Shown: positions 1 through 64,000 of the stretch, piece by piece
How positions within the stretch are numbered: position 1 is the stretch's first letter
Layout: every line of letters starts with the position of its first letter
Virus record (IMG/VR): IMGVR_UViG_3300012921_000081
Location: 1,206 to 65,205 of that record
Reading direction: 5' to 3' (one strand)
DNA length: 64,000 nucleotides
Source of the DNA: a virus
Notes under the pieces: model-generated
The model's input: the letters and a program-made list of their open reading frames with translations, nothing else
Database searches by the model: none
What the model was told of the DNA's origin: nothing
Program-made: the position numbers and the translations under genes

Positions 1-850
1 CGGGCGTGATCCAGCCCGAGAGCGAGAGATCGGCGAGTTCGCCGCCGGCGGTGGAGGCCAGATCGCGGAGCACGCCGTCGGCCATGCCGTCCACGTCCGC
101 GCCCGAGAGCGTGTCGACGTATTCCTCGTAGCCGATCGGCGCGAGCGGACGGACAAGCATGAGCCCGCCGCCGGGGTTGACCGCCAGGGCCGAGTCGGGC
201 AACCGCAACGACTGGATGAGTTGGCGGGCGGCGTCGGCATCACCTGCGGGCGCATCGCCGACGGCGACGAACGCGGAGGCGTCGGCGAGCATCGGCTGAT
301 AGAGGTTGCGGCTGAGCGAACTGGTGTACGCGGGCAGACCCTTCTTGGTCAGCAGCGCGTCGTCGGTACACAGCGCCCAGGGCGCGTTGGTGCTGCGATC
401 GACGGTCGCGATCGGCTGGAGGGTTTTGCGATCGACGAACAACGGCTCGGGGTGCTTGTCCTCCCAGCCGACGCGGATGATGCCCGACGCGCCGTCGCCC
501 ATCTCCATCGCGTCGCAGCGTTCGATCCAGCGGCGATCGAGTCGCTCGTTGCTGAGCGACTCTCGATACGCCGGGGCGGCGTTGGCCAGTCCCGCGACAT
601 CCTGCACCCAGATCTCCAGCCACGACTGCACCTTGTTCTTGGCGTCGGCGACGCACCCGAGCAGGACGCGGGCGTCGATGGTCTCGCGGAGCACGACGAG
701 CGGCGACTCACCCTTGGTGTCGGTGGTGCGCACGATGACGCAGAGTCGCAGGCCGGCGGGTTGGGCGGGCTGGATCGGCACCGCCGCGTGCCCGCTGGGC
801 AGCGTCTTGGTCTGGCTGGCGAACACAAATGCCGGAACGCCTGAAGTCAC
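1..850 (-). CDS. Host hypothetical protein (partial, runs off left edge)
   Basis: Manual translation: open minus-strand frame MTSGVPAFVFASQTKTLP... to position 1. GTG at 850 with GGAGGT upstream. Missing from the ORF track because there is no stop in the window. Confidence 0.75.
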   Translation of the reverse strand, partial: MTSGVPAFVFASQTKTLPSGHAAVPIQPAQPAGLRLCVIVRTTDTKGESPLVVLRETIDARVLLGCVADAKNKVQSWLEIWVQDVAGLANAAPAYRESLSNERLDRRWIERCDAMEMGDGASGIIRVGWEDKHPEPLFVDRKTLQPIATVDRSTNAPWALCTDDALLTKKGLPAYTSSLSRNLYQPMLADASAFVAVGDAPAGDADAARQLIQSLRLPDSALAVNPGGGLMLVRPLAPIGYEEYVDTLSGADVDGMADGVLRDLASTAGGELADLSLSGWITP

Positions 851-1025
851 CACGCGCGCACACCTCCGCCGAGCCCCGGCGATCGCTGACTGAAGAAACA
901 TGTCGGCACTGAACTCGACGGGGCCCTGTAGTCTACTTGGGTTGGGGCTCGGCTGCATCGCGTCCACCGAACGAAACCCGCAGAATGGCGCGGATTCGAG
1001 CGCGGGCGTCGCGTACCGTCGCCGG

Positions 1026-1823
1026 ATGCTGATCCGACCCGAGAACTTGACGCGCTTGGGTGTGCCGGCGGCGTTCTCGACGCGGGTCGGGGGCGTGTCG
1101 CCGCCGCCGTTTGACTCGCTGAACTTTGGGAACCCGGGTGAACTGCCCGAGGGCGTCGCGCGAGACCCGGCGGCGAACATTCGCGCCAACTTCACGCGGG
1201 TCGCCGCGGAGTTGAGATGCGCGGGGCGGCGGATTGTGCAGGTACACCAGGTCCACGGCAGCGCGGTGCATGTGCATGAGGCCGAGGCGTGCGACACAGA
1301 CTCGTCGTGGGAACGCACACGTTCGGGGGCGGACCCGAAGGCCGACGCGATCGTGACGCGCGACCGGAGTGCGCTGATCGCGGTGCGGGTGGCGGATTGC
1401 GTGCCGATTGTGATGGCGAGCGCGGACGGCGCGATCGTGAGCGCGGTGCACGCGGGCTGGCGCGGCGTGGTGGGCGGAGTGGCGAATGTCGCGACGCGCG
1501 CGATGCGCGAGTCGGGAGCACGAGAGATTGTGGCGGCGATCGGGCCGTGCATCGGGCCGGAGAAGTTTGAAGTCGGGCCGGAGGTGGTGGCGGAGTTTGA
1601 GCGCGTGTTCGGCGCGAGTGGGTTCGTGCGCGAGGTCGGGGGCGGCAAGGCACTGATTGATTTGCAACGGTTCATTGAGGTGCAACTCCGCGGGGAGGGT
1701 GTGGAGGATGTGGAGGTGTGCCGCCGCTGCACGGTGTCGGAGCGTGAGGCGTTTTTCAGCCATCGGCGGGATCGGAACGTGACGGGGCGGATGATCGGGA
1801 TTGTCGGAGCGCGGGCGGGGTGA
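1026..1823 (+). CDS. pgeF: Polyphenol oxidase/laccase-domain protein (YfiH/PgeF family)
   Basis: Family motifs FSTRVGGVS, QVHQVHG, ADAIVT, VRVADCVPI, VHAGWRG, AIGPCIG, FFSHRR. ATG at 1026 lies in ORF 900..1823. Confidence 0.92.
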   Translation: MLIRPENLTRLGVPAAFSTRVGGVSPPPFDSLNFGNPGELPEGVARDPAANIRANFTRVAAELRCAGRRIVQVHQVHGSAVHVHEAEACDTDSSWERTRSGADPKADAIVTRDRSALIAVRVADCVPIVMASADGAIVSAVHAGWRGVVGGVANVATRAMRESGAREIVAAIGPCIGPEKFEVGPEVVAEFERVFGASGFVREVGGGKALIDLQRFIEVQLRGEGVEDVEVCRRCTVSEREAFFSHRRDRNVTGRMIGIVGARAG

Positions 1824-1888
1824 GCGTGAGGACGGGCGCGAGCGCTCGCGCCGGATGCGTCCTCCATATCTCCGGGTCGCGCCCACGA

Positions 1889-2036
1889 TTGCGCGCGCAA
1901 ACGTGGACATGCGCGGAGACGGAAGTGGGTTTGGGGCTGTGATTCTTGGAGAAAAAGAATCTTTGAAATTTTTGAGCGGGTCGGGTGTTGCGTGCAGATT
2001 TGCGCGCGCAAACGTGGATACCCACGTTTGTGCGCA
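1889..2036. repeat. Two 19-bp copies TTGCGCGCGCAAACGTGGA (1889-1907, 2000-2018), each with a 12-bp palindrome; second copy extends into a hairpin
   Basis: Read directly from the sequence. Hairpin GCGCGCAAACGTGG-ATAC-CCACGTTTGTGCGC at about 2005-2036. Confidence 0.7.
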
Positions 2037-2232
2037 TGGTCGCAAAGCCTCGGATGACGCGTGGCACAGGCGGGAGGCAAGGGCTGTGCGAGGAGCGCGG
2101 CGTGCATAGAGTTGTGGCCGCGCGGGAGACGGATCGAGGATCTGTTTCTTGACTTGCTTCTCGACCTGTTTCTTGGCGCGGCGTGCGCGAGTGGCCCGAC
2201 CAAGGCCGTCGCGACTGGGTTCATTGACAACT

Positions 2233-2576
2233 GGGGCCGAACCGGATTCGACCGGGCAGGGAAGACTTGTTGTGGCGCGTCCAGGAGCATGCCGGCCTGG
2301 TAAAAAGCATGCAACACATTGATTGCTGAGCGTAACTACGCACTCGCGGCCTAAGGCCGTGACGTTCCCCGACCGACGCCCGATAGGGCGGGGAACGAAG
2401 CATCGGGCTGGTCGTCGTGTGGTGCTCTCAGGCACGACGATGAGAAACTACTGTGGGCTGGACCAAAGGAAACGCTGTCGTTGGCGGTTCCGCGGTTGAC
2501 GACAAATCAACGACTACACGCGTAGAGGCGACCTGTTGACTGTCTCGGGACGGGGGTTCGATTCCCCCCGGCTCCA
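2233..2576 (+). ncRNA. ssrA: tmRNA (SsrA)
   Basis: 5' GGGGCCGAACCGGATTCGAC, 3' T-arm and acceptor GGGGGTTCGATTCCCCCCGGCTCCA, and an internal tag frame ending YALAA-stop. Confidence 0.96.
2325..2354 (+). other. tmRNA proteolysis-tag reading frame AERNYALAA*
   Basis: GCT GAG CGT AAC TAC GCA CTC GCG GCC TAA. Resume codon inferred by analogy to ANDENYALAA. Confidence 0.85.
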
Positions 2577-3804
2577 TTTCCCCGGAAGCATGCGTCCGAC
2601 CCTTGGGGTTGGACGCTGCTTCAACGGGTGGTTCACGTTTCTCCGCCGGAGATTGCTGAGGCCTCTTGGGCGGGAAAACTGCGAAACCACTCGGTGAGTC
2701 AGCAAGATTTGTCGGAAGGGGCAAGGCCTCAGCACCAACATCTTCGGCGATCTGGCCCCCGGGTGTCAAGTCCATTGGCTCTATTTTTCTGGCCCGCTCC
2801 ATAAACCCATTCAGCCGAGGCAGTTGGTTGGCAGCTTGGGCAAGCGGCAACAGACGCGGGTCCGTGTAGACGTCCATCGTGAGCTTCTCGTCGGTGTGCC
2901 GCATGAGTTTCCTGCGGACGTCGACGTCGATTCCTTGACGCGCCATCTGTGTGTTCACACCCTTCCGCCATCGGTGCCATTGGCCCTTCTCTCCAGCGAC
3001 CTCCTTACCGCGCGCGATGCCGACCGCCTTCATGTCGACTTCCAACGTGTGATGAGACGGCGCACGATCGAAGACCAGCTCGCCCTTGCTGTGGTTTCGC
3101 CAGTCCATCAACAGCGCGACGAGCTCCTCGTTCATCGGGATCAGGTCGTTTCGCTTGGACTTGTCGCCGGTGAGGCGCAGGACCTTCTTGGCGAGGTTGA
3201 TGTCTTCCCAACGCTGGCGCCGTGCCTCGCGATACCGCAGTCCGGACAATGCGAGAAAGCCATAAAACGTCGAGGCGAGCGGGCCCTTGTGTCTTGCCTG
3301 CCAGTTCTCCGCCTCGCGCTTCTCGGCGTTGAGGATGATGGCCTGCATCTGCTCCCACGTGAACGCATCTGCGCCCTTGCCTCGACGACACCGGGGCAGA
3401 CGGATCGCGTCAAACGGGTTGTTGGTGAAGTGGCGCTTCACTTCCAGATAGGCACCGAAGCAACGGACCTGACTGAGTTTGTTCTTCGCCGTCTTCGCGG
3501 CGCCCGGACCTCCAGCGTTGATCTGCTCGGAGAGCCAATCGACCAGACGGTCGGTGCAGAGATCTGCTGTTGTTGACCACTCGAGCTCGGCCGCGATCTG
3601 CCGAACCGTTCGAACGCTCTTGTCCGCATGCTGGCCACTGAACTGCAGCAGCCCGACCATGTGCTTACGCCAAAGTTTGAGCGCGTCCTCGATCGCGATC
3701 GGCGAGAGGCCGACGCGAACGGATGAAACAGGTTTGTCAGCAGCCTCGTGCTGCGGAGAGCATGCCTCCGCGTCCGACTGCGGAGGGGTTTGGCTCGGAG
3801 ACAT
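2428..3804 (-). CDS. int: Tyrosine recombinase/phage integrase; ORF reads through attL into antisense tmRNA
   Basis: Catalytic motifs LSGLRYREA (R), GDKSKR (K), WHRWRK (HxxR), LMRHTD (H), MDVYT (Y). Start taken at ATG 3804 (MSPSQ). Confidence 0.93.
   Translation of the reverse strand: MSPSQTPPQSDAEACSPQHEAADKPVSSVRVGLSPIAIEDALKLWRKHMVGLLQFSGQHADKSVRTVRQIAAELEWSTTADLCTDRLVDWLSEQINAGGPGAAKTAKNKLSQVRCFGAYLEVKRHFTNNPFDAIRLPRCRRGKGADAFTWEQMQAIILNAEKREAENWQARHKGPLASTFYGFLALSGLRYREARRQRWEDINLAKKVLRLTGDKSKRNDLIPMNEELVALLMDWRNHSKGELVFDRAPSHHTLEVDMKAVGIARGKEVAGEKGQWHRWRKGVNTQMARQGIDVDVRRKLMRHTDEKLTMDVYTDPRLLPLAQAANQLPRLNGFMERARKIEPMDLTPGGQIAEDVGAEALPLPTNLADSPSGFAVFPPKRPQQSPAEKREPPVEAASNPKGRTHASGEMEPGGIEPPSRDSQQVASTRVVVDLSSTAEPPTTAFPLVQPTVVSHRRA
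2551..2578 (+). repeat. attL core, 28 bp CGGGGGTTCGATTCCCCCCGGCTCCATT
   Basis: Identical copy at 63070-63097; corresponds to the tmRNA 3' end. Confidence 0.95.
2585..2622 (+). terminator. Strong GC hairpin directly 3' of tmRNA (phage-supplied); no U-tract
   Basis: GAAGCA-TGCGTCCGACCC-TT-GGGGTTGGACGC-TGCTTC folds into a long stem. Terminator function is inferred. Confidence 0.4.
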
Positions 3805-3840
3805 GTCGGACACGTTGACACAGGACGCGCGGCATGTCAA
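3805..3840 (-). promoter_or_regulatory. Putative integrase promoter overlapping a TTGACA-N14-TGTCAA palindrome
   Basis: Minus-strand TTGACA (3840-3835), 17-bp spacer, weak -10 CAACGT (3817-3812), ATG 7 nt later. Would imply a leaderless mRNA. Confidence 0.4.
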
Positions 3841-4347
3841 TACAAATCTTTGCTGTGCCTGCGCTTGCGAACAGCCGTTCAAATCGATCTCGATGCACAC
3901 CCGCAGCTCGTGAGGAGCCGTGTTCTGTCCTCCGCTCGGGGGACACGAGTCGGCTCCATTCTGGCGCGATGTATCACCTGGCCGCGATTGTCGCGGCTTG
4001 GGCGCGTGTTCATCCCATGGCATACCCCAGGCCCCTGACCCCAAGGCGTCAACACCGAATCGTCCATGATCCGGCCACAACCCAACGATGTCTTCAGGAA
4101 ATGCAACACTGCCGTCAAGAGCGATCAGTCACGCCCGACAGCGCGTCGCCTCACGTTACTCGCATGGACGAGCGACGTGAGCAAATAACGGATGCGGAAA
4201 ACCATGTGCTGACTTTTCGCAGAGTGAGCATGCGGGGGCTTACGCCTCACATGCGAGCACGGTTTCACGAATCATGAAGGCATCTTCACGCATCCACAAG
4301 TTCAGGTGATCGCCCCATCCGCTCGTGTGAAGCTGGGGAATTTCCGA

Positions 4348-4668
4348 TCAGCTGATACCCGTCACATTCGCATCCGTGAGAACGTACTTCCAGTTCGTGC
4401 CATCGGAATAGATGTGCCTCTTTTGTCCCGACTCAGGATCGACCAAGTACCCGTAGTGCCCCTCGAAGTTCGCCGCCGGATAGTCGACCAGGTTCAGGAC
4501 CGCGCCCAGGGATGCGTTACTCGCGGAGACGCGCTGCAGACGCTTGTGCTGGTGCGGCTGGCCGTCGAGGTACTGCCGGACGGCGGCGAAGTTCCCGTTG
4601 GCGTCGGCCGGCCAGGAAGCCTGCCCGAACTCGATCTCCAGTTGTCCAAAGCGCGGAGCGGTACCCAT
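4348..4668 (-). CDS. Small tail-tip/fibre-associated protein (DUF2793-like N-terminus)
   Basis: Follows the tail-tip gene with a GAGGA RBS; N-terminal motif APRFGQLEIEFGQASW...N...LD. Confidence 0.55.
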   Translation of the reverse strand: MGTAPRFGQLEIEFGQASWPADANGNFAAVRQYLDGQPHQHKRLQRVSASNASLGAVLNLVDYPAANFEGHYGYLVDPESGQKRHIYSDGTNWKYVLTDANVTGIS

Positions 4669-4678
4669 GGCTGAATCC

Positions 4679-7144
4679 TCAAGGTTGGCGGCGGACAGTG
4701 ATCACGCGCGGCCGAGAACGGCGAGCGCCGATCGCGTTGCTGATGGCGACGACGAATGAGTCGGGATCGGAACTGCTGAAGTCTTCCCCTCGCATTGCCT
4801 GCGTGTAACCAAAGGCTGCGTCAGTCACGCTCACCGTGCGGCGTGGGGTGGATAGGTCTGCCGAGTCGAAGATCTCCACCACGAAGGGACCATCGGGCGG
4901 CGCCTGGACAACTTCACCGTCCACAGTCGTGAGCGCGGCTCCCCAAGTCTGCTCGCCCGCGGCATTGCCGGACCCATCACGCACGCGGTATCGCCATGTG
5001 CCGACCCACGTCTCTCCCGCCTTGTACTCCGGCGGCCAGATGCTGTTGGGCGGGAGCGCGGCCAGGGCGTAGCCCTTGAGGTTCTTGCTGACAGCCGTCA
5101 CCGCCTCCAGGCTGACACCGGGCGGCTGGCTCTTGACATACACGGTGGCACCCGGCGTGAGAGTGGTGTCGCGGATGACGGTGATGGAGTCGCGGCGGAA
5201 GATGTAGACCTTCGCGCCTACGGCGTGCGCCTGCGGCACAGTGCCGCCCTGGGCCGGGATCAGACCATCGAGCCGGTACCCACCGGTGACGGCCGTGAGA
5301 TTGCGGAGGCAGTACAGCTCGTCATCGATAAGGACCATCTGCCGACCAGAGAGCCAGGCCGTGCGATCGCCGCTGAGATCGAGCACACCCAGAATGTCTG
5401 TGTTGAACGCGGTGATCACCGGACCTTCCTCGATGAGCCCGCGCACGTCAGCCGACATTGCTGACTGCAGTGTTCCACCCGAAGCCCAGGCGGTCTGATT
5501 CGCCGCAGCGTCGTAGCTTGTGCCGTTCGCAGATAGGTGGATGATCGCCGCGCCAGAACTCTTGCTGCCGCGCACGCGCACGACGCCGATGGCAAGCTCG
5601 GCTCCGACGACTTCGTACGGCATCTCGACGATGACGACGTGCGTGTCGGGAGTGGGAATGCCGGCGGCTGAAGATTGCGATCCATCCCCCGGGTCATAGC
5701 CAGTCGGCGCATATGAAAACACGTCGCGGACGACTTCGAACTCTGTCGTTGTGGATTCCGATGTTGCGCGACGTGCATTGCAACGCAGCGGTCCGAAGCC
5801 TTCGACAGAGAACTGCATTCCCGGCCAGAGATTCCGCGCCGTGAACCCGAGCTTCATCGTGTACTGATTGAGCGCGGCGAACGCTTCCAGTTCTTTCCGG
5901 TCCGCCGCAGCCCGTGCCAGTGATCCATGCGTGATCGTTTGAAACGTCTGCTCGGAGTACTTGCGTCCGGCGGTGCGCGACGTCGCTTCATCTTCTGACC
6001 GAGCGGTGTTGGGCTTGAACTTCAGAGTGCGGTCCGCGAAGAGCCACACCACGCGATTGGTCTCGGGCTCTCCCTGCGGAGACTTCTCGAGCGGAGGACC
6101 TCCGACGATCGCATTGGCAGCAAACTCTGGCGGGGTGATGACCTCGCGAATGGGAAAGAACACGAGCTTGTCACCGACCTGCGAGAGCATGATGCCATGC
6201 TCCTGCATGATGTCGCCGATGATCTCCGCGGCCGTCCGGCCTTCGGACCCATTGAGAGCGTCTATCGCCACCGCGATGCGCTCGTTCTCCCCGAGCACGC
6301 CAACGCGTTCCAACGCCTCGGTGTCGAATGCGGAGGCCCGTGCGCCGCCTCCATGCGGCCAGCGTGCCGTCGCGTACTGATACAGCACGTGGCCGACGTT
6401 GGGTCCATCGTCGTCGCCAGCGACGGGAGCAAGATACGCGAGCGAACGATTCAGTTCGGATCCGACCGACGTCGCCTCGATCTCATACTCAAGCTGCGGC
6501 CAGATAGCCGACGTGCCCTGGCGGAATGAGATCCAATCGACGCGGCACATGTACGGCCAGCGACTGTTGATGCCCACGCGCGACGGGTGCCCGAGCCAGG
6601 TGTTGACCGGCTGATCCACCGTGCCCCACCAAATGGCGAAGGTGCCTTCGGACGTTTCAATCTGCGTGCCGCTCGGCGTGTTGTAGCGGTCGATCGGACC
6701 CTCCCAGAGGACCTTGCCGCTGCGGTAGATGCGGTGGAGTTTGTCGATAGGGCCCACCCTGAGCAGGTGCGAACCCTCCTCGTAGTAGATGTTCTGCGCG
6801 GCCGCCTTGGGCTTTCCACCTTTGCCGCCTCCGCCGCCCTCCTGGCGAACTTCGCGGTTTCCCGCCCAGGCGAAGATCGGCGCACATTTGCGCCGGCCGT
6901 TGAGTGGTACGAGGACGCTGCCGCGCGTGGTGAGTGTCGTCGGCGTGGACTGAACCTCAAGGTTCGTCTTGGGCTTCTTCGCAGTGAGGTAGGCCAGACC
7001 GCCCAGTGCGATCGACGCGATGATCAACCCCGTGGTGAGCTCGGCCTGTTGAGTGTCGCGACGGCGCTCGATCGAGCCGGCGACGATCGATCCAGCGAAG
7101 GCCGCAATGCATGCGCCGGTTGCGAACCGCGAGAGTGCGTTCAT
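4679..7144 (-). CDS. Central tail/host-specificity protein (GTA g15 / phage-tail_3-like)
   Basis: GGGGGKGGKP linker, GPIDKLHRIY..GKVLWEG and YRLDGL.. motifs; position after NlpC/P60; ATGA overlap at 7144. Confidence 0.8.
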   Translation of the reverse strand: MNALSRFATGACIAAFAGSIVAGSIERRRDTQQAELTTGLIIASIALGGLAYLTAKKPKTNLEVQSTPTTLTTRGSVLVPLNGRRKCAPIFAWAGNREVRQEGGGGGKGGKPKAAAQNIYYEEGSHLLRVGPIDKLHRIYRSGKVLWEGPIDRYNTPSGTQIETSEGTFAIWWGTVDQPVNTWLGHPSRVGINSRWPYMCRVDWISFRQGTSAIWPQLEYEIEATSVGSELNRSLAYLAPVAGDDDGPNVGHVLYQYATARWPHGGGARASAFDTEALERVGVLGENERIAVAIDALNGSEGRTAAEIIGDIMQEHGIMLSQVGDKLVFFPIREVITPPEFAANAIVGGPPLEKSPQGEPETNRVVWLFADRTLKFKPNTARSEDEATSRTAGRKYSEQTFQTITHGSLARAAADRKELEAFAALNQYTMKLGFTARNLWPGMQFSVEGFGPLRCNARRATSESTTTEFEVVRDVFSYAPTGYDPGDGSQSSAAGIPTPDTHVVIVEMPYEVVGAELAIGVVRVRGSKSSGAAIIHLSANGTSYDAAANQTAWASGGTLQSAMSADVRGLIEEGPVITAFNTDILGVLDLSGDRTAWLSGRQMVLIDDELYCLRNLTAVTGGYRLDGLIPAQGGTVPQAHAVGAKVYIFRRDSITVIRDTTLTPGATVYVKSQPPGVSLEAVTAVSKNLKGYALAALPPNSIWPPEYKAGETWVGTWRYRVRDGSGNAAGEQTWGAALTTVDGEVVQAPPDGPFVVEIFDSADLSTPRRTVSVTDAAFGYTQAMRGEDFSSSDPDSFVVAISNAIGARRSRPRVITVRRQP

Positions 7145-7617
7145 CGGAAGTACTCCGCAGGCAGGCGCATGGCACGGCGGACCTTTAGGCCGTTCGTGTC
7201 GAGGCCCTGGAGTGAGCCCCGCGAGTTGGCACCGTTCGGCCGGTCTGCATGCCACACGGTCACAAGATCTGCATCGAGGATTCCAACGTGAAACGGATTG
7301 CCCGCGAGTTGCACGCCGAGGATGTCGTACGCCTGCAGCGCCTCGCGATCGACCAGTATCTCCGACGCGCCGTGGCGATCCAGCATCAACGCGATCGTGT
7401 GGGCGACAATGCGAGGATCGTGGAACGCGGCGTCCTGGGCGTGGCGAGGAAGAGGAGCCAGCGTCACCCTCCGCAGCATCTGGCACCAGTCGTCCACATA
7501 CCGCAGGCAGTCAACGCCTCCCTGCAGCTCGTGGCCGCCGGAAGGGCAGCACTGACCCGCCATGTACGGCGTGCCAGACCAGCGGGCGAGAAACTCAGCG
7601 AACCTCGTGTTCATCAA
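7141..7617 (-). CDS. NlpC/P60-family tail peptidase (GTA g14-like)
   Basis: WSGTPY...GVDC catalytic Cys motif, HVGI, WHAD. Confidence 0.85.
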   Translation of the reverse strand: MMNTRFAEFLARWSGTPYMAGQCCPSGGHELQGGVDCLRYVDDWCQMLRRVTLAPLPRHAQDAAFHDPRIVAHTIALMLDRHGASEILVDREALQAYDILGVQLAGNPFHVGILDADLVTVWHADRPNGANSRGSLQGLDTNGLKVRRAMRLPAEYFR

Positions 7618-8438
7618 TCCTCGCTCGTCTCATACTGAGGATTGCGGGAGGACATCGCCGTCCCGGCGCCGGTGAAGTTGGACTCGTTGTTGTACTTGCT
7701 CCTGCAGTTTTCGATGAGCTTGTTGCATCCAGGCGTGAGGACGGCCGTGGCATTCAACCACTCACGCGGCGGCGGCCACATCATCTGGAATGAGCTCCCA
7801 GATTCCCAATGGCGGATCGTGATCTCATAACCGTCGACACTGATCGTGCCGTCGTTCCACCACAGCGCAGGTCGGGCAAGCACCGCGGCATCTGTGATCG
7901 TGAGGATGTTCTTGTTGATAGCCACGACCGTGGCGGTCTTGCGCAGCGGAGCGAGATCGACGCGGCACATCGGACCGCCCAAGTCGTCCTGGCACTCGTT
8001 GGTGATCGGAATGCCGACGGGTCGATCGAGCTGGGCCTTGAGTCCGATGAGGGGAACGCGGGCCTTGTCTGGGCGATTGTCGACGTTGAACTCGACATCG
8101 CCGACGCGGCCGAGCCACGTTGTGCGCCTCGTTGCCGCGGCATCGCGGGGATCACACTCCTCGATCAATGCTGAGACAGGCGTGAAGCGTTGACCACGGA
8201 ACCGGGGAAGAGGCTCAGCCGATGACGTCATCGTGAGTTTGGCGGGCTCGTCCTCGGTGCCACCATTTTGATTCCCGTAGTCAACCTCGAGCAAGGGGAG
8301 AGCGGTGAACGTCTGGCCTCCGATGACAACGTCCGAGGTCCACCTGGCGTAGCGCACGATGGTGGGGGCCAGACCCCAACTGAAAGTCACGAGCGTGGCC
8401 AGTGCCGATGCCGACTTGGTATCGAGAGGACTCGCCAT
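7614..8438 (-). CDS. Baseplate hub protein (DUF2163/BR0599, GTA g13-like)
   Basis: CQDDLGGPMCRVDL and PGCNKLIENCRSKYNNESNF motifs; TGATG overlap with the upstream gene. Confidence 0.85.
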   Translation of the reverse strand: MASPLDTKSASALATLVTFSWGLAPTIVRYARWTSDVVIGGQTFTALPLLEVDYGNQNGGTEDEPAKLTMTSSAEPLPRFRGQRFTPVSALIEECDPRDAAATRRTTWLGRVGDVEFNVDNRPDKARVPLIGLKAQLDRPVGIPITNECQDDLGGPMCRVDLAPLRKTATVVAINKNILTITDAAVLARPALWWNDGTISVDGYEITIRHWESGSSFQMMWPPPREWLNATAVLTPGCNKLIENCRSKYNNESNFTGAGTAMSSRNPQYETSED

Positions 8439-8806
8439 CAGTTGTGCTCCGTCCATCGAGGCGGCGAGTCTGGGCAGGCCTCGGATGCGTCGAGGACCTT
8501 GGTCATGAGCCCGTGCCCAGCGCACCCGCAGGCGAGGCATGCCCCCTCACCCGACGCTATCGTCGCGTACTTGCCGCATGCATTGGATTGGCACACGGCC
8601 AGCCGGACGTCGGCGACTTCGCGCGGCACCGATGCTCCGACGACGCGACGAACCTCCGATGTGACACGTGCTGCGATCGCCACGCCCTTGTCGAGCCCTG
8701 ACCTCACCCCTAGAGCGATGGCGGTGAACTCGGCCTCGGTCATCTCCGAAGGATGGCGCCCGCGCTTGCGGCATTCGTCCAGGATGGCGACATCGAAACT
8801 GTGCAC
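8438..8806 (-). CDS. Small Cys-rich tail-associated protein
   Basis: CQSNAC...CLACGC...ACPDSPPRW; translationally coupled to the next gene. Confidence 0.65.
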   Translation of the reverse strand: MHSFDVAILDECRKRGRHPSEMTEAEFTAIALGVRSGLDKGVAIAARVTSEVRRVVGASVPREVADVRLAVCQSNACGKYATIASGEGACLACGCAGHGLMTKVLDASEACPDSPPRWTEHN

Positions 8807-8840
8807 GCCGGACCATACTCGCCAGCGATGTGATTCCCCG

Positions 8841-11771
8841 TCAGATGCGGAAGTTGACAGCCACCTGCTTGATCGTCTCGTCGTTGCAGCCGCCGCTGCT
8901 GGGACAGTCGTTGTTGGCGACCACGATGCGTATGCCCTTCCGCGTATTCGCCCAGATCGCTCGGCTGCAAGGCATCGCCACGCTGGGGAATATCGCGACG
9001 GGCCAGTCCGGGAACGAGTAGGTCACGGTGCACGCGCTCGAGCCTGGGCAGCCAACGCAACCGGCGCACACGGTGTCGCCGGGTCCCTCGGCGTCCTCGG
9101 TCAACGTGAGTGACCATCCGGCTGGCTTGAGCTGCGCCCGCACCTCAGCGGTTGCATCCGGATCCGTGAGGCTGGGGATCACCGTGCGCCAGACGATGCT
9201 TCGGTCGCTCTGGTCACCAGTCGCGTCGTAGTTGACTTCCCATGGCGTGAGTATGTGCAGTCGATCAACCACGCCGACGACGAAGTCTGCGCGGTCCACA
9301 AGCACACCCGCATCGTTGTAGCTGTACGAGGTTCGCGATATTGCAGCGCGCAGCGTCAAACGGATCTGGCTCGACGTCGAGACGCATGCCGAGAACACCG
9401 GGACGTGCGAACCCGTCACCAGTCCGAAGCAACTGAGCGAACCCTTGGTCGGTGAGTCGGGATGCCCGCTGCAGCAGTTGAGCGGAGTCTGTGGCGGAGT
9501 ACACACACGCATAGTCACAGAAGCCGGCGGTGAGTACACAATGCCGCCCGCCGAGACATTCCACCCCGCATTCGTCGGCCGCAACGCGGTGAGGCCAGTG
9601 CCAGCGCCCGCGTTCTCGAGCGTGATCAGCGGGATGAACTTCCCACCTCTGCAGGATCCGCCCAGCGTCATGCACCCGCGCTGATAGCCGCTGCGGCCGA
9701 ACACGGCGTTGTCGATCGCGTCGTCGGCCAGCCCGCTCGACCAGGGCGCACCAGGTGGTACCGCCTCGCCGGTCTCGCCCGGATGCGCCCACTTCGCGCC
9801 GCAGGGCGATTGAAACGTCGTCGGCACGTGGCCGATCAACGCGAGCTGAGGATGGGCGCGCTTGGCACTCGCCCAGACCGCCGGATCGTCGCGGTAGAAG
9901 TTCACGCCGCTGACAGCGGTGCCGTCCACGAACGACGGGTTGATCTCGTCAGAGAACACGTACAAGTGAAACAGCGCCCCGTATGCGCCCGTGAATGCAC
10001 TGGTCTCCCATTCCGCAACCAGGCGGACCTCGATGTTGTGCGGCTGCCCATCGTCGCCCTCGTATGTGTCTAGCGCCCGCCAGACTTTGCGAGAGACGTT
10101 GACAGGATCTGTGCCATTGCCAAGGCGCCACAGCCAGTACGGTGGGGGACTCGGAAAGCTGACCCCGTTCGGGGCTGCCGTGATGTGGTGCCAGTGCCGC
10201 GAGTTGGCACGGCCGTTGGTCCACGTCGGGTCGTACTCGAGCACCCACTTGCCTTCGAGCTTGTCGATGAGCGAGGTCAATGCGCCCGCATGCGAGTGCG
10301 TGGCATCCTTCGCGAACTGTCCAGGAGCAAAGTCGAGACGCATGCGTTTCGGCATGAGCAGGTCCGCACCGCGAAAGACCGGTCGCTGATCATCGAGGCA
10401 GGCGCACGGGACCTCATACATCGGAACCGTAACGCCAGAACTGTTCACGCAGTCGGCGTCTGGTGACCATCCGTCGAGCGGATCCGAGTCTGAGCGCGGA
10501 TCTGAGATCTCGGGCGATGTTGGCTTGGCCTCGGCGTCGCCGCTTGTGTGGAGCGAGATGATCGGGAGCGTGGCGCGATGAGTCTCGTCCGTTACCCAGG
10601 ACGAATCCATGTCATCGGCGTCAAACCGCACCAAGTCACACCATGCGCCGCGGCGAACGGTGTCGATAGTGCCCGACGGAGGTGGTGTCACGGCGAGTTG
10701 CACACTCCCGGCGACGTCGGCCGCGGCCGTGACCCGGTGCACCGTAACGGATCCATCGCGGCGGACCAACGCGAGGTGCCTGCCCACTCGATCCTGTGCG
10801 GATGCGAGCGTCGGAAAGCCGGCGACACAGACAATGGTGGACCCGGCGATCGATGCGACTCGGAAATCATCGTTTGGCCGAGGTAGCCAAAACGGGTACG
10901 TGCGCCCCGCCCGCGAGTCGAAGAGTGCGAGGATCTGCCGCGCCTGCGATCGCCGCAGTGAGGTGAAGTCGAGAGATGGAGCAAAGCGACCGCGCGGTCC
11001 GCGAATATCAGGCGACTGGCCGAGTCCGATCTTGGCAAGTGATCCAGCCCGCTTGATCGATACTGCGACATCGGATGCCCAGTCGTAAGCCAGATGCATG
11101 ATGGGATGACCGGCGAACTCTGCAAAGCCAGGCGGAGTTGTGCCCGGCGCGCAGAGCGATGGCAGTTGATCCGGACCGGCAATCTCGGTCGCAGAGATCT
11201 CGGCCGTCGCGTGGATCCGCGTGTGTAGCGAGACGCTGGAGTTGAGAAGTACTTCCGCGCGGAACGCCGGGAACACGCGTGAGCCTGCTGGCCAGGACTG
11301 AGTTAGGGCATCGATCGTGATCGTCGTCGTGGTCACGGCCGCGACGGTGCGCCGCTCCCAGATCCACCTGGTGCGGTCAACGGTGCTGCGCTTGGCGATG
11401 ATGATCGGGACACCGGGACCATACCGGCGAGCATCGGTTGATCTGACATTGAGTACGGTGGCACCGCCCGCCGCGTCGGCCGTGAGTGTGGCATGATCGG
11501 ACACAAGGGGAAGTAGTACGCGCGAGCCGGCGAGTTGCTCGAGCAAACCGATGAGCGTGGATGAATCCGGACCGCGAGACGAAATCGCCCGATGCCGCAG
11601 CGTCATCGTGAGCGCACCCGCGTGGACGAGCGAAAGCCGCTGCTCAAGGTCACCGTCAGAAGTCTGGATGTCCGTCTGGTAGCTGCAGCGCACGTCGACG
11701 CCGCGGGCCCAGTCAGCTAGGAACAGCGTCACAGGATCTGCATTGGGAGGCGGCGTCGTTTCGGCGGGCAA
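8841..11771 (-). CDS. Distal tail protein (DUF2460/GTA g12-like repeats) with a long Cys-rich C-terminal extension
   Basis: TTG start with AGGAG. DWARGV..YQTDIQTSDGDLEQRLSL and FDSRAGRTYPFWLP motifs; 976 aa. Confidence 0.7.
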   Translation of the reverse strand: MPAETTPPPNADPVTLFLADWARGVDVRCSYQTDIQTSDGDLEQRLSLVHAGALTMTLRHRAISSRGPDSSTLIGLLEQLAGSRVLLPLVSDHATLTADAAGGATVLNVRSTDARRYGPGVPIIIAKRSTVDRTRWIWERRTVAAVTTTTITIDALTQSWPAGSRVFPAFRAEVLLNSSVSLHTRIHATAEISATEIAGPDQLPSLCAPGTTPPGFAEFAGHPIMHLAYDWASDVAVSIKRAGSLAKIGLGQSPDIRGPRGRFAPSLDFTSLRRSQARQILALFDSRAGRTYPFWLPRPNDDFRVASIAGSTIVCVAGFPTLASAQDRVGRHLALVRRDGSVTVHRVTAAADVAGSVQLAVTPPPSGTIDTVRRGAWCDLVRFDADDMDSSWVTDETHRATLPIISLHTSGDAEAKPTSPEISDPRSDSDPLDGWSPDADCVNSSGVTVPMYEVPCACLDDQRPVFRGADLLMPKRMRLDFAPGQFAKDATHSHAGALTSLIDKLEGKWVLEYDPTWTNGRANSRHWHHITAAPNGVSFPSPPPYWLWRLGNGTDPVNVSRKVWRALDTYEGDDGQPHNIEVRLVAEWETSAFTGAYGALFHLYVFSDEINPSFVDGTAVSGVNFYRDDPAVWASAKRAHPQLALIGHVPTTFQSPCGAKWAHPGETGEAVPPGAPWSSGLADDAIDNAVFGRSGYQRGCMTLGGSCRGGKFIPLITLENAGAGTGLTALRPTNAGWNVSAGGIVYSPPASVTMRVCTPPQTPLNCCSGHPDSPTKGSLSCFGLVTGSHVPVFSACVSTSSQIRLTLRAAISRTSYSYNDAGVLVDRADFVVGVVDRLHILTPWEVNYDATGDQSDRSIVWRTVIPSLTDPDATAEVRAQLKPAGWSLTLTEDAEGPGDTVCAGCVGCPGSSACTVTYSFPDWPVAIFPSVAMPCSRAIWANTRKGIRIVVANNDCPSSGGCNDETIKQVAVNFRI

Positions 11772-11816
11772 GGGAGACTCCTCGGGCGCGGGGGCACGAG
11801 GACTCTAACCGAGAAA

Positions 11817-12068
11817 TCACGTTGTCCCGTTGAGAGGAGGGCACACAACCGGCACAACGTCGCCCTCGGATTCGGACGGCGGCTTCACGGGGCCGCCCGT
11901 GGCAAAGCCGGTCGAGTTCAATGCGATTGGTGCGGTCTCGCTGCGGAACCCGCCTTCGTTTGTGACGTGTGATACTGCGGGCACAAGTCCGCCCCGTGCG
12001 AAGCCCTGATCTGACGCCGGTGTTTGGTCATTGCCACTGTTGCCCATAAGACGTTCAACGATTCCCAT
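11817..12068 (-). pseudogene. Short ORF with two tape-measure C-terminal-type motifs (GFARGG, GFATGG); possible TMP remnant
   Basis: Motifs resemble GFADGG in the intact TMP; lies directly upstream of the distal tail gene. Confidence 0.4.
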
Positions 12069-12184
12069 GTGTGAAGCTCCGAGGGGTGAACTTTCAGGCC
12101 CGCCGTTCGCGGCGAGTTCTGTAAAGTCATACCCGTTGGCGGATCAAATCCCCGAAGCAGGCGTTGTTCGTTGCCATGAACCGA

Positions 12185-12688
12185 TTAGCGAATACGGCTC
12201 GCCTGATCAGTGCAAAAGTTAATGAAGTCTGACAGAGCACCCTTCTCCGGCATCGCATCCGAGCTCCGAGACTCTTCATTTCGCTGATTCAGGTCTTTCA
12301 GTACTGCCGTCAGCAACCCAGACAATCGCTGCACACGTGCTTCATCTGATTCAAGAGACTTCACTTTCACGACCGCGATGAGCAGCTGCTCTACAGCATT
12401 CGCTGCGCGCCCTCTATATCGCTGGTCCGTATCAAACAGTTTCTCCTCGCTGAGAGATCCTGCCATCGACTTTTGAGTGGCATCGGCGATATCTCGAACC
12501 TCCGTCCTGAACCGGTCGAGTTCCATAGCTCGCATGTGCAGTATCAAAGCTTGCCCACCTGCGCGTTCGTAGGCTGCACCGAGTCGTTGACTCTTTGTCT
12601 CGCGGCGCGACGCGCGGCTTTGATACCAGATCGTTGCGCAGGCGGTTAGGAGTGTGCTTCCGGCTCCGAGAAGAAATGACCAGTCCAT
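12185..12688 (-). CDS. Cargo hypothetical protein with N-terminal membrane anchor
   Basis: MDWSFLLGAGSTLLTACATIWY followed by a helical body; visibly more AT-rich than flanks. Confidence 0.65.
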   Translation of the reverse strand: MDWSFLLGAGSTLLTACATIWYQSRASRRETKSQRLGAAYERAGGQALILHMRAMELDRFRTEVRDIADATQKSMAGSLSEEKLFDTDQRYRGRAANAVEQLLIAVVKVKSLESDEARVQRLSGLLTAVLKDLNQRNEESRSSDAMPEKGALSDFINFCTDQASRIR

Positions 12689-12865
12689 GTAGCCTCCGGC
12701 ATGATTGAGCGAGCAAAAGTTGTCGCGGTGTATCCAGCGGTCTTGCGGGCAGCGAGCGATAACCGCACTGCCTGAAATATACGATCGGGCATTGTGACGC
12801 AAGCCGCACCGCTAGGAATACGAAAGTTCAAGATGCGGGTCAGCGTTTCTTCGGGAAAGATCACG

Positions 12866-13135
12866 TCATGTTCCGAGGAAGAGCGCCTGCACCCCCTTGA
12901 CCAGTCCGACAGCCGCGACGGCTAGTTTCAAAATCTCCAGAGGCTTTCCTGAAACAAGCCATCCGCCGAGACGTTGGACCGCTCTGGTCGTTCTCCACAC
13001 GATGGAGCCAATCCAGTCGTGCCAGTCGCCGCCCTCCATGGCGTTCCGCTGCTGGTCCGCCGAGGTCAAAGCTTCCGGGGTGCCGTTCTCTAGAGCCGAA
13101 ATCAGTTCGGAGTTTGGGGCCTGAAGTTGTGCCAC
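12866..13135 (-). CDS. Small hypothetical protein with hydrophobic C-terminus
   Basis: ORF track, 89 aa; C-terminal LAVAAVGLVKGVQALF. Confidence 0.45.
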   Translation of the reverse strand: MAQLQAPNSELISALENGTPEALTSADQQRNAMEGGDWHDWIGSIVWRTTRAVQRLGGWLVSGKPLEILKLAVAAVGLVKGVQALFLGT

Positions 13136-13481
13136 GTTGAGCCTTCTGCCACCGGTGCTCGGCCCGTTCCAAACGCTTGGATTGCGGGCCCCGGTTGACC
13201 GGCACTACAGGCCGGAGCCTCAGTTGCGCCACCGCCCGCCCGCCGGCGGTGGGCGCATGAGGCCAGACCACCCGGTTTTACGAGCGGTCGTCAGGGAGGT
13301 GGAATCGCTTTACAGGCCGGGAGTTGGGGGACTCGTCCACCCTAAACCTGCTGGATCAGGTCCCCCGGTGACGGACTGGACGAACGCGGCGGACGGGAGG
13401 GGAAACTCGTCCACCCCCGCCGAATGCCCCGGATCGACCCTCCCCGCAAGTCCAGCCGTCGACGTGGTAGGATGGGATTGC

Positions 13482-13712
13482 GTGCCCGACGATCTCGACG
13501 CCCAGCTTGCGACGGTACTGCTCGACACCATGAGGATGTCGCTGCGAGTGAGCATTGGCCATATCCAGTTCACCGATGCGGCTGGCCGCGTCGTCTGGCG
13601 GATCACCGCCAGGGCCGAAGATGGGCAAGCGTGGACCGGCGAGCACGAGGACTACTACCAGGCCGCGTTGCTGCTGGCTGAGCTCACCGGGTTCGATGTC
13701 ATGGATGGGTGA
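13482..13712 (+). CDS. Small hypothetical protein
   Basis: Protein-like 3' part of ORF 13137..13712; GTG at 13482 (MPDDLDAQL...GFDVMDG). Confidence 0.55.
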   Translation: MPDDLDAQLATVLLDTMRMSLRVSIGHIQFTDAAGRVVWRITARAEDGQAWTGEHEDYYQAALLLAELTGFDVMDG

Positions 13713-13724
13713 CTACCTTGCCGC

Positions 13725-13985
13725 ATGGCCAATCCCGCAATCTCCCCCGCCACCTGGAGTCGACTACGAGAGCTCGACGCGACCTGTGATTTCACGATGA
13801 CGCGGCGATCGACCAAGCCGCAACCCGGCGAAATGGTCGGTGCACGCAACTATCCGCGCATGTGGGTCGTCGAGATCTCGCTGCAAGTTGATCCGATGAA
13901 GCGGGTAAGGGCAGAGGGGCCAGATCTCGACGGCACCGTTCAGGTTGCAGTCGAGCAGGCGGCACATCTGACACGGGCCCTCTAA
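13725..13985 (+). CDS. Small hypothetical protein
   Basis: ORF track, 86 aa; 12 nt after the previous stop. Confidence 0.5.
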   Translation: MANPAISPATWSRLRELDATCDFTMTRRSTKPQPGEMVGARNYPRMWVVEISLQVDPMKRVRAEGPDLDGTVQVAVEQAAHLTRAL

Positions 13986-14084
13986 CGTTAACCCCGCCAC
14001 TTGTCTGGTTCGCATGCACAACCCATCCTCGCCAGCCCGTTCGGGAGTCGATAGACTCCAAGACACCTCGACCGGAGACCCCAA

Positions 14085-14891
14085 ATGGCAGTCCCCAAGC
14101 GCGTGTCCGACCGCATCGCCGCAACCCTCAAAACGTTCCAGAATGTGCTTCAGCAGCAGAAGGCCCGAGACGTGTCCGAGGCCGACACGGTCACGATCGT
14201 GAAGGACTTGCTGAGCGAGGTCTTTGGATACGACAAGTACGCCGAGCTCACGAGCGAGCACAGCATCCGCGGCACGTTCTGCGACCTCGCGGTGAAGCTT
14301 GAAGCCAAGCTCGCATTCCTTATTGAAGTGAAGGCAATCGGCCTCGATCTGAAAGACGGGCATGTAAAGCAGGCAATCGACTATGCGGCGAACCAGGGTT
14401 GTGAGTGGGTGATTCTCACCAACGGCATCTGCTGGCGTCTGTATCACGTGCTCTTCAAGAAGCCGATCGACAAACAGGAGGTCGCCAGTTTCAACCTGTT
14501 GGACGTCACCGCCAAGAGCGCCGCCGATCTCGAGCTGCTCTACCTCATCACTCGCGAGGGCTTCACGAAGAGCGCGATGGCAGACTTCCGCGACCGCAAG
14601 GACGCGACAAGCCGCTTCATGCTTTCGGCCATCATCCTCAACTCGGATTCTGTGACGAGCGCGATCCGCCGAGAGATTAGACGCGTCAGTGAACTCAACG
14701 TCGATGAGGCGGTAATCGACAAGATGCTCCGCGAAGAAGTGCTCAAGCGTGACACCATTGAGGGGCCGGACGCCGAGGCTGCCGCTCGTCGCTTTGCGAA
14801 GAACTCTGATCGGAGCCTGAGAAAAGCAACGGAAAAGGAAGAGCCCGAAGAGACGCCAGTGGACGTCTCCAACTCAATTCAGCCGAGTTGA
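14085..14891 (+). CDS. Stand-alone type I restriction HsdR N-terminal-like (PD-(D/E)XK) nuclease
   Basis: SEADT...LLSEVFGYD...CDLAV...IEVKAIG...KQAIDYA...WVILTNG; no helicase, hsdM or hsdS nearby. Confidence 0.8.
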   Translation: MAVPKRVSDRIAATLKTFQNVLQQQKARDVSEADTVTIVKDLLSEVFGYDKYAELTSEHSIRGTFCDLAVKLEAKLAFLIEVKAIGLDLKDGHVKQAIDYAANQGCEWVILTNGICWRLYHVLFKKPIDKQEVASFNLLDVTAKSAADLELLYLITREGFTKSAMADFRDRKDATSRFMLSAIILNSDSVTSAIRREIRRVSELNVDEAVIDKMLREEVLKRDTIEGPDAEAAARRFAKNSDRSLRKATEKEEPEETPVDVSNSIQPS

Positions 14892-14942
14892 AGTACCGCT
14901 CCATGCTCTGGCGTCACACGCTCGATGCTTGCCGGTACATTG

Positions 14943-15833
14943 CTACTCGCGATCGTCGTCATCGTCGCGTTCTTCACGTTCCTCCCGGGCCTTCTGTCGT
15001 GCGCGTCTGAGTCGTGAGATCTGGCGTGCCCTGTCGTGGAGGAACGCGAAGATTGCTCTTTGTGCCTCAATGATCGAAGTGAAGCTCCCAGGCACAGGAC
15101 TTCCCATTGCTTCAGTCTCGAAACGCCCGTCTTGGTGGACAATGATCGCCTTGATGGAGGCTTTCTCAAGCCCTCGATTGGTTCGCTCCCAATCAGCTTT
15201 ACAGAATGCTTCGATACGTCCACCGTGCTTGGCGATCTCCTTCCGAATTTTCATCGCCATCGTCTCGCCGGTCAGGAAGTCACAGCACACAGTTCCCACC
15301 TGCATTGGCTCCCAGTGCTTGTGATCAACGATAAATCCATATCTGATGTCGGTGCCGCATAGATCACACTCTTCGCAGACTTCTTCGTGATCGACGTGCT
15401 CGATGAAATCCCACCCGGACATCGGCGGAAACTTTCCATGCTTAACAGCGTGGCATCCGCTGCAGAGCGTTTCGAGTTCCTCAAGCGGATACTCCCAGGG
15501 CATCTTTCCGGCCTCATACCGCTTGTGATGGACCTGAAGTTGCACCGGACGCTCTGCGCCCCGCAGGCACTCGACACATCTCATTTGATCCCGCTCAAGA
15601 ACTTGGGCTCGACGTAGCTCCCATTCAGGCGTCATGTAGCCTGCATGGATTGACTTCCATTGCTTGACGCGTGGAGCGCGCGGCTTCGGCTTGTTCTCGG
15701 TGCCGTCCGGGTTGGTGGAGACCGGTCGCTTTGAACTAGCCCGCCTGCGCTTCCGAATCGCCTTGTCAAACTGAGCGTCGAACGAAAGTTGAGCAGCCAC
15801 TTCCGGAGGCTTGCTCTTTGCTCGCCTTGCCAT
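14943..15833 (-). CDS. HNH endonuclease with extra Zn-finger domain
   Basis: EWELRRAQVLERD..RCVEC...LQVHH..Y...LETLCSGCHAVKH; second CDLC...CC cluster; AAGGAG RBS before ATG 15833. Confidence 0.8.
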   Translation of the reverse strand: MARRAKSKPPEVAAQLSFDAQFDKAIRKRRRASSKRPVSTNPDGTENKPKPRAPRVKQWKSIHAGYMTPEWELRRAQVLERDQMRCVECLRGAERPVQLQVHHKRYEAGKMPWEYPLEELETLCSGCHAVKHGKFPPMSGWDFIEHVDHEEVCEECDLCGTDIRYGFIVDHKHWEPMQVGTVCCDFLTGETMAMKIRKEIAKHGGRIEAFCKADWERTNRGLEKASIKAIIVHQDGRFETEAMGSPVPGSFTSIIEAQRAIFAFLHDRARQISRLRRARQKAREEREERDDDDDRE

Positions 15834-16155
15834 GCATGCGCTCCTTGCGCACTCGGTGACTAGCCGAGTAATGTCAATCCCTTGAATGCGCATGCTAACT
15901 GCACGGCCGTCGGGCATCGCGATTTCCCGCTTTCGACGTCGATCGCAGGGCCGATGTGGACGGGGTGTGGAAACTTGACGGCCTGGCGCCAAGCTGATCC
16001 CTCAGAACTCTTGCATTTCTCCAACTCACGCGGCGGCGTTGCACCCTCAAGTACCAGTGCTTCCCCGGGGCTTGTTTCGTGCCCACTCCCGTGTTAGGGT
16101 GGAACCCACGCCCCGTGCGCCTCGCATGGGATAGGAGCCACCGGAGCCCCTCCCG

Positions 16156-16905
16156 ATGACCGCAGACCAGCAAGCCGCACTCCGCCAGGACGGCACCGCC
16201 GCGAAGCCCCCGACCCGTCCTTGGGTCCCCGAGCCCATCCCGGCGCACAAGCCCGAGTACGTCGATCCCGGCCGTACGCATGCCGCTTATGTCGGCGCGA
16301 TGATGCTCGTTGTCCTGGTCATCGCTGTGATCGGCGTCATCGCACTCACGGGAAATGATCCCCCGGAACGGCCGTACGTGTCGACGGCGCCGATCGAACG
16401 GGCGCAAGGCGCCGCCGTGGTCCCCACCATTGGTCAACCTCAGACGCCGCCTGTAAGTTCATCCCCATCTGAGGCCAGCAAGGTTGCTGAGACGCTTGTC
16501 CCGCTGGGTTTGAAAGCATCATCGGAACTTGTACCTCCCCCGAAGGTCTTCAAGGATGCCCAGTCACTTGTCGACACATTCTGCGCCACCCCTGTCTGGC
16601 TCGCGCAAGCGGACGGGTATTCCATCGGCTTCCTGAGTAAGGGCACTCCGCGCGACGCCGTCACTTGGGCTCAGCTTTACATCCCGCAAGAATCTCAGCA
16701 GGACGCGGATTGGGAGTTCCCCACTCTGCCAACATTTACTGCATGCCATGACGCACTCGGCAAGCCGTCATACCTGCTGGTCTACGAGGGCGTTGCGACG
16801 CTGCGATCCGGTAAGAAGTGGAAGGTACCGATCGTGATCTGGCTCTACACCGATGACGACATGATGCGTGTTCGAGCGATCAAGTTCGGCGATCCCTATT
16901 GGTGA
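16156..16905 (+). CDS. Single-pass membrane hypothetical protein (moron)
   Basis: TM AYVGAMMLVVLVIAVIGVIAL, then a Pro/Ser linker and globular domain; stop abuts the TMP stop. Confidence 0.7.
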   Translation: MTADQQAALRQDGTAAKPPTRPWVPEPIPAHKPEYVDPGRTHAAYVGAMMLVVLVIAVIGVIALTGNDPPERPYVSTAPIERAQGAAVVPTIGQPQTPPVSSSPSEASKVAETLVPLGLKASSELVPPPKVFKDAQSLVDTFCATPVWLAQADGYSIGFLSKGTPRDAVTWAQLYIPQESQQDADWEFPTLPTFTACHDALGKPSYLLVYEGVATLRSGKKWKVPIVIWLYTDDDMMRVRAIKFGDPYW

Positions 16906-19900
16906 TCAACGCCGGCCAAGGACATCCCGCACAAGCCGCTCCAGCGTCGCTCTCGACTTGCCTTGGGTGAGCTCTTCTGCCATCCGCTCGGATGAAACAA
17001 TGACCGCCGCTTGGGACCCGCCTCCGCCCGTTGCCACGCGGCCTCCAGAGTTCAGGCCTTGATACCCGCCGCGAGGAGGCTTGGAGATCGTCATCGCCGG
17101 CAAGCCTCGGCCGCTGTAGATACCAGCGAGCGCAGCCAGAGCCTCCCGAGGAATCAGCATTCGGTTGATGGAATCGAGGATCACGTCGTCATAGTAGTTT
17201 GAGGCTTCACGACGCACCATGTATTCTTTGGGCGTGGCGGCAATAAGCACGCTGTCGACATCGGGCCCACTGCCCGGAATGCGACCGCCATCCGCAAAGC
17301 CAGGTACGCGGCCGCCCTTGTTCAGACCGGCGCGACCTGCATACGGCAACACGCTCGCGACTCCGCCGCCTCCACCTCCTGTTGCCGCTGCGGCGCCACC
17401 TCCGAATAGCCCGAGGCTGCCAAGGCCCGCAGCGACCGCCTGCAACACAGTGAACTGAATGACGAGGTCGGCGATTCGATTGACGAGACCGATGTAAAAC
17501 TCCTCGAAGGCCTCGCCCGCCGACGTTGTTCCGCTCTTGAGCGTGCTTAGAAACCCACTGATTGACGATGCGCCGGCGTTGGCCAAGTCGCCGCCCAGTT
17601 GCTTGGCGCGGTCATAGATCCTCGCCGCGTCATCGACGAAGTTCTGGAAACCAGCCTTGAGACCGCCAACAAAGTCGCCCTGATCAGGTTGGGTGAGCTG
17701 GCGGATTGAAGAGTTGATGCGCTTGAGTGCCTCCTCGATCTGCCGCGCAAACTCGGGCGACTCGTCCGCGAGTTGCTTCAGGCCGTCGCGGATGGCGATG
17801 AGTCGATCGCGAGCGGCCTTCGCCTCCTCGGAGTTTGCCTTCGCGACCTCTGTGCCTGTCAGCTGGCCCGCTTTCTGGAGGGCTTCACGCTCCGCAAGGT
17901 TGGACTGGTAGACACCCTCAATGCGTGACGCTTCCTCAGTTGCCGCGTTCAGCTTCTGCCGGACGAGCAGGCTCTGTGCTTCCAGGTCCTGCACCTGCTG
18001 AAGAGCGATGAGCGCCGTCGCCGAATTGGTCCCGAGGAGTTTGACCAGGTCAGCCCGCTCCTTCGCGAACTGGGCTTCTTGCTTGAGTTGCTCGGCACGG
18101 TCGGTGTTCTCGCGTCCTCCCAGGGCGGCGAGACGACGTGCCTCCAGGTCGATCGCGAGCTGCGTAAGTGCGGCGGCGGCCTTGGGCGCCTTGCTCACGA
18201 TGCCGTCAAACCATTCCTTGGTTTGCTCCGTCAATCGAGCGATGGTGAGGCCGAACGACGTAGCGGATTCACGGAGCTTCGAGAACAGATCCGTCTTGGA
18301 GACTACCGGCTCATCGACATTGACAACCGCAGCCAGATCCTTGCGGAGCTCGTTGACTCGCTTGTTTGCATCCGTGACCTTTGCCAACGCGGAATCGATT
18401 CGCCGGCCAGCCTCTTCCGATGTGTCATTGATCACCTTGTACGACGAAGCAAGTTGATCACTCAGTGCTTTCGCACGTGCTGAATCGTCGCGCTGGATGC
18501 GCCGCTGCAGATCGCCGGAGATGAGTTTGAATGCATTGATGCGTGCTTCGGTATCGCGGATCTCGCGGCGTTTGAAGGACACGTCAGCATCCAGGCTGCT
18601 GATCTGTCCACGAATGACATCAAGGTCATCTGCAGAGGAGTTCTGAAGGGCATCAACGAGGCCTGCTCGTGCCTCGGTTAGATTCTCGATCTCTCGCTTG
18701 AGTTGCTCGACGGCCGCCTCATCGACGGCGTTCTCCGCAAACTGACCGCGCGGAGTTCGTTCGATGGAGACACCGGGCAAGCGGTTCAATACCTGGCCGA
18801 TGCCGTCTCTCAACGCGTCGATCAACGGCGGTGAGATCAGAGCAATTCCCACCCGGAGGGTTTCGAGAATTCCCGCTCCGATGATGCGTCCAGATTCAAC
18901 AAGGATGGTCTTGCTCGCGGTAAGCGATTCATCGATTACCGACTGTGCGGCATTGCGTAGCTGCTCATTGCTTGGAAAGAACGATGAGATTTGCCGGTCC
19001 GCGCTATCCAGTGGTCGATCCAGCGGGCGCGGACGATCGAGCGCGTTTGTGAGTCTCTGCTCGTTGAAGCCCGCCAACGCCAACGTGTCAAACGCGTTAC
19101 TGACCGCAGACACCACGTCGCGAATCTTGGTCACCTTGCCCGTCGCGGCGTCGATCTGCTTGATCAGCGCCGGGCCAACAGCGGTGAGGGCTACCGCCTT
19201 CACCTTCTCCCAAGCGCGTCCGACCTTCAGTATCGCGTCGGTGAGATCGTCGCCGACCTTTGCTTCCACTTCGGTGAAAGCGAGATTCAGACGATCGATA
19301 TCAGCAAGTGTTTTGCTGATCTGGGCGGATCCAATGTCGAAGAGTGGGAGAAGTTCTTGCCCCTTGCTTCTGCCGAAGAGTGAGTCGAGCACGCGGAGTC
19401 GGTCGCCGGTGGACAGAGAAGCAATGCCGTCGGCGATCTGAGGAAGAAGGTCCGTGACGTCTTTCGTCGCCCGAGCTCGCTCAGGATCAATCCCTAGTTC
19501 TCGAAGCGCCCGACTCGCTTCCTTTCCTTGGGCAGAACTGAGCGATGAGAGCCGCTTCTGAAGCGTACCAATTGAACGGAACAATGGGTCCGTGTCAACA
19601 TTCTGGAGTTCCCCGAGGATCTGAAGCGATGACAACGACTTCACGGTCGCGCCGGTACGAACAGATGAGGCGTTGATCTCGTCGAGGGCTTTCGCAGTGG
19701 AGTAGAGCCCGCCGATCAGCCGCGTTGCTCCCAGGGCGCTGGCCACCGTTCCGATTACAGCGCCGACGCCGCTGAGCTTGAATGCAGTTGAGACGAGCGA
19801 TGAACCGGTGTTCACCGCTCGCCTGGCAACGGTATCAAAGACCGTCGAAAGCTTTGATGCCTTCTTGCCGGTCTTATCAGATTCGTCACCGACCTTCTTG

Positions 19901-20115
19901 CTGCTATCGGCGACGCTTCCGAACGCGCGCTTGACGCGCTCGGACTCCTCAGTCTGTTGCTTCATCGCTGCGGAGATCTTCTTCCCCGCCTGCGCTGTCT
20001 TGTCGGACTCGTCGCTGATGCGCTCAATTGCGACTGCGACATCTTCGGCCGGCCTGCTGAACAAGTCCTTCAGCAGGGCGACGACTTCAACTTGCACCTT
20101 CGACGTGTCGCCCAT
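16906..20115 (-). CDS. Tail tape measure protein
   Basis: 1069 aa, helical and Ala-rich; C-terminal GLNKGGRVPGFADGGRIPGSGPD..ATPKEYMV; follows the tail chaperones. Confidence 0.9.
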   Translation of the reverse strand: MGDTSKVQVEVVALLKDLFSRPAEDVAVAIERISDESDKTAQAGKKISAAMKQQTEESERVKRAFGSVADSSKKVGDESDKTGKKASKLSTVFDTVARRAVNTGSSLVSTAFKLSGVGAVIGTVASALGATRLIGGLYSTAKALDEINASSVRTGATVKSLSSLQILGELQNVDTDPLFRSIGTLQKRLSSLSSAQGKEASRALRELGIDPERARATKDVTDLLPQIADGIASLSTGDRLRVLDSLFGRSKGQELLPLFDIGSAQISKTLADIDRLNLAFTEVEAKVGDDLTDAILKVGRAWEKVKAVALTAVGPALIKQIDAATGKVTKIRDVVSAVSNAFDTLALAGFNEQRLTNALDRPRPLDRPLDSADRQISSFFPSNEQLRNAAQSVIDESLTASKTILVESGRIIGAGILETLRVGIALISPPLIDALRDGIGQVLNRLPGVSIERTPRGQFAENAVDEAAVEQLKREIENLTEARAGLVDALQNSSADDLDVIRGQISSLDADVSFKRREIRDTEARINAFKLISGDLQRRIQRDDSARAKALSDQLASSYKVINDTSEEAGRRIDSALAKVTDANKRVNELRKDLAAVVNVDEPVVSKTDLFSKLRESATSFGLTIARLTEQTKEWFDGIVSKAPKAAAALTQLAIDLEARRLAALGGRENTDRAEQLKQEAQFAKERADLVKLLGTNSATALIALQQVQDLEAQSLLVRQKLNAATEEASRIEGVYQSNLAEREALQKAGQLTGTEVAKANSEEAKAARDRLIAIRDGLKQLADESPEFARQIEEALKRINSSIRQLTQPDQGDFVGGLKAGFQNFVDDAARIYDRAKQLGGDLANAGASSISGFLSTLKSGTTSAGEAFEEFYIGLVNRIADLVIQFTVLQAVAAGLGSLGLFGGGAAAATGGGGGGVASVLPYAGRAGLNKGGRVPGFADGGRIPGSGPDVDSVLIAATPKEYMVRREASNYYDDVILDSINRMLIPREALAALAGIYSGRGLPAMTISKPPRGGYQGLNSGGRVATGGGGSQAAVIVSSERMAEELTQGKSRATLERLVRDVLGRR

Positions 20116-20512
20116 CGCTCATCTCCTCAGACGCCATCAGCTTCGTTTGACCTTCCCTGAACTTGGCCGCCGCGTCCTTTCCGCCAAGCGCCGAGGCAGT
20201 ACCCAGCGTGATCTGCTGGGCGATGATGCCGATCAGCTTCCGTTCTCGGGTGGCTCGTTCTCGCTCGAAGTCGACGGCTCGTTCGACGTAGAACCAGAGC
20301 TGGGGAACGGTCCATCGCTCGAAGATGTCCCGGGCGTTGTGCCCGTGGCGGACGAGAAGATCGATTGCATTGCCGAGATCGAACTCTTGTTGGACATCAG
20401 CGCCGCGAACGTTGTCTTCGCCGCGGCGATCCAAGGGCGGATGCGCTTCTCCGATCCAAAGGACTCGAGCAACCATGCTTCGGCGACTTGCGCGAGTACT
20501 TCGCATGGGCAA
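20087..20512 (-). CDS. Tail assembly chaperone, downstream (gpT-like) frame
   Basis: In the -1 frame overlapping the upstream chaperone. Coding-like from about DVQQEFDLGNAIDLL to the stop. True start or shift site unknown. Confidence 0.6.
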   Translation of the reverse strand: MPMRSTRASRRSMVARVLWIGEAHPPLDRRGEDNVRGADVQQEFDLGNAIDLLVRHGHNARDIFERWTVPQLWFYVERAVDFERERATRERKLIGIIAQQITLGTASALGGKDAAAKFREGQTKLMASEEMSDGRHVEGAS

Positions 20513-20904
20513 TGCTCATCCATGAGGTCGATGCCAGAGACAGAGCCAGCGATCAGGTTCACGGCCTCGTCAACGAGCACCGGCAACAAAGACGGAGCAG
20601 TCTCAAGCAGGAGGCCAGTGATCCATTTGTCAGACGGACGCTCAATGGCCTGTCCACCCGGTTCATCCGAGGGAACCACCTGCCATTCGATGGGATGGGT
20701 CTGCCAGTATGCACGGCCGGCACGAATCAACTCCCCGATGAGCGCCGAGATTGCTCCCTGAAAGTCGCGCATTTGGCGCACTGAGAGAGGACGGACAATC
20801 ACATCAATCGCCGGCACTCCCTCCACGTCGGAGACGATCGTGACCTTCCGGCCGGGAAACATGATCGACAGAGGGCTGGCGTTTTTGAGAGGGGACGTGG
20901 ACAC
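20233..20904 (-). CDS. Tail assembly chaperone (gpG-like)
   Basis: Between tail tube and TMP; VIVRPLSVRQMRDF motif; Ser-rich tail typical of an overlapping frame. Confidence 0.7.
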   Translation of the reverse strand: MSTSPLKNASPLSIMFPGRKVTIVSDVEGVPAIDVIVRPLSVRQMRDFQGAISALIGELIRAGRAYWQTHPIEWQVVPSDEPGGQAIERPSDKWITGLLLETAPSLLPVLVDEAVNLIAGSVSGIDLMDEHCPCEVLAQVAEAWLLESFGSEKRIRPWIAAAKTTFAALMSNKSSISAMQSIFSSATGTTPGTSSSDGPFPSSGSTSNEPSTSSENEPPENGS

Positions 20905-20994
20905 GGGGATCCGCCTTTGCAAAGCGGCCGGGGACCGCGACTGGCCCCCGGCCTGGGTTGATGGGTGTGAATGTGGACCGAAGCCAGCGCGGGC

Positions 20995-21816
20995 TTATGC
21001 CGCAGGACCAGTCGGCAACGCGCCCTTGATCTTGAGGAGTCGGCCAGCGGGCTGCTGAGTCTGCGTGATGTCGGACACAACCGCCGCCTTGAACTCGATC
21101 GACGAGTACTGGTCGACGGTGATTGAGCCAGCACCGGGCGTCAGAATGACGTTGGCCTCGCGAACAACCTGGTGCTGGTTGTTGTTGATGCCCCAGACAA
21201 GCATCATCTTGCCCTTGATCGACGCGCCGCCGGTCTGAGGAAGCACGAGTCGCTTACCGCTGAGAGCGTTGGGCGTGATGTCGATCTTTAGAACGGCTCC
21301 ATGCGCGATGACGCTTCCGCTCAGGATCTGGATCAGGCCGCGGTCCTTTGACACCCACTTGTAGTCGGTGTTCTCGACATAGGTGGTAACGCCGTCGTTG
21401 GACTTGACAACGATGTCGGCGATGTTGAAGAGCCAGGTCTTTGCCGGGGCAGGACCGTGCAGCTTGATCATTTGCCCCGCGCCCTTCACGGCGATATGGG
21501 GGACGGCCAAGATCACGTCCGTGGCCTGGGTGAACTCCTGCGGAGTGGCCGCGAGATAGAACAGAGCGAGGTTGTCCAGCGTGAAGTTGCGACAACGAAT
21601 CGTCAAGGTCTCATTTTGCTTGATAAGGGCCTTGTCGGCGGTTGTCTTGATTCCGCCGTCGGAGTCTTCGAGCTCAATCTCCTCCGGACTTGTTTCGGGG
21701 CTCACCGGCTCGATGTTGCCCAAGTCGTACAAGGTGTCGTACACGTCGCCTTCGCGCTGCAGATACGCGCGCGAGCCGGCGACCCAGAATTCCTGTTGAC
21801 CAACTACGCCCGGCAT
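20995..21816 (-). CDS. Major tail tube protein
   Basis: LYDLGNIEPVS...EEIELEDSDGG...LTIRCRNFTLDNLALF; canonical position. Confidence 0.8.
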   Translation of the reverse strand: MPGVVGQQEFWVAGSRAYLQREGDVYDTLYDLGNIEPVSPETSPEEIELEDSDGGIKTTADKALIKQNETLTIRCRNFTLDNLALFYLAATPQEFTQATDVILAVPHIAVKGAGQMIKLHGPAPAKTWLFNIADIVVKSNDGVTTYVENTDYKWVSKDRGLIQILSGSVIAHGAVLKIDITPNALSGKRLVLPQTGGASIKGKMMLVWGINNNQHQVVREANVILTPGAGSITVDQYSSIEFKAAVVSDITQTQQPAGRLLKIKGALPTGPAA

Positions 21817-21866
21817 GGCATGGCTCCCTTGGCGTTCCCCCGCCTCGGAAGTTCAGTCCATCGATC

Positions 21867-22343
21867 TCAATACTCTACGGTGAAGGAGATCTCAATCCCC
21901 TGAATCGAATAGGACGCGTCGGCAAACTCGCGGGCCCGCGTGGCCAGGTCACCCGTGGTGATGAGCCTTGCGATGATCGGATCGCCCTGCTCATTCTGCT
22001 GCTGGAGCAGGAGGTCCAGGAACGCCTCGGCATCTTGGGTGAGCTGATCCAGGACATGCTCGTCCATTCCCTCGACCAGATCCTCCCGACGCGCATCGCT
22101 TTCGATCGCCAGCTTCGTGGCCAGCGCCAGTGAGAACGTCGCCTTGTAGAAGGGTTCGGACCCGGCGCGGACCAGCGGGAAGTCTGTGACGTTGAGGGCC
22201 GCGATGAACGGCCGATACCGCCAGTCATGCCCAGTCAGCGGGATCACGCCCCGCACGATCCGGTACCGATCGGTCCCAAGCGATCGAATGACGTTCGCCA
22301 TCGCCTTGAGTGCCGTCAACCTCGCCCTGTATGCCTCAGCCAT
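21867..22343 (-). CDS. Tail terminator/completion protein (putative)
   Basis: Position before the tail tube; C-terminal IQGIEISFTVEY. Confidence 0.6.
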   Translation of the reverse strand: MAEAYRARLTALKAMANVIRSLGTDRYRIVRGVIPLTGHDWRYRPFIAALNVTDFPLVRAGSEPFYKATFSLALATKLAIESDARREDLVEGMDEHVLDQLTQDAEAFLDLLLQQQNEQGDPIIARLITTGDLATRAREFADASYSIQGIEISFTVEY

Positions 22344-23064
22344 CGAATGACTCCTTGACCAGCGCGGCGAGGTCCTCCGCCAGGCCGCGCGAGATCAATG
22401 CACGATTCCGTTGCAGCCCGTCGCGGAGGAAGAAGTTGGGCTTGATGTCGACTTTCTTAAGCAGCAGATATTGCGGCTTGCGCTTGAGGAGCTCGTCGTC
22501 GAGATCTCCGGGTGCCAGGAACGCCGCGTCATAGTCCTTCTTGGCGTACAGCCATTCGGCACCGGTGATGGACTTCGACCCGATGACACGCTTCTGCACC
22601 AGGGCGACGTACCTCAAGCCTCCTGGGTAGTCGCGGGCCGAGTCATACCTCGGCACACCGGCAGGCGTGAGGACGTTGCCTGCACTGGTCGGGATCGTGA
22701 GTCGCTTGCCCTTGCGCGGCACGATGGTGTCGAAGGGACTGTCCGGGTTGTACTTCTTGGTGCCGAGTTCCTGCACCGGGCCGTACCGAAGCGCCGGGCC
22801 CTTGTAAATGCCAATGGCAAGTCCGGGGATCTGCCCGACGTAGATGGCGCGACCAGTCACCGCCCTGGCGAGATCGCCGCTGCGGATCCGCGGGCTGCCT
22901 CCCTGCATCCCCTTGGAGACGTTACCGGCGATCTCGAGTGAGGTGACCGCGAACGAATCGTGGACGACGCCGTAAAGCGCCTTCTTGTCGCCGATCTTCT
23001 TGGCGGCGCTGGTGAGTCTGCGCTTGGCATCCTGAGTCAGTTGGATGTCAACGGGCTCAGCCAC
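22336..23064 (-). CDS. Neck/virion morphogenesis protein (HK97 gp10-like, putative)
   Basis: RSGDLARAV, YGPVQELG and KPNFFLRDGL motifs; position. Confidence 0.6.
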   Translation of the reverse strand: MAEPVDIQLTQDAKRRLTSAAKKIGDKKALYGVVHDSFAVTSLEIAGNVSKGMQGGSPRIRSGDLARAVTGRAIYVGQIPGLAIGIYKGPALRYGPVQELGTKKYNPDSPFDTIVPRKGKRLTIPTSAGNVLTPAGVPRYDSARDYPGGLRYVALVQKRVIGSKSITGAEWLYAKKDYDAAFLAPGDLDDELLKRKPQYLLLKKVDIKPNFFLRDGLQRNRALISRGLAEDLAALVKESFDG

Positions 23065-23065
23065 C

Positions 23066-23629
23066 TCACACCACCAGTCGCATGCGGGAGCGGGCGGTGG
23101 CCTTGAACAGTTCGCAGTAGTCCGCGGCGGCCATCACGGTCGTTGCGTCGGGCCCAACGGACTTAGATGTGACGGCCACGTTGTCCGCCGAGTTGCGCTG
23201 GAACCAGTGCATGACTTGGGTGATCAAAGCCTCGCGAACATCCGGCGGGCATGTCAGGTTGGTATAGCCACCCGTCATCGTGGCCTTGATACACCCGCTC
23301 CACTTCGCCCCGACCAGGCGGATGGCGCCGACGTCGAGCTCGGCATCCAAGTCTTCGGCGGCGACGGTCTCGGCATCAGCCTCGCGCTGGGACCTGTTCC
23401 AGACCTTCACGCTTATGGTCTCAAGCGGATAAAGCTCCAGCCAGAGCGTCTCGCGCGGATCGATGAAAGGGATGGTCCACCGTTGCGTGTGCCCCGTGCG
23501 GTGGTTCCACAGTCGCCCAGTGGCGGATTCCCAAGCACTGATCGCGGACGTGCACAATGGCGAGATCGTGGCAACCTCGACCTCCGCCGATGTGCGCATG
23601 CGGGAACGGATGTCTTCGACGCTGATCAT
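23066..23629 (-). CDS. Head-tail connector (gp6/gp15-like)
   Basis: MISVEDIRSRM...AISAWESATGR...MTGGY...PPDVREALITQVMHWF. Confidence 0.75.
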   Translation of the reverse strand: MISVEDIRSRMRTSAEVEVATISPLCTSAISAWESATGRLWNHRTGHTQRWTIPFIDPRETLWLELYPLETISVKVWNRSQREADAETVAAEDLDAELDVGAIRLVGAKWSGCIKATMTGGYTNLTCPPDVREALITQVMHWFQRNSADNVAVTSKSVGPDATTVMAAADYCELFKATARSRMRLVV

Positions 23630-23970
23630 GAGGACGCTCCGGGAGCGCCGACGCCGACGCGCAATGGCACCGGCCGGCGGAGACGGTGCACGCGGGTTGC
23701 GATCGTCAGTTCGACATAGAGCCAGTACTCGCCGGGAGGGAGGGCATTTGCCTGCTCCTGCGTGAGCTGGTACCGGACGGAGCTACCGCTGATCGTCCCG
23801 TTGACGTCAAGCAGCGTGGTTGCCCCTGCCATGGCACCGGTCGCGATCCTGAGCCGCGGAGCAGTCGCGCCCGTGAGATCCTCGTCCTTGCCCTGATCAT
23901 CGGTCAGACACACCTCGATGAGGTCTGCCGACCCGGACGTGAGCTGCAGGATGAGCGGGGCATCGTTCAT
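23626..23970 (-). CDS. BppU-N-like beta-sandwich structural protein (putative)
   Basis: DLTGATA...VRYQLT..Q...LPPGEYWLYVELT pattern. Confidence 0.5.
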   Translation of the reverse strand: MNDAPLILQLTSGSADLIEVCLTDDQGKDEDLTGATAPRLRIATGAMAGATTLLDVNGTISGSSVRYQLTQEQANALPPGEYWLYVELTIATRVHRLRRPVPLRVGVGAPGASS

Positions 23971-24107
23971 TGGGTTCGCGGGGAGAGCACCGCTTGCACG
24001 CGGCGCACGAGGGCGAGTTCAGCACGCACGCGGTTGGCGGCCGACGATGCCGGCGATCGTGGCGGAGTTGGCGGCGGAGGCTGACGCGGATCCTGGTCAA
24101 CAGACAT
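23967..24107 (-). CDS. Small 46-aa protein (below ORF-track cutoff)
   Basis: Manual: GGAGG RBS, MSVDQDPRQPPPPTPPRSPASSAANRVRAELALVRRVQAVLSPRTQ*, ATGA overlap with the next gene. Confidence 0.55.
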   Translation of the reverse strand: MSVDQDPRQPPPPTPPRSPASSAANRVRAELALVRRVQAVLSPRTQ

Positions 24108-24196
24108 AGGACCCTCCGATCACTGCGAGGGCCGGAGGCGCCGCCCGCCCCTCAGTGGGCAAGCACCTCCGGCCCGTACCGCAGCGCACGACGCGA

Positions 24197-24712
24197 TTAG
24201 GTGTCGGGGTTGCCGAGGGTGTACCGCTGCTTGTTGAACAGGTCCTCGACCACCGCGGTGCCGACGGGGCGCGTGTACGGATGGCCGATGACGTAGCCGA
24301 TGCCAATGACGACGTTCTGAGCCACGCCGTTGATGGCGACAATGCGGAGCGCGTCGTAGTCGTAGTCCGCGCGGCCGTCGGGCTTCTTCACCGTCTGGAT
24401 GCGGTTGAGGTCCAGTTCACCGACCCAGAATCCCGTCGTGCCGAGCTGGCCGGTGGGAGTCTGCGCCGTCGAGACCACGTCGTTGCCGCCGGGATCCTTG
24501 AGGCGATCCCAGGTGCTGGTGCCAGCGCGGCGGAGTTCGATCTTGAACGTGATCGAATCGTTGGTGGCGAAGGCGCCAGCGGTCGCGATGAACAGCAGGC
24601 TGTGTCCAATCGACCACGGATTGACGATGGCCGCGCCGTTGACCTGTGCGTTACCAACATTCTGCGGAACGAGTGCCACGCCCGCGTTCAACTGCTCAAA
24701 GAGCCTGATCAT
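24197..24712 (-). CDS. Capsid-associated/decoration protein (putative)
   Basis: Directly after the MCP; beta-rich; AGGAG-like RBS before MIRLFEQL. Confidence 0.55.
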   Translation of the reverse strand: MIRLFEQLNAGVALVPQNVGNAQVNGAAIVNPWSIGHSLLFIATAGAFATNDSITFKIELRRAGTSTWDRLKDPGGNDVVSTAQTPTGQLGTTGFWVGELDLNRIQTVKKPDGRADYDYDALRIVAINGVAQNVVIGIGYVIGHPYTRPVGTAVVEDLFNKQRYTLGNPDT

Positions 24713-24834
24713 TGCTGTTGCTCCCGATCGTTGTGGGCGTCGATTTGACGGGACGCCGTGCCGTCTGAATGCCCCGTTCCTGCTCGCGCAGGACACGGGA
24801 CGAGGTGGGGGAACTCCGACAACTGCCGAGCCGC

Positions 24835-26211
24835 TTACTTCCGCATGCGGGCGTCGGGGCAGTGAATGATCGATTCAGGGCGGCGGTACATGAGGTCCGC
24901 GTAGAGGTTGAGCTTCATGTAGATCTTGCCGCTGGCAAAGCCCTTGCCATTTCCGCCGTCGTCCTTGATGGTGAGGCCAGCGCCGCGCACCAGGATGACG
25001 TCGTCCCAGTTGCCGAACAGCACGTCGCCGAACTTGTTCGACGAACCCGCGGCCGGTGTCCAGCCAGCGGATTGGCCGGGAGTTTGGCCGCTCTTGAGCT
25101 TGTTGTTCTTGCTGAACGGACCGATGATCTCGGCGAGGCGCGAATCGGGAATGCGCGGGAAGCCGACCAGGTAGTCCTGCTGGCCGGTCTGTCCGTTGTA
25201 GGACGACACCTTCTGCTGCTTGAGCCGGCGGAAATAGCGACCCGCCGCGTGGATGCGGGCGTTGGGCGAGATTCGCTGCACGGTGTCTTCGACCGCGCCC
25301 ATCATCTCGTCGATGCCGTCGTAGTCCAGTTCGCCGCCAACGTTGTTGGCCTGCTGCGGCGCACCGACCTGCACCTGGCCCGTGGCAGCGCTGAACCGCT
25401 GGATCTTCGGATTGTTGATGATGCCAAGCGGCATGTTGCTCGAGCCGGTGCCGTAGGCGCACGTCCAGTCCAGCTTCTCCGCGGCCGACAGGATCATGTC
25501 TTGGCGGAGTGCCTGCTCGAACCCGTTGGCACCGTAGAGCCGCATGCGCTCGGTGATCGCGGTGAGGACCGAGAGCTCCTTGAGCTTGTAGTCCACATCG
25601 CCACCGGTCATGAACGACTCAGCGGCCGCGTCTTCCTCGCCCACCCAGTATGCAACGCAGCCGCGCTCGGCCTTGTGCATCTTGCCCGATTCTGCGGTGA
25701 CGCCCTCGATGAGGCGCAGGCTGGTCGAGCCGTCGGCGGCGTTGCCGGTGAGGTTGACGAACGACGACGCGATATAGATCGCGAGGATGACCTCGGGCAT
25801 GACCAGGTCGGGGAGGAAGAATCCGCCGCGCGAACCGATGTCTACCACCTGCGAGGCCTTCTCGACCATCGCCTTGATGACGGACTCCTCGTGCTTGGCC
25901 TGCTCCCAGTTCTTCTCGCGGATCGCGATCATGGTGCGGATGAGGGAGAACTTGGGCAACTCGTCCTCGATGCCCGGCACATAGAAGGGGCTGTTCACGG
26001 TCAGACGCTGAGTCTGCTTGGTGAACCACGCCTTCATGCGCTCGAACTCTTCGAGCGTCTTCTTGATGTCAAGATTCTCAAGCCCCTTGTACTGTTCCTT
26101 CAGGGCCTTGAGTTGAGCCGCGATCCCGTTCTCGCCCTGCAGCTCCTTCGTGAGATTCTCAATGTTCGTCAGCAGTTTGACTGCAACAGCCTCTTCGCCC
26201 GGCATCGCCAT
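24835..26211 (-). CDS. Major capsid protein (HK97 fold) with N-terminal coiled-coil delta domain
   Basis: GGFFLPD, AYWVGEE, KLKELSVLTAITE, LDWTCAYGTG...PLGIIN, VLFGNWDD; AAGGAG RBS. Confidence 0.92.
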   Translation of the reverse strand: MAMPGEEAVAVKLLTNIENLTKELQGENGIAAQLKALKEQYKGLENLDIKKTLEEFERMKAWFTKQTQRLTVNSPFYVPGIEDELPKFSLIRTMIAIREKNWEQAKHEESVIKAMVEKASQVVDIGSRGGFFLPDLVMPEVILAIYIASSFVNLTGNAADGSTSLRLIEGVTAESGKMHKAERGCVAYWVGEEDAAAESFMTGGDVDYKLKELSVLTAITERMRLYGANGFEQALRQDMILSAAEKLDWTCAYGTGSSNMPLGIINNPKIQRFSAATGQVQVGAPQQANNVGGELDYDGIDEMMGAVEDTVQRISPNARIHAAGRYFRRLKQQKVSSYNGQTGQQDYLVGFPRIPDSRLAEIIGPFSKNNKLKSGQTPGQSAGWTPAAGSSNKFGDVLFGNWDDVILVRGAGLTIKDDGGNGKGFASGKIYMKLNLYADLMYRRPESIIHCPDARMRK

Positions 26212-26293
26212 GCTCCTTGGTGTTGTTCCCCGCACCTCGGAGCCAGATCACCCTACACAAGCGCTCCCGGAATCCCCCGGGGCAGCGCGACTT

Positions 26294-27601
26294 TTACTTC
26301 TTCACCGTTCCGGTCGTTGCGTCCTTCACCGCCGTCGATAGCTCCGCAATCCGCCCCTCGAGCTTCTTGAGGACGTCGCTCTCGATGACAGTGCCTGCAC
26401 CCGACGGTGCGAGTTCCTTCGAAACCGACCGCTCGACCAGCGTCTTAATTTCGTCGAGCGTGGTCTCCAGCGACTTGATGCGCACCATCAATCGCTCTTC
26501 AACCGCCGCGAGTTCGGCATTGCCTCCGGCATCGTCCGTGCTTTCGGAGGCCTTGCCATCGCCGCCGCCGGCCTTGGCGTCGGTTGGTTCGTCCTTCTTG
26601 TCGTTCTTGGGCTCCTCGATCGGAGCGACTTCCTCGGCCGAGAAGAAACCCATCTCGCGGCCCTTCACTTTCACGGCGTCCCAGATCAGCGGCACGTCGA
26701 TCTCGTCGTGCTTCGGGATTTCCGCATCGGGGAAGAGTGACTTCCACATAGCGCGGATCAGCGAGTCCTTGGCGGACCATTCCTGGGCCGAGCGGCTGCC
26801 ACGCATGATCATCTGTCGCGACAGGTCGCGGATGACCTGAACGTCCTGGGCGCGGAGCAACTTGGCGTCGCGCATGCTTCGGAGCGTGACAATGTGCGCG
26901 CCCGGGTTCGCCGGAATCGTCGCAACCGAGAACTCGTTGAGCTCGTTCTTGTCGAAGATGAGGCCATCGTTCTCGATGCCCAGCGCCTGCCGTTCTTTGA
27001 CGTCGCGGATGGTGATCACCCGACCAGGCATGAGGCCGACGCTGCCAGTGGTGAGGAAGCCGCTGTCAATCAGGCGGAACACGGTGGTGGCGAAATCCCA
27101 GTCGTCACTGAAGAGCGGGTTCATGCGAAGTGCCGGACCGGTGTAGTCACCGCCCGCGCGCTGCAGGACCTCCTCTGCGATCGACTTGCCGATGGGCGGC
27201 ATGTTCCAGTCGTGCCCGAACAGAATGACGGCGTTCTTGCGATAGTCGTTCAGAACCCAGTTTTGCAGAACGACGTCCCGGTGCTTGTCGATTCGCTGGT
27301 CGCTGGCCCACCATGCCACCACGCGTTTCTCCATGCCGTCCTTCCACTTCAGGCCGCGCGCCTCGGCGAGCGACTTGATGCTGGAGGCTTCCACCGCGGC
27401 GTCAGCCTTCGAGTGGATGCCGGGCATGCTCTTGATGATTTTCAGACGGCCGTCACCGTCGAGCCAAGCATCCGTCGCCGCGGCGAGGGTGGGGGAGACT
27501 GACCGAAGCCGCTTGCTGCGCTCGGTGATTTCAGCCAGTGCCTTGTCGAAGGTGAGCTCCTCGACCGACTTGAGATTCTTGAGTTCAATGAGCGGAGGCA
27601 T
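26294..27601 (-). CDS. HK97-family prohead protease
   Basis: WASDQRIDKHRDVV...NAVILFGHDW..PPIG...GSVG...ELNEFSVATIPANPGA. Confidence 0.9.
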   Translation of the reverse strand: MPPLIELKNLKSVEELTFDKALAEITERSKRLRSVSPTLAAATDAWLDGDGRLKIIKSMPGIHSKADAAVEASSIKSLAEARGLKWKDGMEKRVVAWWASDQRIDKHRDVVLQNWVLNDYRKNAVILFGHDWNMPPIGKSIAEEVLQRAGGDYTGPALRMNPLFSDDWDFATTVFRLIDSGFLTTGSVGLMPGRVITIRDVKERQALGIENDGLIFDKNELNEFSVATIPANPGAHIVTLRSMRDAKLLRAQDVQVIRDLSRQMIMRGSRSAQEWSAKDSLIRAMWKSLFPDAEIPKHDEIDVPLIWDAVKVKGREMGFFSAEEVAPIEEPKNDKKDEPTDAKAGGGDGKASESTDDAGGNAELAAVEERLMVRIKSLETTLDEIKTLVERSVSKELAPSGAGTVIESDVLKKLEGRIAELSTAVKDATTGTVKK

Positions 27602-27611
27602 GGTGGACCTT

Positions 27612-30098
27612 TCATCGCAAGGGTCGGTGGTTGCACCGGCAGTTCACGACTTCGGAAGCGGGAGCCTCGGGGTCGTGCGGGTATCGAAGTTTCCCGCTCA
27701 CGGCTCCCAATCCCGCAGGACGAATGGTGAGAAAATCAAAGCCAGCCTCGACGACACCCTTTTCCCCGTACGTCGCATGGCTCTCGCGGACGTGCTCGCC
27801 GCCGGCCGTGATCCATTCCTTACGCTTCATCCCTTGGGCGGTGAACATGACGTCGCGGCCACCGTTCGCGAATGCACCCGCCTCGGTCCGGGCCACCGAC
27901 AGAGACTTGGCCGAGGACGCGGAGACGTCATACACGTGCGACACGCGCTGCCGAAGTTCGGCACGCGTCTCACCCGCCAGGAATCCCTCCACCAGTGAGG
28001 ACCGCAGATTCTTCTGAATGGTCGTTGACACCTGGCCCACGAACCGGCGCTGATACACGTCGAGCCAGTTCATGAGTGGAGGATCGTCGAACTCGAACAC
28101 CGTCACTCCGGCGAAGTCATTGGCGGCCGTGAACGCGTACACGTTCTCGAGTGACGCGACGTATGTCGGGCGGATCGACCTGGCCAGGCGGTTGGTCATG
28201 TCGTTTGTGGGAACGATGATCTCGTCGGAGTACTTCTCGGCCTCGGCTCGCTTGTCGTCGTCGGACGTTGCGCGGATGACGACGCCAGCCGACGTCATCT
28301 TGAGTCGCCTCGTCGCGGCGTCAAACCGCTGCAACTGCACGTCGCTTTCGCCGCGCACCCATCGCCTCCAGACGGGGACGTAGACCCGCTCCATCGGGAC
28401 GCAGACCTTTTCCTGCAGCTCGCCCCAGTAGCGGTCAGAACGGGCGCGCCGGATCTCGGAAGTGAGTGACGTGGCGAGACGGCGCAGGCCGGCCGACGGA
28501 GTGGGTTTGCTTTGTTTCGGCGGATCAGTTGCATCGGGCGACGGTTGGGACGGATCCGAGCCAGGCTCCGCGGACGGGTCGGTGTTTGCCGCGGCGGGAT
28601 CTTGCGGATCCTCACCCGGATTCGCCGTTGGCTTCGTGCCGGAGACATCGGACCCGCCGTCCAGGATCGACTCACTCGGAACGACCATCGGCGACACCAA
28701 CGCAACGTCGTCGCCGTCGTACGCCGGGACGTCGAGGCCCACCACGTCATATGCCACGCGCGGCGGTGCATGCAGTTCGGTCCCGCACATGCTGCGCGCG
28801 GTGGCGATCTTGTCGGAGACGCCAGCGCGGAGGGCCTGAACCGTGGACGTGTCGAACATGCCGACTATGGAATCCGGTTCCTCGTTGAGCAGCGTCTCGT
28901 CGAAGATGTCCTCCGCGAGGCGGACGATGGGGAAGAGGCACTTGTCCCAGAAGTTGAAGTCCTGGCTGATGGCGCTGGCGTAGGGCAATCCGTCGTTGAT
29001 GCTCAGCACCGACTTTGGGACGCTGAGGGTGGCGAGTACTTCATCGCGGTCCCATTCCCGCATGCGGCCATGTTCCATGTCCTTGGGCGTCATGCCGGTC
29101 TGCTGGTAGTCGAAGAACCCATCAAGCACCAGCATGCGGTTCACGTTCTCTGGGCCCGAGTGCCGCTCGTTGATGTCGGCTTCGAACTTCTGACGTTCCT
29201 TCGTGTCTTTGAACGTGCCACCGGTGCGGCGATCAAAGACGATGCCGCCAGGATTGGCGCCGTTGATGAGCGTCGATCGATTCCAACGCATCGACAGCAT
29301 GTCGAGTTCGATGCCCGCCATGGCGGCCGCGATCGGCGCCAAGCCGCGGAGCGGATCGTCGGGGTTGTAGAACTTCAACTGGACGACTTCGGCGAGCGTG
29401 AGCGACTGAGACACCGCCGAGCCGAGCATTCCGCGCCGCGGGTTGTACCGCCACCCGACCAGCGTGGACCCCGCCACGATTGGTTCCAGGCACTCGGGTG
29501 GCACGGGCCAGATCTGAGAAGGGATCTCCGCCGGACCGAGCCGTGCCCCGCCCTCACCAGTCAGCAGCCAGGCACACTCGCCCTTCGCCACCCAGATAAC
29601 GATGGTGGCATACCAGAGCATCGCCGAACCTTGGATGTACGGGTTCGGGCGCGACATCGCGGCTGTCAGTGGGTGATCCGTGAAGCGCTCAACGCCGGTG
29701 GGATTCACGCCCGACTTCCGGCAAGCGCGGTTCAGGTGCCTTGTGACGGCCGTGCGTTTGTGCCCACGCTGCGGACCAGTCCACTGCCGACCAGACCGAA
29801 GCACCGCCTGCTTGCGGCGCTGCAGCTCGCCGTCGGTTTCCTGGTAGATCCCGAAGGACGCCTGCGAGATGTTCTTGGCGATCGCCGACGCGGCCGCGTA
29901 CACCCAGGCATGAGTCTTGAACGGGTTGAGCGCCCGCGACGTCGGCGGCATGCCGAGGCTTTGGATCGCCTCATAGAACTGCCCAATGGATTTGAACCGA
30001 ACCGTGACAGGCGCAGACGAGCGAGTGGTGTCCACCGATTCACGCCATGGCTGACCGTCCGGACCGAGCAGAACCGGCATCTTGCTTGAGTCGTTCAC
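27612..30098 (-). CDS. Phage portal protein fused to head morphogenesis (Mu gpF/SPP1 gp7-like) domain
   Basis: WVYAAASAIA, RPNPY, GLAPI, NGANPGG (portal); C-terminal ARTEA...KEWITA..HVRESH...RYPHDP...VNCRC. Confidence 0.9.
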   Translation of the reverse strand: MNDSSKMPVLLGPDGQPWRESVDTTRSSAPVTVRFKSIGQFYEAIQSLGMPPTSRALNPFKTHAWVYAAASAIAKNISQASFGIYQETDGELQRRKQAVLRSGRQWTGPQRGHKRTAVTRHLNRACRKSGVNPTGVERFTDHPLTAAMSRPNPYIQGSAMLWYATIVIWVAKGECAWLLTGEGGARLGPAEIPSQIWPVPPECLEPIVAGSTLVGWRYNPRRGMLGSAVSQSLTLAEVVQLKFYNPDDPLRGLAPIAAAMAGIELDMLSMRWNRSTLINGANPGGIVFDRRTGGTFKDTKERQKFEADINERHSGPENVNRMLVLDGFFDYQQTGMTPKDMEHGRMREWDRDEVLATLSVPKSVLSINDGLPYASAISQDFNFWDKCLFPIVRLAEDIFDETLLNEEPDSIVGMFDTSTVQALRAGVSDKIATARSMCGTELHAPPRVAYDVVGLDVPAYDGDDVALVSPMVVPSESILDGGSDVSGTKPTANPGEDPQDPAAANTDPSAEPGSDPSQPSPDATDPPKQSKPTPSAGLRRLATSLTSEIRRARSDRYWGELQEKVCVPMERVYVPVWRRWVRGESDVQLQRFDAATRRLKMTSAGVVIRATSDDDKRAEAEKYSDEIIVPTNDMTNRLARSIRPTYVASLENVYAFTAANDFAGVTVFEFDDPPLMNWLDVYQRRFVGQVSTTIQKNLRSSLVEGFLAGETRAELRQRVSHVYDVSASSAKSLSVARTEAGAFANGGRDVMFTAQGMKRKEWITAGGEHVRESHATYGEKGVVEAGFDFLTIRPAGLGAVSGKLRYPHDPEAPASEVVNCRCNHRPLR

Positions 30099-30784
30099 TT
30101 CTTGGTCTCCTGGCGGAATCGATCTTGAACCGCTCGGAGCAACACTCCGCGTTTATCACCGTGGATCACGCAGGCCTCCGGATACTTCTCCAAGACGTCG
30201 GGCTCGATGGGCGGTCCGTCGCGGTGCCACAGGCAGCGGATGAGCGATGTCGGATAGCCGCGGTGCACCGGGAGTTTGCGGCGGTTGAACAGCTCCAGGT
30301 CCCAGGACTTGTTCGGGTTCACGCGCTCGACCGCGTCAAGGAGCTCAGGCGTCGTGACGTACACCGAGCAGCCGCTGTAATGCTCGACCGGCGCGTCGGG
30401 CGTGAATCCCGGCACCTTCCAGTGCCCGAAGACACACCGCTTGAGGTCGAACGGCTTCCGCGACTGGCACAATTCGTCAAGCTCGTTCAATGCCGACGGC
30501 CGCGTGAGAACGGCGTCAGGCTCCAGCCAAAGCACCGGAGAATTCACGGGCATGTCACGCATGATGAGTTTGAACATGCTCGTGCACGACCTGGGCCATC
30601 CCCCAGACCAAGCCTTGCCCACAGTGATCTCGGGTCCGTCGTCGTCCTTGCATTGAACGACATACCCGTCGTCCTGGCGGTGGTAGCGGAGGATCGAATG
30701 ATCGCCCGCGCACTGGCCCGCGAGGTTCGCCAGCTCGTGCGCCATGGCGAAGTCACCCATCCAGCTGGGAATCACCACGATCAT
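30095..30784 (-). CDS. Putative GT-A-like glycosyltransferase, paralog 1
   Basis: LWLEPD (DxD-like), VFGH, SGCSVY, terminal IHGDK. Family call is an inference. Confidence 0.5.
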   Translation of the reverse strand: MIVVIPSWMGDFAMAHELANLAGQCAGDHSILRYHRQDDGYVVQCKDDDGPEITVGKAWSGGWPRSCTSMFKLIMRDMPVNSPVLWLEPDAVLTRPSALNELDELCQSRKPFDLKRCVFGHWKVPGFTPDAPVEHYSGCSVYVTTPELLDAVERVNPNKSWDLELFNRRKLPVHRGYPTSLIRCLWHRDGPPIEPDVLEKYPEACVIHGDKRGVLLRAVQDRFRQETKK

Positions 30785-31464
30785 GCGTCACCCCATACTG
30801 CGCGAAGCAGCGCGCCAGACTTGTCGCCGTGAATGAGAGCCGCGTTCGGGAAGGCATGCAGCGCCTTGGTAACGTCGTAGCGGAGATCTTCGAGGTACGG
30901 CTCGGACTGCCACCCCCAAATGCAACGGATGAGATTCGTGTCACGGTGAAACGCGCCGCCCTGGTCATCAGCCATCAGCAACTCGCCCAGCTGCTGGTCG
31001 TGCGGTTTGGCGTAGGTGATCTCGCGCAGGGCGGCAAGCAGGGTCGGCGTCGTGCGGTAGACGCACGCGCCGTTCACGAATCGAAATGACAGGACCATGT
31101 CGCGCTTATCGTGACCGAACAGGCAGAGTTCTGGTTGGTCTTGCACGCGGAGGTCAAACAGATCCTCGATCTCGTCGAGAAACGTCGCCCGAGTCGGACA
31201 GCAATCCGGCTCCAGCCAGAGGAACGGGCAACCAACCGGGAGCCAGTCCGCGATACCACAAACCATCTGGCCGCAGGTGTACGGGCCGGCGTTTGGGCGC
31301 ACGCCGAAGTGGAAAGGCTCGACGATGCCGTCAGGGCCGCAGTAGACGCGCACGAGCTTGTGCCGCTGGCGCCGATCGCCCAACTCGCACGCAGTCTTGG
31401 TGACGGAGTAGAGGCGGTCGGCAAGCTGCCGATCCGCGTCGCAGTATGGCATGAGGACAAGCAC
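30781..31464 (-). CDS. Putative GT-A-like glycosyltransferase, paralog 2
   Basis: LWLEPD, LFGH, NGACVY, LIRCIW, IHGDK; alignable with paralog 1 end to end. Confidence 0.5.
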   Translation of the reverse strand: MLVLMPYCDADRQLADRLYSVTKTACELGDRRQRHKLVRVYCGPDGIVEPFHFGVRPNAGPYTCGQMVCGIADWLPVGCPFLWLEPDCCPTRATFLDEIEDLFDLRVQDQPELCLFGHDKRDMVLSFRFVNGACVYRTTPTLLAALREITYAKPHDQQLGELLMADDQGGAFHRDTNLIRCIWGWQSEPYLEDLRYDVTKALHAFPNAALIHGDKSGALLRAVWGDA

Positions 31465-31473
31465 GGGAGGACC

Positions 31474-33123
31474 TCACAGCATGTCGTGGATGTACGCGGC
31501 GATGGTCGCGCGCATGGGAGGGGACTGAGTGCCGAAGCGAGCGGGGATCTTGATCTGCGACGTGCGGATGTCAGGCTTGGCCGTGTTGTTCGGCCGATCC
31601 ACAACCTGCGCCGCGCGAGATGACGCCCAAGATTGGAACTGGCGCCAGACCGCGAGGAAGCGAGTGCTGTCCCAATTGCCATAGCCAGGCAGAGCACCCC
31701 AGATTGCATACTCGTACACACCCTCGTCCCAGCAGGCCTTTAGAACCTCGAGCAAGTACGCGTCGTCGCCAGACTCGAACTTCGTCTCGTCGGTGTACTC
31801 GATCTGCTGAGCACCGATCCACGGGATGATGCGTTTGGACCGATCGCACGAACGGATCCTCGCGCGGGCCTGCTCAAGGTTGAGCTCGGCCGACGCTTCG
31901 TTGCGCGGCAAGTGGCCATTGGCATAGAGCACCGGCATCGAGATGCCACCGAGGATCTCCGGCATGCCGTGGTCGTAGTTCCCGTAGTCGTAGATGGCGC
32001 CGGGTTTGACCTTGACGTGGTCGTAGTCGCCCCACGCGACGGGCATGCCGGCGGCGGCGAACGGATCGGCAAGCGTCTCCTTGATGAGGTGCTGAGTCGC
32101 GTTGATGTAGAGCCGTACCACCTCGCGGCCGAGCACGTCGAGCTGCTCAGTACCAGCCAGGTTGAAGAGCGCGTCAGGCAGGATGTCGTTTGACCAGGCC
32201 CATATTCCGCGCGACACGAGCGAGGCCCGCCATGCTTCCAGCGTCATCGCCGTTCCGGTTGTCGGATCGGTGTAGACGGTTTCGGTGGTGTAGCGCGTCG
32301 TCGTCGAACCGGCCTCGGTCTTCGCGGCTTTCAGGTTCCGAAAGTCGCCGAGACGCCTGAAGCCGGGCAGAGTGACGTCGTAGCGCACCGAGTGAAACGT
32401 GCGGATGTCGTTGTAACACTCCGAGTCCCACATCAAGGCTTCGGGATATTGCAGCTGCACGGTTCCGCCGCCAAGGCCGCTCGGCACGCTGAACGAATCG
32501 CACTGCTGCTTGAGCTTCGCCGCGAACCACTGGCCGAACTTCTTGTTGGCTGTCAGCGCGTTGGCGTTGTACGGGTTGAACCGGCCCATCGGGATGTCGT
32601 CGGCGTCCGTGATCGGGATCCACGTCGGCTGCTTGTAGTCCTGCTGGACCGGGCTGCTGTTGCTGACCCCGTCAGCGGGATGGGCGAACGCCGTGAGCGA
32701 ACTGCCAGACGGCGTGTTGTCGAAGACGCCCCAACCCTGCGTGAAGACCGAACCACCGCGCGAGCCACCCGAGTATGCGCCGACGCCTCGGATGTACCCG
32801 TAGAAGTGCAGACGCTGGGCGTGGTTGACCGCCATGGCTTCTGCGATCGCCTGCAACTCCGCATCTGTTGCGGGGTAGTTGGTCGGCTGCGGTGCCGTTA
32901 CCGAGGGGTATCCGAGCGGCGTGTTCCCCGACCCGTTGGTGTATTTGGAGTTGGTGAAGTGAAAGAAGTTCACCGACGGATCGGTTCGCAGTGGGTCGCT
33001 GGTTCCGAGTGACCCCGCGCTGTCGACGTCGTTCCAGAGGTGGCACACTGGTGTTGACGGCGACGGCGCGAACCGCTGCTGGGCCGGGATCGGCGTCGGC
33101 GTGATGACCTGCGACTGCGTCAC
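31474..33123 (-). CDS. Large hypothetical protein, possibly TIM-barrel glycoside hydrolase-like
   Basis: 549 aa; alternating beta/alpha pattern with MWDSE, MPVLY, IIPWIG, YAIWG. Fold call is an inference. Confidence 0.4.
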   Translation of the reverse strand: MTQSQVITPTPIPAQQRFAPSPSTPVCHLWNDVDSAGSLGTSDPLRTDPSVNFFHFTNSKYTNGSGNTPLGYPSVTAPQPTNYPATDAELQAIAEAMAVNHAQRLHFYGYIRGVGAYSGGSRGGSVFTQGWGVFDNTPSGSSLTAFAHPADGVSNSSPVQQDYKQPTWIPITDADDIPMGRFNPYNANALTANKKFGQWFAAKLKQQCDSFSVPSGLGGGTVQLQYPEALMWDSECYNDIRTFHSVRYDVTLPGFRRLGDFRNLKAAKTEAGSTTTRYTTETVYTDPTTGTAMTLEAWRASLVSRGIWAWSNDILPDALFNLAGTEQLDVLGREVVRLYINATQHLIKETLADPFAAAGMPVAWGDYDHVKVKPGAIYDYGNYDHGMPEILGGISMPVLYANGHLPRNEASAELNLEQARARIRSCDRSKRIIPWIGAQQIEYTDETKFESGDDAYLLEVLKACWDEGVYEYAIWGALPGYGNWDSTRFLAVWRQFQSWASSRAAQVVDRPNNTAKPDIRTSQIKIPARFGTQSPPMRATIAAYIHDML

Positions 33124-33126
33124 GGC

Positions 33127-34302
33127 TTAAGCCCCTTGTGTTGAAACGGCTTCCATCTCGAGCTCATGACGCAACCAGGCCAGCTTCTCGGCGGTCGTGG
33201 GCAATCGGTGACGTGCGGCGCGACCAGATGCTCCCGCAGGCGCGACCACTTCGGACTGCGACTGGTAGAAGACTTCAAGTTCGACGCCGGCGCATCCGCA
33301 CAACGCACCCACGTCGCCGACGACGGTGCCATCGATCTGCAGGCCGAAGCTTGCGTCGGCGATCGCCGCCTTCGTGAGTTCGTATGGTCCGTGGCCCCAC
33401 AGGTCTGAGGATCCGCCCAGCGTCACGACGTTGAGGGCCTTGGTCATTGCTGCCAGGTCCAATGTCGCCGGGATGTCGAGCGATTTGATGTCGGCAGTCG
33501 GGTAGAGGCCGCCGGTGAGGTTCGCGGCACAGACAGACGCGGCGAGATTGACGCCGCCGCCGTAGAAGCGAAATACCACTCCGCGGATGATGGCGTCATC
33601 GGGAAGGCCAAGCGCAAAGCCAGCGAACACTCCGCCGTCCAGGTTGTTGCCGTCAATGTCGGCGACCGCGACGGGATTCAGGAAGCCGCCAAGCACGTTC
33701 ACAGACCCGTCAAAGACAGTGTCCGGATTGAATGGAACGTAGAAGCCGTCCGCGACGTAGCTGGTTGCCGCAGCGACCTTCGAACGGATCGGAAGCGATG
33801 GATAAGCGGCAGGCTCGTCGTAGACCACCTCAACCGTCACGGAGTGAACCCGTGCCTGCTGGCCCGCATTGGTCACGTACGCGGCGAACCGCACACCAAA
33901 CGATGTGCTGTTGATATCTCGCCATGTCCACGTCGTGCCCCAGAGATCTGAGAGAAGGTCACCGAAGATCTTGTCTGTCGATGTGGTCGGGTTGAGGTTG
34001 TTGCCCACGGCCTTGTTGGTGCCGATCGGTGACCCGTTCTTCAGCAGATGGACATCACTGTCGACCGTGCCCGAGGCGCCCGACTGCGAAAGTCCGAGTG
34101 TCACCCGCACTGATCGAACGATTGAGCCGGCGGGAAGGCTGAACCCAAAGTTGGTGAGGTCGAGGAAATCTGTTGCGCCCGATCCACTCGACGCCGTCGC
34201 AGTCGGGAACGTGCCCGGAGTCTGCCAGGAACGAGGGCTGCTCGCGTTGTCGGTGTTCACCCGGCTGGAGGGGTTCGTCTTTGTTGACGTGACGGTTGCC
34301 AT
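33127..34302 (-). CDS. Putative virion decoration/fibre protein with two internal beta-sandwich repeats
   Basis: Repeated FGFSLPAGSIVRSV...SDLWG..W...SFG and FALGLPDDAIIRGV...SDLWG...ASFG. Confidence 0.55.
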   Translation of the reverse strand: MATVTSTKTNPSSRVNTDNASSPRSWQTPGTFPTATASSGSGATDFLDLTNFGFSLPAGSIVRSVRVTLGLSQSGASGTVDSDVHLLKNGSPIGTNKAVGNNLNPTTSTDKIFGDLLSDLWGTTWTWRDINSTSFGVRFAAYVTNAGQQARVHSVTVEVVYDEPAAYPSLPIRSKVAAATSYVADGFYVPFNPDTVFDGSVNVLGGFLNPVAVADIDGNNLDGGVFAGFALGLPDDAIIRGVVFRFYGGGVNLAASVCAANLTGGLYPTADIKSLDIPATLDLAAMTKALNVVTLGGSSDLWGHGPYELTKAAIADASFGLQIDGTVVGDVGALCGCAGVELEVFYQSQSEVVAPAGASGRAARHRLPTTAEKLAWLRHELEMEAVSTQGA

Positions 34303-34304
34303 GA

Positions 34305-34805
34305 TCAGTTGTCCTGGTTGGGCGTGAACCGCTGCTCAAGATCCCGGATGGCATCCGTGAGCTGCGAAATGGCCTTGGTGTGTTCCTGGCGGTCGCGTCG
34401 AAGTTCCTCGCGGAACTCCTCACGCTGCAGACGCGATTCCTCGACAAACTGCGAAAAGACGTTCTTGGTGTGCTCAGCGAACTGCGAGACGATGCGCTCG
34501 GTCTGCTCACGGTGTGCGGTTGCCTGACGCTCGACTTGGTCACGCGCGGCGACTTGTGATCGCTCGAAAGCGTCGCCAATGAGCTTCATCGCGGCCGCGA
34601 TGCGGGGCACGGCCCAGATCACCAGTACGGTGACCAGGAGCAGGAAGGCGAGGAAGGTGCCGACCTCCGAGACGAGCTTGAGCACCTGCGCAGGTGGCAT
34701 CGAGTCAGCCTCGCCAGCCGTCATCAACCACATCGCCAAAGCCATGAGAGTGCTCCCGGACAAACCTGCACCGACGATGCTGACCGTGCCCGCGCGGCGG
34801 CTCAT
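34305..34805 (-). CDS. Holin-like membrane protein
   Basis: Two N-terminal hydrophobic helices followed by a charged coiled-coil; next to the spanin candidate. Confidence 0.5.
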   Translation of the reverse strand: MSRRAGTVSIVGAGLSGSTLMALAMWLMTAGEADSMPPAQVLKLVSEVGTFLAFLLLVTVLVIWAVPRIAAAMKLIGDAFERSQVAARDQVERQATAHREQTERIVSQFAEHTKNVFSQFVEESRLQREEFREELRRDRQEHTKAISQLTDAIRDLEQRFTPNQDN

Positions 34806-34812
34806 GTGGACC

Positions 34813-35070
34813 TCAGGCGACGATTTCGCAGTCCGAGCAAGTCACGGTTGTGTTGTAAAGGCCGGCGTGCTTTGTAACGATTCGGGCGCTGCCTTCTTCG
34901 TCACGTCCGTCGGAGATTTCGACTGCGACATCGATGTCAGCATTGCACGATGCCACGCCTTCTGCGACACGTCGCACAGTGCCGATACGCGTGACGCTGT
35001 CGTCGGGGTTGTGCTTGTGCTTGACGACTGAGCCGACCTTGACCTTGTTTCCGTTGCGATCATGAGGCAT
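34813..35070 (-). CDS. Small hypothetical protein (KOW/SH3-like)
   Basis: DRNGNKVKVGSVVKH motif; AGGAG RBS. Confidence 0.6.
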   Translation of the reverse strand: MPHDRNGNKVKVGSVVKHKHNPDDSVTRIGTVRRVAEGVASCNADIDVAVEISDGRDEEGSARIVTKHAGLYNTTVTCSDCEIVA

Positions 35071-35151
35071 TGCGAAACACTCCTGGCGTTTACCGAAACA
35101 TCTGGCCCCGATTTCGATACGGCGGTGCCGATCCGTGAAACGAAACGCTGA

Positions 35152-36003
35152 TCAGGTGAGACGCTCGTCGGCCACGATGGCGCGGGCCTCGGGCGTGAGC
35201 AGCAGCTGCAGTTCGGGCTTGAGTGCCTTCATTGCACTCGCCACTTCCGGTACCTGCCGCGCGCGGTCGACCAGGTTGACGATCGAACGCGCGGCCTTGT
35301 CCTTGGTCGTGGCGAGTTCCTCAGCGTCGTCTGCCCGGGCTTCCTGGGCCTTGGCGGTGAAGTGCTTGGCGACAGCCAGGACCGAAGCGCCTGCGGCACC
35401 AGTCAGACCGAGGCCGCCAATGAGCAGTGGGAGAAGTCCGCCGCTTCCGTTCTCGCCGAACACGGCACCAGTGATGGTGGACGTCCACGCCTTTTGTTCC
35501 GCGATCGATGCTTGAGCCGCCTGGATGCGTCCCTCGGTGATCTTGGCACGGGCGGCGAGGTCGGCCGTGAACTGGTTCCACCCGGCACTGATCTCAGCCT
35601 GCTTGGCATCGATCGACGCGAGGGCGGTGCGGAGCGAGATCTCGTCGTCATCGGATTCCGCGTCCACCCGCGCCGTGAGCTCGGCGACCTTCTGCCGTGT
35701 CTCCGCGTCGAGCTTGGCCAGTTCGTTGTCGAGCAGACGCTTGCGCTTCTTGGCGGCGGCCGTTGCCTTGTCGCGTGCTTCCTGGGCGGCGCGTTCCTCG
35801 GCCGACAGTTTGGCCTTCGCGGCGGCCTGCTCTTTCGCGAGGTCGGCTGCGGCCTGCCGATCCGCCTCCAGTTGCTCGAGCTTCAGGCCGGTGGACGTGA
35901 CACGCTTCCCGCTGACGGGGGATTCGACGGTGAACCAAGACTCACACCCGGCGGCGATGGCAACCGCGGCCGCGGCGACGACAAGGCAGAACGCGCGCTT
36001 CAT
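35152..36003 (-). CDS. Lipoprotein with coiled coil and C-terminal TM (unimolecular spanin-like)
   Basis: MKRAFCLVVAAAAVAIAAG-C lipobox, about 190 aa heptad region, TM LLPLLIGGLGLTGAAGASVLAVA. Confidence 0.6.
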   Translation of the reverse strand: MKRAFCLVVAAAAVAIAAGCESWFTVESPVSGKRVTSTGLKLEQLEADRQAAADLAKEQAAAKAKLSAEERAAQEARDKATAAAKKRKRLLDNELAKLDAETRQKVAELTARVDAESDDDEISLRTALASIDAKQAEISAGWNQFTADLAARAKITEGRIQAAQASIAEQKAWTSTITGAVFGENGSGGLLPLLIGGLGLTGAAGASVLAVAKHFTAKAQEARADDAEELATTKDKAARSIVNLVDRARQVPEVASAMKALKPELQLLLTPEARAIVADERLT

Positions 36004-36079
36004 GGGCAAAGACTCCGCGTTCCCCGAACCTCGAAGTCATGGTAACGGTCGGCAGATGAATCCCCGTCATTCGCGGCCT

Positions 36080-36892
36080 TCAGGATTTCGCACGCTGCCG
36101 CGCGAGCGCGTCGAGGATCATCTGTGCCAGCAGTTCCGGTTTGCCCGCGATCTGGCCATACCGCACCGACGCCTCCCAGTGCGGCTTGGGCGCGCACCCG
36201 TGCCAGAGTGTCGGCCCGTCGGTGACAAGGCCGATGGTGGGAGTCAGTGTCGCGGCGGTCAGGTGCAGAGGTGCCGAGTCGATCGACACAACGAGCGCCG
36301 CTCGCTCCATCAAACCGCAAAGGTCCTGGATGCGTTCGGCCGCGAACGGCCCTACACCCACGGGATTGATGCGGTCGCCGATCAGGCATGCGGCATCGTG
36401 CATGGTTTTTGAGAGCTCAGGCGCCGGCGATGACGTTCCCTCGGTGAAGAAGAGCACCGTGGGATCTGACGGCGAGACGCCGACCACCGTGCGCTCTGCG
36501 AGTTGTCGCTCCCGCTCCAGATTGCGGCGGTCAAGCACCAGCGGGAAGGATCCCCAGGCGAACTTCTCGTTGTTGTCGACGGCAAGGCGCCACGAGTCCA
36601 GGCAGAATGAGCCGCACTTGCGGTCGGTGTTGTTGTCGCCGTACACCTGAGTGACGTGGACCTGGTCAGCCAAGCCGCTTGCGATCTCGACGGCGGTGCT
36701 GACCTTGGTGAGCGGGACATCAACGGCATGCACGTCGGCGTAAGACACGGCCTCAAAGAGGGACGCGTACTCGCGGCGCGTGACGACGATCGGATTTTCT
36801 CCAAACTCCCGCTGTGTCGCCCAGGCGAGCGGGAGCATGTTCAGGATGTCGCCGAACCGGCCGAGCTGAACGAATGCGTGCTTGCGCTTCAT
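36080..36892 (-). CDS. Glycosyltransferase family 9 (heptosyltransferase-like)
   Basis: QLGRFGDILNMLP and LCGLMERAALVVSIDSAPLHLTAA..TPTIGL. Confidence 0.85.
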   Translation of the reverse strand: MKRKHAFVQLGRFGDILNMLPLAWATQREFGENPIVVTRREYASLFEAVSYADVHAVDVPLTKVSTAVEIASGLADQVHVTQVYGDNNTDRKCGSFCLDSWRLAVDNNEKFAWGSFPLVLDRRNLERERQLAERTVVGVSPSDPTVLFFTEGTSSPAPELSKTMHDAACLIGDRINPVGVGPFAAERIQDLCGLMERAALVVSIDSAPLHLTAATLTPTIGLVTDGPTLWHGCAPKPHWEASVRYGQIAGKPELLAQMILDALARQRAKS

Positions 36893-37623
36893 CGGTTGGC
36901 TCCCATCGTGGCCGGCGTTTCACCGAAGAGGTATGGTGGGTTGACGTTGATGTATTCCCGTAGCCCCTGCGCCTCGGCCCAGGCGTACGCCACGGTTCGG
37001 TTGTGGACTTGGCACGGGTGGGTAAGGATGCTCTCCTCCCAGCGCGGACGATGCCGCTGGTGATACAGCACCGGTGGGAACGCACCTGCGTCAAACCCGG
37101 AGCGGAGCATCAAGACCTTGAGGACGAAGTCCCACCCTTCGAACCCGACGTGCAGGTTGGGGATCAACTCCAGGTTGTGATGCCACCACTCCCGCGTGAA
37201 TGCGAACAGGTCGGCGCCGCAGTAGGTGCCAAACCGGGGGAGATCCGAAAGCCGAAGCGGCGTGAACGCCTGCACGTCCACCCTCGGGGAGAAGTAGCAC
37301 CCGAACTTCTGCACCGCGGCTCTGATCACCGAGCCGGCCTCAATCACCGGAGCGACGTCGACGTTGGCGTAGACGATGATGTCGTCAGGCAATGACCTGC
37401 TGACTTGCTCGGCGCAGTTGAGGACATCTGCGATGAACGGAGGCTTTCCGTCCGGCGTGTTGGCACCCGCGTCCAGGCCCAAGTCCCAAAGGGCGACAGA
37501 GGTATCGTGCTGGGTCAGCCGCATTCGCTGGTTGTCAGCGAACGCGAAGCGCTCAGACTCGTCTTGGTCGCGCGGGGTGTAGCCGGCGATGCAGTAACGG
37601 ATCTCGCGGATCTGGTGGGGCAT
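36889..37623 (-). CDS. Putative GT-A-like nucleotide-sugar transferase
   Basis: IVYANVDV, RVDV, GADLFAFTREWW, GWDF, LYHQRH. Confidence 0.55.
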   Translation of the reverse strand: MPHQIREIRYCIAGYTPRDQDESERFAFADNQRMRLTQHDTSVALWDLGLDAGANTPDGKPPFIADVLNCAEQVSRSLPDDIIVYANVDVAPVIEAGSVIRAAVQKFGCYFSPRVDVQAFTPLRLSDLPRFGTYCGADLFAFTREWWHHNLELIPNLHVGFEGWDFVLKVLMLRSGFDAGAFPPVLYHQRHRPRWEESILTHPCQVHNRTVAYAWAEAQGLREYINVNPPYLFGETPATMGANR

Positions 37624-37804
37624 TGAGGGGCTCCAGGGTTTGCGTGGCGGCGAGCAGACGCGCCGCAGAATCGATGTGTTGTTCGGCCCGCTTGATCAGT
37701 CGATGCGCGGCGTCGAAGTGCCATCGACGCGACGCATCCTCGGCGTCATCCAGCAGCGACTGGGCCCGCTCGAGCAATCGCTCAAGGTCGCTGCCGGCGT
37801 CCAT
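37553..37804 (-). CDS. Small helical hypothetical protein
   Basis: GGAG RBS; helical ORF; overlaps the next gene by 71 nt. Confidence 0.5.
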   Translation of the reverse strand: MDAGSDLERLLERAQSLLDDAEDASRRWHFDAAHRLIKRAEQHIDSAARLLAATQTLEPLNAPPDPRDPLLHRRLHPARPRRV

Positions 37805-37807
37805 GGC

Positions 37808-38557
37808 TCATCTCCGGGTGCAGACCCAGTCCCATTGGCGGTCGTCGTAGCGGTAGTACTCGCGGACCTGATACCCGGGCAGGCGAGAGAGGATGTCCTC
37901 GGCACGCCAGCCGCCCTGATAAGCGAGCATGGGGAGATTCACTTCGACCAGCACCGTCGGGGAGTCACGCTCGATGACTCCGCGAGCTCCGTCCAGGACG
38001 CATGGCTCCATTCCCTCCGCGTCGATCTTGATGAGGCGGATGGGTTCCTTCGCAGGAAGAATGATGTCATCGATTCGGAAGGTCGAAATGTCGCCCTCGC
38101 CCGGCTTGGTCACGGGCATGCAGAATCGGGCGCCCATGTTCCCGCCCTTGCCATCGCTGAGGGTGACGTAACGGCCGTCGCCGGCGGGATGATCGACGAA
38201 ACACCAGTGGCCGTTCTCGACGAAGGATCTGAAGTTGATTCGGAAGCAAGCGGCGGCGTCGGCCTGTGGCTCGAACGCGAGGACGCGAGCGCCGCGTTCC
38301 TGGAAGTGAGCTGCGGTATCACCGATGAACGCACCGACGTCGATGACGCGGTCGCCTGCGTTCAGCGCTTGGACTTCGGGCAGGCTCCCGATGCGGTAAT
38401 TCCAGGCGAGCTTCCCCGCGCGGATGCACTCTGGCGTTGTCGCGATGTCATCGCGGAGCGCGTAGTTTTCGGTGCCGGGGATCCGCACGAATGCGGACGC
38501 GTTCACGTCGGTGTCTTTCTGAGGTTCGATCGCGGTAGAGGGAGGGGCTTGGTTCAT
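37808..38557 (-). CDS. FkbM-family SAM methyltransferase
   Basis: VIDVGAFIGD, VLAFEPQ, LIKIDAEGME..VLDGA. Confidence 0.92.
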   Translation of the reverse strand: MNQAPPSTAIEPQKDTDVNASAFVRIPGTENYALRDDIATTPECIRAGKLAWNYRIGSLPEVQALNAGDRVIDVGAFIGDTAAHFQERGARVLAFEPQADAAACFRINFRSFVENGHWCFVDHPAGDGRYVTLSDGKGGNMGARFCMPVTKPGEGDISTFRIDDIILPAKEPIRLIKIDAEGMEPCVLDGARGVIERDSPTVLVEVNLPMLAYQGGWRAEDILSRLPGYQVREYYRYDDRQWDWVCTRR

Positions 38558-38581
38558 GTCGAACCCTACCCGTTGGTGTCG

Positions 38582-40198
38582 TCACTCCCCGCCGCCGATC
38601 CAACGAGCGGCCCGCATGCGCGGCTGCTTGCGCATCTGCCAGGCGATCGCCCACTTCATGACGCGGTCATCGTGCGACCCAGCGTCGGCCGCGTACTTGC
38701 CAGCGGACTGCCGGTTAAAGGTGAGCATCTCGCGGAGGAGGCCTCGATCGCGGACGGTCATCCCTCGCTCGCCATCAAGCGGAAAGCATGCGTTCGACAG
38801 ATCGTTGATCAGTACCGGACGAGATACCGGATCGGTGACCCATCCGGCGCTGCCTCGTTCGTAGTAGAGCTCGATTCCTTCGCGCACGTATCCGAGGTCC
38901 TGCACCTTCTGCAGAACCGCATGGCCGTGGTTGTTGCGTTCGACGCCGAGCAGAGCATCGTTGTACCGGCGGCACAGACGAACCGCGTGGTCTGCGAGTT
39001 CGCGGGGTGTGAAGCAACCGTGGATATCTGCCACCTGCTCACCCGTCGAATCGTTGATGATGCCAACGCCGTTCGGGTCGGATCCCGCAACGCCTTCCGA
39101 GGTGTCGGCTCCAGCGGAATAGGTCTGACCAGGCTCCGGAGCGGCCCAGATCGTCTCGATTCCGCCGCCGGGGAGTTCGCGCACCGTCGCACCGGGGAAC
39201 GGATCGGGCAGAGCCTCGAGCAACGCGAGCACTCGAGCAACGGGGAAGTAGCTGGACCCCGTGACAAGGAAGCAGGATTCGTCGTCCTCGGGGTGTTCCT
39301 GGGCGAAGAGCGGTCCGAGGTCCGCGACCTTGCGGCGGCGCCATTTGATCTGGCTGGAGCTGAGGCGGTGCATCCGCACCAGGTCCGCCTCTCGCGAACT
39401 GAGCGATGAGAGGATCTGCTCAGCCTCGTCGGGCGCCACAGGGTCAGTATTCGTCGGATCGATAAACCACGGGAGGAAGATCGCGGTGAAGCTGTTGCCG
39501 CCATGCTTTGCCTCGATGTACTTCTCGCGGAAGAGTTCGGATCCGTTGGCCGTCGTCTCCAGGACCAGTTCGCCGTTCTCGGTGGCGTCCATCAATCCGG
39601 TGAGGAGTTCCCGCTGCTTGCCGATCTTCCCGGGCCCGGTGCATGAGTGTGCCACCTCCGACCAGTGGACCTTCTGGTATGTGCCGCCACGGCCGCCGGC
39701 CTTACTTCCGGCGGTCGAAAGCAGGAAGACGCTGTTGAGCGTTGGGTAGAGGAGCGTCTTGGACTTGCCCGTGCCCTCGCGCTCCGGCGCCGTGCCGTCG
39801 CTGCGATACATCAGCTCGACCATCTCGAAGATCTCGCGCGTCTTCGGGTCGGTCTGAGCGAGCGTCATGATCCGTTGATTGCGGCGGGTCACACTCAGCC
39901 AGTAAGAGTGGGCCTGCTCGCAAGTTGTGATGCCGCCCTGGCGATACTTGAGGACCAGATACCAGGGCTTCTTTCCCGCCCCAACCGCCGCGGCCTTCTG
40001 GGCGAGGTAGTGTCGTTGAACCGGGTTGAATGCAAGCTTCACCAATCGCGGAGGCGAACCCTTGGTCTTGATCGTGATGCGCTCGGCAGCGAACCGTTCG
40101 AACGGCGTGCCCATGTCGGCGGCATCGAGCGCCGTGAAGGTCCGCCGCAGTGCTGCGAACATCAGCTGCACGTTCCGCGCTTCCTCGGGAGTGCGCAT
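38582..40198 (-). CDS. terL: Terminase large subunit
   Basis: LVLKYRQGGITT (Walker A-like), HWSEVAH (Walker B), ETTANG, GADTSEG, GVERNNHG, HDDRVM; TGATG coupling with terS. Confidence 0.92.
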   Translation of the reverse strand: MRTPEEARNVQLMFAALRRTFTALDAADMGTPFERFAAERITIKTKGSPPRLVKLAFNPVQRHYLAQKAAAVGAGKKPWYLVLKYRQGGITTCEQAHSYWLSVTRRNQRIMTLAQTDPKTREIFEMVELMYRSDGTAPEREGTGKSKTLLYPTLNSVFLLSTAGSKAGGRGGTYQKVHWSEVAHSCTGPGKIGKQRELLTGLMDATENGELVLETTANGSELFREKYIEAKHGGNSFTAIFLPWFIDPTNTDPVAPDEAEQILSSLSSREADLVRMHRLSSSQIKWRRRKVADLGPLFAQEHPEDDESCFLVTGSSYFPVARVLALLEALPDPFPGATVRELPGGGIETIWAAPEPGQTYSAGADTSEGVAGSDPNGVGIINDSTGEQVADIHGCFTPRELADHAVRLCRRYNDALLGVERNNHGHAVLQKVQDLGYVREGIELYYERGSAGWVTDPVSRPVLINDLSNACFPLDGERGMTVRDRGLLREMLTFNRQSAGKYAADAGSHDDRVMKWAIAWQMRKQPRMRAARWIGGGE

Positions 40199-40761
40199 CA
40201 CGGCTTGACCTCCGGCAACGCACCATGTTCCCGCATCCACCCCGCGAGCCACGCTTCCAGTTCGCGAAGGCACGCTTCTCGTTGGTCTTCAGGCAAGTAC
40301 TTCAGGACGATCGCACCGATCTGGGTACCGAACTCCTGGGCCTCCTGTCCGATCAAGCGCTGCCGTTCTTGCGGCCCGAACTTTGCCTCGATCCCGTAGA
40401 TGCGATCGAGCCGCTCCTGGGCCTTGATGCGGTCGCGCGGGTCGGCCTCGGCGTCACGGATGATTGACTCGTACAGGGCGATGGCCTGGCACCGCTCCTC
40501 ATCCGGGTCACGCGACTCGCGGTTGATGATGACCGCGCGGCCGAGGGTCAGGATCTGCTCGCGCTGCTTGCGGCCGATGGGATGCTTGAGCGCGGCCTCG
40601 ATCTCCGCGATGATCTGATGTTTGTGCTTTCGCCTGGCGAGGCCATCGGCCGCGATCGCGATTGCCTGATCGGTAACGGATGTGACCGGGCGGCCGCGCT
40701 TGGGTTTCACACCATCAGGCGACGGCGTGCCGCTTGCATCGGTGACACCCGGCGTGCTCAC
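40198..40761 (-). CDS. terS: Terminase small subunit (putative)
   Basis: Directly upstream of and coupled to terL; N-terminal HTH plus RIKAQERLDRIYGIE helix. Confidence 0.65.
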   Translation of the reverse strand: MSTPGVTDASGTPSPDGVKPKRGRPVTSVTDQAIAIAADGLARRKHKHQIIAEIEAALKHPIGRKQREQILTLGRAVIINRESRDPDEERCQAIALYESIIRDAEADPRDRIKAQERLDRIYGIEAKFGPQERQRLIGQEAQEFGTQIGAIVLKYLPEDQREACLRELEAWLAGWMREHGALPEVKP

Positions 40762-40861
40762 GGCATGTCCTCGACGTCGGCACGGGAACCCTCACGCGCA
40801 CGCGCGCGTGTCGAAAAGATCGGGCGAGGCATGTTAAGGCCGCTGACTATGCATTCCCCGA

Positions 40862-41149
40862 TCACGAGCCAGTACGGGTCCGGATCAACTCGGTGAGTTC
40901 CTCGGGAAGGGCGTCAATGATCTTGTTCAACGCGGTGCGTTGGATGCGCTCAAGCCGGCGATCATCGCCACCGAGGACCACGGCGAGTTGGTTCATGGTC
41001 ATGTGCTCGCCATTGCGCAGCAGGTCAAGGCAGTGGAGGACCGACAGGTCGGCATTCTTGCTGCCCTGCGGTGGCGGCGGTGCCGCCGCTCCCGGTTGAC
41101 GCTCGGGTGGGCGGCGACGTACAGCCTTCCTGGCTTTGGCCTTCCCCAT
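40862..41149 (-). CDS. Sigma-70 region 4-like HTH protein (late regulator?)
   Basis: MTMNQLAVVLGGDDRRLERIQRTALNKI pattern. Confidence 0.55.
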   Translation of the reverse strand: MGKAKARKAVRRRPPERQPGAAAPPPPQGSKNADLSVLHCLDLLRNGEHMTMNQLAVVLGGDDRRLERIQRTALNKIIDALPEELTELIRTRTGS

Positions 41150-41239
41150 GAACGTGACTCCGCATGATCCTGTGCGCATACCAGGAAATATACCGCATAC
41201 GGATCGGCGGATGAGTCAAGTTTGCTCCAGTGGGCCGGA

Positions 41240-41704
41240 TCAATAGTCACGTCTGACGTGCGTTCCGGGCTTGGGTTTGCCCGCGATCGGCAGCGAACCG
41301 AGGCTTTGAAGGGTCTTCACTGCCTCGATGAGGAGCATTGCGGCCTGTTTCTCGGTCTCGATCTTGGCCGCAGCGGAGACGCCTCGACCCCGAGCGTGGA
41401 CCCGCATGCGCTCCGCGCCGCGCTGAGCGGCGGTGAGGATGTCTCCGGCGAGGATGGCGACATCGTTGGCGCTTGCCCGCAACGCTCGCCGCTCGCGGAC
41501 GTGAAGGTAAGCCTTGTCGAGCTTCGTGTCCGTGATCTGGAGCTGCTTGGTGATCTCGGGCCGCGACATCCCTTCGATGAGGAGGTGGTCGACCAGACGG
41601 CCGAGGTCATCATCGGAGATCTCGGATCCGCGGAGCTTTCCGGCGGCGGTGAGGGAAAGCATTTCCGCGATGTCGCGCGGCTCGGGTTGTGGTTGCTTGG
41701 CCAT
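41240..41704 (-). CDS. HTH-containing hypothetical protein
   Basis: LLIEGMSRPEITKQLQIT...; upstream of the terminase operon. Confidence 0.6.
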   Translation of the reverse strand: MAKQPQPEPRDIAEMLSLTAAGKLRGSEISDDDLGRLVDHLLIEGMSRPEITKQLQITDTKLDKAYLHVRERRALRASANDVAILAGDILTAAQRGAERMRVHARGRGVSAAAKIETEKQAAMLLIEAVKTLQSLGSLPIAGKPKPGTHVRRDY

Positions 41705-42026
41705 GCGGACGCCATCGGAGGGGGACCCGTGCGACTTCAGCGCCGCTCGGTTTCAAGGTTCAGCGCAGGTGGGTCCGCGCCGACGGTAACGACCAGGGCG
41801 AGCGTTGGCCGCGCGTGACGGGACGTTGAGAGATTCTGGACCCGTGGGCCGACCAGAGGACCGCAGCGCCGTGGCCGATCGTGGCGGGTCGCTGGCCCGG
41901 CCGTTTACCGGCCCTCATTCTTAGCACAAAAAACGTGTCTCTTTCGCTTGAAAAACGCTGGTTTTCGCGGATGTATGTGTCACCGGCAAACACACCGGCG
42001 ACAGAGAACCACACGGAGACACAGCG

Positions 42027-42284
42027 ATGATGATCAAGGCAATGACGATTCACGGGAAGCACGGGGACATCGAGATCACCCGGACCTTTAGCGGGGCTCT
42101 GGTGGTGAACGACCACGAGATCCTGTGCGAGATCGACCGGAGCGACACCAGAGAGGTGCGGTTTGCCAAGTCCCTCAACGCGGCGCGGTTTGTGTACGGG
42201 GCCAGCAAGACGCGCGAAGCGGATGCGACGAACTCAATGCTCGCGGCCTTCTGCGATGAGATTGATCGGGTTGCAGGATGCTGA
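42027..42284 (+). CDS. Hypothetical protein (plus-strand island)
   Basis: GGAG RBS; first gene of a divergent 4-gene block. Confidence 0.65.
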   Translation: MMIKAMTIHGKHGDIEITRTFSGALVVNDHEILCEIDRSDTREVRFAKSLNAARFVYGASKTREADATNSMLAAFCDEIDRVAGC

Positions 42285-42355
42285 GGCAGCCTCCCTTCCC
42301 TGAGAAGGGAGGGGACGGCTTTACCGCCCGCGCCGGGCGGCATGAGGAGTTCACC

Positions 42356-42709
42356 GTGAGAACCCAGCCAGTCGAGTTGCAGGACACCCAGCAGGATGAG
42401 GAAGCGATGGGAGAGGCCATCAAGACATTCGAGATCGAACGGATCACACCCCGCCAGGCACCGGGTCGGTGGGTCACCGGGACGATCGCGGGGCATTCCT
42501 TCGAGGCTTTGGTGTTCCGGGAGCATGCCGAGTCCGAGTCCTACGAGCTGGAGAAGAGCCGGATCTCCAAGTTGCAGCTGCGACAGATCCACGGCGACCA
42601 GATCGTCGCGGAGTTTGACCGGGGCTGGAGTACCGAGCCGAGCACCCCGGTCGCACGGCTGATCACGCGGATCTTCACGAAGGCATTGGCGCGGCTGGCT
42701 TACCCCTGA
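42356..42709 (+). CDS. Hypothetical protein
   Basis: GAGGAG RBS before GTG 42356; WVTGTIAGHSFEALVF.EH...SRISKL...FDRGW. Confidence 0.65.
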   Translation: MRTQPVELQDTQQDEEAMGEAIKTFEIERITPRQAPGRWVTGTIAGHSFEALVFREHAESESYELEKSRISKLQLRQIHGDQIVAEFDRGWSTEPSTPVARLITRIFTKALARLAYP

Positions 42710-42772
42710 CACCAGCGCCGGTGTCACCGACAGGTGACGCGCGGCGATTCCCCCCGAACCTAGGAGAAACCC

Positions 42773-43006
42773 ATGGCAGCCAAGACGACGAAATGGAAAG
42801 AGACGCGCGACAACCTCAAGCGAGCTGCGAGCGGTGGGGCGGCCGTCGACGCCTACGTGAAGCGGCGGTACCTGCCTGACGACGGCGACGCGCTCGACCT
42901 TGTGACCGAAGTGCTCCACTGGGTCGCGGCCCGAGGCGAGTCGCCAGAACGGTTGCTGAAGGACGCGAGGACTTGGTTCAACATCGAACGCGAAGGCCGC
43001 TGCTGA
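42773..43006 (+). CDS. Small hypothetical protein
   Basis: AGGAG RBS; 77 aa. Confidence 0.65.
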
Positions 43007-43083
43007 ACCGCGCTCGTATGGGCTTGACCGCCCGCCCGAGCGATTCCCCCGACCGATTGTGGCGGGGCATTTGGAGCAAGATC

Positions 43084-43866
43084 ATGTCGAAGTCCAAGAG
43101 CGGTTCGAAGAGTGGTTCGAAGGGCGGGTCTCTCGGCGGGTCCAAGGGCGGGAAGGGCGCGAGCAAGCCCAGCGGCAAGCATGCGGCCGGACGCCAGGCC
43201 GCGTCAGGGCCGACGGACAGTCTGACCCGCAAGGCGCGTGCGGAGATTGCAGAGCGTCTCAAGAAGCTGGACGCGGCCGAACAGGATGGTGAGTTGGTCG
43301 GCCAACGGGAGGATCCGCAAGCGACACTGCACGGCGACACGCCAGCGCCGGTGGACGCGCCGGTCGATGGACTTGAGAATGCACCCGATGCTTCACCTGC
43401 CACGCTTGGAATGACGGACGCGGCGGATGCGGCCGGTGAGAGCCAGCTGGTCGGTCCGGCGGAGAACGAACATCAACCCGCCGCGACGTCGCCGGATGCC
43501 CAGGCCGAACCGTTGGCGGCGGTCGGTACATCGGCTCCAGGAACGGAGGGTGAAGTTCCGGCGAGCGTCACTCCGCCGCAGGGTGGTGAGAAGCCCAAGC
43601 GGGTGCGCAAGCCCGCGGCTGAACCCAAGCCCAAGCGCGTGAGCCAGCTGGATGCCGCGGCACAGGTCCTGGCCGAGGCAGGGATTCCGATGGGTGCCAA
43701 GGCGATGGTCGCCGAGATGGAGGCCAAGGGATTGTGGAAGAGCCCCGGCGGTAAGACTCCCGATGCAACACTGAACGCCGCGATCATCCGCGAGATTGCC
43801 ACCAAGGGTGAAGCGTCCCGCTTTTCCAAACACGATCGCGGGTTGTACATCGCCAAGGCCCGCTGA
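43084..43866 (+). CDS. Protein with acidic disordered region and C-terminal winged HTH (HARE-HTH-like)
   Basis: [12 protein letters not shown]...[23 protein letters not shown]...RF...RGLY. Confidence 0.75.
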
Positions 43867-43948
43867 CCGGACTCGCGCGGCAAGAATGTACCGACGTACG
43901 GTACATCGGTACGTGATCACCTGCGACTACTGAACCAGTCAAGCCACT

Positions 43949-45295
43949 TCAGGCCCCGGCCACGATCGGGGCCTGTGGCACGCGGTAACGCTCAGCGACG
44001 TCGGGCGAAACGGCGTCCTCGCCAGCGAACGCGATGAAGCGACGGATGATGACATCGCAATATCGGGGGCTGATCTCCAGCCCGAAGCACCGGCGCCCTG
44101 ATCGTTGTGCAGCGATGAACTGCGTGCCCGACCCTGAGAAGGGTTCAAAGCAGATCTCGCCTGGGCGGGTGTGCTGCCGGATTGGGATCTCAAAGACTTC
44201 GATGGGTTTGGGCGTCGGATGATCCGGGCGCGACTTGCCTGCGGGGACGTCGAGTTCCCAGACCGTCGAGAGGTGCTCGCGCGTGATGCGTGAGGGCTTG
44301 TTGCCTGCCTTCCACCCCATCAGCGCGGGAATGTGCTGCTCGGGATACCACTCGGGCCGCTCGTCTTGCTGGGCGCCGACGAGGCACGGCTCGTGACCCC
44401 AGCCGTACCAGCTTCTGCCGAACACGGTCTTGTTCTTCACCCAGATGATCTGGCAGTGGGGGAGGAGCTTGTGCTTGCGGAACGTTGCCTCCAAGTGCGA
44501 ATGCCGGGAGCTTGCATACCAGACGTAGACCGCGGCGTTGTCGCGCGCTGCCTCGGCGAGTCCGGCACCGATGAACTTGTCGTAGAGTTCGCTGCCTGCA
44601 TCGGCATCATCCCATGTGATGCCATAAGACTCGCCCCAGCTGTGCCGACTTGGGTGGTTGGACCCGTCATAGCCAACGAGGTACGGCGGATCGGTGGCGA
44701 AGAGCGCAGCGCGTTGACCATCCATTAGCCTGCGTACGTGAGCCGGATCCGTGGAGTCGCCGCAGAGCAGCCGATGCTGCAGACCATCGTGCACACCGAG
44801 CGTGATGAGATCACCCGGCTGTGTGATCGGCGGCGTCTCGCGATCGATCTCCGCATCAACGTCGAAGGCTTCGTCGTTGCCTTTCCCCAGGACATCAGAC
44901 ACGAGCGACTGGGCCTCTGCGCGGGTGAAGCCGGTGGAGAGGAAATCAAAGTCAGGTGCTGAGTTGAACGAGTCGAGGAGCTCGGCCAGCTTCTGATCGT
45001 CCCAGCGGCCGGCGATCTTGTTGAGGGCGATGTTGAGTTTCTTCTCGGCGACATCGTCCAGGTCCACCACACTCGCGTCCGCGTGGGTGTCGCCGCGGTG
45101 CTTGAGCCAGGCGAGGCGTTGATGGCCGCCGACCAGATTGCCGGTGCGTTCATTCCAGATGAGTGGCTCGACCAGGCCGAACTCTTTGATCGATGCGCCG
45201 AGTGCATCCCATTCAGGATCACCCGGTTTGAGCTGCACGCGCGGGTTGTACGGAGCCGGGTTGATCTGGGTGATTGGAATGGAGCGGATGTTCAT
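43949..45295 (-). CDS. ParB/Srx-domain-fused N4C/N6A DNA methyltransferase (beta class)
   Basis: YNPRV..SIKEFGLVEPLIWN..VGGHQR (ParB), TDPPY, HPTPKP, EPFSGSGT. Confidence 0.92.
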   Translation of the reverse strand: MNIRSIPITQINPAPYNPRVQLKPGDPEWDALGASIKEFGLVEPLIWNERTGNLVGGHQRLAWLKHRGDTHADASVVDLDDVAEKKLNIALNKIAGRWDDQKLAELLDSFNSAPDFDFLSTGFTRAEAQSLVSDVLGKGNDEAFDVDAEIDRETPPITQPGDLITLGVHDGLQHRLLCGDSTDPAHVRRLMDGQRAALFATDPPYLVGYDGSNHPSRHSWGESYGITWDDADAGSELYDKFIGAGLAEAARDNAAVYVWYASSRHSHLEATFRKHKLLPHCQIIWVKNKTVFGRSWYGWGHEPCLVGAQQDERPEWYPEQHIPALMGWKAGNKPSRITREHLSTVWELDVPAGKSRPDHPTPKPIEVFEIPIRQHTRPGEICFEPFSGSGTQFIAAQRSGRRCFGLEISPRYCDVIIRRFIAFAGEDAVSPDVAERYRVPQAPIVAGA

Positions 45296-46167
45296 GCTGC
45301 ATTGTCGCCCGAGCCCTTCCGATTCCCCGGCCGCGCGGCAGACTTGCCCAAGCCCTGGGACCACGCGTCTGCGGGTTCGCCGCGTTCTGCCGGTGACTGA
45401 GCGAGCTCCCAGCGGATGAGTCCGCCGGTCTGATGGCGCCCATCCCACCACGCCATTGCGGGCGCGAGCCAGTGTTCGATGTACCCGCTCCCGGGAACGT
45501 GGCGCCGCGGGTAGGTGGTTGCGTCCTCGGCGCTGAGGCGATCGACCTTTCCGAGTCGCCAATCTCTGAGCGCGACCTCAAGCACGTCGGGCGTGAAGAT
45601 GAGGCGAGTCTCACCGTTGAGCCAGACCAGGACGCCGAGGATCCCAAAGTTCACCCAGTCCTGAACCAGGATCTCGAGCTGAGACTCCTTGACGCCGTGT
45701 TCCTTCTGCCCCTTGGCGCGGATGCGCAGGGCACGCTGGCGCTCGCCGTTGGACTTTGCCTCCATCTGGATGGGCACACTGACCGCGTGGCCGGCGACGA
45801 TGTATGGCACGCCTCCGTAGTAGTCGGGCTTCGCGCGGGAACTGAAGATCCTGACCATCCCGAAGTGACGCGGATCGGCGATGAGCCGATGAGGCGCGGG
45901 TTGAGTCGGAACCTCGGCCTTGTAGATCTGCGCCATCTGGCGCTGCTGGTAGTACTTGTGCGTCCACGCGAGCCATTGTTCAAAGGCCTTGCCGGCGCTG
46001 ATCGCCCGGCGGCCGCGTGCGGACTCGTCCCGCTTCGATGCCGCGGCTGGCGGCGAAGCAGGATCCGGAGCGACGGACGGCGGGGTCCGCGAAACAAATC
46101 GTCCTGCGACCTTCGAGTACCTGGCCAGAAAGTCATCTGCGTCCATCGGTTGTTGATCGCGCGTCAT
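45292..46167 (-). CDS. RecU-like Holliday junction resolvase
   Basis: GKAFE...Y...A.IYKAEVPT...KPDYYGG...MEAKS. Confidence 0.7.
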   Translation of the reverse strand: MTRDQQPMDADDFLARYSKVAGRFVSRTPPSVAPDPASPPAAASKRDESARGRRAISAGKAFEQWLAWTHKYYQQRQMAQIYKAEVPTQPAPHRLIADPRHFGMVRIFSSRAKPDYYGGVPYIVAGHAVSVPIQMEAKSNGERQRALRIRAKGQKEHGVKESQLEILVQDWVNFGILGVLVWLNGETRLIFTPDVLEVALRDWRLGKVDRLSAEDATTYPRRHVPGSGYIEHWLAPAMAWWDGRHQTGGLIRWELAQSPAERGEPADAWSQGLGKSAARPGNRKGSGDNAA

Positions 46168-46426
46168 TGCGCGTCTCCTTTTTTGCGGGGATGATCTCGT
46201 TGGCGAGTCCGCCATCCATTCTGTCGCGGACCTGAACTCGGTTGGTACACGGATGAAGCGAGGCACTCCTGGCGAGCGTGCCGCCGTCTGATCCATCGCA
46301 CCATCCCCAAGGAAACTCGGTGCCGTCGTCTTGGATCTGCGTCACGACGTACCGGTGGCGGCAATTGCATTCATGTCCAGCAGCTGGTTCGGGGCTGAAG
46401 CAAGGGCAGTCGCTGAAGTGGCTCAT
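46133..46426 (-). CDS. Small Cys-containing hypothetical protein
   Basis: ATGA coupling at 46426; overlaps the start of the RecU-like gene. Confidence 0.45.
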   Translation of the reverse strand: MSHFSDCPCFSPEPAAGHECNCRHRYVVTQIQDDGTEFPWGWCDGSDGGTLARSASLHPCTNRVQVRDRMDGGLANEIIPAKKETRNDARSTTDGRR

Positions 46427-46602
46427 TGCTTTCCTCGGCATGTTGGGCAAGGCTTGGTGACGGCCGTTAATGGGATGCGATTACCGAACTGGTTCGTACA
46501 GGTTTGCGTTCTGACGATGCCTGACCCGCCGCATGTCGGGCAGCGGGTCGGAGGTTCGCCCTTCACGGGGATGCGGGGAAACGGTTGATGATTCGTGTTC
46601 AT
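46423..46602 (-). CDS. 59-aa DnaJ-type zinc-finger protein (below ORF-track cutoff)
   Basis: Manual: MNTNHQPF...CPTCGGSG...CPTCRGKQ*; ATGA overlaps at both ends. Confidence 0.7.
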   Translation of the reverse strand: MNTNHQPFPRIPVKGEPPTRCPTCGGSGIVRTQTCTNQFGNRIPLTAVTKPCPTCRGKQ

Positions 46603-46967
46603 GACGTGGCCTTTGTGAGATATGCGTCGTGCTCGGCCTTCAGCGCAGCCTCATTTGCCTCGCACCAGTCGTACCACGTTCCCTCAAAGTCCGTGGGCTG
46701 CAACTTGCACAGCCGATAGGTCGCGTGCCAAAACTGGCCACCGATGCGGCGATTGGTCTTTGGATCGCGGCCGTCCCAGAACCCGGTCGCTGGGCGTTGG
46801 CACATGATGTAGGCGTGGACCTCCTCACCCGGAGCGGGCCAATCGTCGTTGCTCAGGATCCTGCACACAATCCCGCCACTGGCTACGCGCAGCATGATCG
46901 TGGGGCGATCGACATCCAGAGTTCCACCGTCAGCCGGACCGTCGATGAATGTTGCGGTTGAATGCAT
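46599..46967 (-). CDS. Hypothetical protein
   Basis: MHSTATFIDGPADG...; TGATG coupling. Confidence 0.65.
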   Translation of the reverse strand: MHSTATFIDGPADGGTLDVDRPTIMLRVASGGIVCRILSNDDWPAPGEEVHAYIMCQRPATGFWDGRDPKTNRRIGGQFWHATYRLCKLQPTDFEGTWYDWCEANEAALKAEHDAYLTKATS

Positions 46968-47170
46968 CACGCACCGCCTTTCGTCGTCGCCTCGATGGAC
47001 CGCGCACATCGAACCAACTGGAGAAACGGACTCGGCCGACGATTCGGTAGCAACCGATTGAGGTGGACCCAGACGCCAGCCCAGTAGCCAAACATCACGA
47101 ACTTGTACTTCGAGAGCGAAGAGATTGCTTTGCTCGCCGCCTCATCGAGCTCTCTCTCAATGTCCTTCAT
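46967..47170 (-). CDS. Small hypothetical protein
   Basis: Coupled on both sides; KFVMFGYWAGVWVHLNRL. Confidence 0.65.
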   Translation of the reverse strand: MKDIERELDEAASKAISSLSKYKFVMFGYWAGVWVHLNRLLPNRRPSPFLQLVRCARSIEATTKGGA

Positions 47171-47628
47171 TACGCACCATTCCTTGAGTCTTCCGGATGC
47201 TGATGCTCGCGCGGGCCGAGTCGGGTCTTGAATCCGTGCTTGTCACTGGTCAAGTTAAACTTCTCGACCACGGCCGATCCAAGATCGATGTTCAGCTTGC
47301 GGGCCAGTAGATCTGCTGTGATCACAACGTCGGCAAGCTCTCGCCGCATATTGTCTCGATCAATCGATCCTCCCGCGAGCCCGTGCTCGGATCTGATCTG
47401 TTTCTTTATCTGGTTTGCAAGCTCGCCAACTTCGCCGAAGAGTTCCAACAACGCGAACTCGATACCAAACTTCACTCCTTTAGGATTCCACTCCAAGCCA
47501 CGTGCGTCATTCGCGGCCGCAAGCTCGCCGAAGCTGAGGTTGAGAGGTTCGACCACGTCACGGCACTTCGAACACAGTCTCCCGTCATCTTCCTCGTGAT
47601 AGACCCCGCACCTGCAGTAGCCGCTCAT
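47170..47628 (-). CDS. mazG: MazG-like nucleotide pyrophosphohydrolase
   Basis: LELFGEVGELANQIKK...RELADVVITADLLA..LNIDL..AVVEKFN. Confidence 0.88.
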   Translation of the reverse strand: MSGYCRCGVYHEEDDGRLCSKCRDVVEPLNLSFGELAAANDARGLEWNPKGVKFGIEFALLELFGEVGELANQIKKQIRSEHGLAGGSIDRDNMRRELADVVITADLLARKLNIDLGSAVVEKFNLTSDKHGFKTRLGPREHQHPEDSRNGA

Positions 47629-47870
47629 GCAGCGTCCTCCTGAATGGACGGACCGGCAACGGTCGTGTCAGCCACGGGAGCATGAGCCTCATCCAGTTCC
47701 GACCGCAGGACGCGCACGCTCGCCAGTGGCGCCTCGATTCCGATGCGAACTCTCCGGCCGCCTTTCCGCCTCTCGCGGATATCGACGACGTTGATGACGA
47801 TGCTCGGCTTCTTCTCTCCATTGAGGTAGAGATTGATTGATTGGTCCTTCTCACGTGTCAGCACCAGCAT
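47625..47870 (-). CDS. csrA: Carbon storage regulator CsrA/RsmA homolog
   Basis: MLVLTREKDQSI...VRIGIEAP..VRVLRSEL; AAGGAGG RBS. Confidence 0.9.
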   Translation of the reverse strand: MLVLTREKDQSINLYLNGEKKPSIVINVVDIRERRKGGRRVRIGIEAPLASVRVLRSELDEAHAPVADTTVAGPSIQEDAA

Positions 47871-48016
47871 TCGAGCCTCCTTGCGTTTGTGTGTTTCGAG
47901 ACAAAGGGCGGGTGTTGGCTTTCAACCGCCGCGCGCCGGAACCACCCAGCGCTCGCGCCACCCGCCGGGGCCGGTCGAGCGATCACACCGATCGCCCAGC
48001 CACCGACCCGGTGGAC

Positions 48017-49114
48017 TTAGCGCCGGGACTTGGCGGACTTACCCGCTGACTTTCCGGCTTTCTTCTTCGCAGCTGCCTTCGTGCCCGCCTTCCGGTTCGC
48101 GGCTTCGTCGCGCTTGCGGGTGCGGCTCGCTGATCCACCCTGCGGACCAGTCGGAGCGTTGTCGGTGCCATCACCCTTGCCCGCCAGATCCCGCTCGCTC
48201 TCGTACACGGCCGCGGCGAGGGGACTGATGCGGCGGACGGTCTCGATGAGGCCCGACCGTCCGATGGCAAGCAATGCATCCCGGACCACGATGCTGGGTT
48301 CGATGAGCTGCAGTCGGCACACACGGTCGACCAGGAACGCCGCCAAGCGGAGGTCGATGTAGCTGGACAGCTGCTTTCCTTCCTTGGCGGCCTTCACCAG
48401 CAGGACCATGAGGTGAGTCGGATTCTCGATGCCGGCGGACTGGGCGATGAAGTTGACATCTTCAAAGCGATCGATGTACTTGCCGCCCACTTCGAGCTTG
48501 AGCGGCTGGGCGCTCGCGTCCGCGATCGGTTCCTCCGCCCAGGACTTGGCGATCCAAGAAGGGTCCTTCTTGCCCGGACCACGATGGGCCGCGATCAACT
48601 CTGCGTCACGTTCCGTCATGGCTTCTGGCGAGAACCCCAAGTCGTCCTTCTCGGCGACATCGCCAAGCGGCATCTGGCCGTCGACGTCCTGCTGCTTGTC
48701 AGCCTCTTCCTTCTTTGTGCGCTCTTCGTGCTTTGCCTTTGCATCCTCCCGCTGCTGCTTGGTCATCTGCGCGAAGAGCGACTTGGGATCGTCGATGTCG
48801 ACGTCGTCGTCGTGCAAAGTTCCCTGTGCATCTTCGTCGATGATCTCGTCCGCACGATCCGCGTACTTCTGGATGGCGTTGCGATGATGCTCGATCTTCC
48901 GCTGGGTCACGAGCAGATCTGCGGCGAGGTTCCTGAACTCATCCGAGTCCTTGTCCTTATAGCCGATCTCGTCAATCTGCCCCTCCAGGTCCTTGCGTTG
49001 CTTGAGGAGGTCATCGAGCCCGCTCTTGAGGTCGAGCCGGAACTTGCGGCACTTGCGGAGGGCCACGCTGGTCCTCGCGCTGAATGGTGAGTTTGAGATC
49101 TCTGTCTTTGACAT
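48017..49114 (-). CDS. Hypothetical coiled-coil protein with basic tail
   Basis: AAGGA RBS before MSKTEIS; 365 aa. Confidence 0.7.
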   Translation of the reverse strand: MSKTEISNSPFSARTSVALRKCRKFRLDLKSGLDDLLKQRKDLEGQIDEIGYKDKDSDEFRNLAADLLVTQRKIEHHRNAIQKYADRADEIIDEDAQGTLHDDDVDIDDPKSLFAQMTKQQREDAKAKHEERTKKEEADKQQDVDGQMPLGDVAEKDDLGFSPEAMTERDAELIAAHRGPGKKDPSWIAKSWAEEPIADASAQPLKLEVGGKYIDRFEDVNFIAQSAGIENPTHLMVLLVKAAKEGKQLSSYIDLRLAAFLVDRVCRLQLIEPSIVVRDALLAIGRSGLIETVRRISPLAAAVYESERDLAGKGDGTDNAPTGPQGGSASRTRKRDEAANRKAGTKAAAKKKAGKSAGKSAKSRR

Positions 49115-49148
49115 CGTGTCTGTCCTTGAATGGTTGAGAGGGTGAATA

Positions 49149-49379
49149 TCAGCGTTCAACGATCGCGTTTCGCGCCCACCGCTCGACGGTCTCCAGCATC
49201 CATTTGGACGCGGATGAGCGATCGACATTTGACACATACTGAGCAACGCCACCGGTGCCCATTGGTGTGGCGAGCACGACGAAGCCGGTGCCTTCAGGAA
49301 GCTTCGCCTTCACCACTGTTGCGATGTCGATGAACAACGCCTTGAGCTCCTGCTCTGTCATGTCGTCGAGCGTCTTCAT
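49149..49379 (-). CDS. Small hypothetical protein
   Basis: ORF track; ATGA overlap. Confidence 0.7.
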   Translation of the reverse strand: MKTLDDMTEQELKALFIDIATVVKAKLPEGTGFVVLATPMGTGGVAQYVSNVDRSSASKWMLETVERWARNAIVER

Positions 49380-49678
49380 GCGTACCGGCTCGCCTTCTTC
49401 GCTGCACGCCGCCGCATGCTTTCGAGCATCCGTCGTGCTTTGCGATTGCCGCCGGCGGGGACGTCCGTGCCTTTGAACCGTTCGAGGTCCACCTGGTCGT
49501 GCGAGGCCTTCAACGCCGCGATCTGGGCAGTCCAGGCTGCCATCCGCGCGGCGAGCTTCTGTGCGCTTGGGTGATGCGCGGCGGCATCCGCACTGACGGG
49601 TACGAGCCGCTCGCCGCGCATCCGTGCTTGTTCGATCTCCTGCGTTGTCTTGTAGACTTGTCCAGTGTCAGGGTTCAT
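49376..49678 (-). CDS. Hypothetical protein
   Basis: AAGGAG RBS; MNPDTGQVY. Confidence 0.7.
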   Translation of the reverse strand: MNPDTGQVYKTTQEIEQARMRGERLVPVSADAAAHHPSAQKLAARMAAWTAQIAALKASHDQVDLERFKGTDVPAGGNRKARRMLESMRRRAAKKASRYA

Positions 49679-49727
49679 CCGATGAAACTCCTTGAGAGAT
49701 GTGCTGTGCGCTCCAGCGCCAGCGGTG

Positions 49728-50624
49728 TTACTTCGCGGCCGCGCCGTGCGCTGGCCCGTTGATGATCAAAACTTCCTCGCAGTCATTTCCCCGCTGGTTC
49801 GTGGAGGAATGCCGCAGCCAGGTCCACTGGGGAGCGGAGTACAGACGCTCAATCAGGTGATGAGCGCCGTAGCGAATGACGATGCGGACGTTCCTGAACG
49901 TCGCCACCTTTGCGGCGATGCGGCCGTGGTACGCCGAGCTCACCTTGTGCTTGTACTCGTCGCCCAGATCGGGCCACGGGAGATCGATATACAAGCCGTG
50001 ATACGGCTCGTCCTTCACGCGATCGAGGAACTCAAGCGCGTCAAATGCGCTGAACTCCCAGAACTTGAGCGCGGCTCCCCAGGCCTCGAGCGACTCGACG
50101 GCCGACCGGAACCTGGTGCTGCTTGCACCGCCCGACGACGTGAAGCGGATCGCAAGGTTCTGGTTGAACTCGCGGACCTTACCGGCCTCGCCGCCGCGTC
50201 CCATCCAGGACGCCACGAAGTAGTCCGCCGCCCAATCCACGTCGCCGTTCTCGCGCAGAAGCACGGGTGCCGAACCGTCGCCAAAGAGTCCGCCGGTTGC
50301 CCCTTCGGCCTCCCGCTCGATGCATCGCTGCTGGGCCTGGGCCAGCTCCACGGGATGAAACAGGCGAGACTCGAGCAGTTCGATGAGCCGGCCACGCTGA
50401 TCGTTATGCCGGACCACCCGGGCGAGGTTGATGATGTGGGAGTGCAGGTCGTTGGCGAGGCCGGCAGTTGTGTCGATATGCGGGATCTCGCCAGCGCCGC
50501 CGACACACGGGATACCACACCAGCGCAGTCGTCCCAGTTGACGGCCGACCATTTCACCGCCGCTCCGGTTCGATCCGAACCAGTTGGCCAGCGAGGTGAT
50601 CTTCATTTCGCGGACGGGGTTCAT
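49728..50624 (-). CDS. Dam/D12-class adenine methyltransferase homolog with atypical motifs
   Basis: NWFGSN, PCVGGAG, ANDLHSHIINLARVVR, YIDLPW in place of DPPY. Confidence 0.7.
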   Translation of the reverse strand: MNPVREMKITSLANWFGSNRSGGEMVGRQLGRLRWCGIPCVGGAGEIPHIDTTAGLANDLHSHIINLARVVRHNDQRGRLIELLESRLFHPVELAQAQQRCIEREAEGATGGLFGDGSAPVLLRENGDVDWAADYFVASWMGRGGEAGKVREFNQNLAIRFTSSGGASSTRFRSAVESLEAWGAALKFWEFSAFDALEFLDRVKDEPYHGLYIDLPWPDLGDEYKHKVSSAYHGRIAAKVATFRNVRIVIRYGAHHLIERLYSAPQWTWLRHSSTNQRGNDCEEVLIINGPAHGAAAK

Positions 50625-52222
50625 TCCTCGTCCTCCCCGTCGTCATTGCTGCTGCCTGGCTTCTTCCCCTTGCCCGCCTTCCCCTTCGCTGACTTGGCGG
50701 ACGCTTTCTTGTCGTCGCTCCAGAAGTCCTCGAACTTGGGTGCTGGCTTCGCGACCTCGACGCCGAATGCCTTGGCAAACGTCTCCCCGACCGTCGGGTC
50801 AACCATGCCGCAAAACCGTGCGAAATCGACTGCGTCAATCTTCGCGTCCTCCATCACCGCCTTGAGTGCCTCGTCATCGAGCTTCGCCGCGACGGAGAGG
50901 AGCTTCCGCCATCCCGGCTTTGCGATGCTCTTTTGCCTGTCTGCCGGACTCCAATGCGACAGGTCACGAATGTCGCGGCATTCAGTCAGGTGCAAAAGCA
51001 CCGCTTTCCTCGTCGGAGTAAATGCCTGCCCGACGATCTGTGTGCTGATCGCATGGGCCCACTTCGAGCAGGCATGCTCGAACTTGCGCTTGGCGATCTG
51101 CTTGGGGTGATCCCAGGCGTCAGGGTGAGGCTCATTCTTCTTGCCCGCGGCGGCAACCTTTGATGCTGACTTCGGATCGACTGCCTTCTGGGCCTGACGC
51201 ACGAACGTGGAATCGCGCACGATCTTGGGGATCAGATTGCCAAGACCCGTCTTGGTGACTTCGAGGTCCTTGGACTTCTTCTTGGCGTCAACCACTTTCT
51301 CGACGCCGGCGACGATCGCCTTCTGCGTCACGCGCTTCTTGTTGTCGAAGCACCGCTGATTGCGGCAGACGTTGCCCTCGGGGTTGTGCTCTTTCGGGGC
51401 TCCCTCGAACAGCTGCGGATCGTTCGCGGTGTTGCTCGGGCATCCCTGGCACGCGGGCGCACCAGCGAATGCGACGTCGAGGCGCCATGGGACCACCTTG
51501 AGCGAGTACATGGACTCCGTAACTTTCCGCTGCAGGACCTCGAACGGTTCAAGGCCGACACCCGGCGTCTTGGACTCGAGCGCGCGGTATCCGATGATGT
51601 CGTGCGCGATGTCTTCGCACCGGCGAGGATCGGAGACCTTTGCCAGTTCCCTCGCGTAGGGCAGCGGGAGGTAACCACCCGCAAGCCAGGACAGGACCTT
51701 CGGCGGGAGCTTGCGGACGTACTGACGATCTCGCACCCAGGCAACGCTCTTGCCCATGCGCTGGGCGGTGATGACCATGTCGCCGCCCGCCTGGTCAAGC
51801 ACGCGGCCGACCGCGATGATCTTGTCGAGTTCGGACGGATCTTCGCGGTCGATGTTCTCCGCTGCTTTCCATTGCTGCACCATGTCAGGTTTGTTTGTGA
51901 CGTTGGCCCTGATCGTCGCGTGGCCCAACAGCCGCTTCGCGAAGAACCTGCGTTCACCAAAGACCAGGACAAAGCGGTCCGTCTCTGGCTCGTCAAGCAC
52001 GCCGATGGGCTGCAGGAGCGAGTTCGCTTGGATCGACTTCGCGAGATCCTCGATCGAGGTCGTGCTCGACGCCCGAGCCGATCTGTTCTCCGCCGGCTTC
52101 ACGATGATGCGATCCATCGGGATGTCGTGTTCGCCGACGGGCAGTGGGTCTCTCCGCTTGCCCGGCGGAGGGATGATCGCCTTGAGTTCTGGCTCGGGTG
52201 CTGGCTTCGGCTTCTTGCTCAT
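50621..52222 (-). CDS. parB: ParB/RepB/Spo0J-family protein with C-terminal Cys cluster
   Basis: LAKSIQANSLLQPIGV...VFGERRF.A...AENIDRED; CQGC...C..RC. Confidence 0.88.
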   Translation of the reverse strand: MSKKPKPAPEPELKAIIPPPGKRRDPLPVGEHDIPMDRIIVKPAENRSARASSTTSIEDLAKSIQANSLLQPIGVLDEPETDRFVLVFGERRFFAKRLLGHATIRANVTNKPDMVQQWKAAENIDREDPSELDKIIAVGRVLDQAGGDMVITAQRMGKSVAWVRDRQYVRKLPPKVLSWLAGGYLPLPYARELAKVSDPRRCEDIAHDIIGYRALESKTPGVGLEPFEVLQRKVTESMYSLKVVPWRLDVAFAGAPACQGCPSNTANDPQLFEGAPKEHNPEGNVCRNQRCFDNKKRVTQKAIVAGVEKVVDAKKKSKDLEVTKTGLGNLIPKIVRDSTFVRQAQKAVDPKSASKVAAAGKKNEPHPDAWDHPKQIAKRKFEHACSKWAHAISTQIVGQAFTPTRKAVLLHLTECRDIRDLSHWSPADRQKSIAKPGWRKLLSVAAKLDDEALKAVMEDAKIDAVDFARFCGMVDPTVGETFAKAFGVEVAKPAPKFEDFWSDDKKASAKSAKGKAGKGKKPGSSNDDGEDEE

Positions 52223-52437
52223 TGCTGTGGCTCCTGGCTCACGCCAATCGGCGCGGCGGTGTTACGAGCGGCCTCCTCGGCCGCGATTTCTTGTTTGATC
52301 TGGATGATGCGTGCGGCGTCGTCCATCGCGTCTGCGAATGCGCTCAATGGGTTGAAGCCCGAGGAGCCGACCGTGATGCCATCCAGTTCGTAGATGGCGA
52401 GGTACAGGTGGTTGCTGATGCGCGTGACGGTCAGCAT
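52219..52437 (-). CDS. Small hypothetical protein
   Basis: AGGAG RBS before MLTVTRIS; coupled to parB. Confidence 0.55.
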   Translation of the reverse strand: MLTVTRISNHLYLAIYELDGITVGSSGFNPLSAFADAMDDAARIIQIKQEIAAEEAARNTAAPIGVSQEPQQ

Positions 52438-52841
52438 GAAGCATGCTCCTGAAGGACTGGAAGATCTCGGCGAGTGGTTGAACGGGGCGGCCTTGCGACC
52501 CGCGCAGAAGATCTGCACTGCGGCGACGGCCGCGCTTCTGCGCGATGGGTCGGATTGAGGACGGCGTCGAGTTGTCCCGCAGCGAACAGCCTGAGTTCGA
52601 CGGCCTCGGCGATCGACCGCCCTTCACGCGTGAACGTCCAGGACGCCTCACGCGGACCAGTTGCAGCGCCGTCGAAGCGCAGGAGGATCCCCTCGGCGAC
52701 GAGCATGCGTAGAGTCGTCGCGGGATCGAACCCACCACAGAAGCGATGAGCGTCCGACCGGTGCATCGGGCGGGCGAGTCCGAGCAGTCGCATCAGAATG
52801 CGTTCAGCAAGAATCCATTCGCTGGGTGGGCGGGCGCTCAT
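52431..52841 (-). CDS. Small winged-helix-like hypothetical protein
   Basis: ATGA coupling; TLRMLVAEGILLRF...WTFTREG. Confidence 0.5.
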   Translation of the reverse strand: MSARPPSEWILAERILMRLLGLARPMHRSDAHRFCGGFDPATTLRMLVAEGILLRFDGAATGPREASWTFTREGRSIAEAVELRLFAAGQLDAVLNPTHRAEARPSPQCRSSARVARPPRSTTRRDLPVLQEHASC

Positions 52842-54676
52842 TTCAGCCCCGCCGGAAAGAGGATCGGTGCGGCGGTCACCTGGCCACGGCCGCGGACGAT
52901 GAATCCACGTGAGCTGAGTGTTGAGAGGTAGTTGTTGAATGTGCCGCTGACGGCGTAGCCCGTTGCCTTGGCCAAGCTCTCGACGGTGATTGGTTTGTTG
53001 CCGCCCGCGACTCGATACTTAAGCAGCGCATCGAGGATTGATGCGGCGGGTCGATCGAGCGTCGCGATGACTTGATCATGCAGAGCTGCCAGAGTGCGCG
53101 GCGCGTGTGGACGATCGGCGATGTGATGGCCCTGTGCGGTGAGAGCAACGGAGCCGCGGTCCCGCGTGATCAGACCAGCAGTGCTGAGCTGGCTGAGGTA
53201 GTTGTTAAAAGTTCCGCTCACCGCGTAGCCGGCGATTGATGCGGCTTGCGTGACCGTTGGATCTGCGACGCCGATCATCTTCCACCACGCGAGGCCACTG
53301 AGGATCTTGCGACATGGTGCGGACAGGGAACCAGCCCCTCCCTTTACCGCCGTGGCGCTGGCCCGATTGCCAGCGCCGCCGCCGCGTGGGTGCCCACCGA
53401 CCGTCCGAGCGGCACTGACTTGGGATCCGTTTTCCTCGGACTGCTGCGGATCCGCGCCACCAAGGTCGGGCCGGGTTTCCCCGGCGGAGGGCAAGTGGTA
53501 CTTCATTACCTGGGTCGATTCGACATCCCGGATGGAGTCGAGTTCGCCGAGCTGTTGTTCGAGATGGGTGCTTGCAATCCGCAACGCGTCCTGCACAAGC
53601 CGTGCCTTGCCACCAACGAACGTGGCCATCTCCGCGCGTGCCTCTGCGGCTGCCTCCCTGCGAATCGCATCGACGTCGATGGCTGGCGGGAGCAATTCGA
53701 TGCGAGGAAGCGGTTCGGAGTTGCCGCTCGCGCTCAGTCGCGCTTCGAGTTCCGCAACTCGCGCCCGCAACTTCTCCGGGTCGTTGGCTTCCGCCTCAGC
53801 GACTGCCACCGTCATCCTTGCCCGAAGCGCGTCCATGTCGATCGCGGCCGTCGTCACGGACAGGCGCGGAGCATCGTCCGTCGGCGTCGCGCTGCTGTCG
53901 TACGTCGTTATGGCCGGGAACGTCACACGCTTGAGCAATTCCATCGCGGGAAACCAGATCCAACCTTCGCCGCGCTTGAGCCGGGGCAAACCGTGGATGA
54001 CCTCGCGGATGTCCTTCGCTTCAGCCTGGCCCTCGACCCATCGCTCAATCGCCTCGCGATCCTGGGGAGCAACGACCTTCATCGCCACCATCGCCTGGGC
54101 CATGCCGAGCAGGTCCTTGTTGACCTTCGCCGGCCGCTGGCTCGCGAGCACAAGGCGGATGCCTCGGGCGCGGCCGCCCGTCGCCAAACGCTGGAAGCGG
54201 TGCAGCATCCGCTCGTGACCCTTGGGCGGCGTCTGAGGACCAAAAGTGTGGGCCTCATCGATCACGAGGTGCAGGACGCCCGCATTGCGGCGGTAGACGG
54301 TTTCGGCGAAGGCCTCGCCGAACGTGCGCTGCTCGTCGATCAAGAGTTCGGAGACATCGACCACGATCGGCGGCGCGTTCACTTCCGCCGCGAGGCTCGC
54401 GATCGCCTCGCCCATTTGAGCCGCGTCATTCCCGTTGAGAGGGACATCCGCATGGCGACCACCAAACACCACCACGGGAAACCCGGGGCCGGTGCCGGCG
54501 GCGTTGGACTTCAGTCCCCACCACGCGCCGGTCGGGTCAAGCACACATACGCGACGTCCAGCCTCGAGCAAGCGCTCAACGGGACGCTTGATGGTGTAGG
54601 TCTTGCCGCAGCCAGTTGTGCCAAGCACGGCCCAGTGCTGCTGAAGGATCTCTTCGGGAATCTCATAGTGCGACAT
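52838..54676 (-). CDS. HerA/FtsK-like (DUF87) ATPase with two C-terminal wHTH repeats
   Basis: GTTGCGKT, LVIDEAH, GRARG..LASQRP; duplicated GYAVSGTFNNYLS.LS..G.I. Confidence 0.85.
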   Translation of the reverse strand: MSHYEIPEEILQQHWAVLGTTGCGKTYTIKRPVERLLEAGRRVCVLDPTGAWWGLKSNAAGTGPGFPVVVFGGRHADVPLNGNDAAQMGEAIASLAAEVNAPPIVVDVSELLIDEQRTFGEAFAETVYRRNAGVLHLVIDEAHTFGPQTPPKGHERMLHRFQRLATGGRARGIRLVLASQRPAKVNKDLLGMAQAMVAMKVVAPQDREAIERWVEGQAEAKDIREVIHGLPRLKRGEGWIWFPAMELLKRVTFPAITTYDSSATPTDDAPRLSVTTAAIDMDALRARMTVAVAEAEANDPEKLRARVAELEARLSASGNSEPLPRIELLPPAIDVDAIRREAAAEARAEMATFVGGKARLVQDALRIASTHLEQQLGELDSIRDVESTQVMKYHLPSAGETRPDLGGADPQQSEENGSQVSAARTVGGHPRGGGAGNRASATAVKGGAGSLSAPCRKILSGLAWWKMIGVADPTVTQAASIAGYAVSGTFNNYLSQLSTAGLITRDRGSVALTAQGHHIADRPHAPRTLAALHDQVIATLDRPAASILDALLKYRVAGGNKPITVESLAKATGYAVSGTFNNYLSTLSSRGFIVRGRGQVTAAPILFPAGLK

Positions 54677-55856
54677 TCTGTGGTCCTTGTGTTTGTTCGC
54701 CGCGGTCGATGCGCAGCGTGTCGGTGGGCACTTCCAGGGAGACTCCCGCGGCGGCGGCCATCAGCGAGAGGACGCGGAGTTCCAAGTGCGGAGACTGGAG
54801 CTGCTCGATTTCGGTTGTGATCACGGCGCCCGTGGCGAGTGTGCGATTGCTCTCGATGGCGCGCGAAGCCGAACGGCAGAACGCGCCGAATGCGGCGTGG
54901 TCCGCGTGTGACCCCGCGAACCGTTCGGCCCTGCGAACCAACAACGCTCTGAATGCCTCGGCGACAGCGGGCGATGTCGGCGCCGGAGAATCCTGCGTGG
55001 GGGTCTGAGCGCGTGCTCTCGCGGCGAGGCGGCGATTGTCTTCGCGAACCCATGCCTTGTACCCGTCGAGGTGCTCCTCGCCCGTGCGGAGGAACTTCTC
55101 TGCGAGTTTGGCGGGATACACAATCCGCCCTGTCGCGCACGCCGTGTTGAGACGGTCGGCGACGTAGCGCACCTTGGTCATGCTCATGCCTTCGAGATGC
55201 GAGAGCTCGAAGGCAGTCGCGGTGCAGACCCCCAGGTGTTCGATGGCCTCGACGATGGCATCGATTTCATCCGGCGAGAGATTGCTGCCTCCGCCTCCTC
55301 CGCTTTCATGCTCGCGGATACCGCCCGCGTCGGCTGGGTGGGGCTTGGCCTGATGTTGTTGAGGATGTTCTGACTGTTCAGGATGTTCAGGTGCCAAAGC
55401 TCTGACACCTTTGTAATCCTGTTTTGACACCTTAGTTGATCTGGTTTGACACCTTTGTTGAGCAGGTGTGACACCTTTGTGTTGCGAATAAGGTGTCAAA
55501 GCTGTGACACCAATGCATACCCCGGTATCGGCAGTCGCGACGGAACCGAACAAGGTCTGCTGCTGCTCAAGCCAATCGAGCTCGATGCGGATTACGTGCG
55601 TCTGCTTGTACCCCTGGCCGCGACGCACGAAGGAAATCGCACCGACACGTTCAAGTTCGGCAAGGCGGCGAATAACTGTGCTTCGGGAGGCACCCAAAGC
55701 GGTACCGAGTGACTGCAGTGACGGCCGGAGGCACCCGTCGTCCCAACCCATCCACTGCACCATGGCCAGCAGAACATGGCGGAGCTTGGGCTCAAGCCTC
55801 GCACACCCGTTGATTGCTTCGATGGCACGCTGAGGACCAGTGACGGGGCGGCTCAT
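54663..55856 (-). CDS. Phage replication initiator (N-terminal HTH)
   Basis: RPSLQSLGTALGASRSTVIRRLAELERVGAI; iterons inside the gene. Confidence 0.8.
   Translation of the reverse strand: MSRPVTGPQRAIEAINGCARLEPKLRHVLLAMVQWMGWDDGCLRPSLQSLGTALGASRSTVIRRLAELERVGAISFVRRGQGYKQTHVIRIELDWLEQQQTLFGSVATADTGVCIGVTALTPYSQHKGVTPAQQRCQTRSTKVSKQDYKGVRALAPEHPEQSEHPQQHQAKPHPADAGGIREHESGGGGGSNLSPDEIDAIVEAIEHLGVCTATAFELSHLEGMSMTKVRYVADRLNTACATGRIVYPAKLAEKFLRTGEEHLDGYKAWVREDNRRLAARARAQTPTQDSPAPTSPAVAEAFRALLVRRAERFAGSHADHAAFGAFCRSASRAIESNRTLATGAVITTEIEQLQSPHLELRVLSLMAAAAGVSLEVPTDTLRIDRGEQTQGPQNVAL
55390..55511. promoter_or_regulatory. Putative replication origin: TGACACC iterons
   Basis: TGACACC at 55403, 55425, 55447, 55469 (22-bp period) and 55505; inverted copy 55492-55498; AT-richer patch. 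Confidence 0.8.
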
Positions 55857-56137
55857 ACGGGAATCCCCCCGTCGAAGAGCGACCTAGGACCAGCGGCGTT
55901 CCTTGCCTCCGTGGCGACCCCAGGGACCTCCACATCGATTCCGTTCTTGGCCAGGACGCGCACGACCTTCCGAGCCACCAATCGCCACCGTGCCTGGTCA
56001 CGCTCACCCAGCTGCCAATAGCGGAGCTTGCCCCAGCGCTGGATCTCGATCTCGTGTTCGGGGGTGTCGAACGCTTCCGCGATCACGGCGGCGAGGTCTT
56101 CAATGACTTGGTCGTTGTCGTTGTCGGTGGAGGGCAT
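55853..56137 (-). CDS. Small hypothetical protein
   Basis: ORF track; coupled to the initiator gene. Confidence 0.65.
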   Translation of the reverse strand: MPSTDNDNDQVIEDLAAVIAEAFDTPEHEIEIQRWGKLRYWQLGERDQARWRLVARKVVRVLAKNGIDVEVPGVATEARNAAGPRSLFDGGIPV

Positions 56138-56214
56138 CGTGCTCGTCCAGGGAAGGCGGGGATAGAAAGCGACCCGCGCCGCCGGTAGACGGCGCGAGTG
56201 CGGAGGAGAGAGAG

Positions 56215-57306
56215 CTACTTGGTGGAGGCGACCTGCGTGCCAGGGCGAGGGCTCAGCGGCGACGTCGTGCGCGATTGGACCGATTCACGCGTTGCCTCAC
56301 CCCGCGCGGCGGAGGCCTGCTGCATGAAATCGTGTGTGGTGAAGTCGCCCGGCTTCGGGTAGGGAGCACCCTTCGAAAGCGCAACCTCGATTGCAATCGC
56401 CGCGGCCTCGCGGGCAGAGGCCTCCGCCTTCTCCTGTGTGCGGCCATCCGCCATGCACATAGGAAGTTCCTTGGTCCATCCGACGAACCCAACGTCCTTG
56501 TCTGGTTGGATGTGCAGCGTGTACTGGGCGGCGATCTCGCGTGCTCGCGCAAGTGAATCCTGAGACTTGTCAGTCGCCTGCGCCTTTTCAGCTACCTCGG
56601 CCATCATGCCGGCGACGGCCTCGGCCGCTGACCCGCGCGGCGGTGTTGTCGAGGGAGCGCTCGACGGATCCTCGTCGACTTCGCCGTCGGGGAAGAAATC
56701 AGAACCGGTGACGGTCGAGTAGATGTATGCCAGCATCTTCCGCGTTGCCTTGCCAAGGATGGCGTCGACGCCCTGGCCCTTGTTGGTGCGCACAGGGATG
56801 TCGCGATGCAGGTTCTTCTTCTCGCCTTTCAGTTGAAACTCGGCGTCGTACGGAACGACGGCACCCTCAGTCAGGACACGGGGAAGACCAGGCTTCATGA
56901 CGAGATCTGACAGGCCGGGATACTCGCGGACCAAGCGCGTGAAACCTTCGCGCGTGATGTACGTGCGTCCGGCGATGATGTTGAACTCGTTACCGACCGG
57001 CATTACGCCGCGAACGAGGGCCTCAAGCATGCAATCGCGGACGGTCTTGAGCGGATATCCCCCGTCGTCAGCGCGGTCCGTGCGGAACCCCAAGGGGGTG
57101 TCCTGCAGCTCCATGATGTCCAGCATCATCTTGTCACTCAAGTATCCGCGGATCATGCGGATGGCCTGTGACATCACAATGGCCTTCTTGATTGCGGGGA
57201 CCTGCGACAACGCAAGCTCTTTAGCGCTGTCGATGGTCTGCTGAATCTCGACGTACTGCGCTTCTGACTTGTCAGCGACCTTTGCCAACGTATTCGAATC
57301 GTTCAT
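56215..57306 (-). CDS. Putative single-strand annealing recombinase with C-terminal HicB-like domain
   Basis: Follows the RecE-like gene; GNEFNIIAGRTYITREG core; C-terminal YTLHIQPDKDVGFVGWTKELPMCMADGRTQEKAEASAREA (HicB-like). Confidence 0.6.
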   Translation of the reverse strand: MNDSNTLAKVADKSEAQYVEIQQTIDSAKELALSQVPAIKKAIVMSQAIRMIRGYLSDKMMLDIMELQDTPLGFRTDRADDGGYPLKTVRDCMLEALVRGVMPVGNEFNIIAGRTYITREGFTRLVREYPGLSDLVMKPGLPRVLTEGAVVPYDAEFQLKGEKKNLHRDIPVRTNKGQGVDAILGKATRKMLAYIYSTVTGSDFFPDGEVDEDPSSAPSTTPPRGSAAEAVAGMMAEVAEKAQATDKSQDSLARAREIAAQYTLHIQPDKDVGFVGWTKELPMCMADGRTQEKAEASAREAAAIAIEVALSKGAPYPKPGDFTTHDFMQQASAARGEATRESVQSRTTSPLSPRPGTQVASTK

Positions 57307-57411
57307 GTGTGGTTCCTTTCCCGCGAAAGTGCGGAAAGGGGCGTGATGGACTCGAACCATCAAGCGTGGCCAGAACCGTCGCTTCGGCACGACGGAACCC
57401 ACGCCCGCCCC
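57307..57411 (-). ncRNA. tRNA-like element A plus SD-sequestering hairpin (leader of SSAP gene)
   Basis: GGGGCG/CGCCCC closing stem, T-arm GATGG-TTCGAGT-CCATC, 74 nt; followed by CCTTTCCGC-N6-GCGGGAAAGGAACC-ACAC-ATG. Confidence 0.65.
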
Positions 57412-57416
57412 TCGAT

Positions 57417-58316
57417 TCAGTTGTGCGAGGGACCGCCTGTGTAGCGCGACGAGTAGTAAACCCGCAGGTCGATCGGCCGCACCCCAGTTGGGAGGCCGGG
57501 CCATTCACCGGTGCGCAGACACATTGCGTAGTCGTTGAGAGCGCCGCGATATTCCTTCGCCGCGTAGCCCCGCATCAGCGTGTCCACCTCGGTCGTCGGG
57601 TAGTACGCGGCGATCTTGTAGGGTGCGGAGTTCTGAATAGCGAACCACTGGCCTGGCACGTTCTCCCGTCCCAGGATCCGCAGACCTTCCTCCTGCATGT
57701 GATCCTGGATGTGATAGCCGTACTCCCCGATGCTCCGCGCAAATCCGTCGGGAGTTGGGTCAGCGCAGGACTTGAAGTCAACGCGCGTGCCAGCCTTGGA
57801 ACCCTTCGGCCAGATGATCATGTCAGCACGCGCCTTGCAGCGAACGCCAGTCTCGGGGTCCACCCACGTGAAACTCACTTCAACGTTGCAGTCACGACCG
57901 CCGGAGATCCGCTGCTCCATCATGGCGGAGATCTCCGGATGCTTCAGCATGTTCGCGCGAATGCGGCGGATCGCCTGGACATCGTCATCCCAGGCGATGA
58001 TCTTGCCCGGGTGCTTGGCCTGATAGTCCTTGACGCCTTGAGCGTCTCTGGTCTTGTAGATCTCACCATTCGGCTTTGGCGGAGGGGGAATCATCAGCGA
58101 CGGGAGCCGCTCGGGCTCAAGCATCGCGGCATGAAGCAACGTGCCGAAGGCCATCTGGTCCGAAGTCTTTTCCGCTTCGTCGAGGTGCTCACGGACGTCG
58201 GCCATCGACACCCGTGCCCACTTGAGGGCGGAGAAGTTGATGGCCTCCCATTCGTTGTACTCGTGAAATGGAACGCCGAAGTAGATGCCGGGTGGAGGGG
58301 GTGGTACACGATTCAT
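57417..58316 (-). CDS. RecE/exonuclease VIII-like PD-(D/E)XK nuclease (DUF3799-like)
   Basis: INFSALK, MAFGTLLHAAMLEP, EVSFTW..ETGVRCKARAD, DFKS, YGYHIQ. Confidence 0.88.
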   Translation of the reverse strand: MNRVPPPPPGIYFGVPFHEYNEWEAINFSALKWARVSMADVREHLDEAEKTSDQMAFGTLLHAAMLEPERLPSLMIPPPPKPNGEIYKTRDAQGVKDYQAKHPGKIIAWDDDVQAIRRIRANMLKHPEISAMMEQRISGGRDCNVEVSFTWVDPETGVRCKARADMIIWPKGSKAGTRVDFKSCADPTPDGFARSIGEYGYHIQDHMQEEGLRILGRENVPGQWFAIQNSAPYKIAAYYPTTEVDTLMRGYAAKEYRGALNDYAMCLRTGEWPGLPTGVRPIDLRVYYSSRYTGGPSHN

Positions 58317-58350
58317 GACGGGACCTTTCTTCATGGCGCGGAGTGACCGC

Positions 58351-58731
58351 TCACGCGCACTGGTTGGAAACGGGCTGTTGCTGAATGGCGATGACGCCAG
58401 CGATCGCGTCGAGCTCCGCGGCGAGTTGCTGCAGATCCGCCGCTTCGTACTTGGCCACGTGGCCAGCAATGTCACGAAGCGACCTGGCGACGCGCGCGAG
58501 GTTCTTGGCCTGGGATGACTGGCAGATCGCGGCGAACGCGTTGTTGGCCAAGGCCATGACGAACTCGCGTACTTCCGGGGTTGCGGATTCGAGAACACAC
58601 CGACCGCCGTAGTCGGTCGGCTCGTTCTCGTAGGTGGTTGGAGCGTGCCGACTGATAAGCGCATCGGCTTGGTGAGATTTAGACCACGGGAGATACAGCG
58701 GTGCCTGACCGGGAGCGGGGGGAGTGGTCAT
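58351..58731 (-). CDS. Hypothetical protein
   Basis: ORF track; ATGA overlap. Confidence 0.65.
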   Translation of the reverse strand: MTTPPAPGQAPLYLPWSKSHQADALISRHAPTTYENEPTDYGGRCVLESATPEVREFVMALANNAFAAICQSSQAKNLARVARSLRDIAGHVAKYEAADLQQLAAELDAIAGVIAIQQQPVSNQCA

Positions 58732-59036
58732 GCCTGAAGTTCCATGAGTTGAGACTGCAGCTGGTCAAACGCCTGCAGCGCAGCCGGGGGAATGAACGAT
58801 GGGTTGGCGAGGGAGACGACTTCGTGCGGATAGACGGTGTCGGGATCAGTGACGCGCTGCTTGCGCTCAAGCCACTTCCAAGCACGCATGGATCTCACGG
58901 TTCCGTCCCGCCGCAACCGGATCGATCGCACAAGGCAGATCTGCGAGGTCACGGCGGACAGGCGGACGTTGATGATGTCGCCGACCTTGATGGTGAGCAG
59001 CGATCGGTTGTGCCCGCGAATCTGGTGAGAGGTCAT
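58728..59036 (-). CDS. Hypothetical protein
   Basis: Start at ATG 59036 (MTSHQIRG), ATGA-coupled. Confidence 0.6.
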   Translation of the reverse strand: MTSHQIRGHNRSLLTIKVGDIINVRLSAVTSQICLVRSIRLRRDGTVRSMRAWKWLERKQRVTDPDTVYPHEVVSLANPSFIPPAALQAFDQLQSQLMELQA

Positions 59037-59443
59037 GCGCCACCGCCTTCTCGCACGACCTCGTAGCCATCCTGCCTCGACTTTGAGAACCTCTGACCGG
59101 ACGCGATGAACTCTCGAATGAACACAAGTGCGCGACGGCACTGATCGAAGTCGAACATCCCAAAATGGGTGTCGTCTACAGGGATCTTCATCTTCTTCGA
59201 GAGCCACAGATAGGCGTTCCGCCGCCGACGTCCGCGTCCGGTCTTGTGGTCTCTCCACAAAGGGTCGAAGAGACAATGGCACTCATTGCGAATGGTGCGC
59301 GTTTCCTGATCGGCCGGCGTGCTTGTCCGACCGTCCCAGCATCCAACGGTGCAACCGGGGTACGTGCACGCGTGGAACACGCCGTAGCGCGTATTGCGAG
59401 GTTGCAATACCACCGCGTGCTTCGGGCAGGTGAGCACGGTCAT
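59033..59443 (-). CDS. Zinc-finger protein (DUF3268-like)
   Basis: CPKH...C..PGC..GC...A....R..R..CH..FDPLW...AY.WL...M.I....H.GMFD..QC. Confidence 0.75.
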   Translation of the reverse strand: MTVLTCPKHAVVLQPRNTRYGVFHACTYPGCTVGCWDGRTSTPADQETRTIRNECHCLFDPLWRDHKTGRGRRRRNAYLWLSKKMKIPVDDTHFGMFDFDQCRRALVFIREFIASGQRFSKSRQDGYEVVREGGGA

Positions 59444-60318
59444 GTGCCACCTCCCGACTTGGAAGCCATGGCCTTGCACGCGGCGACAAGGTCAGCTGTC
59501 GCCTTGGCTTTCTTGGCGTAGTCGTCCTTGATCTTCGCGATCTGCTCGTCGGCATATGCCCCGTCGTTGTCGTGCACGCGCTCAAGCTTCTCGATCACAT
59601 CGGCAGGAACCGGAATGCCAAGCCGAACGCACGACCGCACCAGCTCGACGTGGAGACGACTAAATCCACTCGCTCGATTCTCGTCGAACACCCGCGCTGC
59701 AATCTTGGTCGCCTCCGCGAGCGCTTCTTCGTATGACGTGCAGGGGATACACGTGTACCTGCCACAACCACTGCCGTCGTTGTAATCGTGAATCTTCCAT
59801 GACAGATCGCCCTGGGAGGATCCGTAGAGCGTCAGGAGCTTGAACTCTTGCGGAACCCTGCCGTAATGATCCGGCTTGCCGGACCTGGACTGAGGGATGA
59901 TCTCAAGACCGTCGTACTGCTCTCGCACAAAGTGCGTGACCTTGCCATCGATGAAGTCCTGAATGCGCGACAGGGCGGGAATGGCCGTTGTCTTGGCGAG
60001 CGCGGCAGCAAGCGACGTTTCAGCCCCGCGAATCTTGCTCGTGAGGTCGTTCAGTGTCTGCCGGGCATCTTCTGCGCGTTTCTCAAGGTCGATCGCGATC
60101 TCGTGCCGCTTTGGAACCCATGGGGATGTGAACGCCTGGCTAAGCACCACCGGGTACTCGGACGCGCGCACGCCGTAGTCATCGTCGGTGAACAGCTGTG
60201 CGGCCACGATTCCGTGAGCGGTCCAAGCGAGCATTTGGTACGCGTTGCCCTGATCATCGAAGATGTTCGACCCTTCCGGAGTCGATGTGTCGACAAGGTT
60301 GGCGGGTGCATCACTCAT
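59440..60318 (-). CDS. Hypothetical protein
   Basis: 292 aa; coupled on both sides. Confidence 0.75.
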   Translation of the reverse strand: MSDAPANLVDTSTPEGSNIFDDQGNAYQMLAWTAHGIVAAQLFTDDDYGVRASEYPVVLSQAFTSPWVPKRHEIAIDLEKRAEDARQTLNDLTSKIRGAETSLAAALAKTTAIPALSRIQDFIDGKVTHFVREQYDGLEIIPQSRSGKPDHYGRVPQEFKLLTLYGSSQGDLSWKIHDYNDGSGCGRYTCIPCTSYEEALAEATKIAARVFDENRASGFSRLHVELVRSCVRLGIPVPADVIEKLERVHDNDGAYADEQIAKIKDDYAKKAKATADLVAACKAMASKSGGGT

Positions 60319-60647
60319 GCCACACCCCCAGCCGCGGCCTTCTTGGTCATCGCGACCGCAGCCGCGAGATAGAGTTCTGCTTGCCGCTGGAGCGCCTTTG
60401 ACTCGCTGACGAAGATCTCGTCAGTGTCGATCGCACGTTCGTGAGCACTGCGCGGATTTGAGCAGTAGTCGATGAAAGCCCAGCCGTCACTTGGCGAATG
60501 CCCGAAGCCGACGCCACACCTCGACACTTCGAACCGCGGCGCATCGCTTGACGTGCTTCGGACCCACCACACGTCCGAAGTCGTTATGTCCTTCGCCGCG
60601 ACGCCGTCGGCCGTCACCAGTTCTCCGATTGTGGGTGCATACTTCAT
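60315..60647 (-). CDS. Hypothetical protein
   Basis: ORF track; coupled. Confidence 0.65.
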   Translation of the reverse strand: MKYAPTIGELVTADGVAAKDITTSDVWWVRSTSSDAPRFEVSRCGVGFGHSPSDGWAFIDYCSNPRSAHERAIDTDEIFVSESKALQRQAELYLAAAVAMTKKAAAGGVA

Positions 60648-60853
60648 GCCGCACCCCCGACTACCTTGCCATTGCGACAGATCGCGATCACGGTCTCAGA
60701 GTGGAGGAGTGGACCTGCGGCGCACACGCGGAAGCTGCTGCAGTCGGATGGCTGGACCAGCATCACGGGGTCATGTGCGATTGCGGAACACGCGCGGGCA
60801 TGTGCCACTGCCAGGTCGAGCGAGTCAAACGTGGAAGGAAGGTGCTCGTTCAA
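60644..60853 (-). CDS. Small hypothetical protein
   Basis: ORF track; coupled. Confidence 0.6.
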   Translation of the reverse strand: MNEHLPSTFDSLDLAVAHARACSAIAHDPVMLVQPSDCSSFRVCAAGPLLHSETVIAICRNGKVVGGAA

Positions 60854-62181
60854 GCCGCACCTCCAGCCTGTGCCGCAAGGGTCTTGGTGCTGACAACGCG
60901 GCCTTCTTCCAGGATGATGTTCTGACCTTCCGCAGCCTTGGCTGTGGCGACTTCGAGGATGAGCTGGAAGCCGAACTGGTGAGCGAGGTCGCGCAACATG
61001 GCGATCGTCGGTCCCTGCATGACATCGGCGTCACGGAACAGCATCACGCGGAGGTGCGGAGACTGACGCATTGCCACGTGGGCCGACACCAGGATCTGCG
61101 TGGCGCGGTTCACCTGGCTGAACAGCACGCCGTTCACGCGGAGGTTGCCCTCATCGTCAAACGCCAGGCCCTTGACCGGGATCTTCGTGTTCTTCAGCAG
61201 TTCGCGCTTGCGCTCGCCGATGTCCTCGATGCGACGCTGCTGCTCTTCATACTGCCGCGCCTTGATATCACGCCGCTCCAGAAGCCGGCGACGCTCCTGG
61301 CGCTGCCGCGCGGTTCTGTTCAGTTGGTCGATCTCGCCAAGCTGCTTCTCAATTGCAGAGACATCCGGATCAATAAGCGCCTCAATGGTGGGAGCGACGG
61401 GGCCGAGATCGGCGACGGCCGCGGCGTGCTTAGCCTTAGCCGAAGCGAGCTCCCGCTCCAGGGATTCGATAATCGTCTCAATGCTCTTGATGGTGTTGCG
61501 GCTGTCAGCAAGCCACTGGCGCTGAAGGTTGTTGTCGCGGATCTTTGCAAGCGCGCTTGCGTGTTCCTCGCGCAGTTGAGCGGCGTTGGTTTCCTCGTCG
61601 GGACCCTTGATGTCTGGAACGAGCGTCAGAGCGCCCTCGATCGACTTGAGCTCGACACCGGCGTCGCGGCGGAGCATGGTCGCATCGGCGAGCGCCGTGT
61701 CGAGAGCGGCGAACGCATCGGTCAGCCCGAGGACACGCCGCATCTCGTCGGCCTGGTCGCGCGGCTTGAGCCGGTAGAACTCACCAACGTCAAAGCAGCG
61801 TTCTGCCCGGAGCAGTTCCAGGAACCGCTGCGGCGGCATGTCAATCGGATTGCCTTCGCTGTCGGTGATCTTGACGGTGCGCGTGCCCTTCGCGGTCTGT
61901 GTTGCAGAGACGGTGTAACCGCTCAGCTTCCCAAGCACCTTGCACTTGTCCGCACCGATGCGCACGGGCTCGACGTTCGTGCCGTTCTTCTCGCCGAGCA
62001 TGAACTGGATGGCGTCGAGGAATGAAGTCTTCCCGGATCCGTTTGGCCCGGATACTTCGACGGTGTCTGCCTCCAAGTCCACCTGCAGGAAGCGGATGCC
62101 CTGGAAGTTTTCAATCGTGAGAGCGATGAGCTGCTGCGGCGCGACGTCGGGTACGTTCGAATCAAGTGCCTTGCTGACCAT
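60850..62181 (-). CDS. SMC/Rad50-like AAA ATPase
   Basis: LTIENFQGI, GPNGSGKTS, long coiled coil, C-terminal ABC half with degenerate signature (FSQVNRATQ). Confidence 0.85.
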   Translation of the reverse strand: MVSKALDSNVPDVAPQQLIALTIENFQGIRFLQVDLEADTVEVSGPNGSGKTSFLDAIQFMLGEKNGTNVEPVRIGADKCKVLGKLSGYTVSATQTAKGTRTVKITDSEGNPIDMPPQRFLELLRAERCFDVGEFYRLKPRDQADEMRRVLGLTDAFAALDTALADATMLRRDAGVELKSIEGALTLVPDIKGPDEETNAAQLREEHASALAKIRDNNLQRQWLADSRNTIKSIETIIESLERELASAKAKHAAAVADLGPVAPTIEALIDPDVSAIEKQLGEIDQLNRTARQRQERRRLLERRDIKARQYEEQQRRIEDIGERKRELLKNTKIPVKGLAFDDEGNLRVNGVLFSQVNRATQILVSAHVAMRQSPHLRVMLFRDADVMQGPTIAMLRDLAHQFGFQLILEVATAKAAEGQNIILEEGRVVSTKTLAAQAGGAA

Positions 62182-62296
62182 TGTCTGGTTCCTTTCCCGC
62201 GGTATTGCGGAAAGGCGTGGGGAGGGGTCGAACCTCCCGGAGCCCGTGCGTCGTCCCGAAGAAGGTCTCGAAGGGACGACGTGCCCACACACGCCT
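62182..62296 (-). ncRNA. tRNA-like element B plus SD-sequestering hairpin (leader of SMC-like ATPase gene)
   Basis: AGGCGTG/CACGCCT 7-bp closing stem, T-arm GGGAGG-TTCGACC-CCTCCC; followed by CCTTTCCGC-N6-GCGGGAAAGGAACC-AGACA-ATG. Confidence 0.65.
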
Positions 62297-62314
62297 CAAT
62301 GCGTGTGGGGCTGA

Positions 62315-62845
62315 TCAGTTGTCGCGAGAGATCTGGGAGTCGCGGAGGCGGTCGTAGTCCTCGATCTCTGGCGCGGCGTCGCGTTCGTAGAACTTGCCGC
62401 AGTCATCACATTCGAGGCCGCCGTTGCATGCGGACATTCCGACTTCGGGATCCGCCTGCGATGGCGACGAATCAATGAACTTGGTGCAACCGCAATCGCC
62501 ACAGACGGGCGCGTCGAAGTCGAACTCGGGAGTTACCACAGGAGCGGAGACCTTGCGGGCGAAGGTCTTGATCACCTGGTCGGTGTCACGAAGGCGACGA
62601 AACAGCGCGGCATCGGCTTGGGTTCTGCAAGCTTGGCACAAGACAGCGCAGTACTCCCCGGAATCGCCGCGGCTGCCGGTGCTGAGCTTGCCGCACTCGA
62701 TGCAGGGGCGGAGAGAAACGGCCGGGGCAGGCGAGCCTTGCGACTCGCCCGCGCCCGGCACTCGGGGGGGGCGGCTGTAATCGGCGACGATCTTGGGAGC
62801 GATCACCCCAACGACCTCGTCGAGGTTCGCCTCGGCCCGGGTCAT
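62315..62845 (-). CDS. Multi-zinc-finger hypothetical protein (first early gene)
   Basis: CIEC...C...CQAC and CGDC...CDDC pairs; ATG at 62845. Confidence 0.6.
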   Translation of the reverse strand: MTRAEANLDEVVGVIAPKIVADYSRPPRVPGAGESQGSPAPAVSLRPCIECGKLSTGSRGDSGEYCAVLCQACRTQADAALFRRLRDTDQVIKTFARKVSAPVVTPEFDFDAPVCGDCGCTKFIDSSPSQADPEVGMSACNGGLECDDCGKFYERDAAPEIEDYDRLRDSQISRDN

Positions 62846-63069
62846 TGCCCCGTTCACGCGGGCGGCGGACCGGGCCAGCAGATCGGTCCCAAGACGCGCG
62901 GACGGGCAGACACGGTCGGGGATCAGGGCGGCGGGGAGGGCGGAACGGGAGGAGCGGGAGGGGCATTCCATGCCTGGCTTCCTTTCGGGAGCCGGAGGCA
63001 TGCTTCAAGGGTGTCCAAGGTCCGCCTATAGGCATCTAGGATGCCCAAGATGACCTCGGGTGATAGAGC

Positions 63070-63097
63070 CGGGGGTTCGATTCCCCCCGGCTCCATT
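63070..63097 (+). repeat. attR core (displaced tmRNA 3' end)
   Basis: 28/28 identical to 2551-2578. Confidence 0.95.
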
Positions 63098-63313
63098 GTT
63101 TCGCTTCAGCTTCACCGGCTTGGGGTGCGCGCGGGAAGCCTGTCGCGCAGATTTGCGCCCGCTCGATGGTGACGTCGCCGCCGTCCGCCAGCAGCTGTCC
63201 TGGACGAACCAGTATCACGGGTCCGACGAATCGACCGTGCCGCTGGCGTCGGTGTCGGTGTCCTTGCCGGTCGACGGCTCAGCGCGCGATCTGCTCGTCC
63301 GCCCGGTCGGCGG

Positions 63314-63560
63314 GCAACACACCATCATCCTCCCAAAGCGTCGGATGATGGTGGCACATGCAGAGCCGTGTCAACTCCGGTGATCGGGCCACCTGCCCGA
63401 CAAACATCCGCTGGGCCCGTTCACGCGACACGGGTGAGTCGCTGCGGAGCTGCTGCCCGGCAGGGTCGCGCCCGGTGCAACACACCATCATCCTCCCAAA
63501 GCGTCGGATGATGGTAGCACATTCAGAGCCGTGTCAACTTCGGTGATCGGGCCACCTGCC
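63314..63560. repeat. Two 84-bp direct repeats (63314-63397, 63477-63560) with an internal 10-bp inverted repeat
   Basis: 3 mismatches between copies; ACCATCATCC-N12-GGATGATGGT in each. Confidence 0.85.
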
Positions 63561-63609
63561 GTCGGACGATGACGCGACATACGAAGTCGTGTCGCCGAGG
63601 AAAATCCGG

Positions 63610-64000
63610 CTACCTGCATTTTCCGACGATTTGACCACACTCAGAACAGCGAAGCATCTTCGGAATTATGCTATATCCACACCCGACACACCGAGAGTGC
63701 GCATGTCGCCGCATGCGAATAATCAATAAACACAAGCCATGCAGAACACAAAGCATACACGTCCACGCCAAAATGTTTACAAATAGCGACAAAAGTCTTG
63801 TGTGATACACATAGCACTTAGACACCGGGGATATCAAACCATTGGAACTATAAACCTCTGCAACCGCAAGCCAACGAAATACACTTCCTGAGCACACCTC
63901 TGTAACTTTGAATACATTACTATTATCACTTGTTGGCGATGATGAATTATCGCCCGCGTTGGACCACAAAGCGTGCGAAACAGTGTAGTACGGAAAGGCA
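63610..64000 (-). CDS. Host membrane protein with C-terminal zinc ribbon (partial, runs off right edge)
   Basis: TM then RCVGCGYSI...CSECG; frame open to 64000; AT-rich. Confidence 0.7.
   Translation of the reverse strand, partial: AFPYYTVSHALWSNAGDNSSSPTSDNSNVFKVTEVCSGSVFRWLAVAEVYSSNGLISPVSKCYVYHTRLLSLFVNILAWTCMLCVLHGLCLLIIRMRRHAHSRCVGCGYSIIPKMLRCSECGQIVGKCR

What the first reader, a model, noticed from the sequence alone, without database searches (positions are those of the whole stretch)
2428..3804. Integrase ORF spans the att core: integration swaps its C-terminus
Seen: int reads in frame through attL (...HASGEMEPGGIEPP) and, in the prophage, continues 40 codons antisense through tmRNA (SRDSQQ...VVSHRRA*, 458 aa). 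Joining attR to attL in silico keeps the frame open for 48 different codons (ALSPEVILGILDAYRRTLDTLEACLRLPKGSQAWNAPPAPPVPPSPPP*, stop 62925-62923, 466 aa), starting with an amphipathic-helix-like segment. Established: some mycobacteriophages use attP inside the repressor gene to change protein stability on integration. Inference: here Int itself has state-specific C-termini that may control stability or directionality. No excisionase is visible.
Basis: partly seen in the sequence, partly recalled or inferred. Interest (0 to 1): 0.85.

Follow-up and report, generated by a model that had tools for sequence, protein, structure and literature searches.

The report
Integrase gene spanning its own attP
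A 60-kb prophage inserted in the tmRNA gene has its attachment site inside its own integrase gene, so integration swaps a conserved helical tail of the enzyme for meaningless tmRNA-antisense residues; phage Mx8 is known to do this, and here a whole unrelated integrase clade does too.

Summary
The tmRNA gene lies at 2233-2579 (+). The 28-bp att core lies at 2551-2578 and again at 63070-63097. The int ORF (3804..2428, minus strand, 458 aa) runs through attL and 40 codons antisense into ssrA. The in-silico attP join gives 466 aa.

The open frame is not chance. Six related attP-form loci carry a tRNA/tmRNA-derived core inside int, five of them the tmRNA-like core. It is crossed in all three frames, and no other frame is open. 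The post-core tail is under purifying selection only in the int frame (dN/dS 0.22 against a 69%-identical phage). AlphaFold2 models it as a confident helix.

Contigs from two independent wastewater and sludge runs contain the attP junction itself. Prophage-form relatives (L004, L013) read into tmRNA antisense for variable lengths, so that tail is junk.

Across about 150 family representatives the median tail after the catalytic Tyr is 135 aa.

The principle is already known from Myxococcus phage Mx8 (IntP/IntX; the prophage form is less active). This clade has no detectable sequence similarity to Mx8 Int, and this prophage and its closest relatives target ssrA. This scan has noted the same layout before on other DNA. 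A regulatory effect of the swap is inferred, not shown.

The parts
2233..2579 (+). tmRNA (ssrA) gene. Its last 28 nt are the attL core, regenerated from phage DNA on integration.
   Evidence: Rfam RF00023, 154 bits, full-length model.
2551..2578 (.). attL copy of the 28-bp att core (T-arm and acceptor 3' end of tmRNA). Int reads it as MEPGGIEPP.
   Evidence: Exact 28-bp repeat with 63070-63097. An identical or near-identical core lies inside int in L001, L002, L003, L010, L011 and L013.
2428..3804 (-). Prophage-form integrase ORF (458 aa, IntX-like): core-binding and catalytic domains, a long tail, and 40 tmRNA-antisense codons.
   Evidence: ORF list and translation. Pfam PF00589 matches aa 179-316, E = 1.5e-15. 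The homolog's fold matches lambda Int 75-356 at Z 19.3.
2866..2868 (-). Codon of the catalytic Tyr313. 145 codons (prophage form) or 153 codons (phage form) follow it.
   Evidence: The column is Tyr in 150 of 156 aligned family members. Position confirmed.
2731..2772 (-). Conserved post-catalytic motif DLTPGGQIAEDVGA (aa 345-358). Function unknown.
   Evidence: L346, G350, D355, G357 and A358 are invariant among 4 homologs at 35-69% identity. The motif is also seen in L004 and P0020.
2579..2631 (.). Strong GC-rich hairpin in the P arm, just downstream of the tmRNA 3' end and inside the int linker coding region. It is a candidate phage-supplied ssrA 3'-end or terminator structure, or an attP arm element.
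   Evidence: -36.3 kcal/mol, z = -5.1 on the + strand; -32.9 kcal/mol, z = -5.1 on the minus strand. A stem sits at the same place in L001. The linker has low dS (0.42) and dN/dS 0.78, which indicates nucleic-acid-level constraint.
2431..2550 (-). Prophage-specific tail of 40 codons (SRDSQQ...VVSHRRA), read antisense from the tmRNA body. A by-product, not conserved.
   Evidence: Relatives in the same frame give similar PSRDS..ASTRVVV strings of variable length only because tmRNA is conserved.
63070..63097 (.). attR copy of the 28-bp core (displaced tmRNA 3' fragment). Host DNA resumes at 63098.
62923..63069 (-). Phage-form (attP) C-terminal tail of Int: 48 codons plus the stop at 62923-62925. 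It is separated from int in the prophage.
   Evidence: In-silico join. 69% aa identity to the L001 tail, with dN/dS 0.22. It is the only frame that is open, and pN/pS is 0.33. Natural attP-junction contigs exist in runs X2 and X3.
62995..63060 (-). Coding region of the conserved amphipathic helix (PEVILGILDAYRRTLDTLEACL).
   Evidence: AF2 of P0002 gives helix 406-427 with block pLDDT 85-93, flanked by disorder. The motif occurs in the C-terminal region of 13 family representatives, against 0 in N-terminal parts and 1 in reversed controls.
62315..62971 (-). First gene downstream of int in the circular phage (218 aa, Cys-rich, no family match). Its start overlaps the Int tail by 47-49 nt. In relatives its start overlaps the int stop (GTGA, ATGA).
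   Evidence: No PHROG match.

Best explanation
This is a tailed prophage of about 60.5 kb (2551-63097) integrated at the 3' end of ssrA. The host is probably a Planctomycetota (Phycisphaerales-like) bacterium. The phage attachment site lies inside the integrase gene, about 100 codons after the catalytic tyrosine.

Shown:
- In the free or circular phage, int encodes a 466-aa protein. It has a lambda-Int-like core-binding and catalytic body, a disordered linker that contains the attP P arm and core, and a conserved amphipathic C-terminal helix encoded beyond the core.
- Integration moves the helix-coding segment 60 kb away, to attR. It fuses int instead to 40 codons of tmRNA antisense.
- The layout is shared by a whole clade of integrases. 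Members cross tRNA/tmRNA-derived cores in any of the three frames, yet regain the same helix motif afterwards. The helix is therefore selected as protein, and the core peptide is incidental.

Inferred, by analogy with Mx8 IntP/IntX:
- The helix-bearing phage form is the integration-proficient enzyme.
- The truncated prophage form is less active or altered in specificity. The recombination product thereby down-regulates its own recombinase and stabilises lysogeny.
- Excision then depends on residual IntX activity plus an unidentified directionality factor.
For: Anatomy.

attP-form relatives with the core inside int: L001 (identical core, 50 codons after it), L002 (43 codons), L003 (34), L010 (42), L011 (42). 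The core sits at frame offsets 2, 2, 1, 1 and 0.

Prophage-form relatives reading into tmRNA: L004 (a Phycisphaerales MAG) and L013.

Selection: the tail has dN/dS 0.22, against 0.14-0.15 for the enzyme body and 0.78 for the linker. Only the int frame is open and shows excess synonymous change. Open-frame probability is 0.003-0.03 per locus in 7 loci.

Family-wide: 159 clusters at E <= 1e-30. The median post-Tyr tail is 135 aa. At least 62 of 150 tails carry T-arm-antisense peptides in three frames (MEPGGIEP, WSRGESNP, NGAGGNRT). These are followed either by the helix motif or by tRNA/tmRNA antisense.

Structure: residues 16-317 match lambda Int, Cre and Xer (Z 19.3). Residues 310-400 are disordered. 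Helix 406-427 has pLDDT 85-93.

Natural attP junction contigs occur in independent runs.

Mx8 precedent: attP lies within int, 112 C-terminal residues are replaced by 13, and the prophage form is less active (PMC6070905; PMC4701971; PMC4383910). Mx8 Int has the same order of parts: catalytic domain, a tRNA-derived STGLEP peptide, then a helix.
Against: There is no functional data for this clade. The activity difference between the two forms is borrowed from Mx8, whose Int shows no detectable sequence similarity.

The test for docking of the helix onto the enzyme body gave no verdict, so what the helix contacts is unknown.

GC3 coding bias fades after about 2850, and the linker evolves almost neutrally at the protein level.

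A strong hairpin sits in the int mRNA just before the core. It could limit read-through in some conditions.

No excisionase was found, so the excision half of the model is incomplete.
Confidence: 0.75

Rival explanations
1. The overlap only saves space. attP drifted into a dispensable, disordered C-terminal region of int. The terminal helix has a role unrelated to the integration state (for example general folding, oligomerisation or host-factor binding), or a minor role. On this view the tail swap has no regulatory consequence.
For: The linker evolves nearly neutrally (dN/dS 0.78) and is predicted disordered. The prophage-form tail is unselected junk of variable length. The docking test gave no verdict.
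Against: The helix is under purifying selection. It is regained after the core in all three crossing frames across a diverged clade. A dispensable segment would not hold an ORF of about 140 codons open in 7 loci. In Mx8 the equivalent swap lowers activity (PMC4701971).
Confidence: 0.17
2. The helix segment is a separate small gene, or the tail is not translated as part of Int. On this view int translation or transcription effectively ends near the hairpin or core, and the apparent fusion is an annotation effect of GC-rich DNA.
For: Coding-type GC3 bias is weak after about 2850. A strong hairpin lies 1-50 nt before the core. The window has an in-frame TTG preceded by GAGG within the tail (sequence).
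Against: No stop separates int from the helix in any of 7 loci, while all other frames are closed. The candidate TTG start is CTG in L001. No terminator-like site was found on either strand. The frame of the core differs between relatives but always reconnects to the helix. That only makes sense if the two parts are one polypeptide.
Confidence: 0.05
3. Suicide-type arrangement, as in SSV-family archaeal integrases. On this view the helix is essential for all catalysis, the prophage integrase is dead, and the element is locked in unless a second copy or a superinfecting phage supplies Int.
For: No excisionase was detected. The helix is conserved. Suicidal integrases exist in archaea (PMC7253208, listed).
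Against: The complete core-binding and catalytic fold, with all catalytic residues, stays intact in the prophage form, unlike SSV-type splitting. Near-identical phage in attP form is found in other samples, which shows the lineage is mobile. Mx8 IntX retains activity (PMC6070905).
Confidence: 0.03

Closest known systems
Myxococcus phage Mx8 integrase IntP/IntX (Tojo et al. 1996; Magrini et al. 1999; summarised in PMC6070905 and PMC4701971)
   Same: Both are tyrosine integrases with attP inside the int coding sequence, downstream of the catalytic domain. The core is derived from the 3' end of a tRNA-type gene and is read as protein (STGLEP in Mx8, MEPGGIEP here). Integration replaces the C-terminal segment with a short host-encoded one. 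The order of parts is the same: catalytic domain, linker, core peptide, helix-containing tail.
   Different: No detectable sequence similarity by BLASTP or by the family HMM. Mx8 targets tRNA-Asp loci, whereas this phage targets ssrA. Mx8 loses 112 aa and gains 13; here 48 aa are lost and 40 gained. Mx8 has an upstream excisionase (uoi) overlapping int; none was found here. The Mx8 Int sequence matches Pfam Phage_int_M (central domain), which this clade does not. Reduced activity of the prophage form is shown for Mx8 only.
Integration-dependent immunity of mycobacteriophages BPs, Brujita and Charlie
   Same: In both, attP lies inside a coding sequence, so integration changes a protein's C-terminus. 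Both use simple integrases; Brujita Int is among the fold matches (5vfz, Z 14.1).
   Different: There the gene cut is the repressor, and C-terminal ssrA-like degradation tags set stability. Here the gene cut is int itself, and neither tail ends in an Ala-Ala-type tag (...SPPP and ...HRRA).
SSV-type ('suicidal') archaeal integrases (PMC7253208; PMC4383910)
   Same: The att site lies inside the int ORF, and integration partitions the gene.
   Different: In the SSV type the enzyme body is split and inactivated. Here the whole recombinase fold stays intact and only a terminal helix is exchanged.
Serine-integrase elements whose gene spans attP
   Same: The recombinase C-terminus depends on the integration state, often at tRNA or tmRNA 3' ends.
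   Different: They belong to an unrelated enzyme superfamily with a different mechanism.

Membership tests
Tyrosine recombinase / phage integrase (PF00589) | Significant match to the family profile | tested here: met
   PF00589, E = 1.5e-15, 57.9 bits against a cut-off of 27.1, aa 179-316.
Tyrosine recombinase / phage integrase (PF00589) | Catalytic R-K-H-R-H/W-Y residues | tested here: met
   R174, K199, H261, R264, H287 and Y297 (P0002 numbering) are invariant or at least 90% conserved in 80 family members. Tyr313 in the window protein.
Tyrosine recombinase / phage integrase (PF00589) | Two-domain core-binding plus catalytic fold | tested here: met
   AF2 model of the 69%-identical P0002, residues 20-310, against lambda Int 74-356: Z 19.3, rmsd 3.1, 266 residues aligned. 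Cre, XerH and Tn1549 Int also match.
Mx8-type attP-within-int system | attP core lies inside the int ORF, downstream of the catalytic domain | tested here: met
   The core at 2551-2578 falls in codons 409-418 of int. The same holds in 5 attP-form relatives.
Mx8-type attP-within-int system | Integration exchanges the C-terminal segment (phage form differs from prophage form) | tested here: met
   The in-silico join gives 466 aa against 458 aa. Natural attP-form contigs (L001; X3 junction contig) and attL-form loci (window, L004, L013) were both observed.
Mx8-type attP-within-int system | Sequence homology to Mx8 Int | tested here: not met
   BLASTP best E = 0.38. The family HMM finds no hit on Mx8 Int. 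The likeness is of design, not demonstrable descent.
Mx8-type attP-within-int system | Prophage-encoded form has lower or altered activity | not testable with these tools
   Needs recombination assays.
Mx8-type attP-within-int system | Excisionase gene adjacent to int (uoi) | tested here: not met
   No HTH_17 or AlpA match in the whole 66-kb record. The ORF upstream of int (4348-4668) and the gene after attP (62315-62971) have no PHROG match. Divergent RDFs cannot be excluded.
SSV-type partitioned (suicidal) integrase | att site splits the enzyme body so that neither fragment is a complete recombinase | tested here: not met
   The whole fold (to about residue 317 of the model) and the Tyr lie upstream of the core.
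Integration-dependent immunity (BPs/Brujita type) | attP inside the repressor gene; C-terminal ssrA-like degradation tag on the phage-form protein | tested here: not met
   The interrupted gene is int. The tails end ...SPPP (window, attP form)...SPPR (P0002) and ...HRRA (prophage form).
Lambda-type heterobivalent integrase | N-terminal arm-binding domain | tested here: inconclusive
   Model residues 1-20 are disordered, and the alignment to lambda Int starts at lambda residue 74 in the best match and at 42-43 in the full-length chains. The window protein has only about 36 extra low-complexity N-terminal residues. No arm domain is seen, but absence in a model is weak evidence.

The most novel reading that the evidence does not exclude
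The conserved post-core helix may be a dedicated directionality module for arm-less tyrosine integrases. On this reading only the helix-bearing phage form can assemble the integrative synapse, for example by helix-mediated tetramerisation or by binding a P'-arm or host factor. The helix-less prophage form would be restricted to excision, or held inert until induced. The product of recombination would then itself set the direction of the next reaction, without a classical excisionase.

A second layer is possible. In the lysogen, the 3' 150 nt of int mRNA is perfectly complementary to the very abundant tmRNA. Convergent transcription or RNA duplex formation could therefore silence prophage int.
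Probability: 0.2. Interest if true: 0.75.

Novelty: new member of a known kind. Interest (0 to 1): 0.45.

Why it matters
The literature treats Mx8's self-rewriting integrase as a rarity ('very few integrative elements', PMC4701971). This work shows the same design in an integrase clade with no detectable similarity to Mx8 Int. The clade has at least 159 sequence clusters, and many members target the tmRNA or tRNA 3' end.

The evidence is clean. The att core is crossed in all three reading frames, yet the same C-terminal helix motif follows it.

That points to a general and little-studied way for temperate phages to couple integrase activity to the integration state. It also gives a short, defined element, a helix of about 22 residues, to test.

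There are two practical consequences:
- Prophage annotations of such integrases carry a false C-terminus.
- Anyone mining these enzymes as genome-engineering tools should reconstruct the attP-form gene.

Tried and rejected
1. Complex prediction of the Int body (P0002 1-312) with the tail (396-451) gave no verdict: score 0.00, controls not run. It counts neither for nor against docking.
2. Coordinates of the AF2 model were not available in the Python box, so I could not see what the helix contacts.
3. ARAGORN missed the tmRNA. Rfam found it.
4. The original Mx8 papers (PMC93896, PMC93897, PMC178153) are not held. Details are taken from papers that cite them.
5. tblastn of P0002 against 50,697 phage records gave only one marginal hit, to a Streptococcus phage integrase. 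There is no characterised close relative.
6. The consensus terminator and promoter scan of 2200-4700 found nothing. That does not settle where int transcripts start or end.
7. All sequencing runs found were contig-level only, so transcription across attL or attP could not be assessed. Run X3 is labelled RNA-Seq but is probably DNA.
8. I considered and rejected chance ORF extension in GC-rich DNA, a separate small gene for the helix and an SSV-type split.
Full report
**1. What is in the window**

Rfam finds a full-length tmRNA gene at 2233-2579 on the + strand (154 bits). ARAGORN missed it.

On the minus strand an ORF runs from the ATG at 3804 to a stop at 2428-2430 and encodes 458 aa. It carries a Phage_integrase domain at aa 179-316 (PF00589, E = 1.5e-15).

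The longest exact repeat between the two ends of the window is 28 bp, at 2551-2578 and 63070-63097. It corresponds to the T-arm and acceptor 3' end of the tmRNA. These are the only two copies in the 66.4-kb record, which IMG/VR classes as a provirus.

Between the two copies lie portal, terminase, tape-measure, tail and replication-initiator genes, almost all on the minus strand. This is therefore a tailed prophage of about 60.5 kb integrated at the 3' end of ssrA.

Int reads the core as MEPGGIEPP and continues 40 codons antisense through the tmRNA body. Joining the attR-side arm to the attL-side arm in silico keeps the frame open for 48 different codons, with the stop at 62923-62925 and a 466-aa product.

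**2. Is the open frame more than chance?**

Yes. The catalytic Tyr is residue 313 (codon 2866-2868), and 145 or 153 codons follow it.

For the window's attP form and six related attP-form loci I counted stops from the Tyr to the int stop. The int frame has none. Each of the other five frames has 1-9. Shuffles of each tail stay open in only 0.3-3% of cases.

**3. Relatives**

The word-indexed search found few homologs. Three could be placed on contigs.

- L001 (Int 69% identical) and L002 (37% identical) are phage contigs. Tail genes lie upstream of int and early genes downstream on the same strand (SMC-like ATPase, DUF3799 family). These are unintegrated, attP-form genomes. L003 is a short contig of the same kind.
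- All three carry the 28-bp core inside the int ORF. It is identical in L001 and has 2 mismatches in L002 and L003.
- Int stops 50, 43 and 34 codons later. In L001 the int tail overlaps the next gene by 52 nt. In L002 and L003 the int stop overlaps the next gene's start (GTGA, ATGA).

A genome scan found L004, from a Phycisphaerales MAG. There the homologous int ORF runs antisense into a tmRNA gene, so it is a prophage form. L013 is another prophage form with an identical core and 68 antisense codons.

L010 and L011 are further attP forms. The core sits at frame offset 2 in the window, L001 and L002, at offset 1 in L003, L004 and L010, and at offset 0 in L011. The same DNA is accordingly read as MEPGGIEP, WSRGESNP or NGAGGNRT.

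**4. The phage-form tail is protein-coding**

A codon alignment of the window's attP form with L001 gives these dN/dS values:

| Region | dN/dS |
|---|---|
| N-terminal domain | 0.15 |
| Catalytic domain | 0.14 |
| First 44 residues after Tyr | 0.29 |
| Linker before the core | 0.78 (dS only 0.42) |
| 48-codon post-core tail | 0.22 |

For the 33 tail codons that do not overlap the next gene, only the int frame is free of stops and shows excess synonymous change (pN/pS 0.33). The other five frames give 0.61-1.72.

The nucleotide alignment shows the classic third-position pattern.

The linker behaves differently. Its low dS with near-neutral dN/dS indicates constraint on the nucleic acid. A strong hairpin sits at 2579-2631 directly after the tmRNA 3' end (-36 kcal/mol, z = -5.1). 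A stem is kept at the same place in L001 despite substitutions on both arms. It is a plausible phage-supplied 3' structure for the regenerated ssrA, or an attP arm element. This also explains why the GC3 coding signal fades after about 2850.

**5. The joined form exists in nature**

I laid public contigs on attL and attR.

- In run X3 (wastewater) a 155-nt contig covers 63000-63097 and continues with the exact sequence of 2579-2625.
- In run X2 (activated sludge) a contig joins the same right arm and core to a diverged left arm.
- These samples are independent of the biocrust source sample.

All the runs are contig-level, so nothing can be said about transcription.

**6. Family-wide picture**

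A profile search of 1.84 billion representatives gave 159 clusters at E <= 1e-30.

- In 150 of the 156 collected sequences (146 of them from the listed best 150; the rest from the word-indexed search) the catalytic Tyr aligns. The median tail after it is 135 aa, and only about 16 end within 40 aa.
- At least 62 tails contain a recognisable T-arm-antisense peptide in one of the three frames.
- That peptide is followed by one of two things. One is tRNA/tmRNA antisense strings (PSRDS..ASTRVVV, or RPATV.R.PLRA), which mark prophage forms. The other is an amphipathic helix with a recurrent motif, hydrophobic-hydrophobic-x-A-[HYQ]-x-x-[YFT]-L-x-hydrophobic.
- A strict version of that motif occurs in the C-terminal 40% of 13 representatives. 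It occurs in none of the N-terminal parts and in 1 reversed control.
- L006, an IMG/VR contig, has the same layout with a different, sense-oriented tRNA fragment inside int.

**7. Structure**

AF2 was run on P0002 with an 80-sequence alignment. It gives a confident body (pLDDT above 90 to about residue 300), a disordered stretch at 310-400, and a helix at 406-427 with block pLDDT 85-93.

The body matches lambda Int 75-356 (Z 19.3), Cre, XerH and Tn1549 Int over residues 16-317. The canonical recombinase therefore ends before the linker. No lambda-type arm-binding domain is evident.

A complex prediction of body against tail gave no verdict.

**8. Comparison with the known**

Mx8 is the documented case.

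- attP lies within int, and integration creates a new 3' end (PMC6070905).
- 112 C-terminal residues are replaced by 13, and the modified integrase is less active (PMC4701971).
- The Islander authors note that some integrases (Mx8, SSV) extend across attP (PMC4383910).

Mx8 Int (533 aa) shows no detectable similarity to this clade. It does have the same order of parts, including a core-derived STGLEP peptide and a later amphipathic helix.

The SSV type differs because the enzyme body is split.

Earlier notes of this scan report the same Mx8-like layout in other tyrosine-integrase families (myxobacterial tRNA-Leu, Polyangia tRNA-Thr, Sorangium ssrA) and in serine integrases. I did not test those. 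They agree with what I found here.

**9. Mechanism**

Shown: state-dependent C-termini, a selected helical tail in the phage form, an unselected tail in the prophage form, and clade-wide conservation.

Inferred, at roughly even odds: the helix is needed for efficient integrative recombination or for stability, so integration down-tunes Int and stabilises lysogeny, as in Mx8.

Unknown: the partner of the helix, the excision factor, and whether convergent ssrA transcription and the 150-nt complementarity to tmRNA affect prophage int expression. No HTH_17 or AlpA family member was found. The Cys-rich gene that follows attP has no family match.

**10. Verdict**

It is a new family-level member of a known kind, not a new principle. 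Interest is moderate.

Noticed in passing
window 63161-63560 (host flank right of attR): A repeat of about 80 bp occurs twice, at about 63316-63395 and 63477-63560 (...caccatcatcctcccaaagcgtcggatgatggt...). Contig depth in the source metagenome jumps from about 1,000 to as much as 34,000 here, with many short diverged contigs. It looks like a high-copy host repeat (MITE/REP-like).
   Followed up: no
window 63600-64000: The last 400 bases are markedly AT-rich compared with the 62.6% GC window. This may be the edge of another foreign segment or a regulatory region.
   Followed up: no
L006:6985-7045 and 5221-5548: In this IMG/VR phage contig the homologous int ORF contains a tRNA 3' half in sense orientation (read as ...NNQTTRVQIPLGS...), followed by the usual helix. 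Three tRNA genes lie just upstream of int. It is an attP-in-int layout with a different target and the opposite core orientation.
   Followed up: partly
window 62315-62971 (minus strand): The first gene after attP in the circular phage is Cys-rich (CxxC pairs suggesting zinc ribbons) and has no Pfam or PHROG match. In relatives its start overlaps the int stop (GTGA, ATGA). In the prophage it is separated from int and abuts host DNA at attR. It is a candidate regulator or directionality factor.
   Followed up: partly
window 2579-2631: A very stable hairpin (-36 kcal/mol, z = -5.1) without a U-tract lies immediately after the tmRNA 3' end, inside the int coding region. A stem is kept at the same position in L001. 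It may be the phage-supplied ssrA terminator or processing signal.
   Followed up: partly
window 2731-2772 (Int aa 345-358): A short motif DLTxxGxxxxDxGA, 30-45 residues after the catalytic Tyr, is invariant at 5 positions among homologs down to 35% identity. It lies in a region that AF2 models as disordered, so it may be a linear interaction motif.
   Followed up: no
run X2, contig over window 63033-63097: An activated-sludge contig joins the same P' arm and core to a left arm that diverges after 3 bases from the window's P arm. This suggests related phages that share one arm of attP but not the other.
   Followed up: no
window 3805-4347: An intergenic gap of about 540 bp lies upstream of int, between the small ORF at 4348-4668 and the int start. 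It has no sigma-70-like promoter match. The int ORF could also start further upstream (in-frame TTG at 4080).
   Followed up: no

What the first reader, a model, noticed from the sequence alone, without database searches (positions are those of the whole stretch)
30095..38557. Glycosylation/methylation cluster embedded between terminase and portal
Seen: terL is separated from portal by 8.5 kb of co-oriented, largely coupled genes: FkbM methyltransferase, a GT-A-like protein, a GT9 heptosyltransferase-like protein, two further GT-A-like paralogs, a possible hydrolase and a repeat beta-sandwich protein. Established: some mycobacteriophages glycosylate their virions with phage glycosyltransferases; GT9 enzymes use ADP-heptose-type donors; FkbM enzymes often O-methylate sugars. 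Inference: late-operon timing points to a multi-step, methyl-capped glycan on the virion rather than lysogenic LPS conversion. I know of no such system described for a planctomycete phage.
Basis: partly seen in the sequence, partly recalled or inferred. Interest (0 to 1): 0.8.

Follow-up and report, generated by a model that had tools for sequence, protein, structure and literature searches.

The report
Phage sugar-enzyme genes between terminase and portal
A prophage of a Phycisphaerae (planctomycete) bacterium carries four sugar-transferring enzymes and a methyltransferase inside its head-assembly operon. Distant relatives keep them in the same place, so they probably sugar-coat the virus particle, but the target is unproven and half of the 8.5 kb is not demonstrably sugar-related.

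Summary
On the minus strand, terL (38582-40273) and a portal-MuF fusion (27612-30098) are separated by 11 tightly packed co-oriented ORFs, plus one doubtful ORF.

Five are soluble glycan-type enzymes:
- an FkbM methyltransferase (gA);
- a GT-A protein (gB) coupled to a short GT-B protein with GT9 motifs (gC);
- two paralogous GT-A proteins (gI, gJ) coupled to the portal gene.

gI/gJ belong to a Pfam-less, mostly viral family with at least 504 clusters. Its conserved residues are ExD, Asp and His. The gJ model (pLDDT 95.5) matches GT31-type enzymes and the chlorovirus capsid glycosyltransferase. A gI-gJ heterodimer is predicted, and many relatives are tandem fusions.

The pair lies directly upstream of portal in three other metagenomic phages. 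One of them keeps nearly the whole gene order.

The middle 3.9 kb is a lipoprotein, a small protein, a TM coiled-coil protein, a beta-rich protein and a 549-aa orphan. None of it is shown to be glycan-related. "Hydrolase" could not be confirmed.

Virion glycosylation is the best reading (about 0.45), by analogy with mycobacteriophage Corndog. The acceptor is unknown.

This scan has noted similar terminase-portal sugar islands in many other uncultured phages.

The parts
38582..40273 (-). Large terminase (terL). Upstream boundary of the module.
   Evidence: phrog_2 at 8.8e-15 and phrog_24361 at 8e-18. 49-53% identical to terL of L003 and L008.
37808..38557 (-). gA, an FkbM-family SAM-dependent methyltransferase (249 aa, soluble).
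   Evidence: PF05050 4.8e-12 and TIGR01444 1e-19, both above the curated cut-offs. phrog_8156 1.2e-15. No TM segment.
37553..37804 (-). orf83, a doubtful ORF in the only long gap (184 nt) between gA and gB.
   Evidence: It overlaps the gB start by 71 nt. Its GC3 is 0.67 against 0.78-0.82 for its neighbours. No family hit.
36889..37623 (-). gB, a GT-A-fold glycosyltransferase-like protein (244 aa, soluble).
   Evidence: No Pfam hit. The nearest structures to the Atlas model are GT2 and Glyco_transf_7C enzymes, TM 0.64-0.77. Orthologue in L008 at 38% identity. Fused to a gC homologue in L016.
36080..36892 (-). gC, a short GT-B-type glycosyltransferase-like protein with GT9 motifs (270 aa). Its start overlaps the gB stop (ATGA).
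   Evidence: PF01075 scores 26.7 bits (cut-off 22) over residues 188-223 only. RfaQ and heptosyltransferase NCBIfam models score far below their cut-offs. A profile of gC plus its L008 orthologue hits EspG2 GT (0.0028) and WaaC (0.012) in the PDB.
35152..36009 (-). gD, a predicted lipoprotein with a coiled coil and a C-terminal TM helix (285 aa).
   Evidence: N-terminal hydrophobic segment ending in AAGC, and a TM segment at 192-214. Lipobox proteins occupy the same position in L003, L004 and L008. No family hit.
34813..35070 (-). gE, a small soluble protein of unknown function (85 aa).
   Evidence: No family hit. GC3 is 0.66, lower than its neighbours.
34305..34805 (-). gF, a membrane protein with N-terminal TM segments and a coiled-coil tail (166 aa).
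   Evidence: TM segments at 10-28 and 39-77. Homologues in L008 (E 2e-9) and L004 (E 0.003) at the same relative position.
33127..34302 (-). gG, a 391-aa protein with a Ser/Thr-rich N-terminus and two weakly similar ~150-aa modules.
   Evidence: Internal repeat E 0.045. Residues 12-161 are 31% identical (E 1e-6) to the N-terminus of a 652-aa 'tail tubular protein A' of an uncultured podovirus. No Pfam, PHROG or PDB hit.
31474..33123 (-). gH, a 549-aa orphan protein. Its first ~95 residues are Ser/Thr/Pro-rich.
   Evidence: No family hit. No homologue in 5.8 billion proteins, GenBank phages or the PDB. There is only a weak language-model lead to GHL10/GH42-type TIM barrels, 0.87-0.92. The single-sequence fold failed, pLDDT 35.
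30781..31464 (-). gI, first of two paralogous GT-A glycosyltransferase-like proteins (227 aa, soluble).
   Evidence: 32% identical to gJ, E 4e-24. It keeps all the family-conserved residues. Orthologues lie next to the gJ orthologue in L003, L004 and L008.
30095..30784 (-). gJ, second GT-A paralogue (229 aa). It overlaps both the gI stop and the portal start by 4 nt.
   Evidence: AF2 model pLDDT 95.5, pTM 0.92. Foldseek PDB: 43 hits at E<=1e-3; those listed are all GT-A enzymes. VIA-align Z 15.0 to CHPF, 14.8 to B3GalT6 and 13.4 to PBCV-1 A64R. Conserved residues are D11, E88-P89-D90, D162 and H208.
27612..30098 (-). Portal fused to a MuF-like head-morphogenesis domain (828 aa). Downstream boundary. 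A 57-residue Pro/Ser/Thr/Asp-rich linker lies at residues 481-537.
   Evidence: PF04860 1.5e-44. phrog_2662 2.6e-67 and phrog_2468 1.8e-23. Linker composition.

Best explanation
The stretch between terL and portal is an old, conserved part of this phage lineage's late head operon. It holds five cytoplasmic glycan-tailoring enzymes in two blocks.

Block 1 follows terL directly. It has an FkbM methyltransferase (gA), a GT-A transferase (gB), and a short GT-B transferase with GT9 motifs (gC). gB and gC are translationally coupled and probably act as one unit, because they are one polypeptide in another phage.

Block 2 precedes portal directly. It has two paralogous GT-A transferases (gI, gJ) of a phage-typical family that has no Pfam model. 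They carry an ExD...D...H catalytic signature and probably work as a heterodimer.

Inferred mechanism: the phage encodes no sugar-activation genes, so the enzymes use host nucleotide sugars. While heads are being assembled, they build a short, partly methylated oligosaccharide on one or more phage structural proteins in the cytoplasm. This is what the O-methyltransferase and glycosyltransferase cassette in the head operon of mycobacteriophage Corndog does.

Shown here: gene order, coupling, folds, motifs, conservation, fusions and the predicted heterodimer.
Inferred: catalytic activity, donor sugars, late timing, and above all the acceptor.

The five genes in between (gD-gH) are not demonstrably part of this pathway.
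For: Enzyme identities:
- FkbM scores above the curated cut-offs.
- The gJ model has pLDDT 95.5. Its best structural matches are GT-A enzymes that extend protein- or glycan-linked sugars: CHPF Z 15.0, B3GalT6 14.8, B3GalT5 14.2, C1GalT1 14.0, and the chlorovirus capsid glycosyltransferase A64R 13.4.
- gB's nearest structures are GT2/GT7C.
- gC carries GT9 motifs.
- Family-wide conserved residues are D11, E88-P-D90, D162 and H208. The ExD sits just after strand 83-86, where GT-A enzymes carry DxD.

Functional linkage:
- Of 91 long family members, 5 are fused to FkbM, 2 to GT2, 1 to GT9 and 3 to Stealth.
- A gC-gB fusion in L016 lies beside a GT2 and a methyltransferase.
- About 47 of the 150 listed family members have two tandem copies.
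- The predicted gI-gJ complex scores 0.77 against a best control of 0.00. That mark was reached by 58 of 80 solved complexes and 2 of 110 mismatched pairs; these counts hold only roughly because my own alignments were used. The runs agree in at least 88% of contacts and the partner's pLDDT is at least 86.

Head-module context:
- The gI-gJ pair lies directly upstream of portal in L003, L004 and L006/L008, with proteins 30-50% identical to the window's.
- L008 keeps the order terL ... gB-gC ... gF ... gI-gJ-portal.
- In a second lineage the family sits just downstream of terL.
- ATGA overlaps, no internal promoter or terminator, and (gE and orf83 apart) the same GC3 as the head genes.
- All five enzymes lack TM segments.
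- The nearest Atlas clusters are 91-100% viral.

Precedent: Corndog has an O-methyltransferase and three glycosyltransferases between portal and protease (PMC4351075). [quoted passage not shown]
Against: - No acceptor is identified. The capsid protein and the likely tail-tube protein have no Ser/Thr-rich or shared C-terminal tag, whereas the mycobacteriophage glycans sit at the C-termini of those proteins (PMC12619734).
- None of gA, gB, gC or gJ matches any mycobacteriophage gene by tblastn against 50,697 phage records. The analogy is positional and functional only.
- Membrane proteins (gD, gF) inside the module have no role in a purely cytoplasmic scheme.
- GT9 enzymes classically act on LPS cores.
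- Late timing is inferred from gene layout alone.
- The gB assignment rests on the Atlas's own model. gC has no structural model.
Confidence: 0.45

Rival explanations
1. Host-envelope glycan remodelling. The enzymes act at the cytoplasmic face of the inner membrane on a lipid-linked or LPS-core-type acceptor. This changes the cell surface, either in the lysogen or during the lytic cycle, for superinfection exclusion or to stop progeny re-adsorbing to debris.
For: - gC has GT9 motifs, and its weak PDB matches include the LPS heptosyltransferase WaaC.
- A lipoprotein (gD) and a TM protein (gF) lie within the module, with equivalents in relatives.
- The element is an integrated prophage at a tmRNA gene.
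- Temperate phages are known to alter host serotypes with glycosyltransferases (reviewed in PMC12619734).
Against: - The cluster lies about 28 kb or more from the att/integrase end.
- It has no promoter-like site of its own and is translationally coupled to portal.
- No flippase or polytopic membrane transferase is present. All five enzymes are soluble.
- The gI/gJ and gB families are found almost only in viral records.
- The position inside the head module is conserved over deep divergence.
Confidence: 0.2
2. Composite region. Only the two flanking blocks (gA-gC and gI-gJ) are glycan enzymes. The middle block gD-gH is a separate envelope or lysis cassette, or an accessory virion-protein cassette, that merely shares the slot. 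In this reading gD and gF would be spanin-like, gH possibly a wall-degrading enzyme, and gG a virion-associated beta-rich protein. This is compatible with the best explanation and rivals only the reading of one 8.5-kb pathway.
For: - gD has a lipobox plus a C-terminal TM helix. gF has an N-terminal TM segment plus a coiled coil. These are spanin-like architectures.
- A lipoprotein and a TM coiled-coil protein recur at this position in L003, L004 and L008.
- No endolysin, holin or spanin was recognised among the other late genes scanned.
- The genes after gF are hypervariable between relatives: gG+gH here, 289+790 aa in L008, 865 aa with a weak ConA-like hit in L004, and none in L003.
- The gG N-terminal module occurs on a podovirus tail protein.
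Against: - No lysis-protein family matches any of gD-gH.
- gD is much larger than typical o- or u-spanins (my recollection, not tested).
- gH has no detectable homologue or fold.
- A lysis cassette between terL and portal would be unusual.
Confidence: 0.35
3. DNA glycosylation. The transferases hypermodify phage DNA bases around the time of packaging, to evade restriction.
For: - Phage glycosyltransferases that modify DNA are well known (Pyle 2024, as cited in PMC12619734).
- The genes lie next to the packaging enzyme.
- The phage also encodes a ParB-fused N6/N4 DNA methyltransferase at 43949-45562.
Against: - The provirus has no thymidylate-synthase-type hydroxymethylase to create an acceptor base. 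PF00303 is absent from the complete record.
- The listed structural matches of gJ act on protein- or glycan-linked acceptors or are uncharacterised; no DNA glycosyltransferase is among them.
- FkbM enzymes are associated with sugar and natural-product methylation.
Confidence: 0.04

Closest known systems
Virion glycosylation cassette of mycobacteriophages (Corndog gp35-38; Che8; Myrna)
   Same: An O-methyltransferase plus several soluble glycosyltransferases sit inside the head-gene operon. In Corndog they lie between portal and protease (PMC4351075). They are reported to glycosylate the capsid and tail-tube subunits (Freeman 2023, as cited in PMC11600133, PMC12363180 and PMC12619734).
   Different: - No sequence relation was found: tblastn of gA, gB, gC and gJ against 50,697 phage records gave no mycobacteriophage hit.
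- The slot here is terL-portal, not portal-protease.
- The host is a diderm planctomycete.
- The module here also holds membrane proteins and large variable proteins.
- No C-terminal acceptor tag is visible.
- Nothing has been shown experimentally.
PBCV-1 A64R, the chlorovirus glycosyltransferase of major-capsid glycosylation (PDB 2p72/2p73)
   Same: A small, soluble, virus-encoded GT-A domain of about 200 aa. It is among the best structural matches to gJ: Z 13.4, rmsd 3.1 over 179 residues, and Foldseek E 1e-4.
   Different: Only 11% identity. It comes from a eukaryotic giant virus and is the N-terminal domain of a multi-domain enzyme. It is not the top match and shares no family signature with gJ.
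GT31-type inverting beta-1,3-glycosyltransferases (B3GalT5/6, B3GNT2, C1GalT1) and the CHSY3-CHPF heterodimer
   Same: These are the best structural matches to gJ, Z 12.5-15.0 over 195-206 residues. They have a GT-A fold with an acidic x-D metal motif. CHSY3-CHPF is a heterodimer of paralogous GT-A proteins, as predicted for gI-gJ.
   Different: 10-14% identity. No Pfam GT31 (Galactosyl_T) hit. They are eukaryotic Golgi enzymes with membrane anchors. The motif here is E-P-D.
GT9 LPS heptosyltransferases (WaaC, WaaF, RfaQ)
   Same: gC shares the C-terminal D-[ST]-x-x-x-H-L-x-A-A motif and an N-terminal G-D-x-x-x-x-x-P motif.
   Different: - Only 36 residues match the Pfam model.
- All NCBIfam heptosyltransferase models score far below their cut-offs.
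- gC is 270 aa against about 320-350 aa.
- The donor sugar cannot be inferred.
- From memory: GT9-like autotransporter heptosyltransferases (TibC/Aah) glycosylate proteins, so a protein acceptor would not be unprecedented.
Serotype-converting glycosylation modules of temperate phages (gtrABC type)
   Same: Prophage-encoded sugar-transferring genes.
   Different: As I recall them (not tested here), those modules sit next to int/att, are expressed in lysogens, and consist of a flippase, a bactoprenol transferase and a polytopic membrane transferase. Here the enzymes are soluble, sit in the late head operon far from att, and no flippase is present.

Membership tests
GT-A fold glycosyltransferases (gI, gJ) | Single Rossmann-like alpha/beta/alpha domain matching solved GT-A enzymes | tested here: met
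   The gJ model has pLDDT 95.5. Foldseek gave 43 PDB hits at E<=1e-3; those listed are GT-A enzymes. VIA-align Z reaches 15.0 over 206 of 229 residues. gI is 32% identical to gJ.
GT-A fold glycosyltransferases (gI, gJ) | DxD-type acidic metal or nucleotide-sugar motif after the central strand, plus a catalytic acid and a distal His | tested here: inconclusive
   E88-P89-D90 directly follows strand 83-86. D162 and H208 are at least 90% conserved across 64 family members. The variant is ExD rather than DxD. No coordinates were available to check the geometry, and no activity has been tested.
Any curated GT family (Pfam/NCBIfam) for gI, gJ and gB | Score above the family's curated cut-off | tested here: not met
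   No Pfam, NCBIfam or PHROG hit even at E up to 10. 9 of 91 long relatives touch DUF6492.
GT2/GT7C-like GT-A (gB) | GT-A fold resembling family 2/7 enzymes | tested here: inconclusive
   Structural neighbours of the Atlas's own model are GT2 and Glyco_transf_7C clusters, TM 0.64-0.69, plus unnamed viral clusters at 0.77. I made no model of my own. A profile search of the PDB found nothing.
GT9 heptosyltransferase family (gC) | Pfam PF01075 above the gathering score | tested here: met
   26.7 bits against a cut-off of 22, but only residues 188-223 align. The L008 orthologue scores 13.8 bits and the L016 fusion 18.5 bits at the same motif.
GT9 heptosyltransferase family (gC) | Full-length two-domain GT-B architecture and equivalog-level similarity to WaaC, WaaF or RfaQ | tested here: not met
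   NCBIfam RfaQ scores 21.6 bits against a cut-off of 467. Heptosyltransferase III scores 19.5 against 170, and heptosyltransferase I 14.6 against 185. The profile-versus-PDB match to WaaC has E 0.012 and covers the motif only. No structural model was made.
FkbM methyltransferase family (gA) | PF05050 and TIGR01444 above curated cut-offs | tested here: met
   PF05050 scores 46.8 bits (cut-off 22.7). TIGR01444 scores 71.4 bits (cut-off 37.7).
Mycobacteriophage-type virion glycosylation system | Methyltransferase plus glycosyltransferases encoded within the virion head operon | tested here: met
   gA-gC and gI-gJ lie between terL and portal and are coupled to portal. Corndog layout in PMC4351075.
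Mycobacteriophage-type virion glycosylation system | Homology to the Che8, Corndog or Myrna enzymes | tested here: not met
   tblastn of gJ, gB and gC against 50,697 phage records found no match. gA matched only Caulobacter jumbo phages and one faecal phage.
Mycobacteriophage-type virion glycosylation system | Glycans attached to capsid or tail-tube subunits | not testable with these tools
   This needs glycoproteomics of virions. The capsid and candidate tail-tube proteins show no Ser/Thr-rich C-terminal tag.
Lysogenic-conversion (gtr-type) glycosylation module | Membrane-embedded transferase and flippase, located at the att/int end of the prophage | tested here: not met
   The five enzymes have no TM segments. 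The tmRNA att site and integrase lie at 2233-4080, about 26 kb from the nearest cluster gene.
Spanin pair or unimolecular spanin (gD, gF) | Outer-membrane lipoprotein signal and/or an inner-membrane TM helix with a periplasmic coiled coil, located in a lysis cassette | tested here: inconclusive
   The architectures fit. No spanin, holin or endolysin family matches them, and no endolysin is recognised nearby.

The most novel reading that the evidence does not exclude
The gI/gJ 'WLEPD...IHGDK' proteins are founding members of a large, essentially phage-specific GT-A family that no curated family covers. The family works as a heterodimer or tandem pseudo-dimer and is dedicated to glycosylating virion proteins at the head-assembly step. 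If so, virion glycosylation is a widespread trait of uncultivated phages, including phages of Planctomycetota, rather than a peculiarity of actinobacteriophages. Methyltransferase, GT2 and GT9-like partners would be recruited modularly.
Probability: 0.35. Interest if true: 0.65.

Novelty: new member of a known kind. Interest (0 to 1): 0.45.

Why it matters
Glycan-coated virions have been demonstrated only for a few mycobacteriophages, where the coat blunts antibody recognition.

This case puts a methyltransferase and four transferases in the head operon of a phage of a very different host. The set is conserved and unrelated in sequence to the mycobacteriophage enzymes.

It also defines a testable enzyme pair, gI-gJ. 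The pair has a high-confidence fold for gJ, a clear catalytic signature, hundreds of viral relatives and no curated family.

If the target is the virion, phage self-glycosylation would be a general strategy with independent enzymatic origins. That matters for phage-host recognition, particle stability and phage engineering.

If the target is the host envelope, it would be an unusual case of surface remodelling driven from a late structural operon.

Tried and rejected
gH (the 'possible hydrolase'):
- Two word-based homologue searches, full length and residues 95-549, found only the protein itself.
- tblastn against phage records found nothing, and phmmer against the PDB found nothing.
- Pfam gave only a 13.8-bit sub-threshold touch of a GH123 N-domain.
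- The Atlas feature search gave weak GHL10/GH42 leads.
- Single-sequence AlphaFold2 failed (pLDDT 35, pTM 0.27), so no fold search was run.

gG: the PDB sequence search found nothing meaningful.

gB: the profile search of the PDB found nothing.

Searching viral contigs for relatives:
- gJ alone found none.
- The 64-sequence alignment was too divergent to make search patterns.

The 756-809-aa protein of the second lineage:
- It sits in the portal's position but was not recognised as a portal by PHROG at 1e-5, PF04860, PF16510 or PF12236, or by tblastn against phages.
- I therefore call it only a portal candidate.
- FkbM is absent from those five records.

Domain order in tandem relatives: I tested whether they keep a gI-then-gJ order. 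The result was inconclusive.

Remote links among the variable proteins (gG, gH, L004 865 aa, L008 289/790/304 aa, L003 176 aa): none was significant.

Acceptor tags: the C-termini of the capsid and tail proteins show none.

Expression:
- No RNA holder is listed.
- The four wastewater runs labelled RNA-Seq are probably DNA. Their short contigs cover the whole 20 kb evenly, so they say nothing about timing.

Sugar-activation genes (PF00483, PF01370) and a hydroxymethylase (PF00303) are absent from the provirus.

The Freeman 2023 paper itself is not held. It is cited only through papers that summarise it.

Full report
**What is there**

The window is a complete IMG/VR provirus of 66.4 kb. It is integrated at a tmRNA gene at 2233-2579. 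The flanking host gene at 900-1823 is up to 61% identical to genes of Phycisphaeraceae and Phycisphaerales MAGs, so "planctomycete phage" is justified.

All late genes run on the minus strand. The boundaries of the finding are secure:
- terL, 38582-40273: phrog_2 and phrog_24361.
- An 828-aa portal fused to a MuF-like domain, 27612-30098: PF04860 at 1.5e-44, phrog_2662, phrog_2468.
- Downstream of portal come a protease/scaffold and an HK97-type capsid gene.

Between terL and portal lie eleven ORFs plus one doubtful 83-codon ORF. Gaps run from -4 to +81 nt, apart from one 184-nt gap between gA and gB. ATGA overlaps occur at gB/gC, gI/gJ and gJ/portal. GC and GC3 of most cluster genes match those of terL, portal and the capsid gene; gE and the doubtful orf83 have a lower GC3, about 0.66. 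No sigma-70-like promoter was found and terminator-like hairpins are not in excess. That scan may not fit planctomycete promoters.

**The enzymes**

gA is a clear FkbM-family methyltransferase (PF05050 4.8e-12, TIGR01444 1e-19).

gB has no family hit. The ESM Atlas holds it, and its structural neighbours are GT2 and Glyco_transf_7C GT-A enzymes. One neighbour cluster consists of FkbM-domain proteins.

gC matches the GT9 Pfam model just above its gathering score, but only over 36 residues.
- Its alignment with an orthologue shows both GT9-style motifs: N-terminal GD...LP and C-terminal D-S-x-x-L-H-L-x-A.
- A two-sequence profile weakly hits a GT-B enzyme (EspG2) at the N-terminus and heptosyltransferase I at the C-terminal motif.
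- NCBIfam heptosyltransferase models score far below their cut-offs.
- gC is therefore a short GT-B-type protein with GT9 motifs, not a demonstrated heptosyltransferase. No donor can be inferred.

gI and gJ are paralogues (32% identity, E 4e-24).
- A profile search of 1.84 billion representatives found 504 clusters at E<=1e-3.
- Conserved residues, in gJ numbering, are D11, E88-P89-D90, G120, G138, Y142, D162 and H208. All eight closest members keep them, both paralogues included.
- With this alignment AlphaFold2 gave a model of gJ at pLDDT 95.5.
- Foldseek against the PDB returned 43 hits at E<=1e-3; those listed are all GT-A glycosyltransferases.
- VIA-align gave Z 15.0 (CHPF of the chondroitin polymerase heterodimer), 14.8 (B3GalT6), 14.2 (B3GalT5), 14.0 (C1GalT1) and 13.4 (A64R, the chlorovirus capsid glycosyltransferase).
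- Viral structure neighbours are likewise nucleotide-diphospho-sugar transferases.
- The ExD follows strand 83-86, which is the canonical DxD position.

None of the five enzymes has a TM segment. The provirus encodes no NTP-transferase or epimerase-type sugar-activation genes, so host nucleotide sugars would be used.

**Evidence that the enzymes belong together**

- Of 91 long family members scanned, 5 carry an FkbM domain, 2 GT2, 1 GT9 and 3 Stealth CR2. These are the same partner set as in this window.
- In the IMG/VR contig L016, one 494-aa ORF matches both gC (3e-38) and gB (1e-18). It lies next to a GT2 gene and a methyltransferase gene. gB and gC are therefore probably one functional unit.
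- About 47 of the 150 best family representatives contain two tandem copies.
- The gI-gJ pair was predicted to bind. The score was 0.77 against a best control of 0.00. That mark was reached by 58 of 80 solved complexes and 2 of 110 mismatched pairs, counts that hold only roughly because my own alignments were used. The runs agree in at least 88% of contacts and the partner's pLDDT is at least 86.
- Caveats: heterodimers of paralogous GT-A enzymes have been solved, so the pass may partly reflect likeness. The test also cannot tell a heterodimer from a homodimer.

**Conservation of the layout**

Four relatives of gJ (39-47% identity) were found. Every larger contig shows the same picture.
- L003: terL - 3 genes - gI - gJ - portal - protease - capsid.
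- L004: ... 865-aa protein - gI - gJ - portal.
- L006/L008: terL (49% identity) - 111 aa - 304 aa - gB (38%) - gC (30%) - lipoprotein - 112 aa - gF homologue - 54 aa - 289 aa - 790 aa - gI - gJ - portal.

The gI and gJ orthologues group separately, so the duplication predates these phages. The module is therefore ancestral to the lineage and not a recent insertion.

A second, unrelated lineage (L011-L021) places a family member just downstream of terL. It lies upstream of a conserved 756-809-aa protein that occupies the portal's position. I could not identify that protein as a portal.

The nearest Atlas clusters of gJ and gB are 91-100% viral.

**The middle block**

gD is a predicted lipoprotein with a coiled coil and a C-terminal TM helix. 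gF has N-terminal TM segments and a coiled-coil tail. A lipobox protein and a TM coiled-coil protein recur at this place in L003, L004 and L008, and gF has detectable homologues. These architectures resemble spanins. No lysis gene was recognised elsewhere among the late genes I scanned, but no lysis family matches gD or gF either.

The genes after gF are hypervariable between relatives.

gG has a weak internal repeat. Its N-terminal module is shared with the N-terminus of a podovirus "tail tubular protein A", which hints at a virion-exposed domain.

gH is an orphan. "Hydrolase" rests only on a weak language-model lead, and its fold prediction failed.

About 3.9 kb of the 8.5 kb is therefore not demonstrably glycan-related.

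**Interpretation**

The best-supported reading is that soluble transferases and a methyltransferase, co-expressed with the head genes, decorate phage structural proteins.

The closest precedent is the Cluster O mycobacteriophages. There an O-methyltransferase, two glycosyltransferases and a GlcNAc-transferase lie between portal and protease (PMC4351075). [quoted passage not shown]

The analogy is positional only.
- No homology to mycobacteriophage genes was found.
- The capsid and candidate tail-tube proteins here have no Ser/Thr-rich C-terminal tags.
- Ser/Thr/Pro-rich segments do exist in the portal-MuF linker and at the N-termini of gG and gH. That is a speculation, not evidence.

Rivals:
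- Host-envelope glycan remodelling. For it: GT9 motifs, membrane proteins and a prophage. Against it: late-operon coupling, no flippase, viral-only families.
- A composite region with an unrelated envelope or lysis cassette in the middle. This is compatible with the main reading.
- DNA glycosylation. This is unlikely: there is no hydroxymethylase, and gJ's structural neighbours are not DNA transferases.

**Novelty**

The kind of system is known from mycobacteriophages: a methyltransferase plus glycosyltransferases in a phage head operon. This scan has already flagged many comparable terminase-portal sugar islands in other uncultured phages (unverified notes). This case is therefore a new member.

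Its distinctive points are the planctomycete host, the conserved and apparently heterodimeric GT-A pair of a family with no curated model, and the GT-A/GT9-like pair that is fused elsewhere.

Expression data could not be obtained.

Noticed in passing
window 2233-4080: A tmRNA gene lies at 2233-2579 on the plus strand (Rfam, 154 bits). It overlaps the 3' end of the integrase ORF at 2428-4080 on the minus strand. ARAGORN did not call the tmRNA.
   Followed up: partly
window 28488-28658 (portal residues 481-537): A 57-residue Pro/Ser/Thr/Asp-rich linker joins the portal domain to the MuF-like domain. The fusion is shared by relatives: the portals of L003, L004 and L006 are 787-800 aa.
   Followed up: partly
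L016:15778-17262 (IMGVR_UViG_3300003319_000207): A single 494-aa ORF combines a gC-like and a gB-like domain. It lies next to a GT2 gene (14466-15236) and a Methyltransf_24 gene (15152-15805).
   Followed up: partly
L011-L021 (IMG/VR contigs): A second phage lineage has a conserved ~225-270-aa protein (L016_227-like) directly upstream of its WLEPD-family transferase. It also has a conserved 756-809-aa protein in the portal's position that no portal model recognises.
   Followed up: partly
window 20233-20922: A 229-aa late protein just upstream of the tape-measure gene ends in a ~40-residue Ser/Thr/Pro/Glu-rich tail. Its function was not examined.
   Followed up: no
window 14085-15992: A phrog_17239 protein (14085-14891, plus strand) and an HNH endonuclease (14943-15992, minus strand) lie inside the tail-gene region.
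   Followed up: no
window 24000-43900: Short contigs 90-99% identical to this phage (mostly 95% or more) cover 27-29 of 30 bins in four wastewater runs of one study. A close relative therefore occurs outside the biocrust sample that is the likely source. The gG and gH regions are covered too, so these ORFs are not assembly artefacts.
   Followed up: partly
window 43949-45562: A ParB-N-domain fused to an N6/N4 DNA methyltransferase (phrog_498 at 1.6e-114). A homologue lies at the syntenic position upstream of terL in L008.
   Followed up: no

What the first reader, a model, noticed from the sequence alone, without database searches (positions are those of the whole stretch)
57307..57411. tRNA-like leader A coupled to a Shine-Dalgarno-sequestering hairpin
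Seen (minus strand): GGGGCGGGCGTGGGTTCCGTCGTGCCGAAGCGACGGTTCTGGCCACGCTTGATGGTTCGAGTCCATCACGCCCC (74 nt) fills the recE-SSAP gap. It has an acceptor-like stem and a perfect T-arm (GATGG-TTCGAGT-CCATC), with a single long arm in place of the D and anticodon arms. Its 3' end overlaps the 5' arm of CCTTTCCGC-N6-GCGGGAAAGG, which pairs over the RBS of the next gene. Established: RNase P, RNase Z and the CCA enzyme recognise the acceptor+T-arm half. Inference: a processing-gated or protein-gated translational switch, and/or release of a tRNA-mimic small RNA. I do not recognise this as a named RNA family.
Basis: partly seen in the sequence, partly recalled or inferred. Interest (0 to 1): 0.9.

Follow-up and report, generated by a model that had tools for sequence, protein, structure and literature searches.

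The report
tRNA-top-half-like structured leader in prophage mRNA
The gap between two early genes of this prophage holds a real, evolutionarily conserved folded RNA that copies the upper half of a tRNA and is followed by a small invariant hairpin and the ribosome-binding site. It is in no RNA family database, its function is untested, and it most likely marks a cutting point in the long early message.

Summary
On the minus strand, 57413-57336 folds into a three-way junction: P1 GAGGGGCG/CGCCCCUU, a long arm P2, and P3 UGAUGG-UUCGAGU-CCAUCA. P3 abuts P1 with no spacer. One base further on lie the hairpin P4 (CCGC-N6-GCGG), the Shine-Dalgarno (SD) sequence and ATG 57306.

A second copy, noted earlier by the scan on this same window, lies at 62297-62197 before an SMC-like ATPase gene. 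I found 15 distinct copies at these two syntenic gaps in about 8 rare related phages.

- **Structure:** helices P1-P3 are kept by compensatory changes: 94.8% of cells paired against 77.7% in shuffles, and 17 of 28 pairs changed on both sides. G·U pairs outnumber A·C by 33 to 3, which places the fold in the sense-strand RNA.
- **Not a tRNA:** ARAGORN finds nothing, and the best Rfam match is tRNA-Sec at 22-23 bits against a threshold of 47. There is no D arm or anticodon arm.
- **T-loop:** the consensus is exact in both window copies but relaxed in most relatives.
- **SD sequestration:** this is not a conserved feature. The SD is mostly unpaired in the predicted ensembles.

The best reading (about 0.4) is a tRNA-like processing signal, like plant-mitochondrial t-elements. 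Cutting there would leave the downstream mRNA starting with a protective hairpin. It is a new RNA family, a new variant of a known kind, and no RNA data were available to test it.

The parts
57417..57419 (-). Stop codon (TGA) of the RecE-like PD-(D/E)XK exonuclease gene, 3 nt upstream of P1.
   Evidence: Matches DUF3799 and phrog_412 (exonuclease VIII). The called product is 305 aa.
57406..57413 (-). Copy A, P1 5' strand GAGGGGCG. This is the acceptor-like stem: 6 G-C pairs plus A-U and G·U.
   Evidence: P1 is 99% paired across 15 copies, and 4 of its 7 modelled pairs change on both sides.
57363..57405 (-). Copy A, P2 long arm: GGCGUGG/CCACGCU, an internal loop, then CCGUCGU-GCCGAA-GCGACGG. 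It stands where the D and anticodon arms of a tRNA would be.
   Evidence: The sequence differs in every lineage, but a hairpin is always kept.
57344..57362 (-). Copy A, P3 T-arm-like hairpin UGAUGG-UUCGAGU-CCAUCA. It abuts the P1 3' strand with zero unpaired bases.
   Evidence: P3 is 97% paired, and 4 of its 5 modelled pairs change on both sides. The loop matches GGTTCRANYCC.
57336..57343 (-). Copy A, P1 3' strand CGCCCCUU. Its last 4 bases are also the 5' part of the possible anti-SD (anti-Shine-Dalgarno) pairing.
57321..57334 (-). Copy A, P4 hairpin CCGC-ACUUUC-GCGG. The stem is invariant in all 15 copies, and it lies 1 nt after P1.
   Evidence: This tail is 86-91% identical, against 53-73% for the flanking genes. 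L266 extends the stem by a co-inserted A..U pair.
57304..57320 (-). Copy A, Shine-Dalgarno region (GAAAGGAA) and start codon ATG (57306-57304) of the 363-aa SSAP-like/HicB-like gene.
62197..62297 (-). Copy B, same architecture: P1 GAGGCGUG/CACGCCUU, P2, P3 GGGAGG-UUCGACC-CCUCCC, and P4 CCGC-AAUACC-GCGG. It lies before the SMC-like ATPase gene (ATG 62181-62179).
   Evidence: The covariance model R1 scores it 51.9 bits, E 2e-12. Its best Rfam match is tRNA-Sec at 23.3 bits.

Best explanation
The element is a cis-acting structured module of the early polycistronic mRNA, found in a small clade of temperate phages that integrate into the tmRNA gene.

**Shown:**
- It is a three-way junction in which P1 and P3 are contiguous on the 3' strand. 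They can therefore stack into a 12-14 bp minihelix capped by a T-loop-like 6-7 nt loop, the shape of the acceptor/T-arm half of a tRNA.
- P2 varies in sequence and length.
- A sequence-invariant hairpin P4 follows after 1-2 nt, and then comes an open Shine-Dalgarno (SD) sequence.

**Inferred mechanism:**
- Host tRNA end-processing nucleases read the minihelix as a pre-tRNA. These would be RNase P at the conserved GA|GG on the 5' side and RNase Z or an equivalent just after P1 on the 3' side.
- The cuts punctuate the polycistron. The upstream cistron gets a defined 3' end.
- A tRNA-like RNA of about 75-90 nt may be released.
- The downstream mRNA then starts almost directly with hairpin P4. That would shield its 5' end and leave the SD free.

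Pairing of the SD with the pyrimidine tail of P1 is possible, but it is a secondary feature that is lineage-specific.
For: - **Real, selected RNA structure.** Each of the 13 copies tested was folded alone, and 12 give the same junction plus P4; window copy B's minimum-energy fold differs. Covariation statistics support it. G·U/U·G pairs number 33 against 3 A·C/C·A, which puts the fold on the mRNA sense strand.
- **tRNA-top-half geometry.** No spacer lies between P3 and the P1 3' strand in any of the 15 copies. G(+1)-C and the preceding A-U pair are invariant.
- **T-loop.** Both window copies match the T-arm word GGTTCRANYCC that was used to find plant t-elements (PMC1920247). U54 and A58 are kept in all A-type copies, and R57 in all copies.
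- **Rfam.** tRNA-Sec is the top hit out of 4227 families for both window copies, although their cores are only moderately alike. Scores are 21.9 and 23.3 bits, E 0.12 and 0.05.
- **P4 position.** It sits at a fixed 1-2 nt after P1 and is under sequence constraint.
- **SD.** It is mostly unpaired in the predicted ensembles.
- **Host CCA.** The host tmRNA gene does not encode CCA at attL or attR. The host therefore must mature and CCA-tail at least this tRNA-like 3' end after transcription.
- **Clade-specific insertion.** In the more distant phage L267 the exonuclease and SSAP-like genes overlap by 4 nt with no leader.
Against: - No RNA data exist: no transcript ends, no cleavage and no small RNA have been shown.
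- The T-loop identity is relaxed in most relatives: UGCGAGU/C (U55G), UUUGAGC (C56U), and a 6-nt GUCGAA or AUCGAA loop in seven B-type lineages.
- tRNA models give no hit in the relatives.
- The stack is 14 bp if the A-U and G·U pairs form. The predicted -1 base would then be paired.
- The strict sequence conservation of P4 and of CACGCC..UUUCCGCA is not explained by shape-reading nucleases. It hints at a sequence-specific partner.
- The covariation counts were made on an alignment fitted to the model. The 15 copies come from only about 8 lineages, several of them close.
Confidence: 0.4

Rival explanations
1. It is a protein-bound translational operator. A phage or host RNA-binding protein recognises the sequence-invariant tail (CACGCC..UUUCCGCA-N4-CGCGG) presented on the three-way-junction scaffold. 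It co-regulates translation or stability of the two downstream genes, the SMC-like ATPase and the SSAP-like protein.
For: - The tail is 86-91% identical across lineages whose flanking genes are 53-73% identical, and it is identical between the two paralogous copies.
- The P4 stem never varies, while its central loop bases do.
- Two different genes share the same leader.
- The phage encodes a CsrA homologue, and the Shine-Dalgarno (SD) regions carry GGA.
Against: - No candidate protein was linked to the element.
- The P4 loops carry no GGA, so P4 is not a typical CsrA hairpin.
- A protein operator does not explain the zero-spacer P1/P3 stack or the T-loop-like loop.
- CsrA was not seen in the stretches of the relatives that I hold.
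Confidence: 0.22
2. It is a passive structural module. A very stable, self-contained fold blocks 3'-exonucleases at the end of the upstream cistron. It also insulates the downstream ribosome-binding site from GC-rich upstream sequence, so the Shine-Dalgarno (SD) sequence stays single-stranded. No trans factor is needed.
For: - The folds are very stable (-41 to -53 kcal/mol), and the SD is predicted 80-98% unpaired in most copies.
- The element sits between a stop codon and the next SD.
- The P2 sequence varies freely.
Against: - A mere barrier would not need a fixed three-way architecture, a zero-spacer P1/P3 junction, the conserved loop bases R57 and A58, or an invariant P4 sequence.
- Only two gaps of the operon carry it.
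Confidence: 0.15
3. It is a conformational switch. The outer half of P1 (pseudo-SD GAGG paired to CCUU) competes with pairing of the same CCUU(U) to the true Shine-Dalgarno (SD) sequence. A ligand, a protein, or ribosomes terminating on the upstream gene would tip the balance.
For: - The two pairings are mutually exclusive.
- The sequestered state costs 0 kcal/mol in copy B of the window and 1.4-2.1 kcal/mol in B-type relatives.
- In A-type copies the upstream stop codon lies 3 nt (6 nt in L262) before P1, within reach of a terminating ribosome.
Against: - In A-type copies the sequestered state costs 0.8-6.1 kcal/mol (3.9 in copy A), and the anti-SD match is poor in relatives.
- Junction strands vary from 0 to 6 nt and are not conserved, unlike a ligand pocket.
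- In B-type copies the stop codon is 16-20 nt away from P1.
- Any pyrimidine-rich strand will pair to an SD, so the complementarity is cheap.
Confidence: 0.12
4. It is a processive antiterminator RNA, like HK022 put. The nascent structure modifies RNA polymerase so that it reads through downstream terminators of the early operon.
For: - There are two copies per phage, in early transcripts.
- A strong terminator-like hairpin lies at 56199-56172 (minus strand), just after the gene that follows copy A.
Against: - No matching terminator was found in relatives L003 and L004.
- The two copies lie in series in one operon.
- The architecture (an enclosed three-way junction) differs from the two open stem-loops of put as I recall them; that recollection was not tested here.
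Confidence: 0.05
5. It is a decayed tRNA gene or tRNA-derived remnant with no present function.
For: It is 74 nt long and has a T-arm and an acceptor-like stem. Phages often carry tRNA genes.
Against: - Structure-preserving compensatory changes occur at two paralogous sites in about 8 lineages.
- The core sequence has diverged to 51-64% identity while 95% of pairs are kept.
- No trace of an anticodon or D arm appears in any copy.
Confidence: 0.03

Closest known systems
t-elements of plant mitochondria: tRNA-like processing signals inside mRNA precursors (Forner et al. 2007, PMC1920247)
   Same: - A non-decoding tRNA-like fold with an acceptor-like stem and a T-arm, embedded between coding regions of a polycistronic transcript.
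- Both window copies carry the GGTTCRANYCC word that was used to find t-elements.
- The proposed role is the same: RNase P and RNase Z cleavage creates the mRNA 3' and 5' ends.
   Different: - This element is in a bacterial virus, not an organelle.
- It has no cloverleaf remnants; a single arm stands in place of the D and anticodon arms.
- The T-loop consensus is relaxed in most relatives.
- It is coupled to an invariant hairpin and a Shine-Dalgarno sequence.
- Processing is not shown here.
C4 antisense RNA of phages P1/P7 and CI RNA of satellite phage P4. These are RNase P-matured regulatory RNAs cut out of the operon they control. This description is from my own knowledge; C4 is in Rfam.
   Same: A phage-encoded structured RNA embedded in an early or immunity transcript. 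The acceptor-like stem would make it an RNase P substrate.
   Different: - No Rfam hit to C4.
- No conserved complementarity between the element's loops and other sites of the operon.
- The element lies directly on a ribosome-binding site rather than upstream of separate target sites.
mascRNA/MALAT1-type tRNA-like modules and bacterial YrlA/Y RNAs (tRNA mimics; PMC4201824 was listed but not read)
   Same: A tRNA-like acceptor/T-arm module inside a longer transcript that is not a decoding tRNA.
   Different: - Those mimics keep cloverleaf-like D and anticodon-arm analogues; this element has none.
- No Ro60 or RtcB gene was seen among the annotated genes.
- No Rfam hit to these families for the window's copies.
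- A separate element in the distant phage locus L014 does hit mascRNA weakly.
tRNA-like domain of tmRNA
   Same: An acceptor stem plus a T-arm, with one long helix leaving where the anticodon stem would be. The prophage sits in the tmRNA gene.
   Different: - The sequence is unrelated to the host tmRNA ends: GGGGGUUCGAUUCCCCC against GAUGGUUCGAGUCCAUC.
- There is no D-loop analogue, no encoded tag and no 3' terminus.
- ARAGORN's tmRNA mode finds nothing.

Membership tests
tRNA (Rfam CL00001; ARAGORN) | Detected above threshold by tRNA gene finders or covariance models | tested here: not met
   ARAGORN finds 0 genes in the window and in all 13 copies tested, even at lowered thresholds. The best Rfam match is tRNA-Sec at 21.9 and 23.3 bits against a gathering score of 47. 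The relatives give no hit.
tRNA (Rfam CL00001; ARAGORN) | D arm, plus an anticodon arm with a 5-bp stem and 7-nt loop | tested here: not met
   One arm of variable length and sequence replaces both. Its loops are 6-15 nt with no conserved anticodon-loop form. The mitochondrial armless-tRNA mode of ARAGORN gives only sporadic, inconsistent calls.
tRNA-like processing signals (t-elements) | T-arm with the GGTTCRANYCC motif | tested here: inconclusive
   Met exactly in window copies A and B, L007A and L262A, and with a covaried outer pair in L006A. Not met in the rest: U55G in L003A, L004A, L253A and L265A; C56U in L266A; and a 6-nt G/AUCGAA loop in the B-type relatives.
tRNA-like processing signals (t-elements) | Acceptor-like stem contiguous with the T-stem, giving a minihelix of about 12 bp | tested here: met
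   No spacer lies between P3 and the P1 3' strand in any of the 15 copies. P3 is 6 bp; P1 is 6 G-C pairs in the A type or 6-7 core pairs in the B type, plus A-U and G·U.
tRNA-like processing signals (t-elements) | Transcript ends coincide with the element's ends (RNase P / RNase Z cleavage) | not testable with these tools
   No run on record as RNA holds the stretch. The wastewater 'RNA-Seq' runs are probably DNA and are kept only as contigs.
C4/CI-type RNase P-matured antisense RNAs | Loop sequences complementary to target sites in the same operon | tested here: not met
   The only recurrent 9-nt complementarity, between the A and B copies, reflects their shared P2 5' strand. No conserved target was found in the window, L003, L004 or L253.
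Riboswitch with an SD-sequestering expression platform | Conserved junction or pocket nucleotides, and a competitive SD-sequestered alternative fold | tested here: not met
   The junction strands are 0-6 nt long and not conserved. The sequestered state costs 0.8-6.1 kcal/mol in A-type copies, and the Shine-Dalgarno (SD) sequence is 80-98% unpaired in most copies. It is competitive only in B-type copies.
Any Rfam 15 family | Match at or above the gathering score | tested here: not met
   The only gathering-level hit in the 64-kb window is the host tmRNA at 2233-2579.

The most novel reading that the evidence does not exclude
Temperate phages of GC-rich soil and wastewater bacteria use tRNA punctuation, as mitochondria do. 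A tRNA-top-half mimic recruits host RNase P and RNase Z to cut the early polycistron. This creates hairpin-capped mRNAs that can be translated. It also releases a stable, perhaps CCA-tailed, tRNA-like small RNA that has a role of its own, for example as a decoy for host enzymes or defence nucleases that act on tRNA acceptor ends.
Probability: 0.12. Interest if true: 0.8.

Novelty: new variant of a known kind. Interest (0 to 1): 0.55.

Why it matters
If the module is cut by tRNA-processing enzymes, it would be a bacterial-virus counterpart of organellar tRNA punctuation. It would show how a phage can set the stoichiometry and stability of individual early mRNAs without extra promoters or terminators.

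It also gives a compact natural part: a processing signal, a 5' protective hairpin and an open ribosome-binding site. Even without that mechanism, it is an uncatalogued RNA motif supported by covariation. It precedes two recombination/repair-type genes in a phage group that lacks an obvious cI/Cro switch.

This scan has noted tRNA-minihelix-like intergenic RNAs in other, unrelated phages. Those notes are AI notes that I did not check, so the phenomenon may be wider than this clade.

Tried and rejected
- **Exact-pattern scans.** The conserved tail (CACGCC N0-2 TTTCCGCA N4 CGCGG) found only L008 (= L004) as a true copy in viral contigs. In genome contigs all 117 hits were chance.
- **The search for related loci** with the two flanking proteins in viral contigs found nothing.
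- **Model R1** on distant RecE/SMC-type phage loci L014, L015, L264 and L267 found no copy.
- **Expression data.** Two run searches and one read-laying run gave no usable RNA evidence; the runs are probably DNA and are kept as contigs only.
- **Trans-acting antisense targets.** No conserved ones were found.
- **Pseudoknots between the P4 loop and other loops.** By eye there were only inconsistent 4-5 nt matches. AUGUC:GACAU is perfect in L007 and L262 but absent elsewhere, so I dropped the idea.
- **Intrinsic terminator or sigma-70 promoter inside the elements.** None in the window. The scan flags the B-type P2 hairpin of relatives as weakly terminator-like, but its U-rich tail is paired within P2.
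- **Copy of the tmRNA ends or an attP remnant.** Rejected on sequence and strand.
- **Failed scripts.** One constraint script did not enforce pairing and was redone properly.

Full report
**1. What is in the sequence**

All positions here are on the minus strand. The gap between the stop codon of a RecE-like PD-(D/E)XK exonuclease gene and the ATG of the next gene is 110 nt. The stop codon TGA is at 57419-57417. The exonuclease matches DUF3799 and PHROG 412 'exonuclease VIII', and its called product is 305 aa. The next gene starts at ATG 57306-57304 and encodes 363 aa, with weak leads to RecT/Rad52-type annealases and a HicB-like C-terminal domain.

Folded alone, the region gives the following (-57.3 kcal/mol, z = -3.57, 0 of 200 shuffles as stable):
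- **P1**, GAGGGGCG/CGCCCCUU (57413-57406 with 57343-57336).
- **P2**, a long arm with an internal loop (57405-57363).
- **P3**, UGAUGG-UUCGAGU-CCAUCA (57362-57344). It abuts the P1 3' strand without any spacer.
- **P4**, after one U: the small hairpin CCGC-ACUUUC-GCGG (57334-57321).
- **Shine-Dalgarno (SD) sequence and start codon**, GAAAGGAA followed by the ATG.

ARAGORN finds no tRNA in the window. The only gathering-level Rfam hit in the 64 kb is the host tmRNA at 2233-2579. The window is an IMG/VR provirus integrated in that tmRNA gene. A second copy of the tmRNA 3' end lies at about 63066-63093.

**2. It is a family, not a one-off**

A second copy lies at 62297-62197 before an SMC-like ATPase gene (ATG 62181). 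The scan had already noted this copy on the same window. It has the same architecture and an identical CCUUUCCGC-N6-GCGGGAAAGGAACCA tail.

Protein searches with the three flanking genes found a handful of rare metagenomic relatives, about 70% identical in the exonuclease and ATPase and 52-54% in the 363-aa protein. Their contigs keep the gene order: integrase, small gene, [element B], ATPase, small genes, exonuclease, [element A], SSAP-like gene.

I extracted 15 distinct full copies:
- **A type:** window, L003, L004, L006, L007, L253, L262, L265, L266.
- **B type:** window, L003, L004, L005, L253, L260.
- Truncated B copies also occur in L006 and L262.

Each of the 13 copies tested was folded on its own, and 12 give the same three-way junction plus P4 as the minimum-energy structure. 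The exception is window copy B. A covariance model built from A-type copies only (R1) finds the B-type copies at E 1e-8 to 1e-12. It finds nothing else in the window, and nothing in the more distant phage loci L014, L015, L264 and L267. In L267 the exonuclease and SSAP-like genes overlap by 4 nt. The leader is therefore an insertion specific to this clade.

**3. Evidence that the fold is selected and acts as RNA**

These counts are on the 15-copy alignment A6:

| Measure | Observed | Controls |
|---|---|---|
| Pair cells forming standard pairs | 94.8% | 77.7 ± 1.4% in 500 shuffles (0 reach it); 39-60% when partners are slid by 1-3 columns |
| Pairs with changes on both sides | 17 of 28 | mean 11.8 in shuffles |
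| Helices P1, P2a, P2b, P3: pairs changed on both sides | 4 or 5 each | not applicable |

Examples of compensatory change:
- P1 position 4 is G-C in most copies, A-U in L004 and L265, and G·U in L262.
- P1 position 6 is G-C, but A-U in L266.
- P3 is UGAUGG/CCAUCA in the window, UGGCGG/CCGCCA in L004, UGGCCG/CGGCCA in L006, and GCGAGG/CCUCGC in B-type relatives.

Two caveats apply. The alignment was fitted to the model, which biases the counts toward it. The copies also come from only about 8 lineages, some of them close.

Other lines of evidence:
- **Strand.** G·U/U·G cells number 33, against 3 A·C/C·A. The pairing therefore works on the gene-sense strand as RNA and would not work on the complementary strand.
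- **Sequence divergence.** Compared with the window, the relatives are 53-73% identical in the flanking 120 nt of coding sequence and 51-64% in the P1-P3 core. The shape is kept while the sequence drifts.
- **The tail is different.** The 21-23 nt tail (end of P1 plus P4) is 86-91% identical.
- **P4.** Its stem never varies, so ordinary covariation is silent about it. L266, however, carries a co-inserted A on the 5' side and U on the 3' side, which lengthens the stem by one pair.
- **Close relatives in wastewater runs.** A contig spanning 57197-57473 has all of its 10 substitutions in the coding part and none in the element.

**4. How tRNA-like is it?**

In favour:
- The P3 and P1 3' strands are contiguous in all 15 copies. 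P3 is 6 bp and the G-C core of P1 is 6 bp, so a 12-bp coaxial minihelix like acceptor plus T-stem is possible. It is extended by an invariant A-U and a G·U.
- The base that would be +1 is an invariant G paired to C.
- The P3 loop is 7 nt in all A-type copies and in window copy B.
- U54 and A58 are kept in all A-type copies, and R57 in every copy.
- Both window copies match GGTTCRANYCC, the word used to find plant mitochondrial t-elements (PMC1920247).
- tRNA-Sec is the best Rfam match for both window copies, although they are diverged from each other. Scores are 21.9 bits (E 0.12) and 23.3 bits (E 0.05) in 901-nt searches.

Against:
- These scores are far below the gathering score of 47.
- The relatives give no tRNA-clan hit.
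- ARAGORN finds nothing even with relaxed thresholds, and its mitochondrial mode gives only inconsistent calls.
- There is no D arm or anticodon arm.
- The T-loop consensus is relaxed: UGCGAGU/C in four A-type copies, UUUGAGC in L266, and a 6-nt G/AUCGAA loop in all B-type relatives. L007 and L262 also have a bulged C in P3.

I therefore describe the element as a mimic of the top half of a tRNA, with variable fidelity. It is not a tRNA and not a decayed one.

**5. The 'SD-sequestering hairpin'**

It competes with the outer four pairs of P1. The predictions are these:
- In copy A, the SD bases are 82-98% unpaired in the ensemble.
- Enforcing the CC:GG pairing costs +3.9 kcal/mol in copy A.
- In other A-type copies it costs +0.8 to +6.1 kcal/mol, and in B-type relatives +1.4 to +2.1.
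- In window copy B it costs 0, and the sequestered fold is the minimum-energy structure there.
- In the A-type relatives the SD (GGAG) lies 1-5 nt downstream of the conserved 4-bp hairpin.

SD sequestration is therefore not the conserved feature. What is conserved is a small hairpin placed 1-2 nt after P1 and just before an open SD. A switch between the pseudo-SD:anti-SD pairing (P1) and anti-SD:SD remains possible, mainly for B-type copies.

**6. Mechanism**

I rank a processing (punctuation) signal read by tRNA end-processing nucleases first, at about 0.4. The shown facts it explains are:
- the shape conservation alongside free sequence drift of P2;
- the zero-spacer stack of P1 on P3;
- the T-loop-like loop;
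- the conserved GA|GG at the would-be RNase P site;
- the fixed position of P4. A cut just after P1 would leave an mRNA that starts with a hairpin and at most 1-2 unpaired bases. From general knowledge of RNase E and 5'-end-dependent decay, that arrangement protects a monophosphorylated 5' end.

The host must also mature a tRNA-like 3' end that lacks an encoded CCA. The tmRNA gene reads ...GGCUCCA-UU at both attL and attR. This is compatible with an RNase Z-type pathway, although I could not identify the host.

Every enzymatic step here is inference. No RNA data were available.

The strong sequence conservation of the tail is the main fact this model does not explain, and it keeps a sequence-specific protein operator alive as a rival (0.22). 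The other rivals are a passive barrier/insulator (0.15), a conformational switch (0.12), a put-like antiterminator (0.05) and a decayed tRNA (0.03). I found no support for three further ideas:
- a C4/CI-type antisense role, since no conserved complementarity exists;
- a terminator or promoter within the element;
- any relation to the tmRNA ends.

**7. Comparison and novelty**

By mechanism, the closest known system is the t-element (tRNA-like processing signals in plant mitochondrial transcripts, PMC1920247). Next come the RNase P-matured phage RNAs C4 and CI; that comparison rests on my own knowledge.

Membership in the tRNA family fails on its defining features. Membership in the 't-element-like' class is met for the minihelix, partly met for the T-arm word, and untestable for the cleavage itself.

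The family is absent from Rfam 15. Earlier AI notes of this scan report tRNA-minihelix-like intergenic RNAs in unrelated phages (for example e1-3599947). I did not check those, and they are not independent support.

I class this as a new variant of a known kind, with interest 0.55. It is a solid new structured-RNA family with a plausible, testable and somewhat unusual mechanism, but there is no functional evidence and its distribution is narrow.

Noticed in passing
L014:11302-11365 (+), a distant phage with RecE-like, SMC-like, RecT and CsrA genes: A separate, non-homologous tRNA-like three-way junction (GGCAGG...GGGG-UUCGACU-CCCC-A-CCUGCC) lies in the 197-nt gap just upstream of a phage csrA gene. 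Its best Rfam matches are mascRNA at 17.8 bits (E 0.46) and tRNA-Sec at 15.6 bits. ARAGORN does not call it, and model R1 does not hit it.
   Followed up: partly
window 2233-2579 (+) and 63066-63093 (+): The prophage is integrated in the 3' end of the tmRNA gene. The shared core GGGGGTTCGATTCCCCCCGGCTCCATT appears at both ends. Neither copy encodes CCA after the discriminator A. The tag reading frame ends ...AERNYALAA.
   Followed up: partly
L267:2311-3962, and protein P0032: In a more distant phage the exonuclease and the SSAP-like gene overlap by 4 nt, which implies translational coupling. P0032 (557 aa, NCBI) appears to fuse a DUF3799 exonuclease domain to the same SSAP-like domain. Both facts support a functional exonuclease/annealase pair.
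   Followed up: no
window 55403-55480: Three to four 22-bp-spaced direct repeats (TGACACCTTTGT...) lie inside or next to the gene for a replication-initiator-like HTH protein (54663-55856, minus strand). They look like origin iterons.
   Followed up: no
window 56172-56199 (-): A strong terminator-like hairpin (12 pairs, 9 of them G-C, tail CGCTTTCTAT) lies directly after the SSAP-like gene that follows element A. No counterpart was found in L003 or L004.
   Followed up: partly
window 63314-63397 and 63477-63560 (+): Two 84-nt direct repeats, 96% identical and 163 nt apart, lie in the host flank just outside attR. Each contains an inverted repeat (CACCATCATCC...GGATGATGGTG). They are unexplained.
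   Followed up: no
window 47625-47870 (-) and 47170-47628 (-): The phage encodes a CsrA homologue (Pfam E 7e-11), followed by a MazG-like pyrophosphohydrolase. CsrA genes also occur in the distant phage loci L014, L015 and L267.
   Followed up: partly
window 55500-63200, laid against runs X2-X5 (wastewater): Close relatives (95-99% identical) of this biocrust-derived provirus occur in wastewater runs labelled RNA-Seq but probably DNA. Within one contig the element has 0 differences, against 10 in the adjacent 100 nt of coding sequence.
   Followed up: partly
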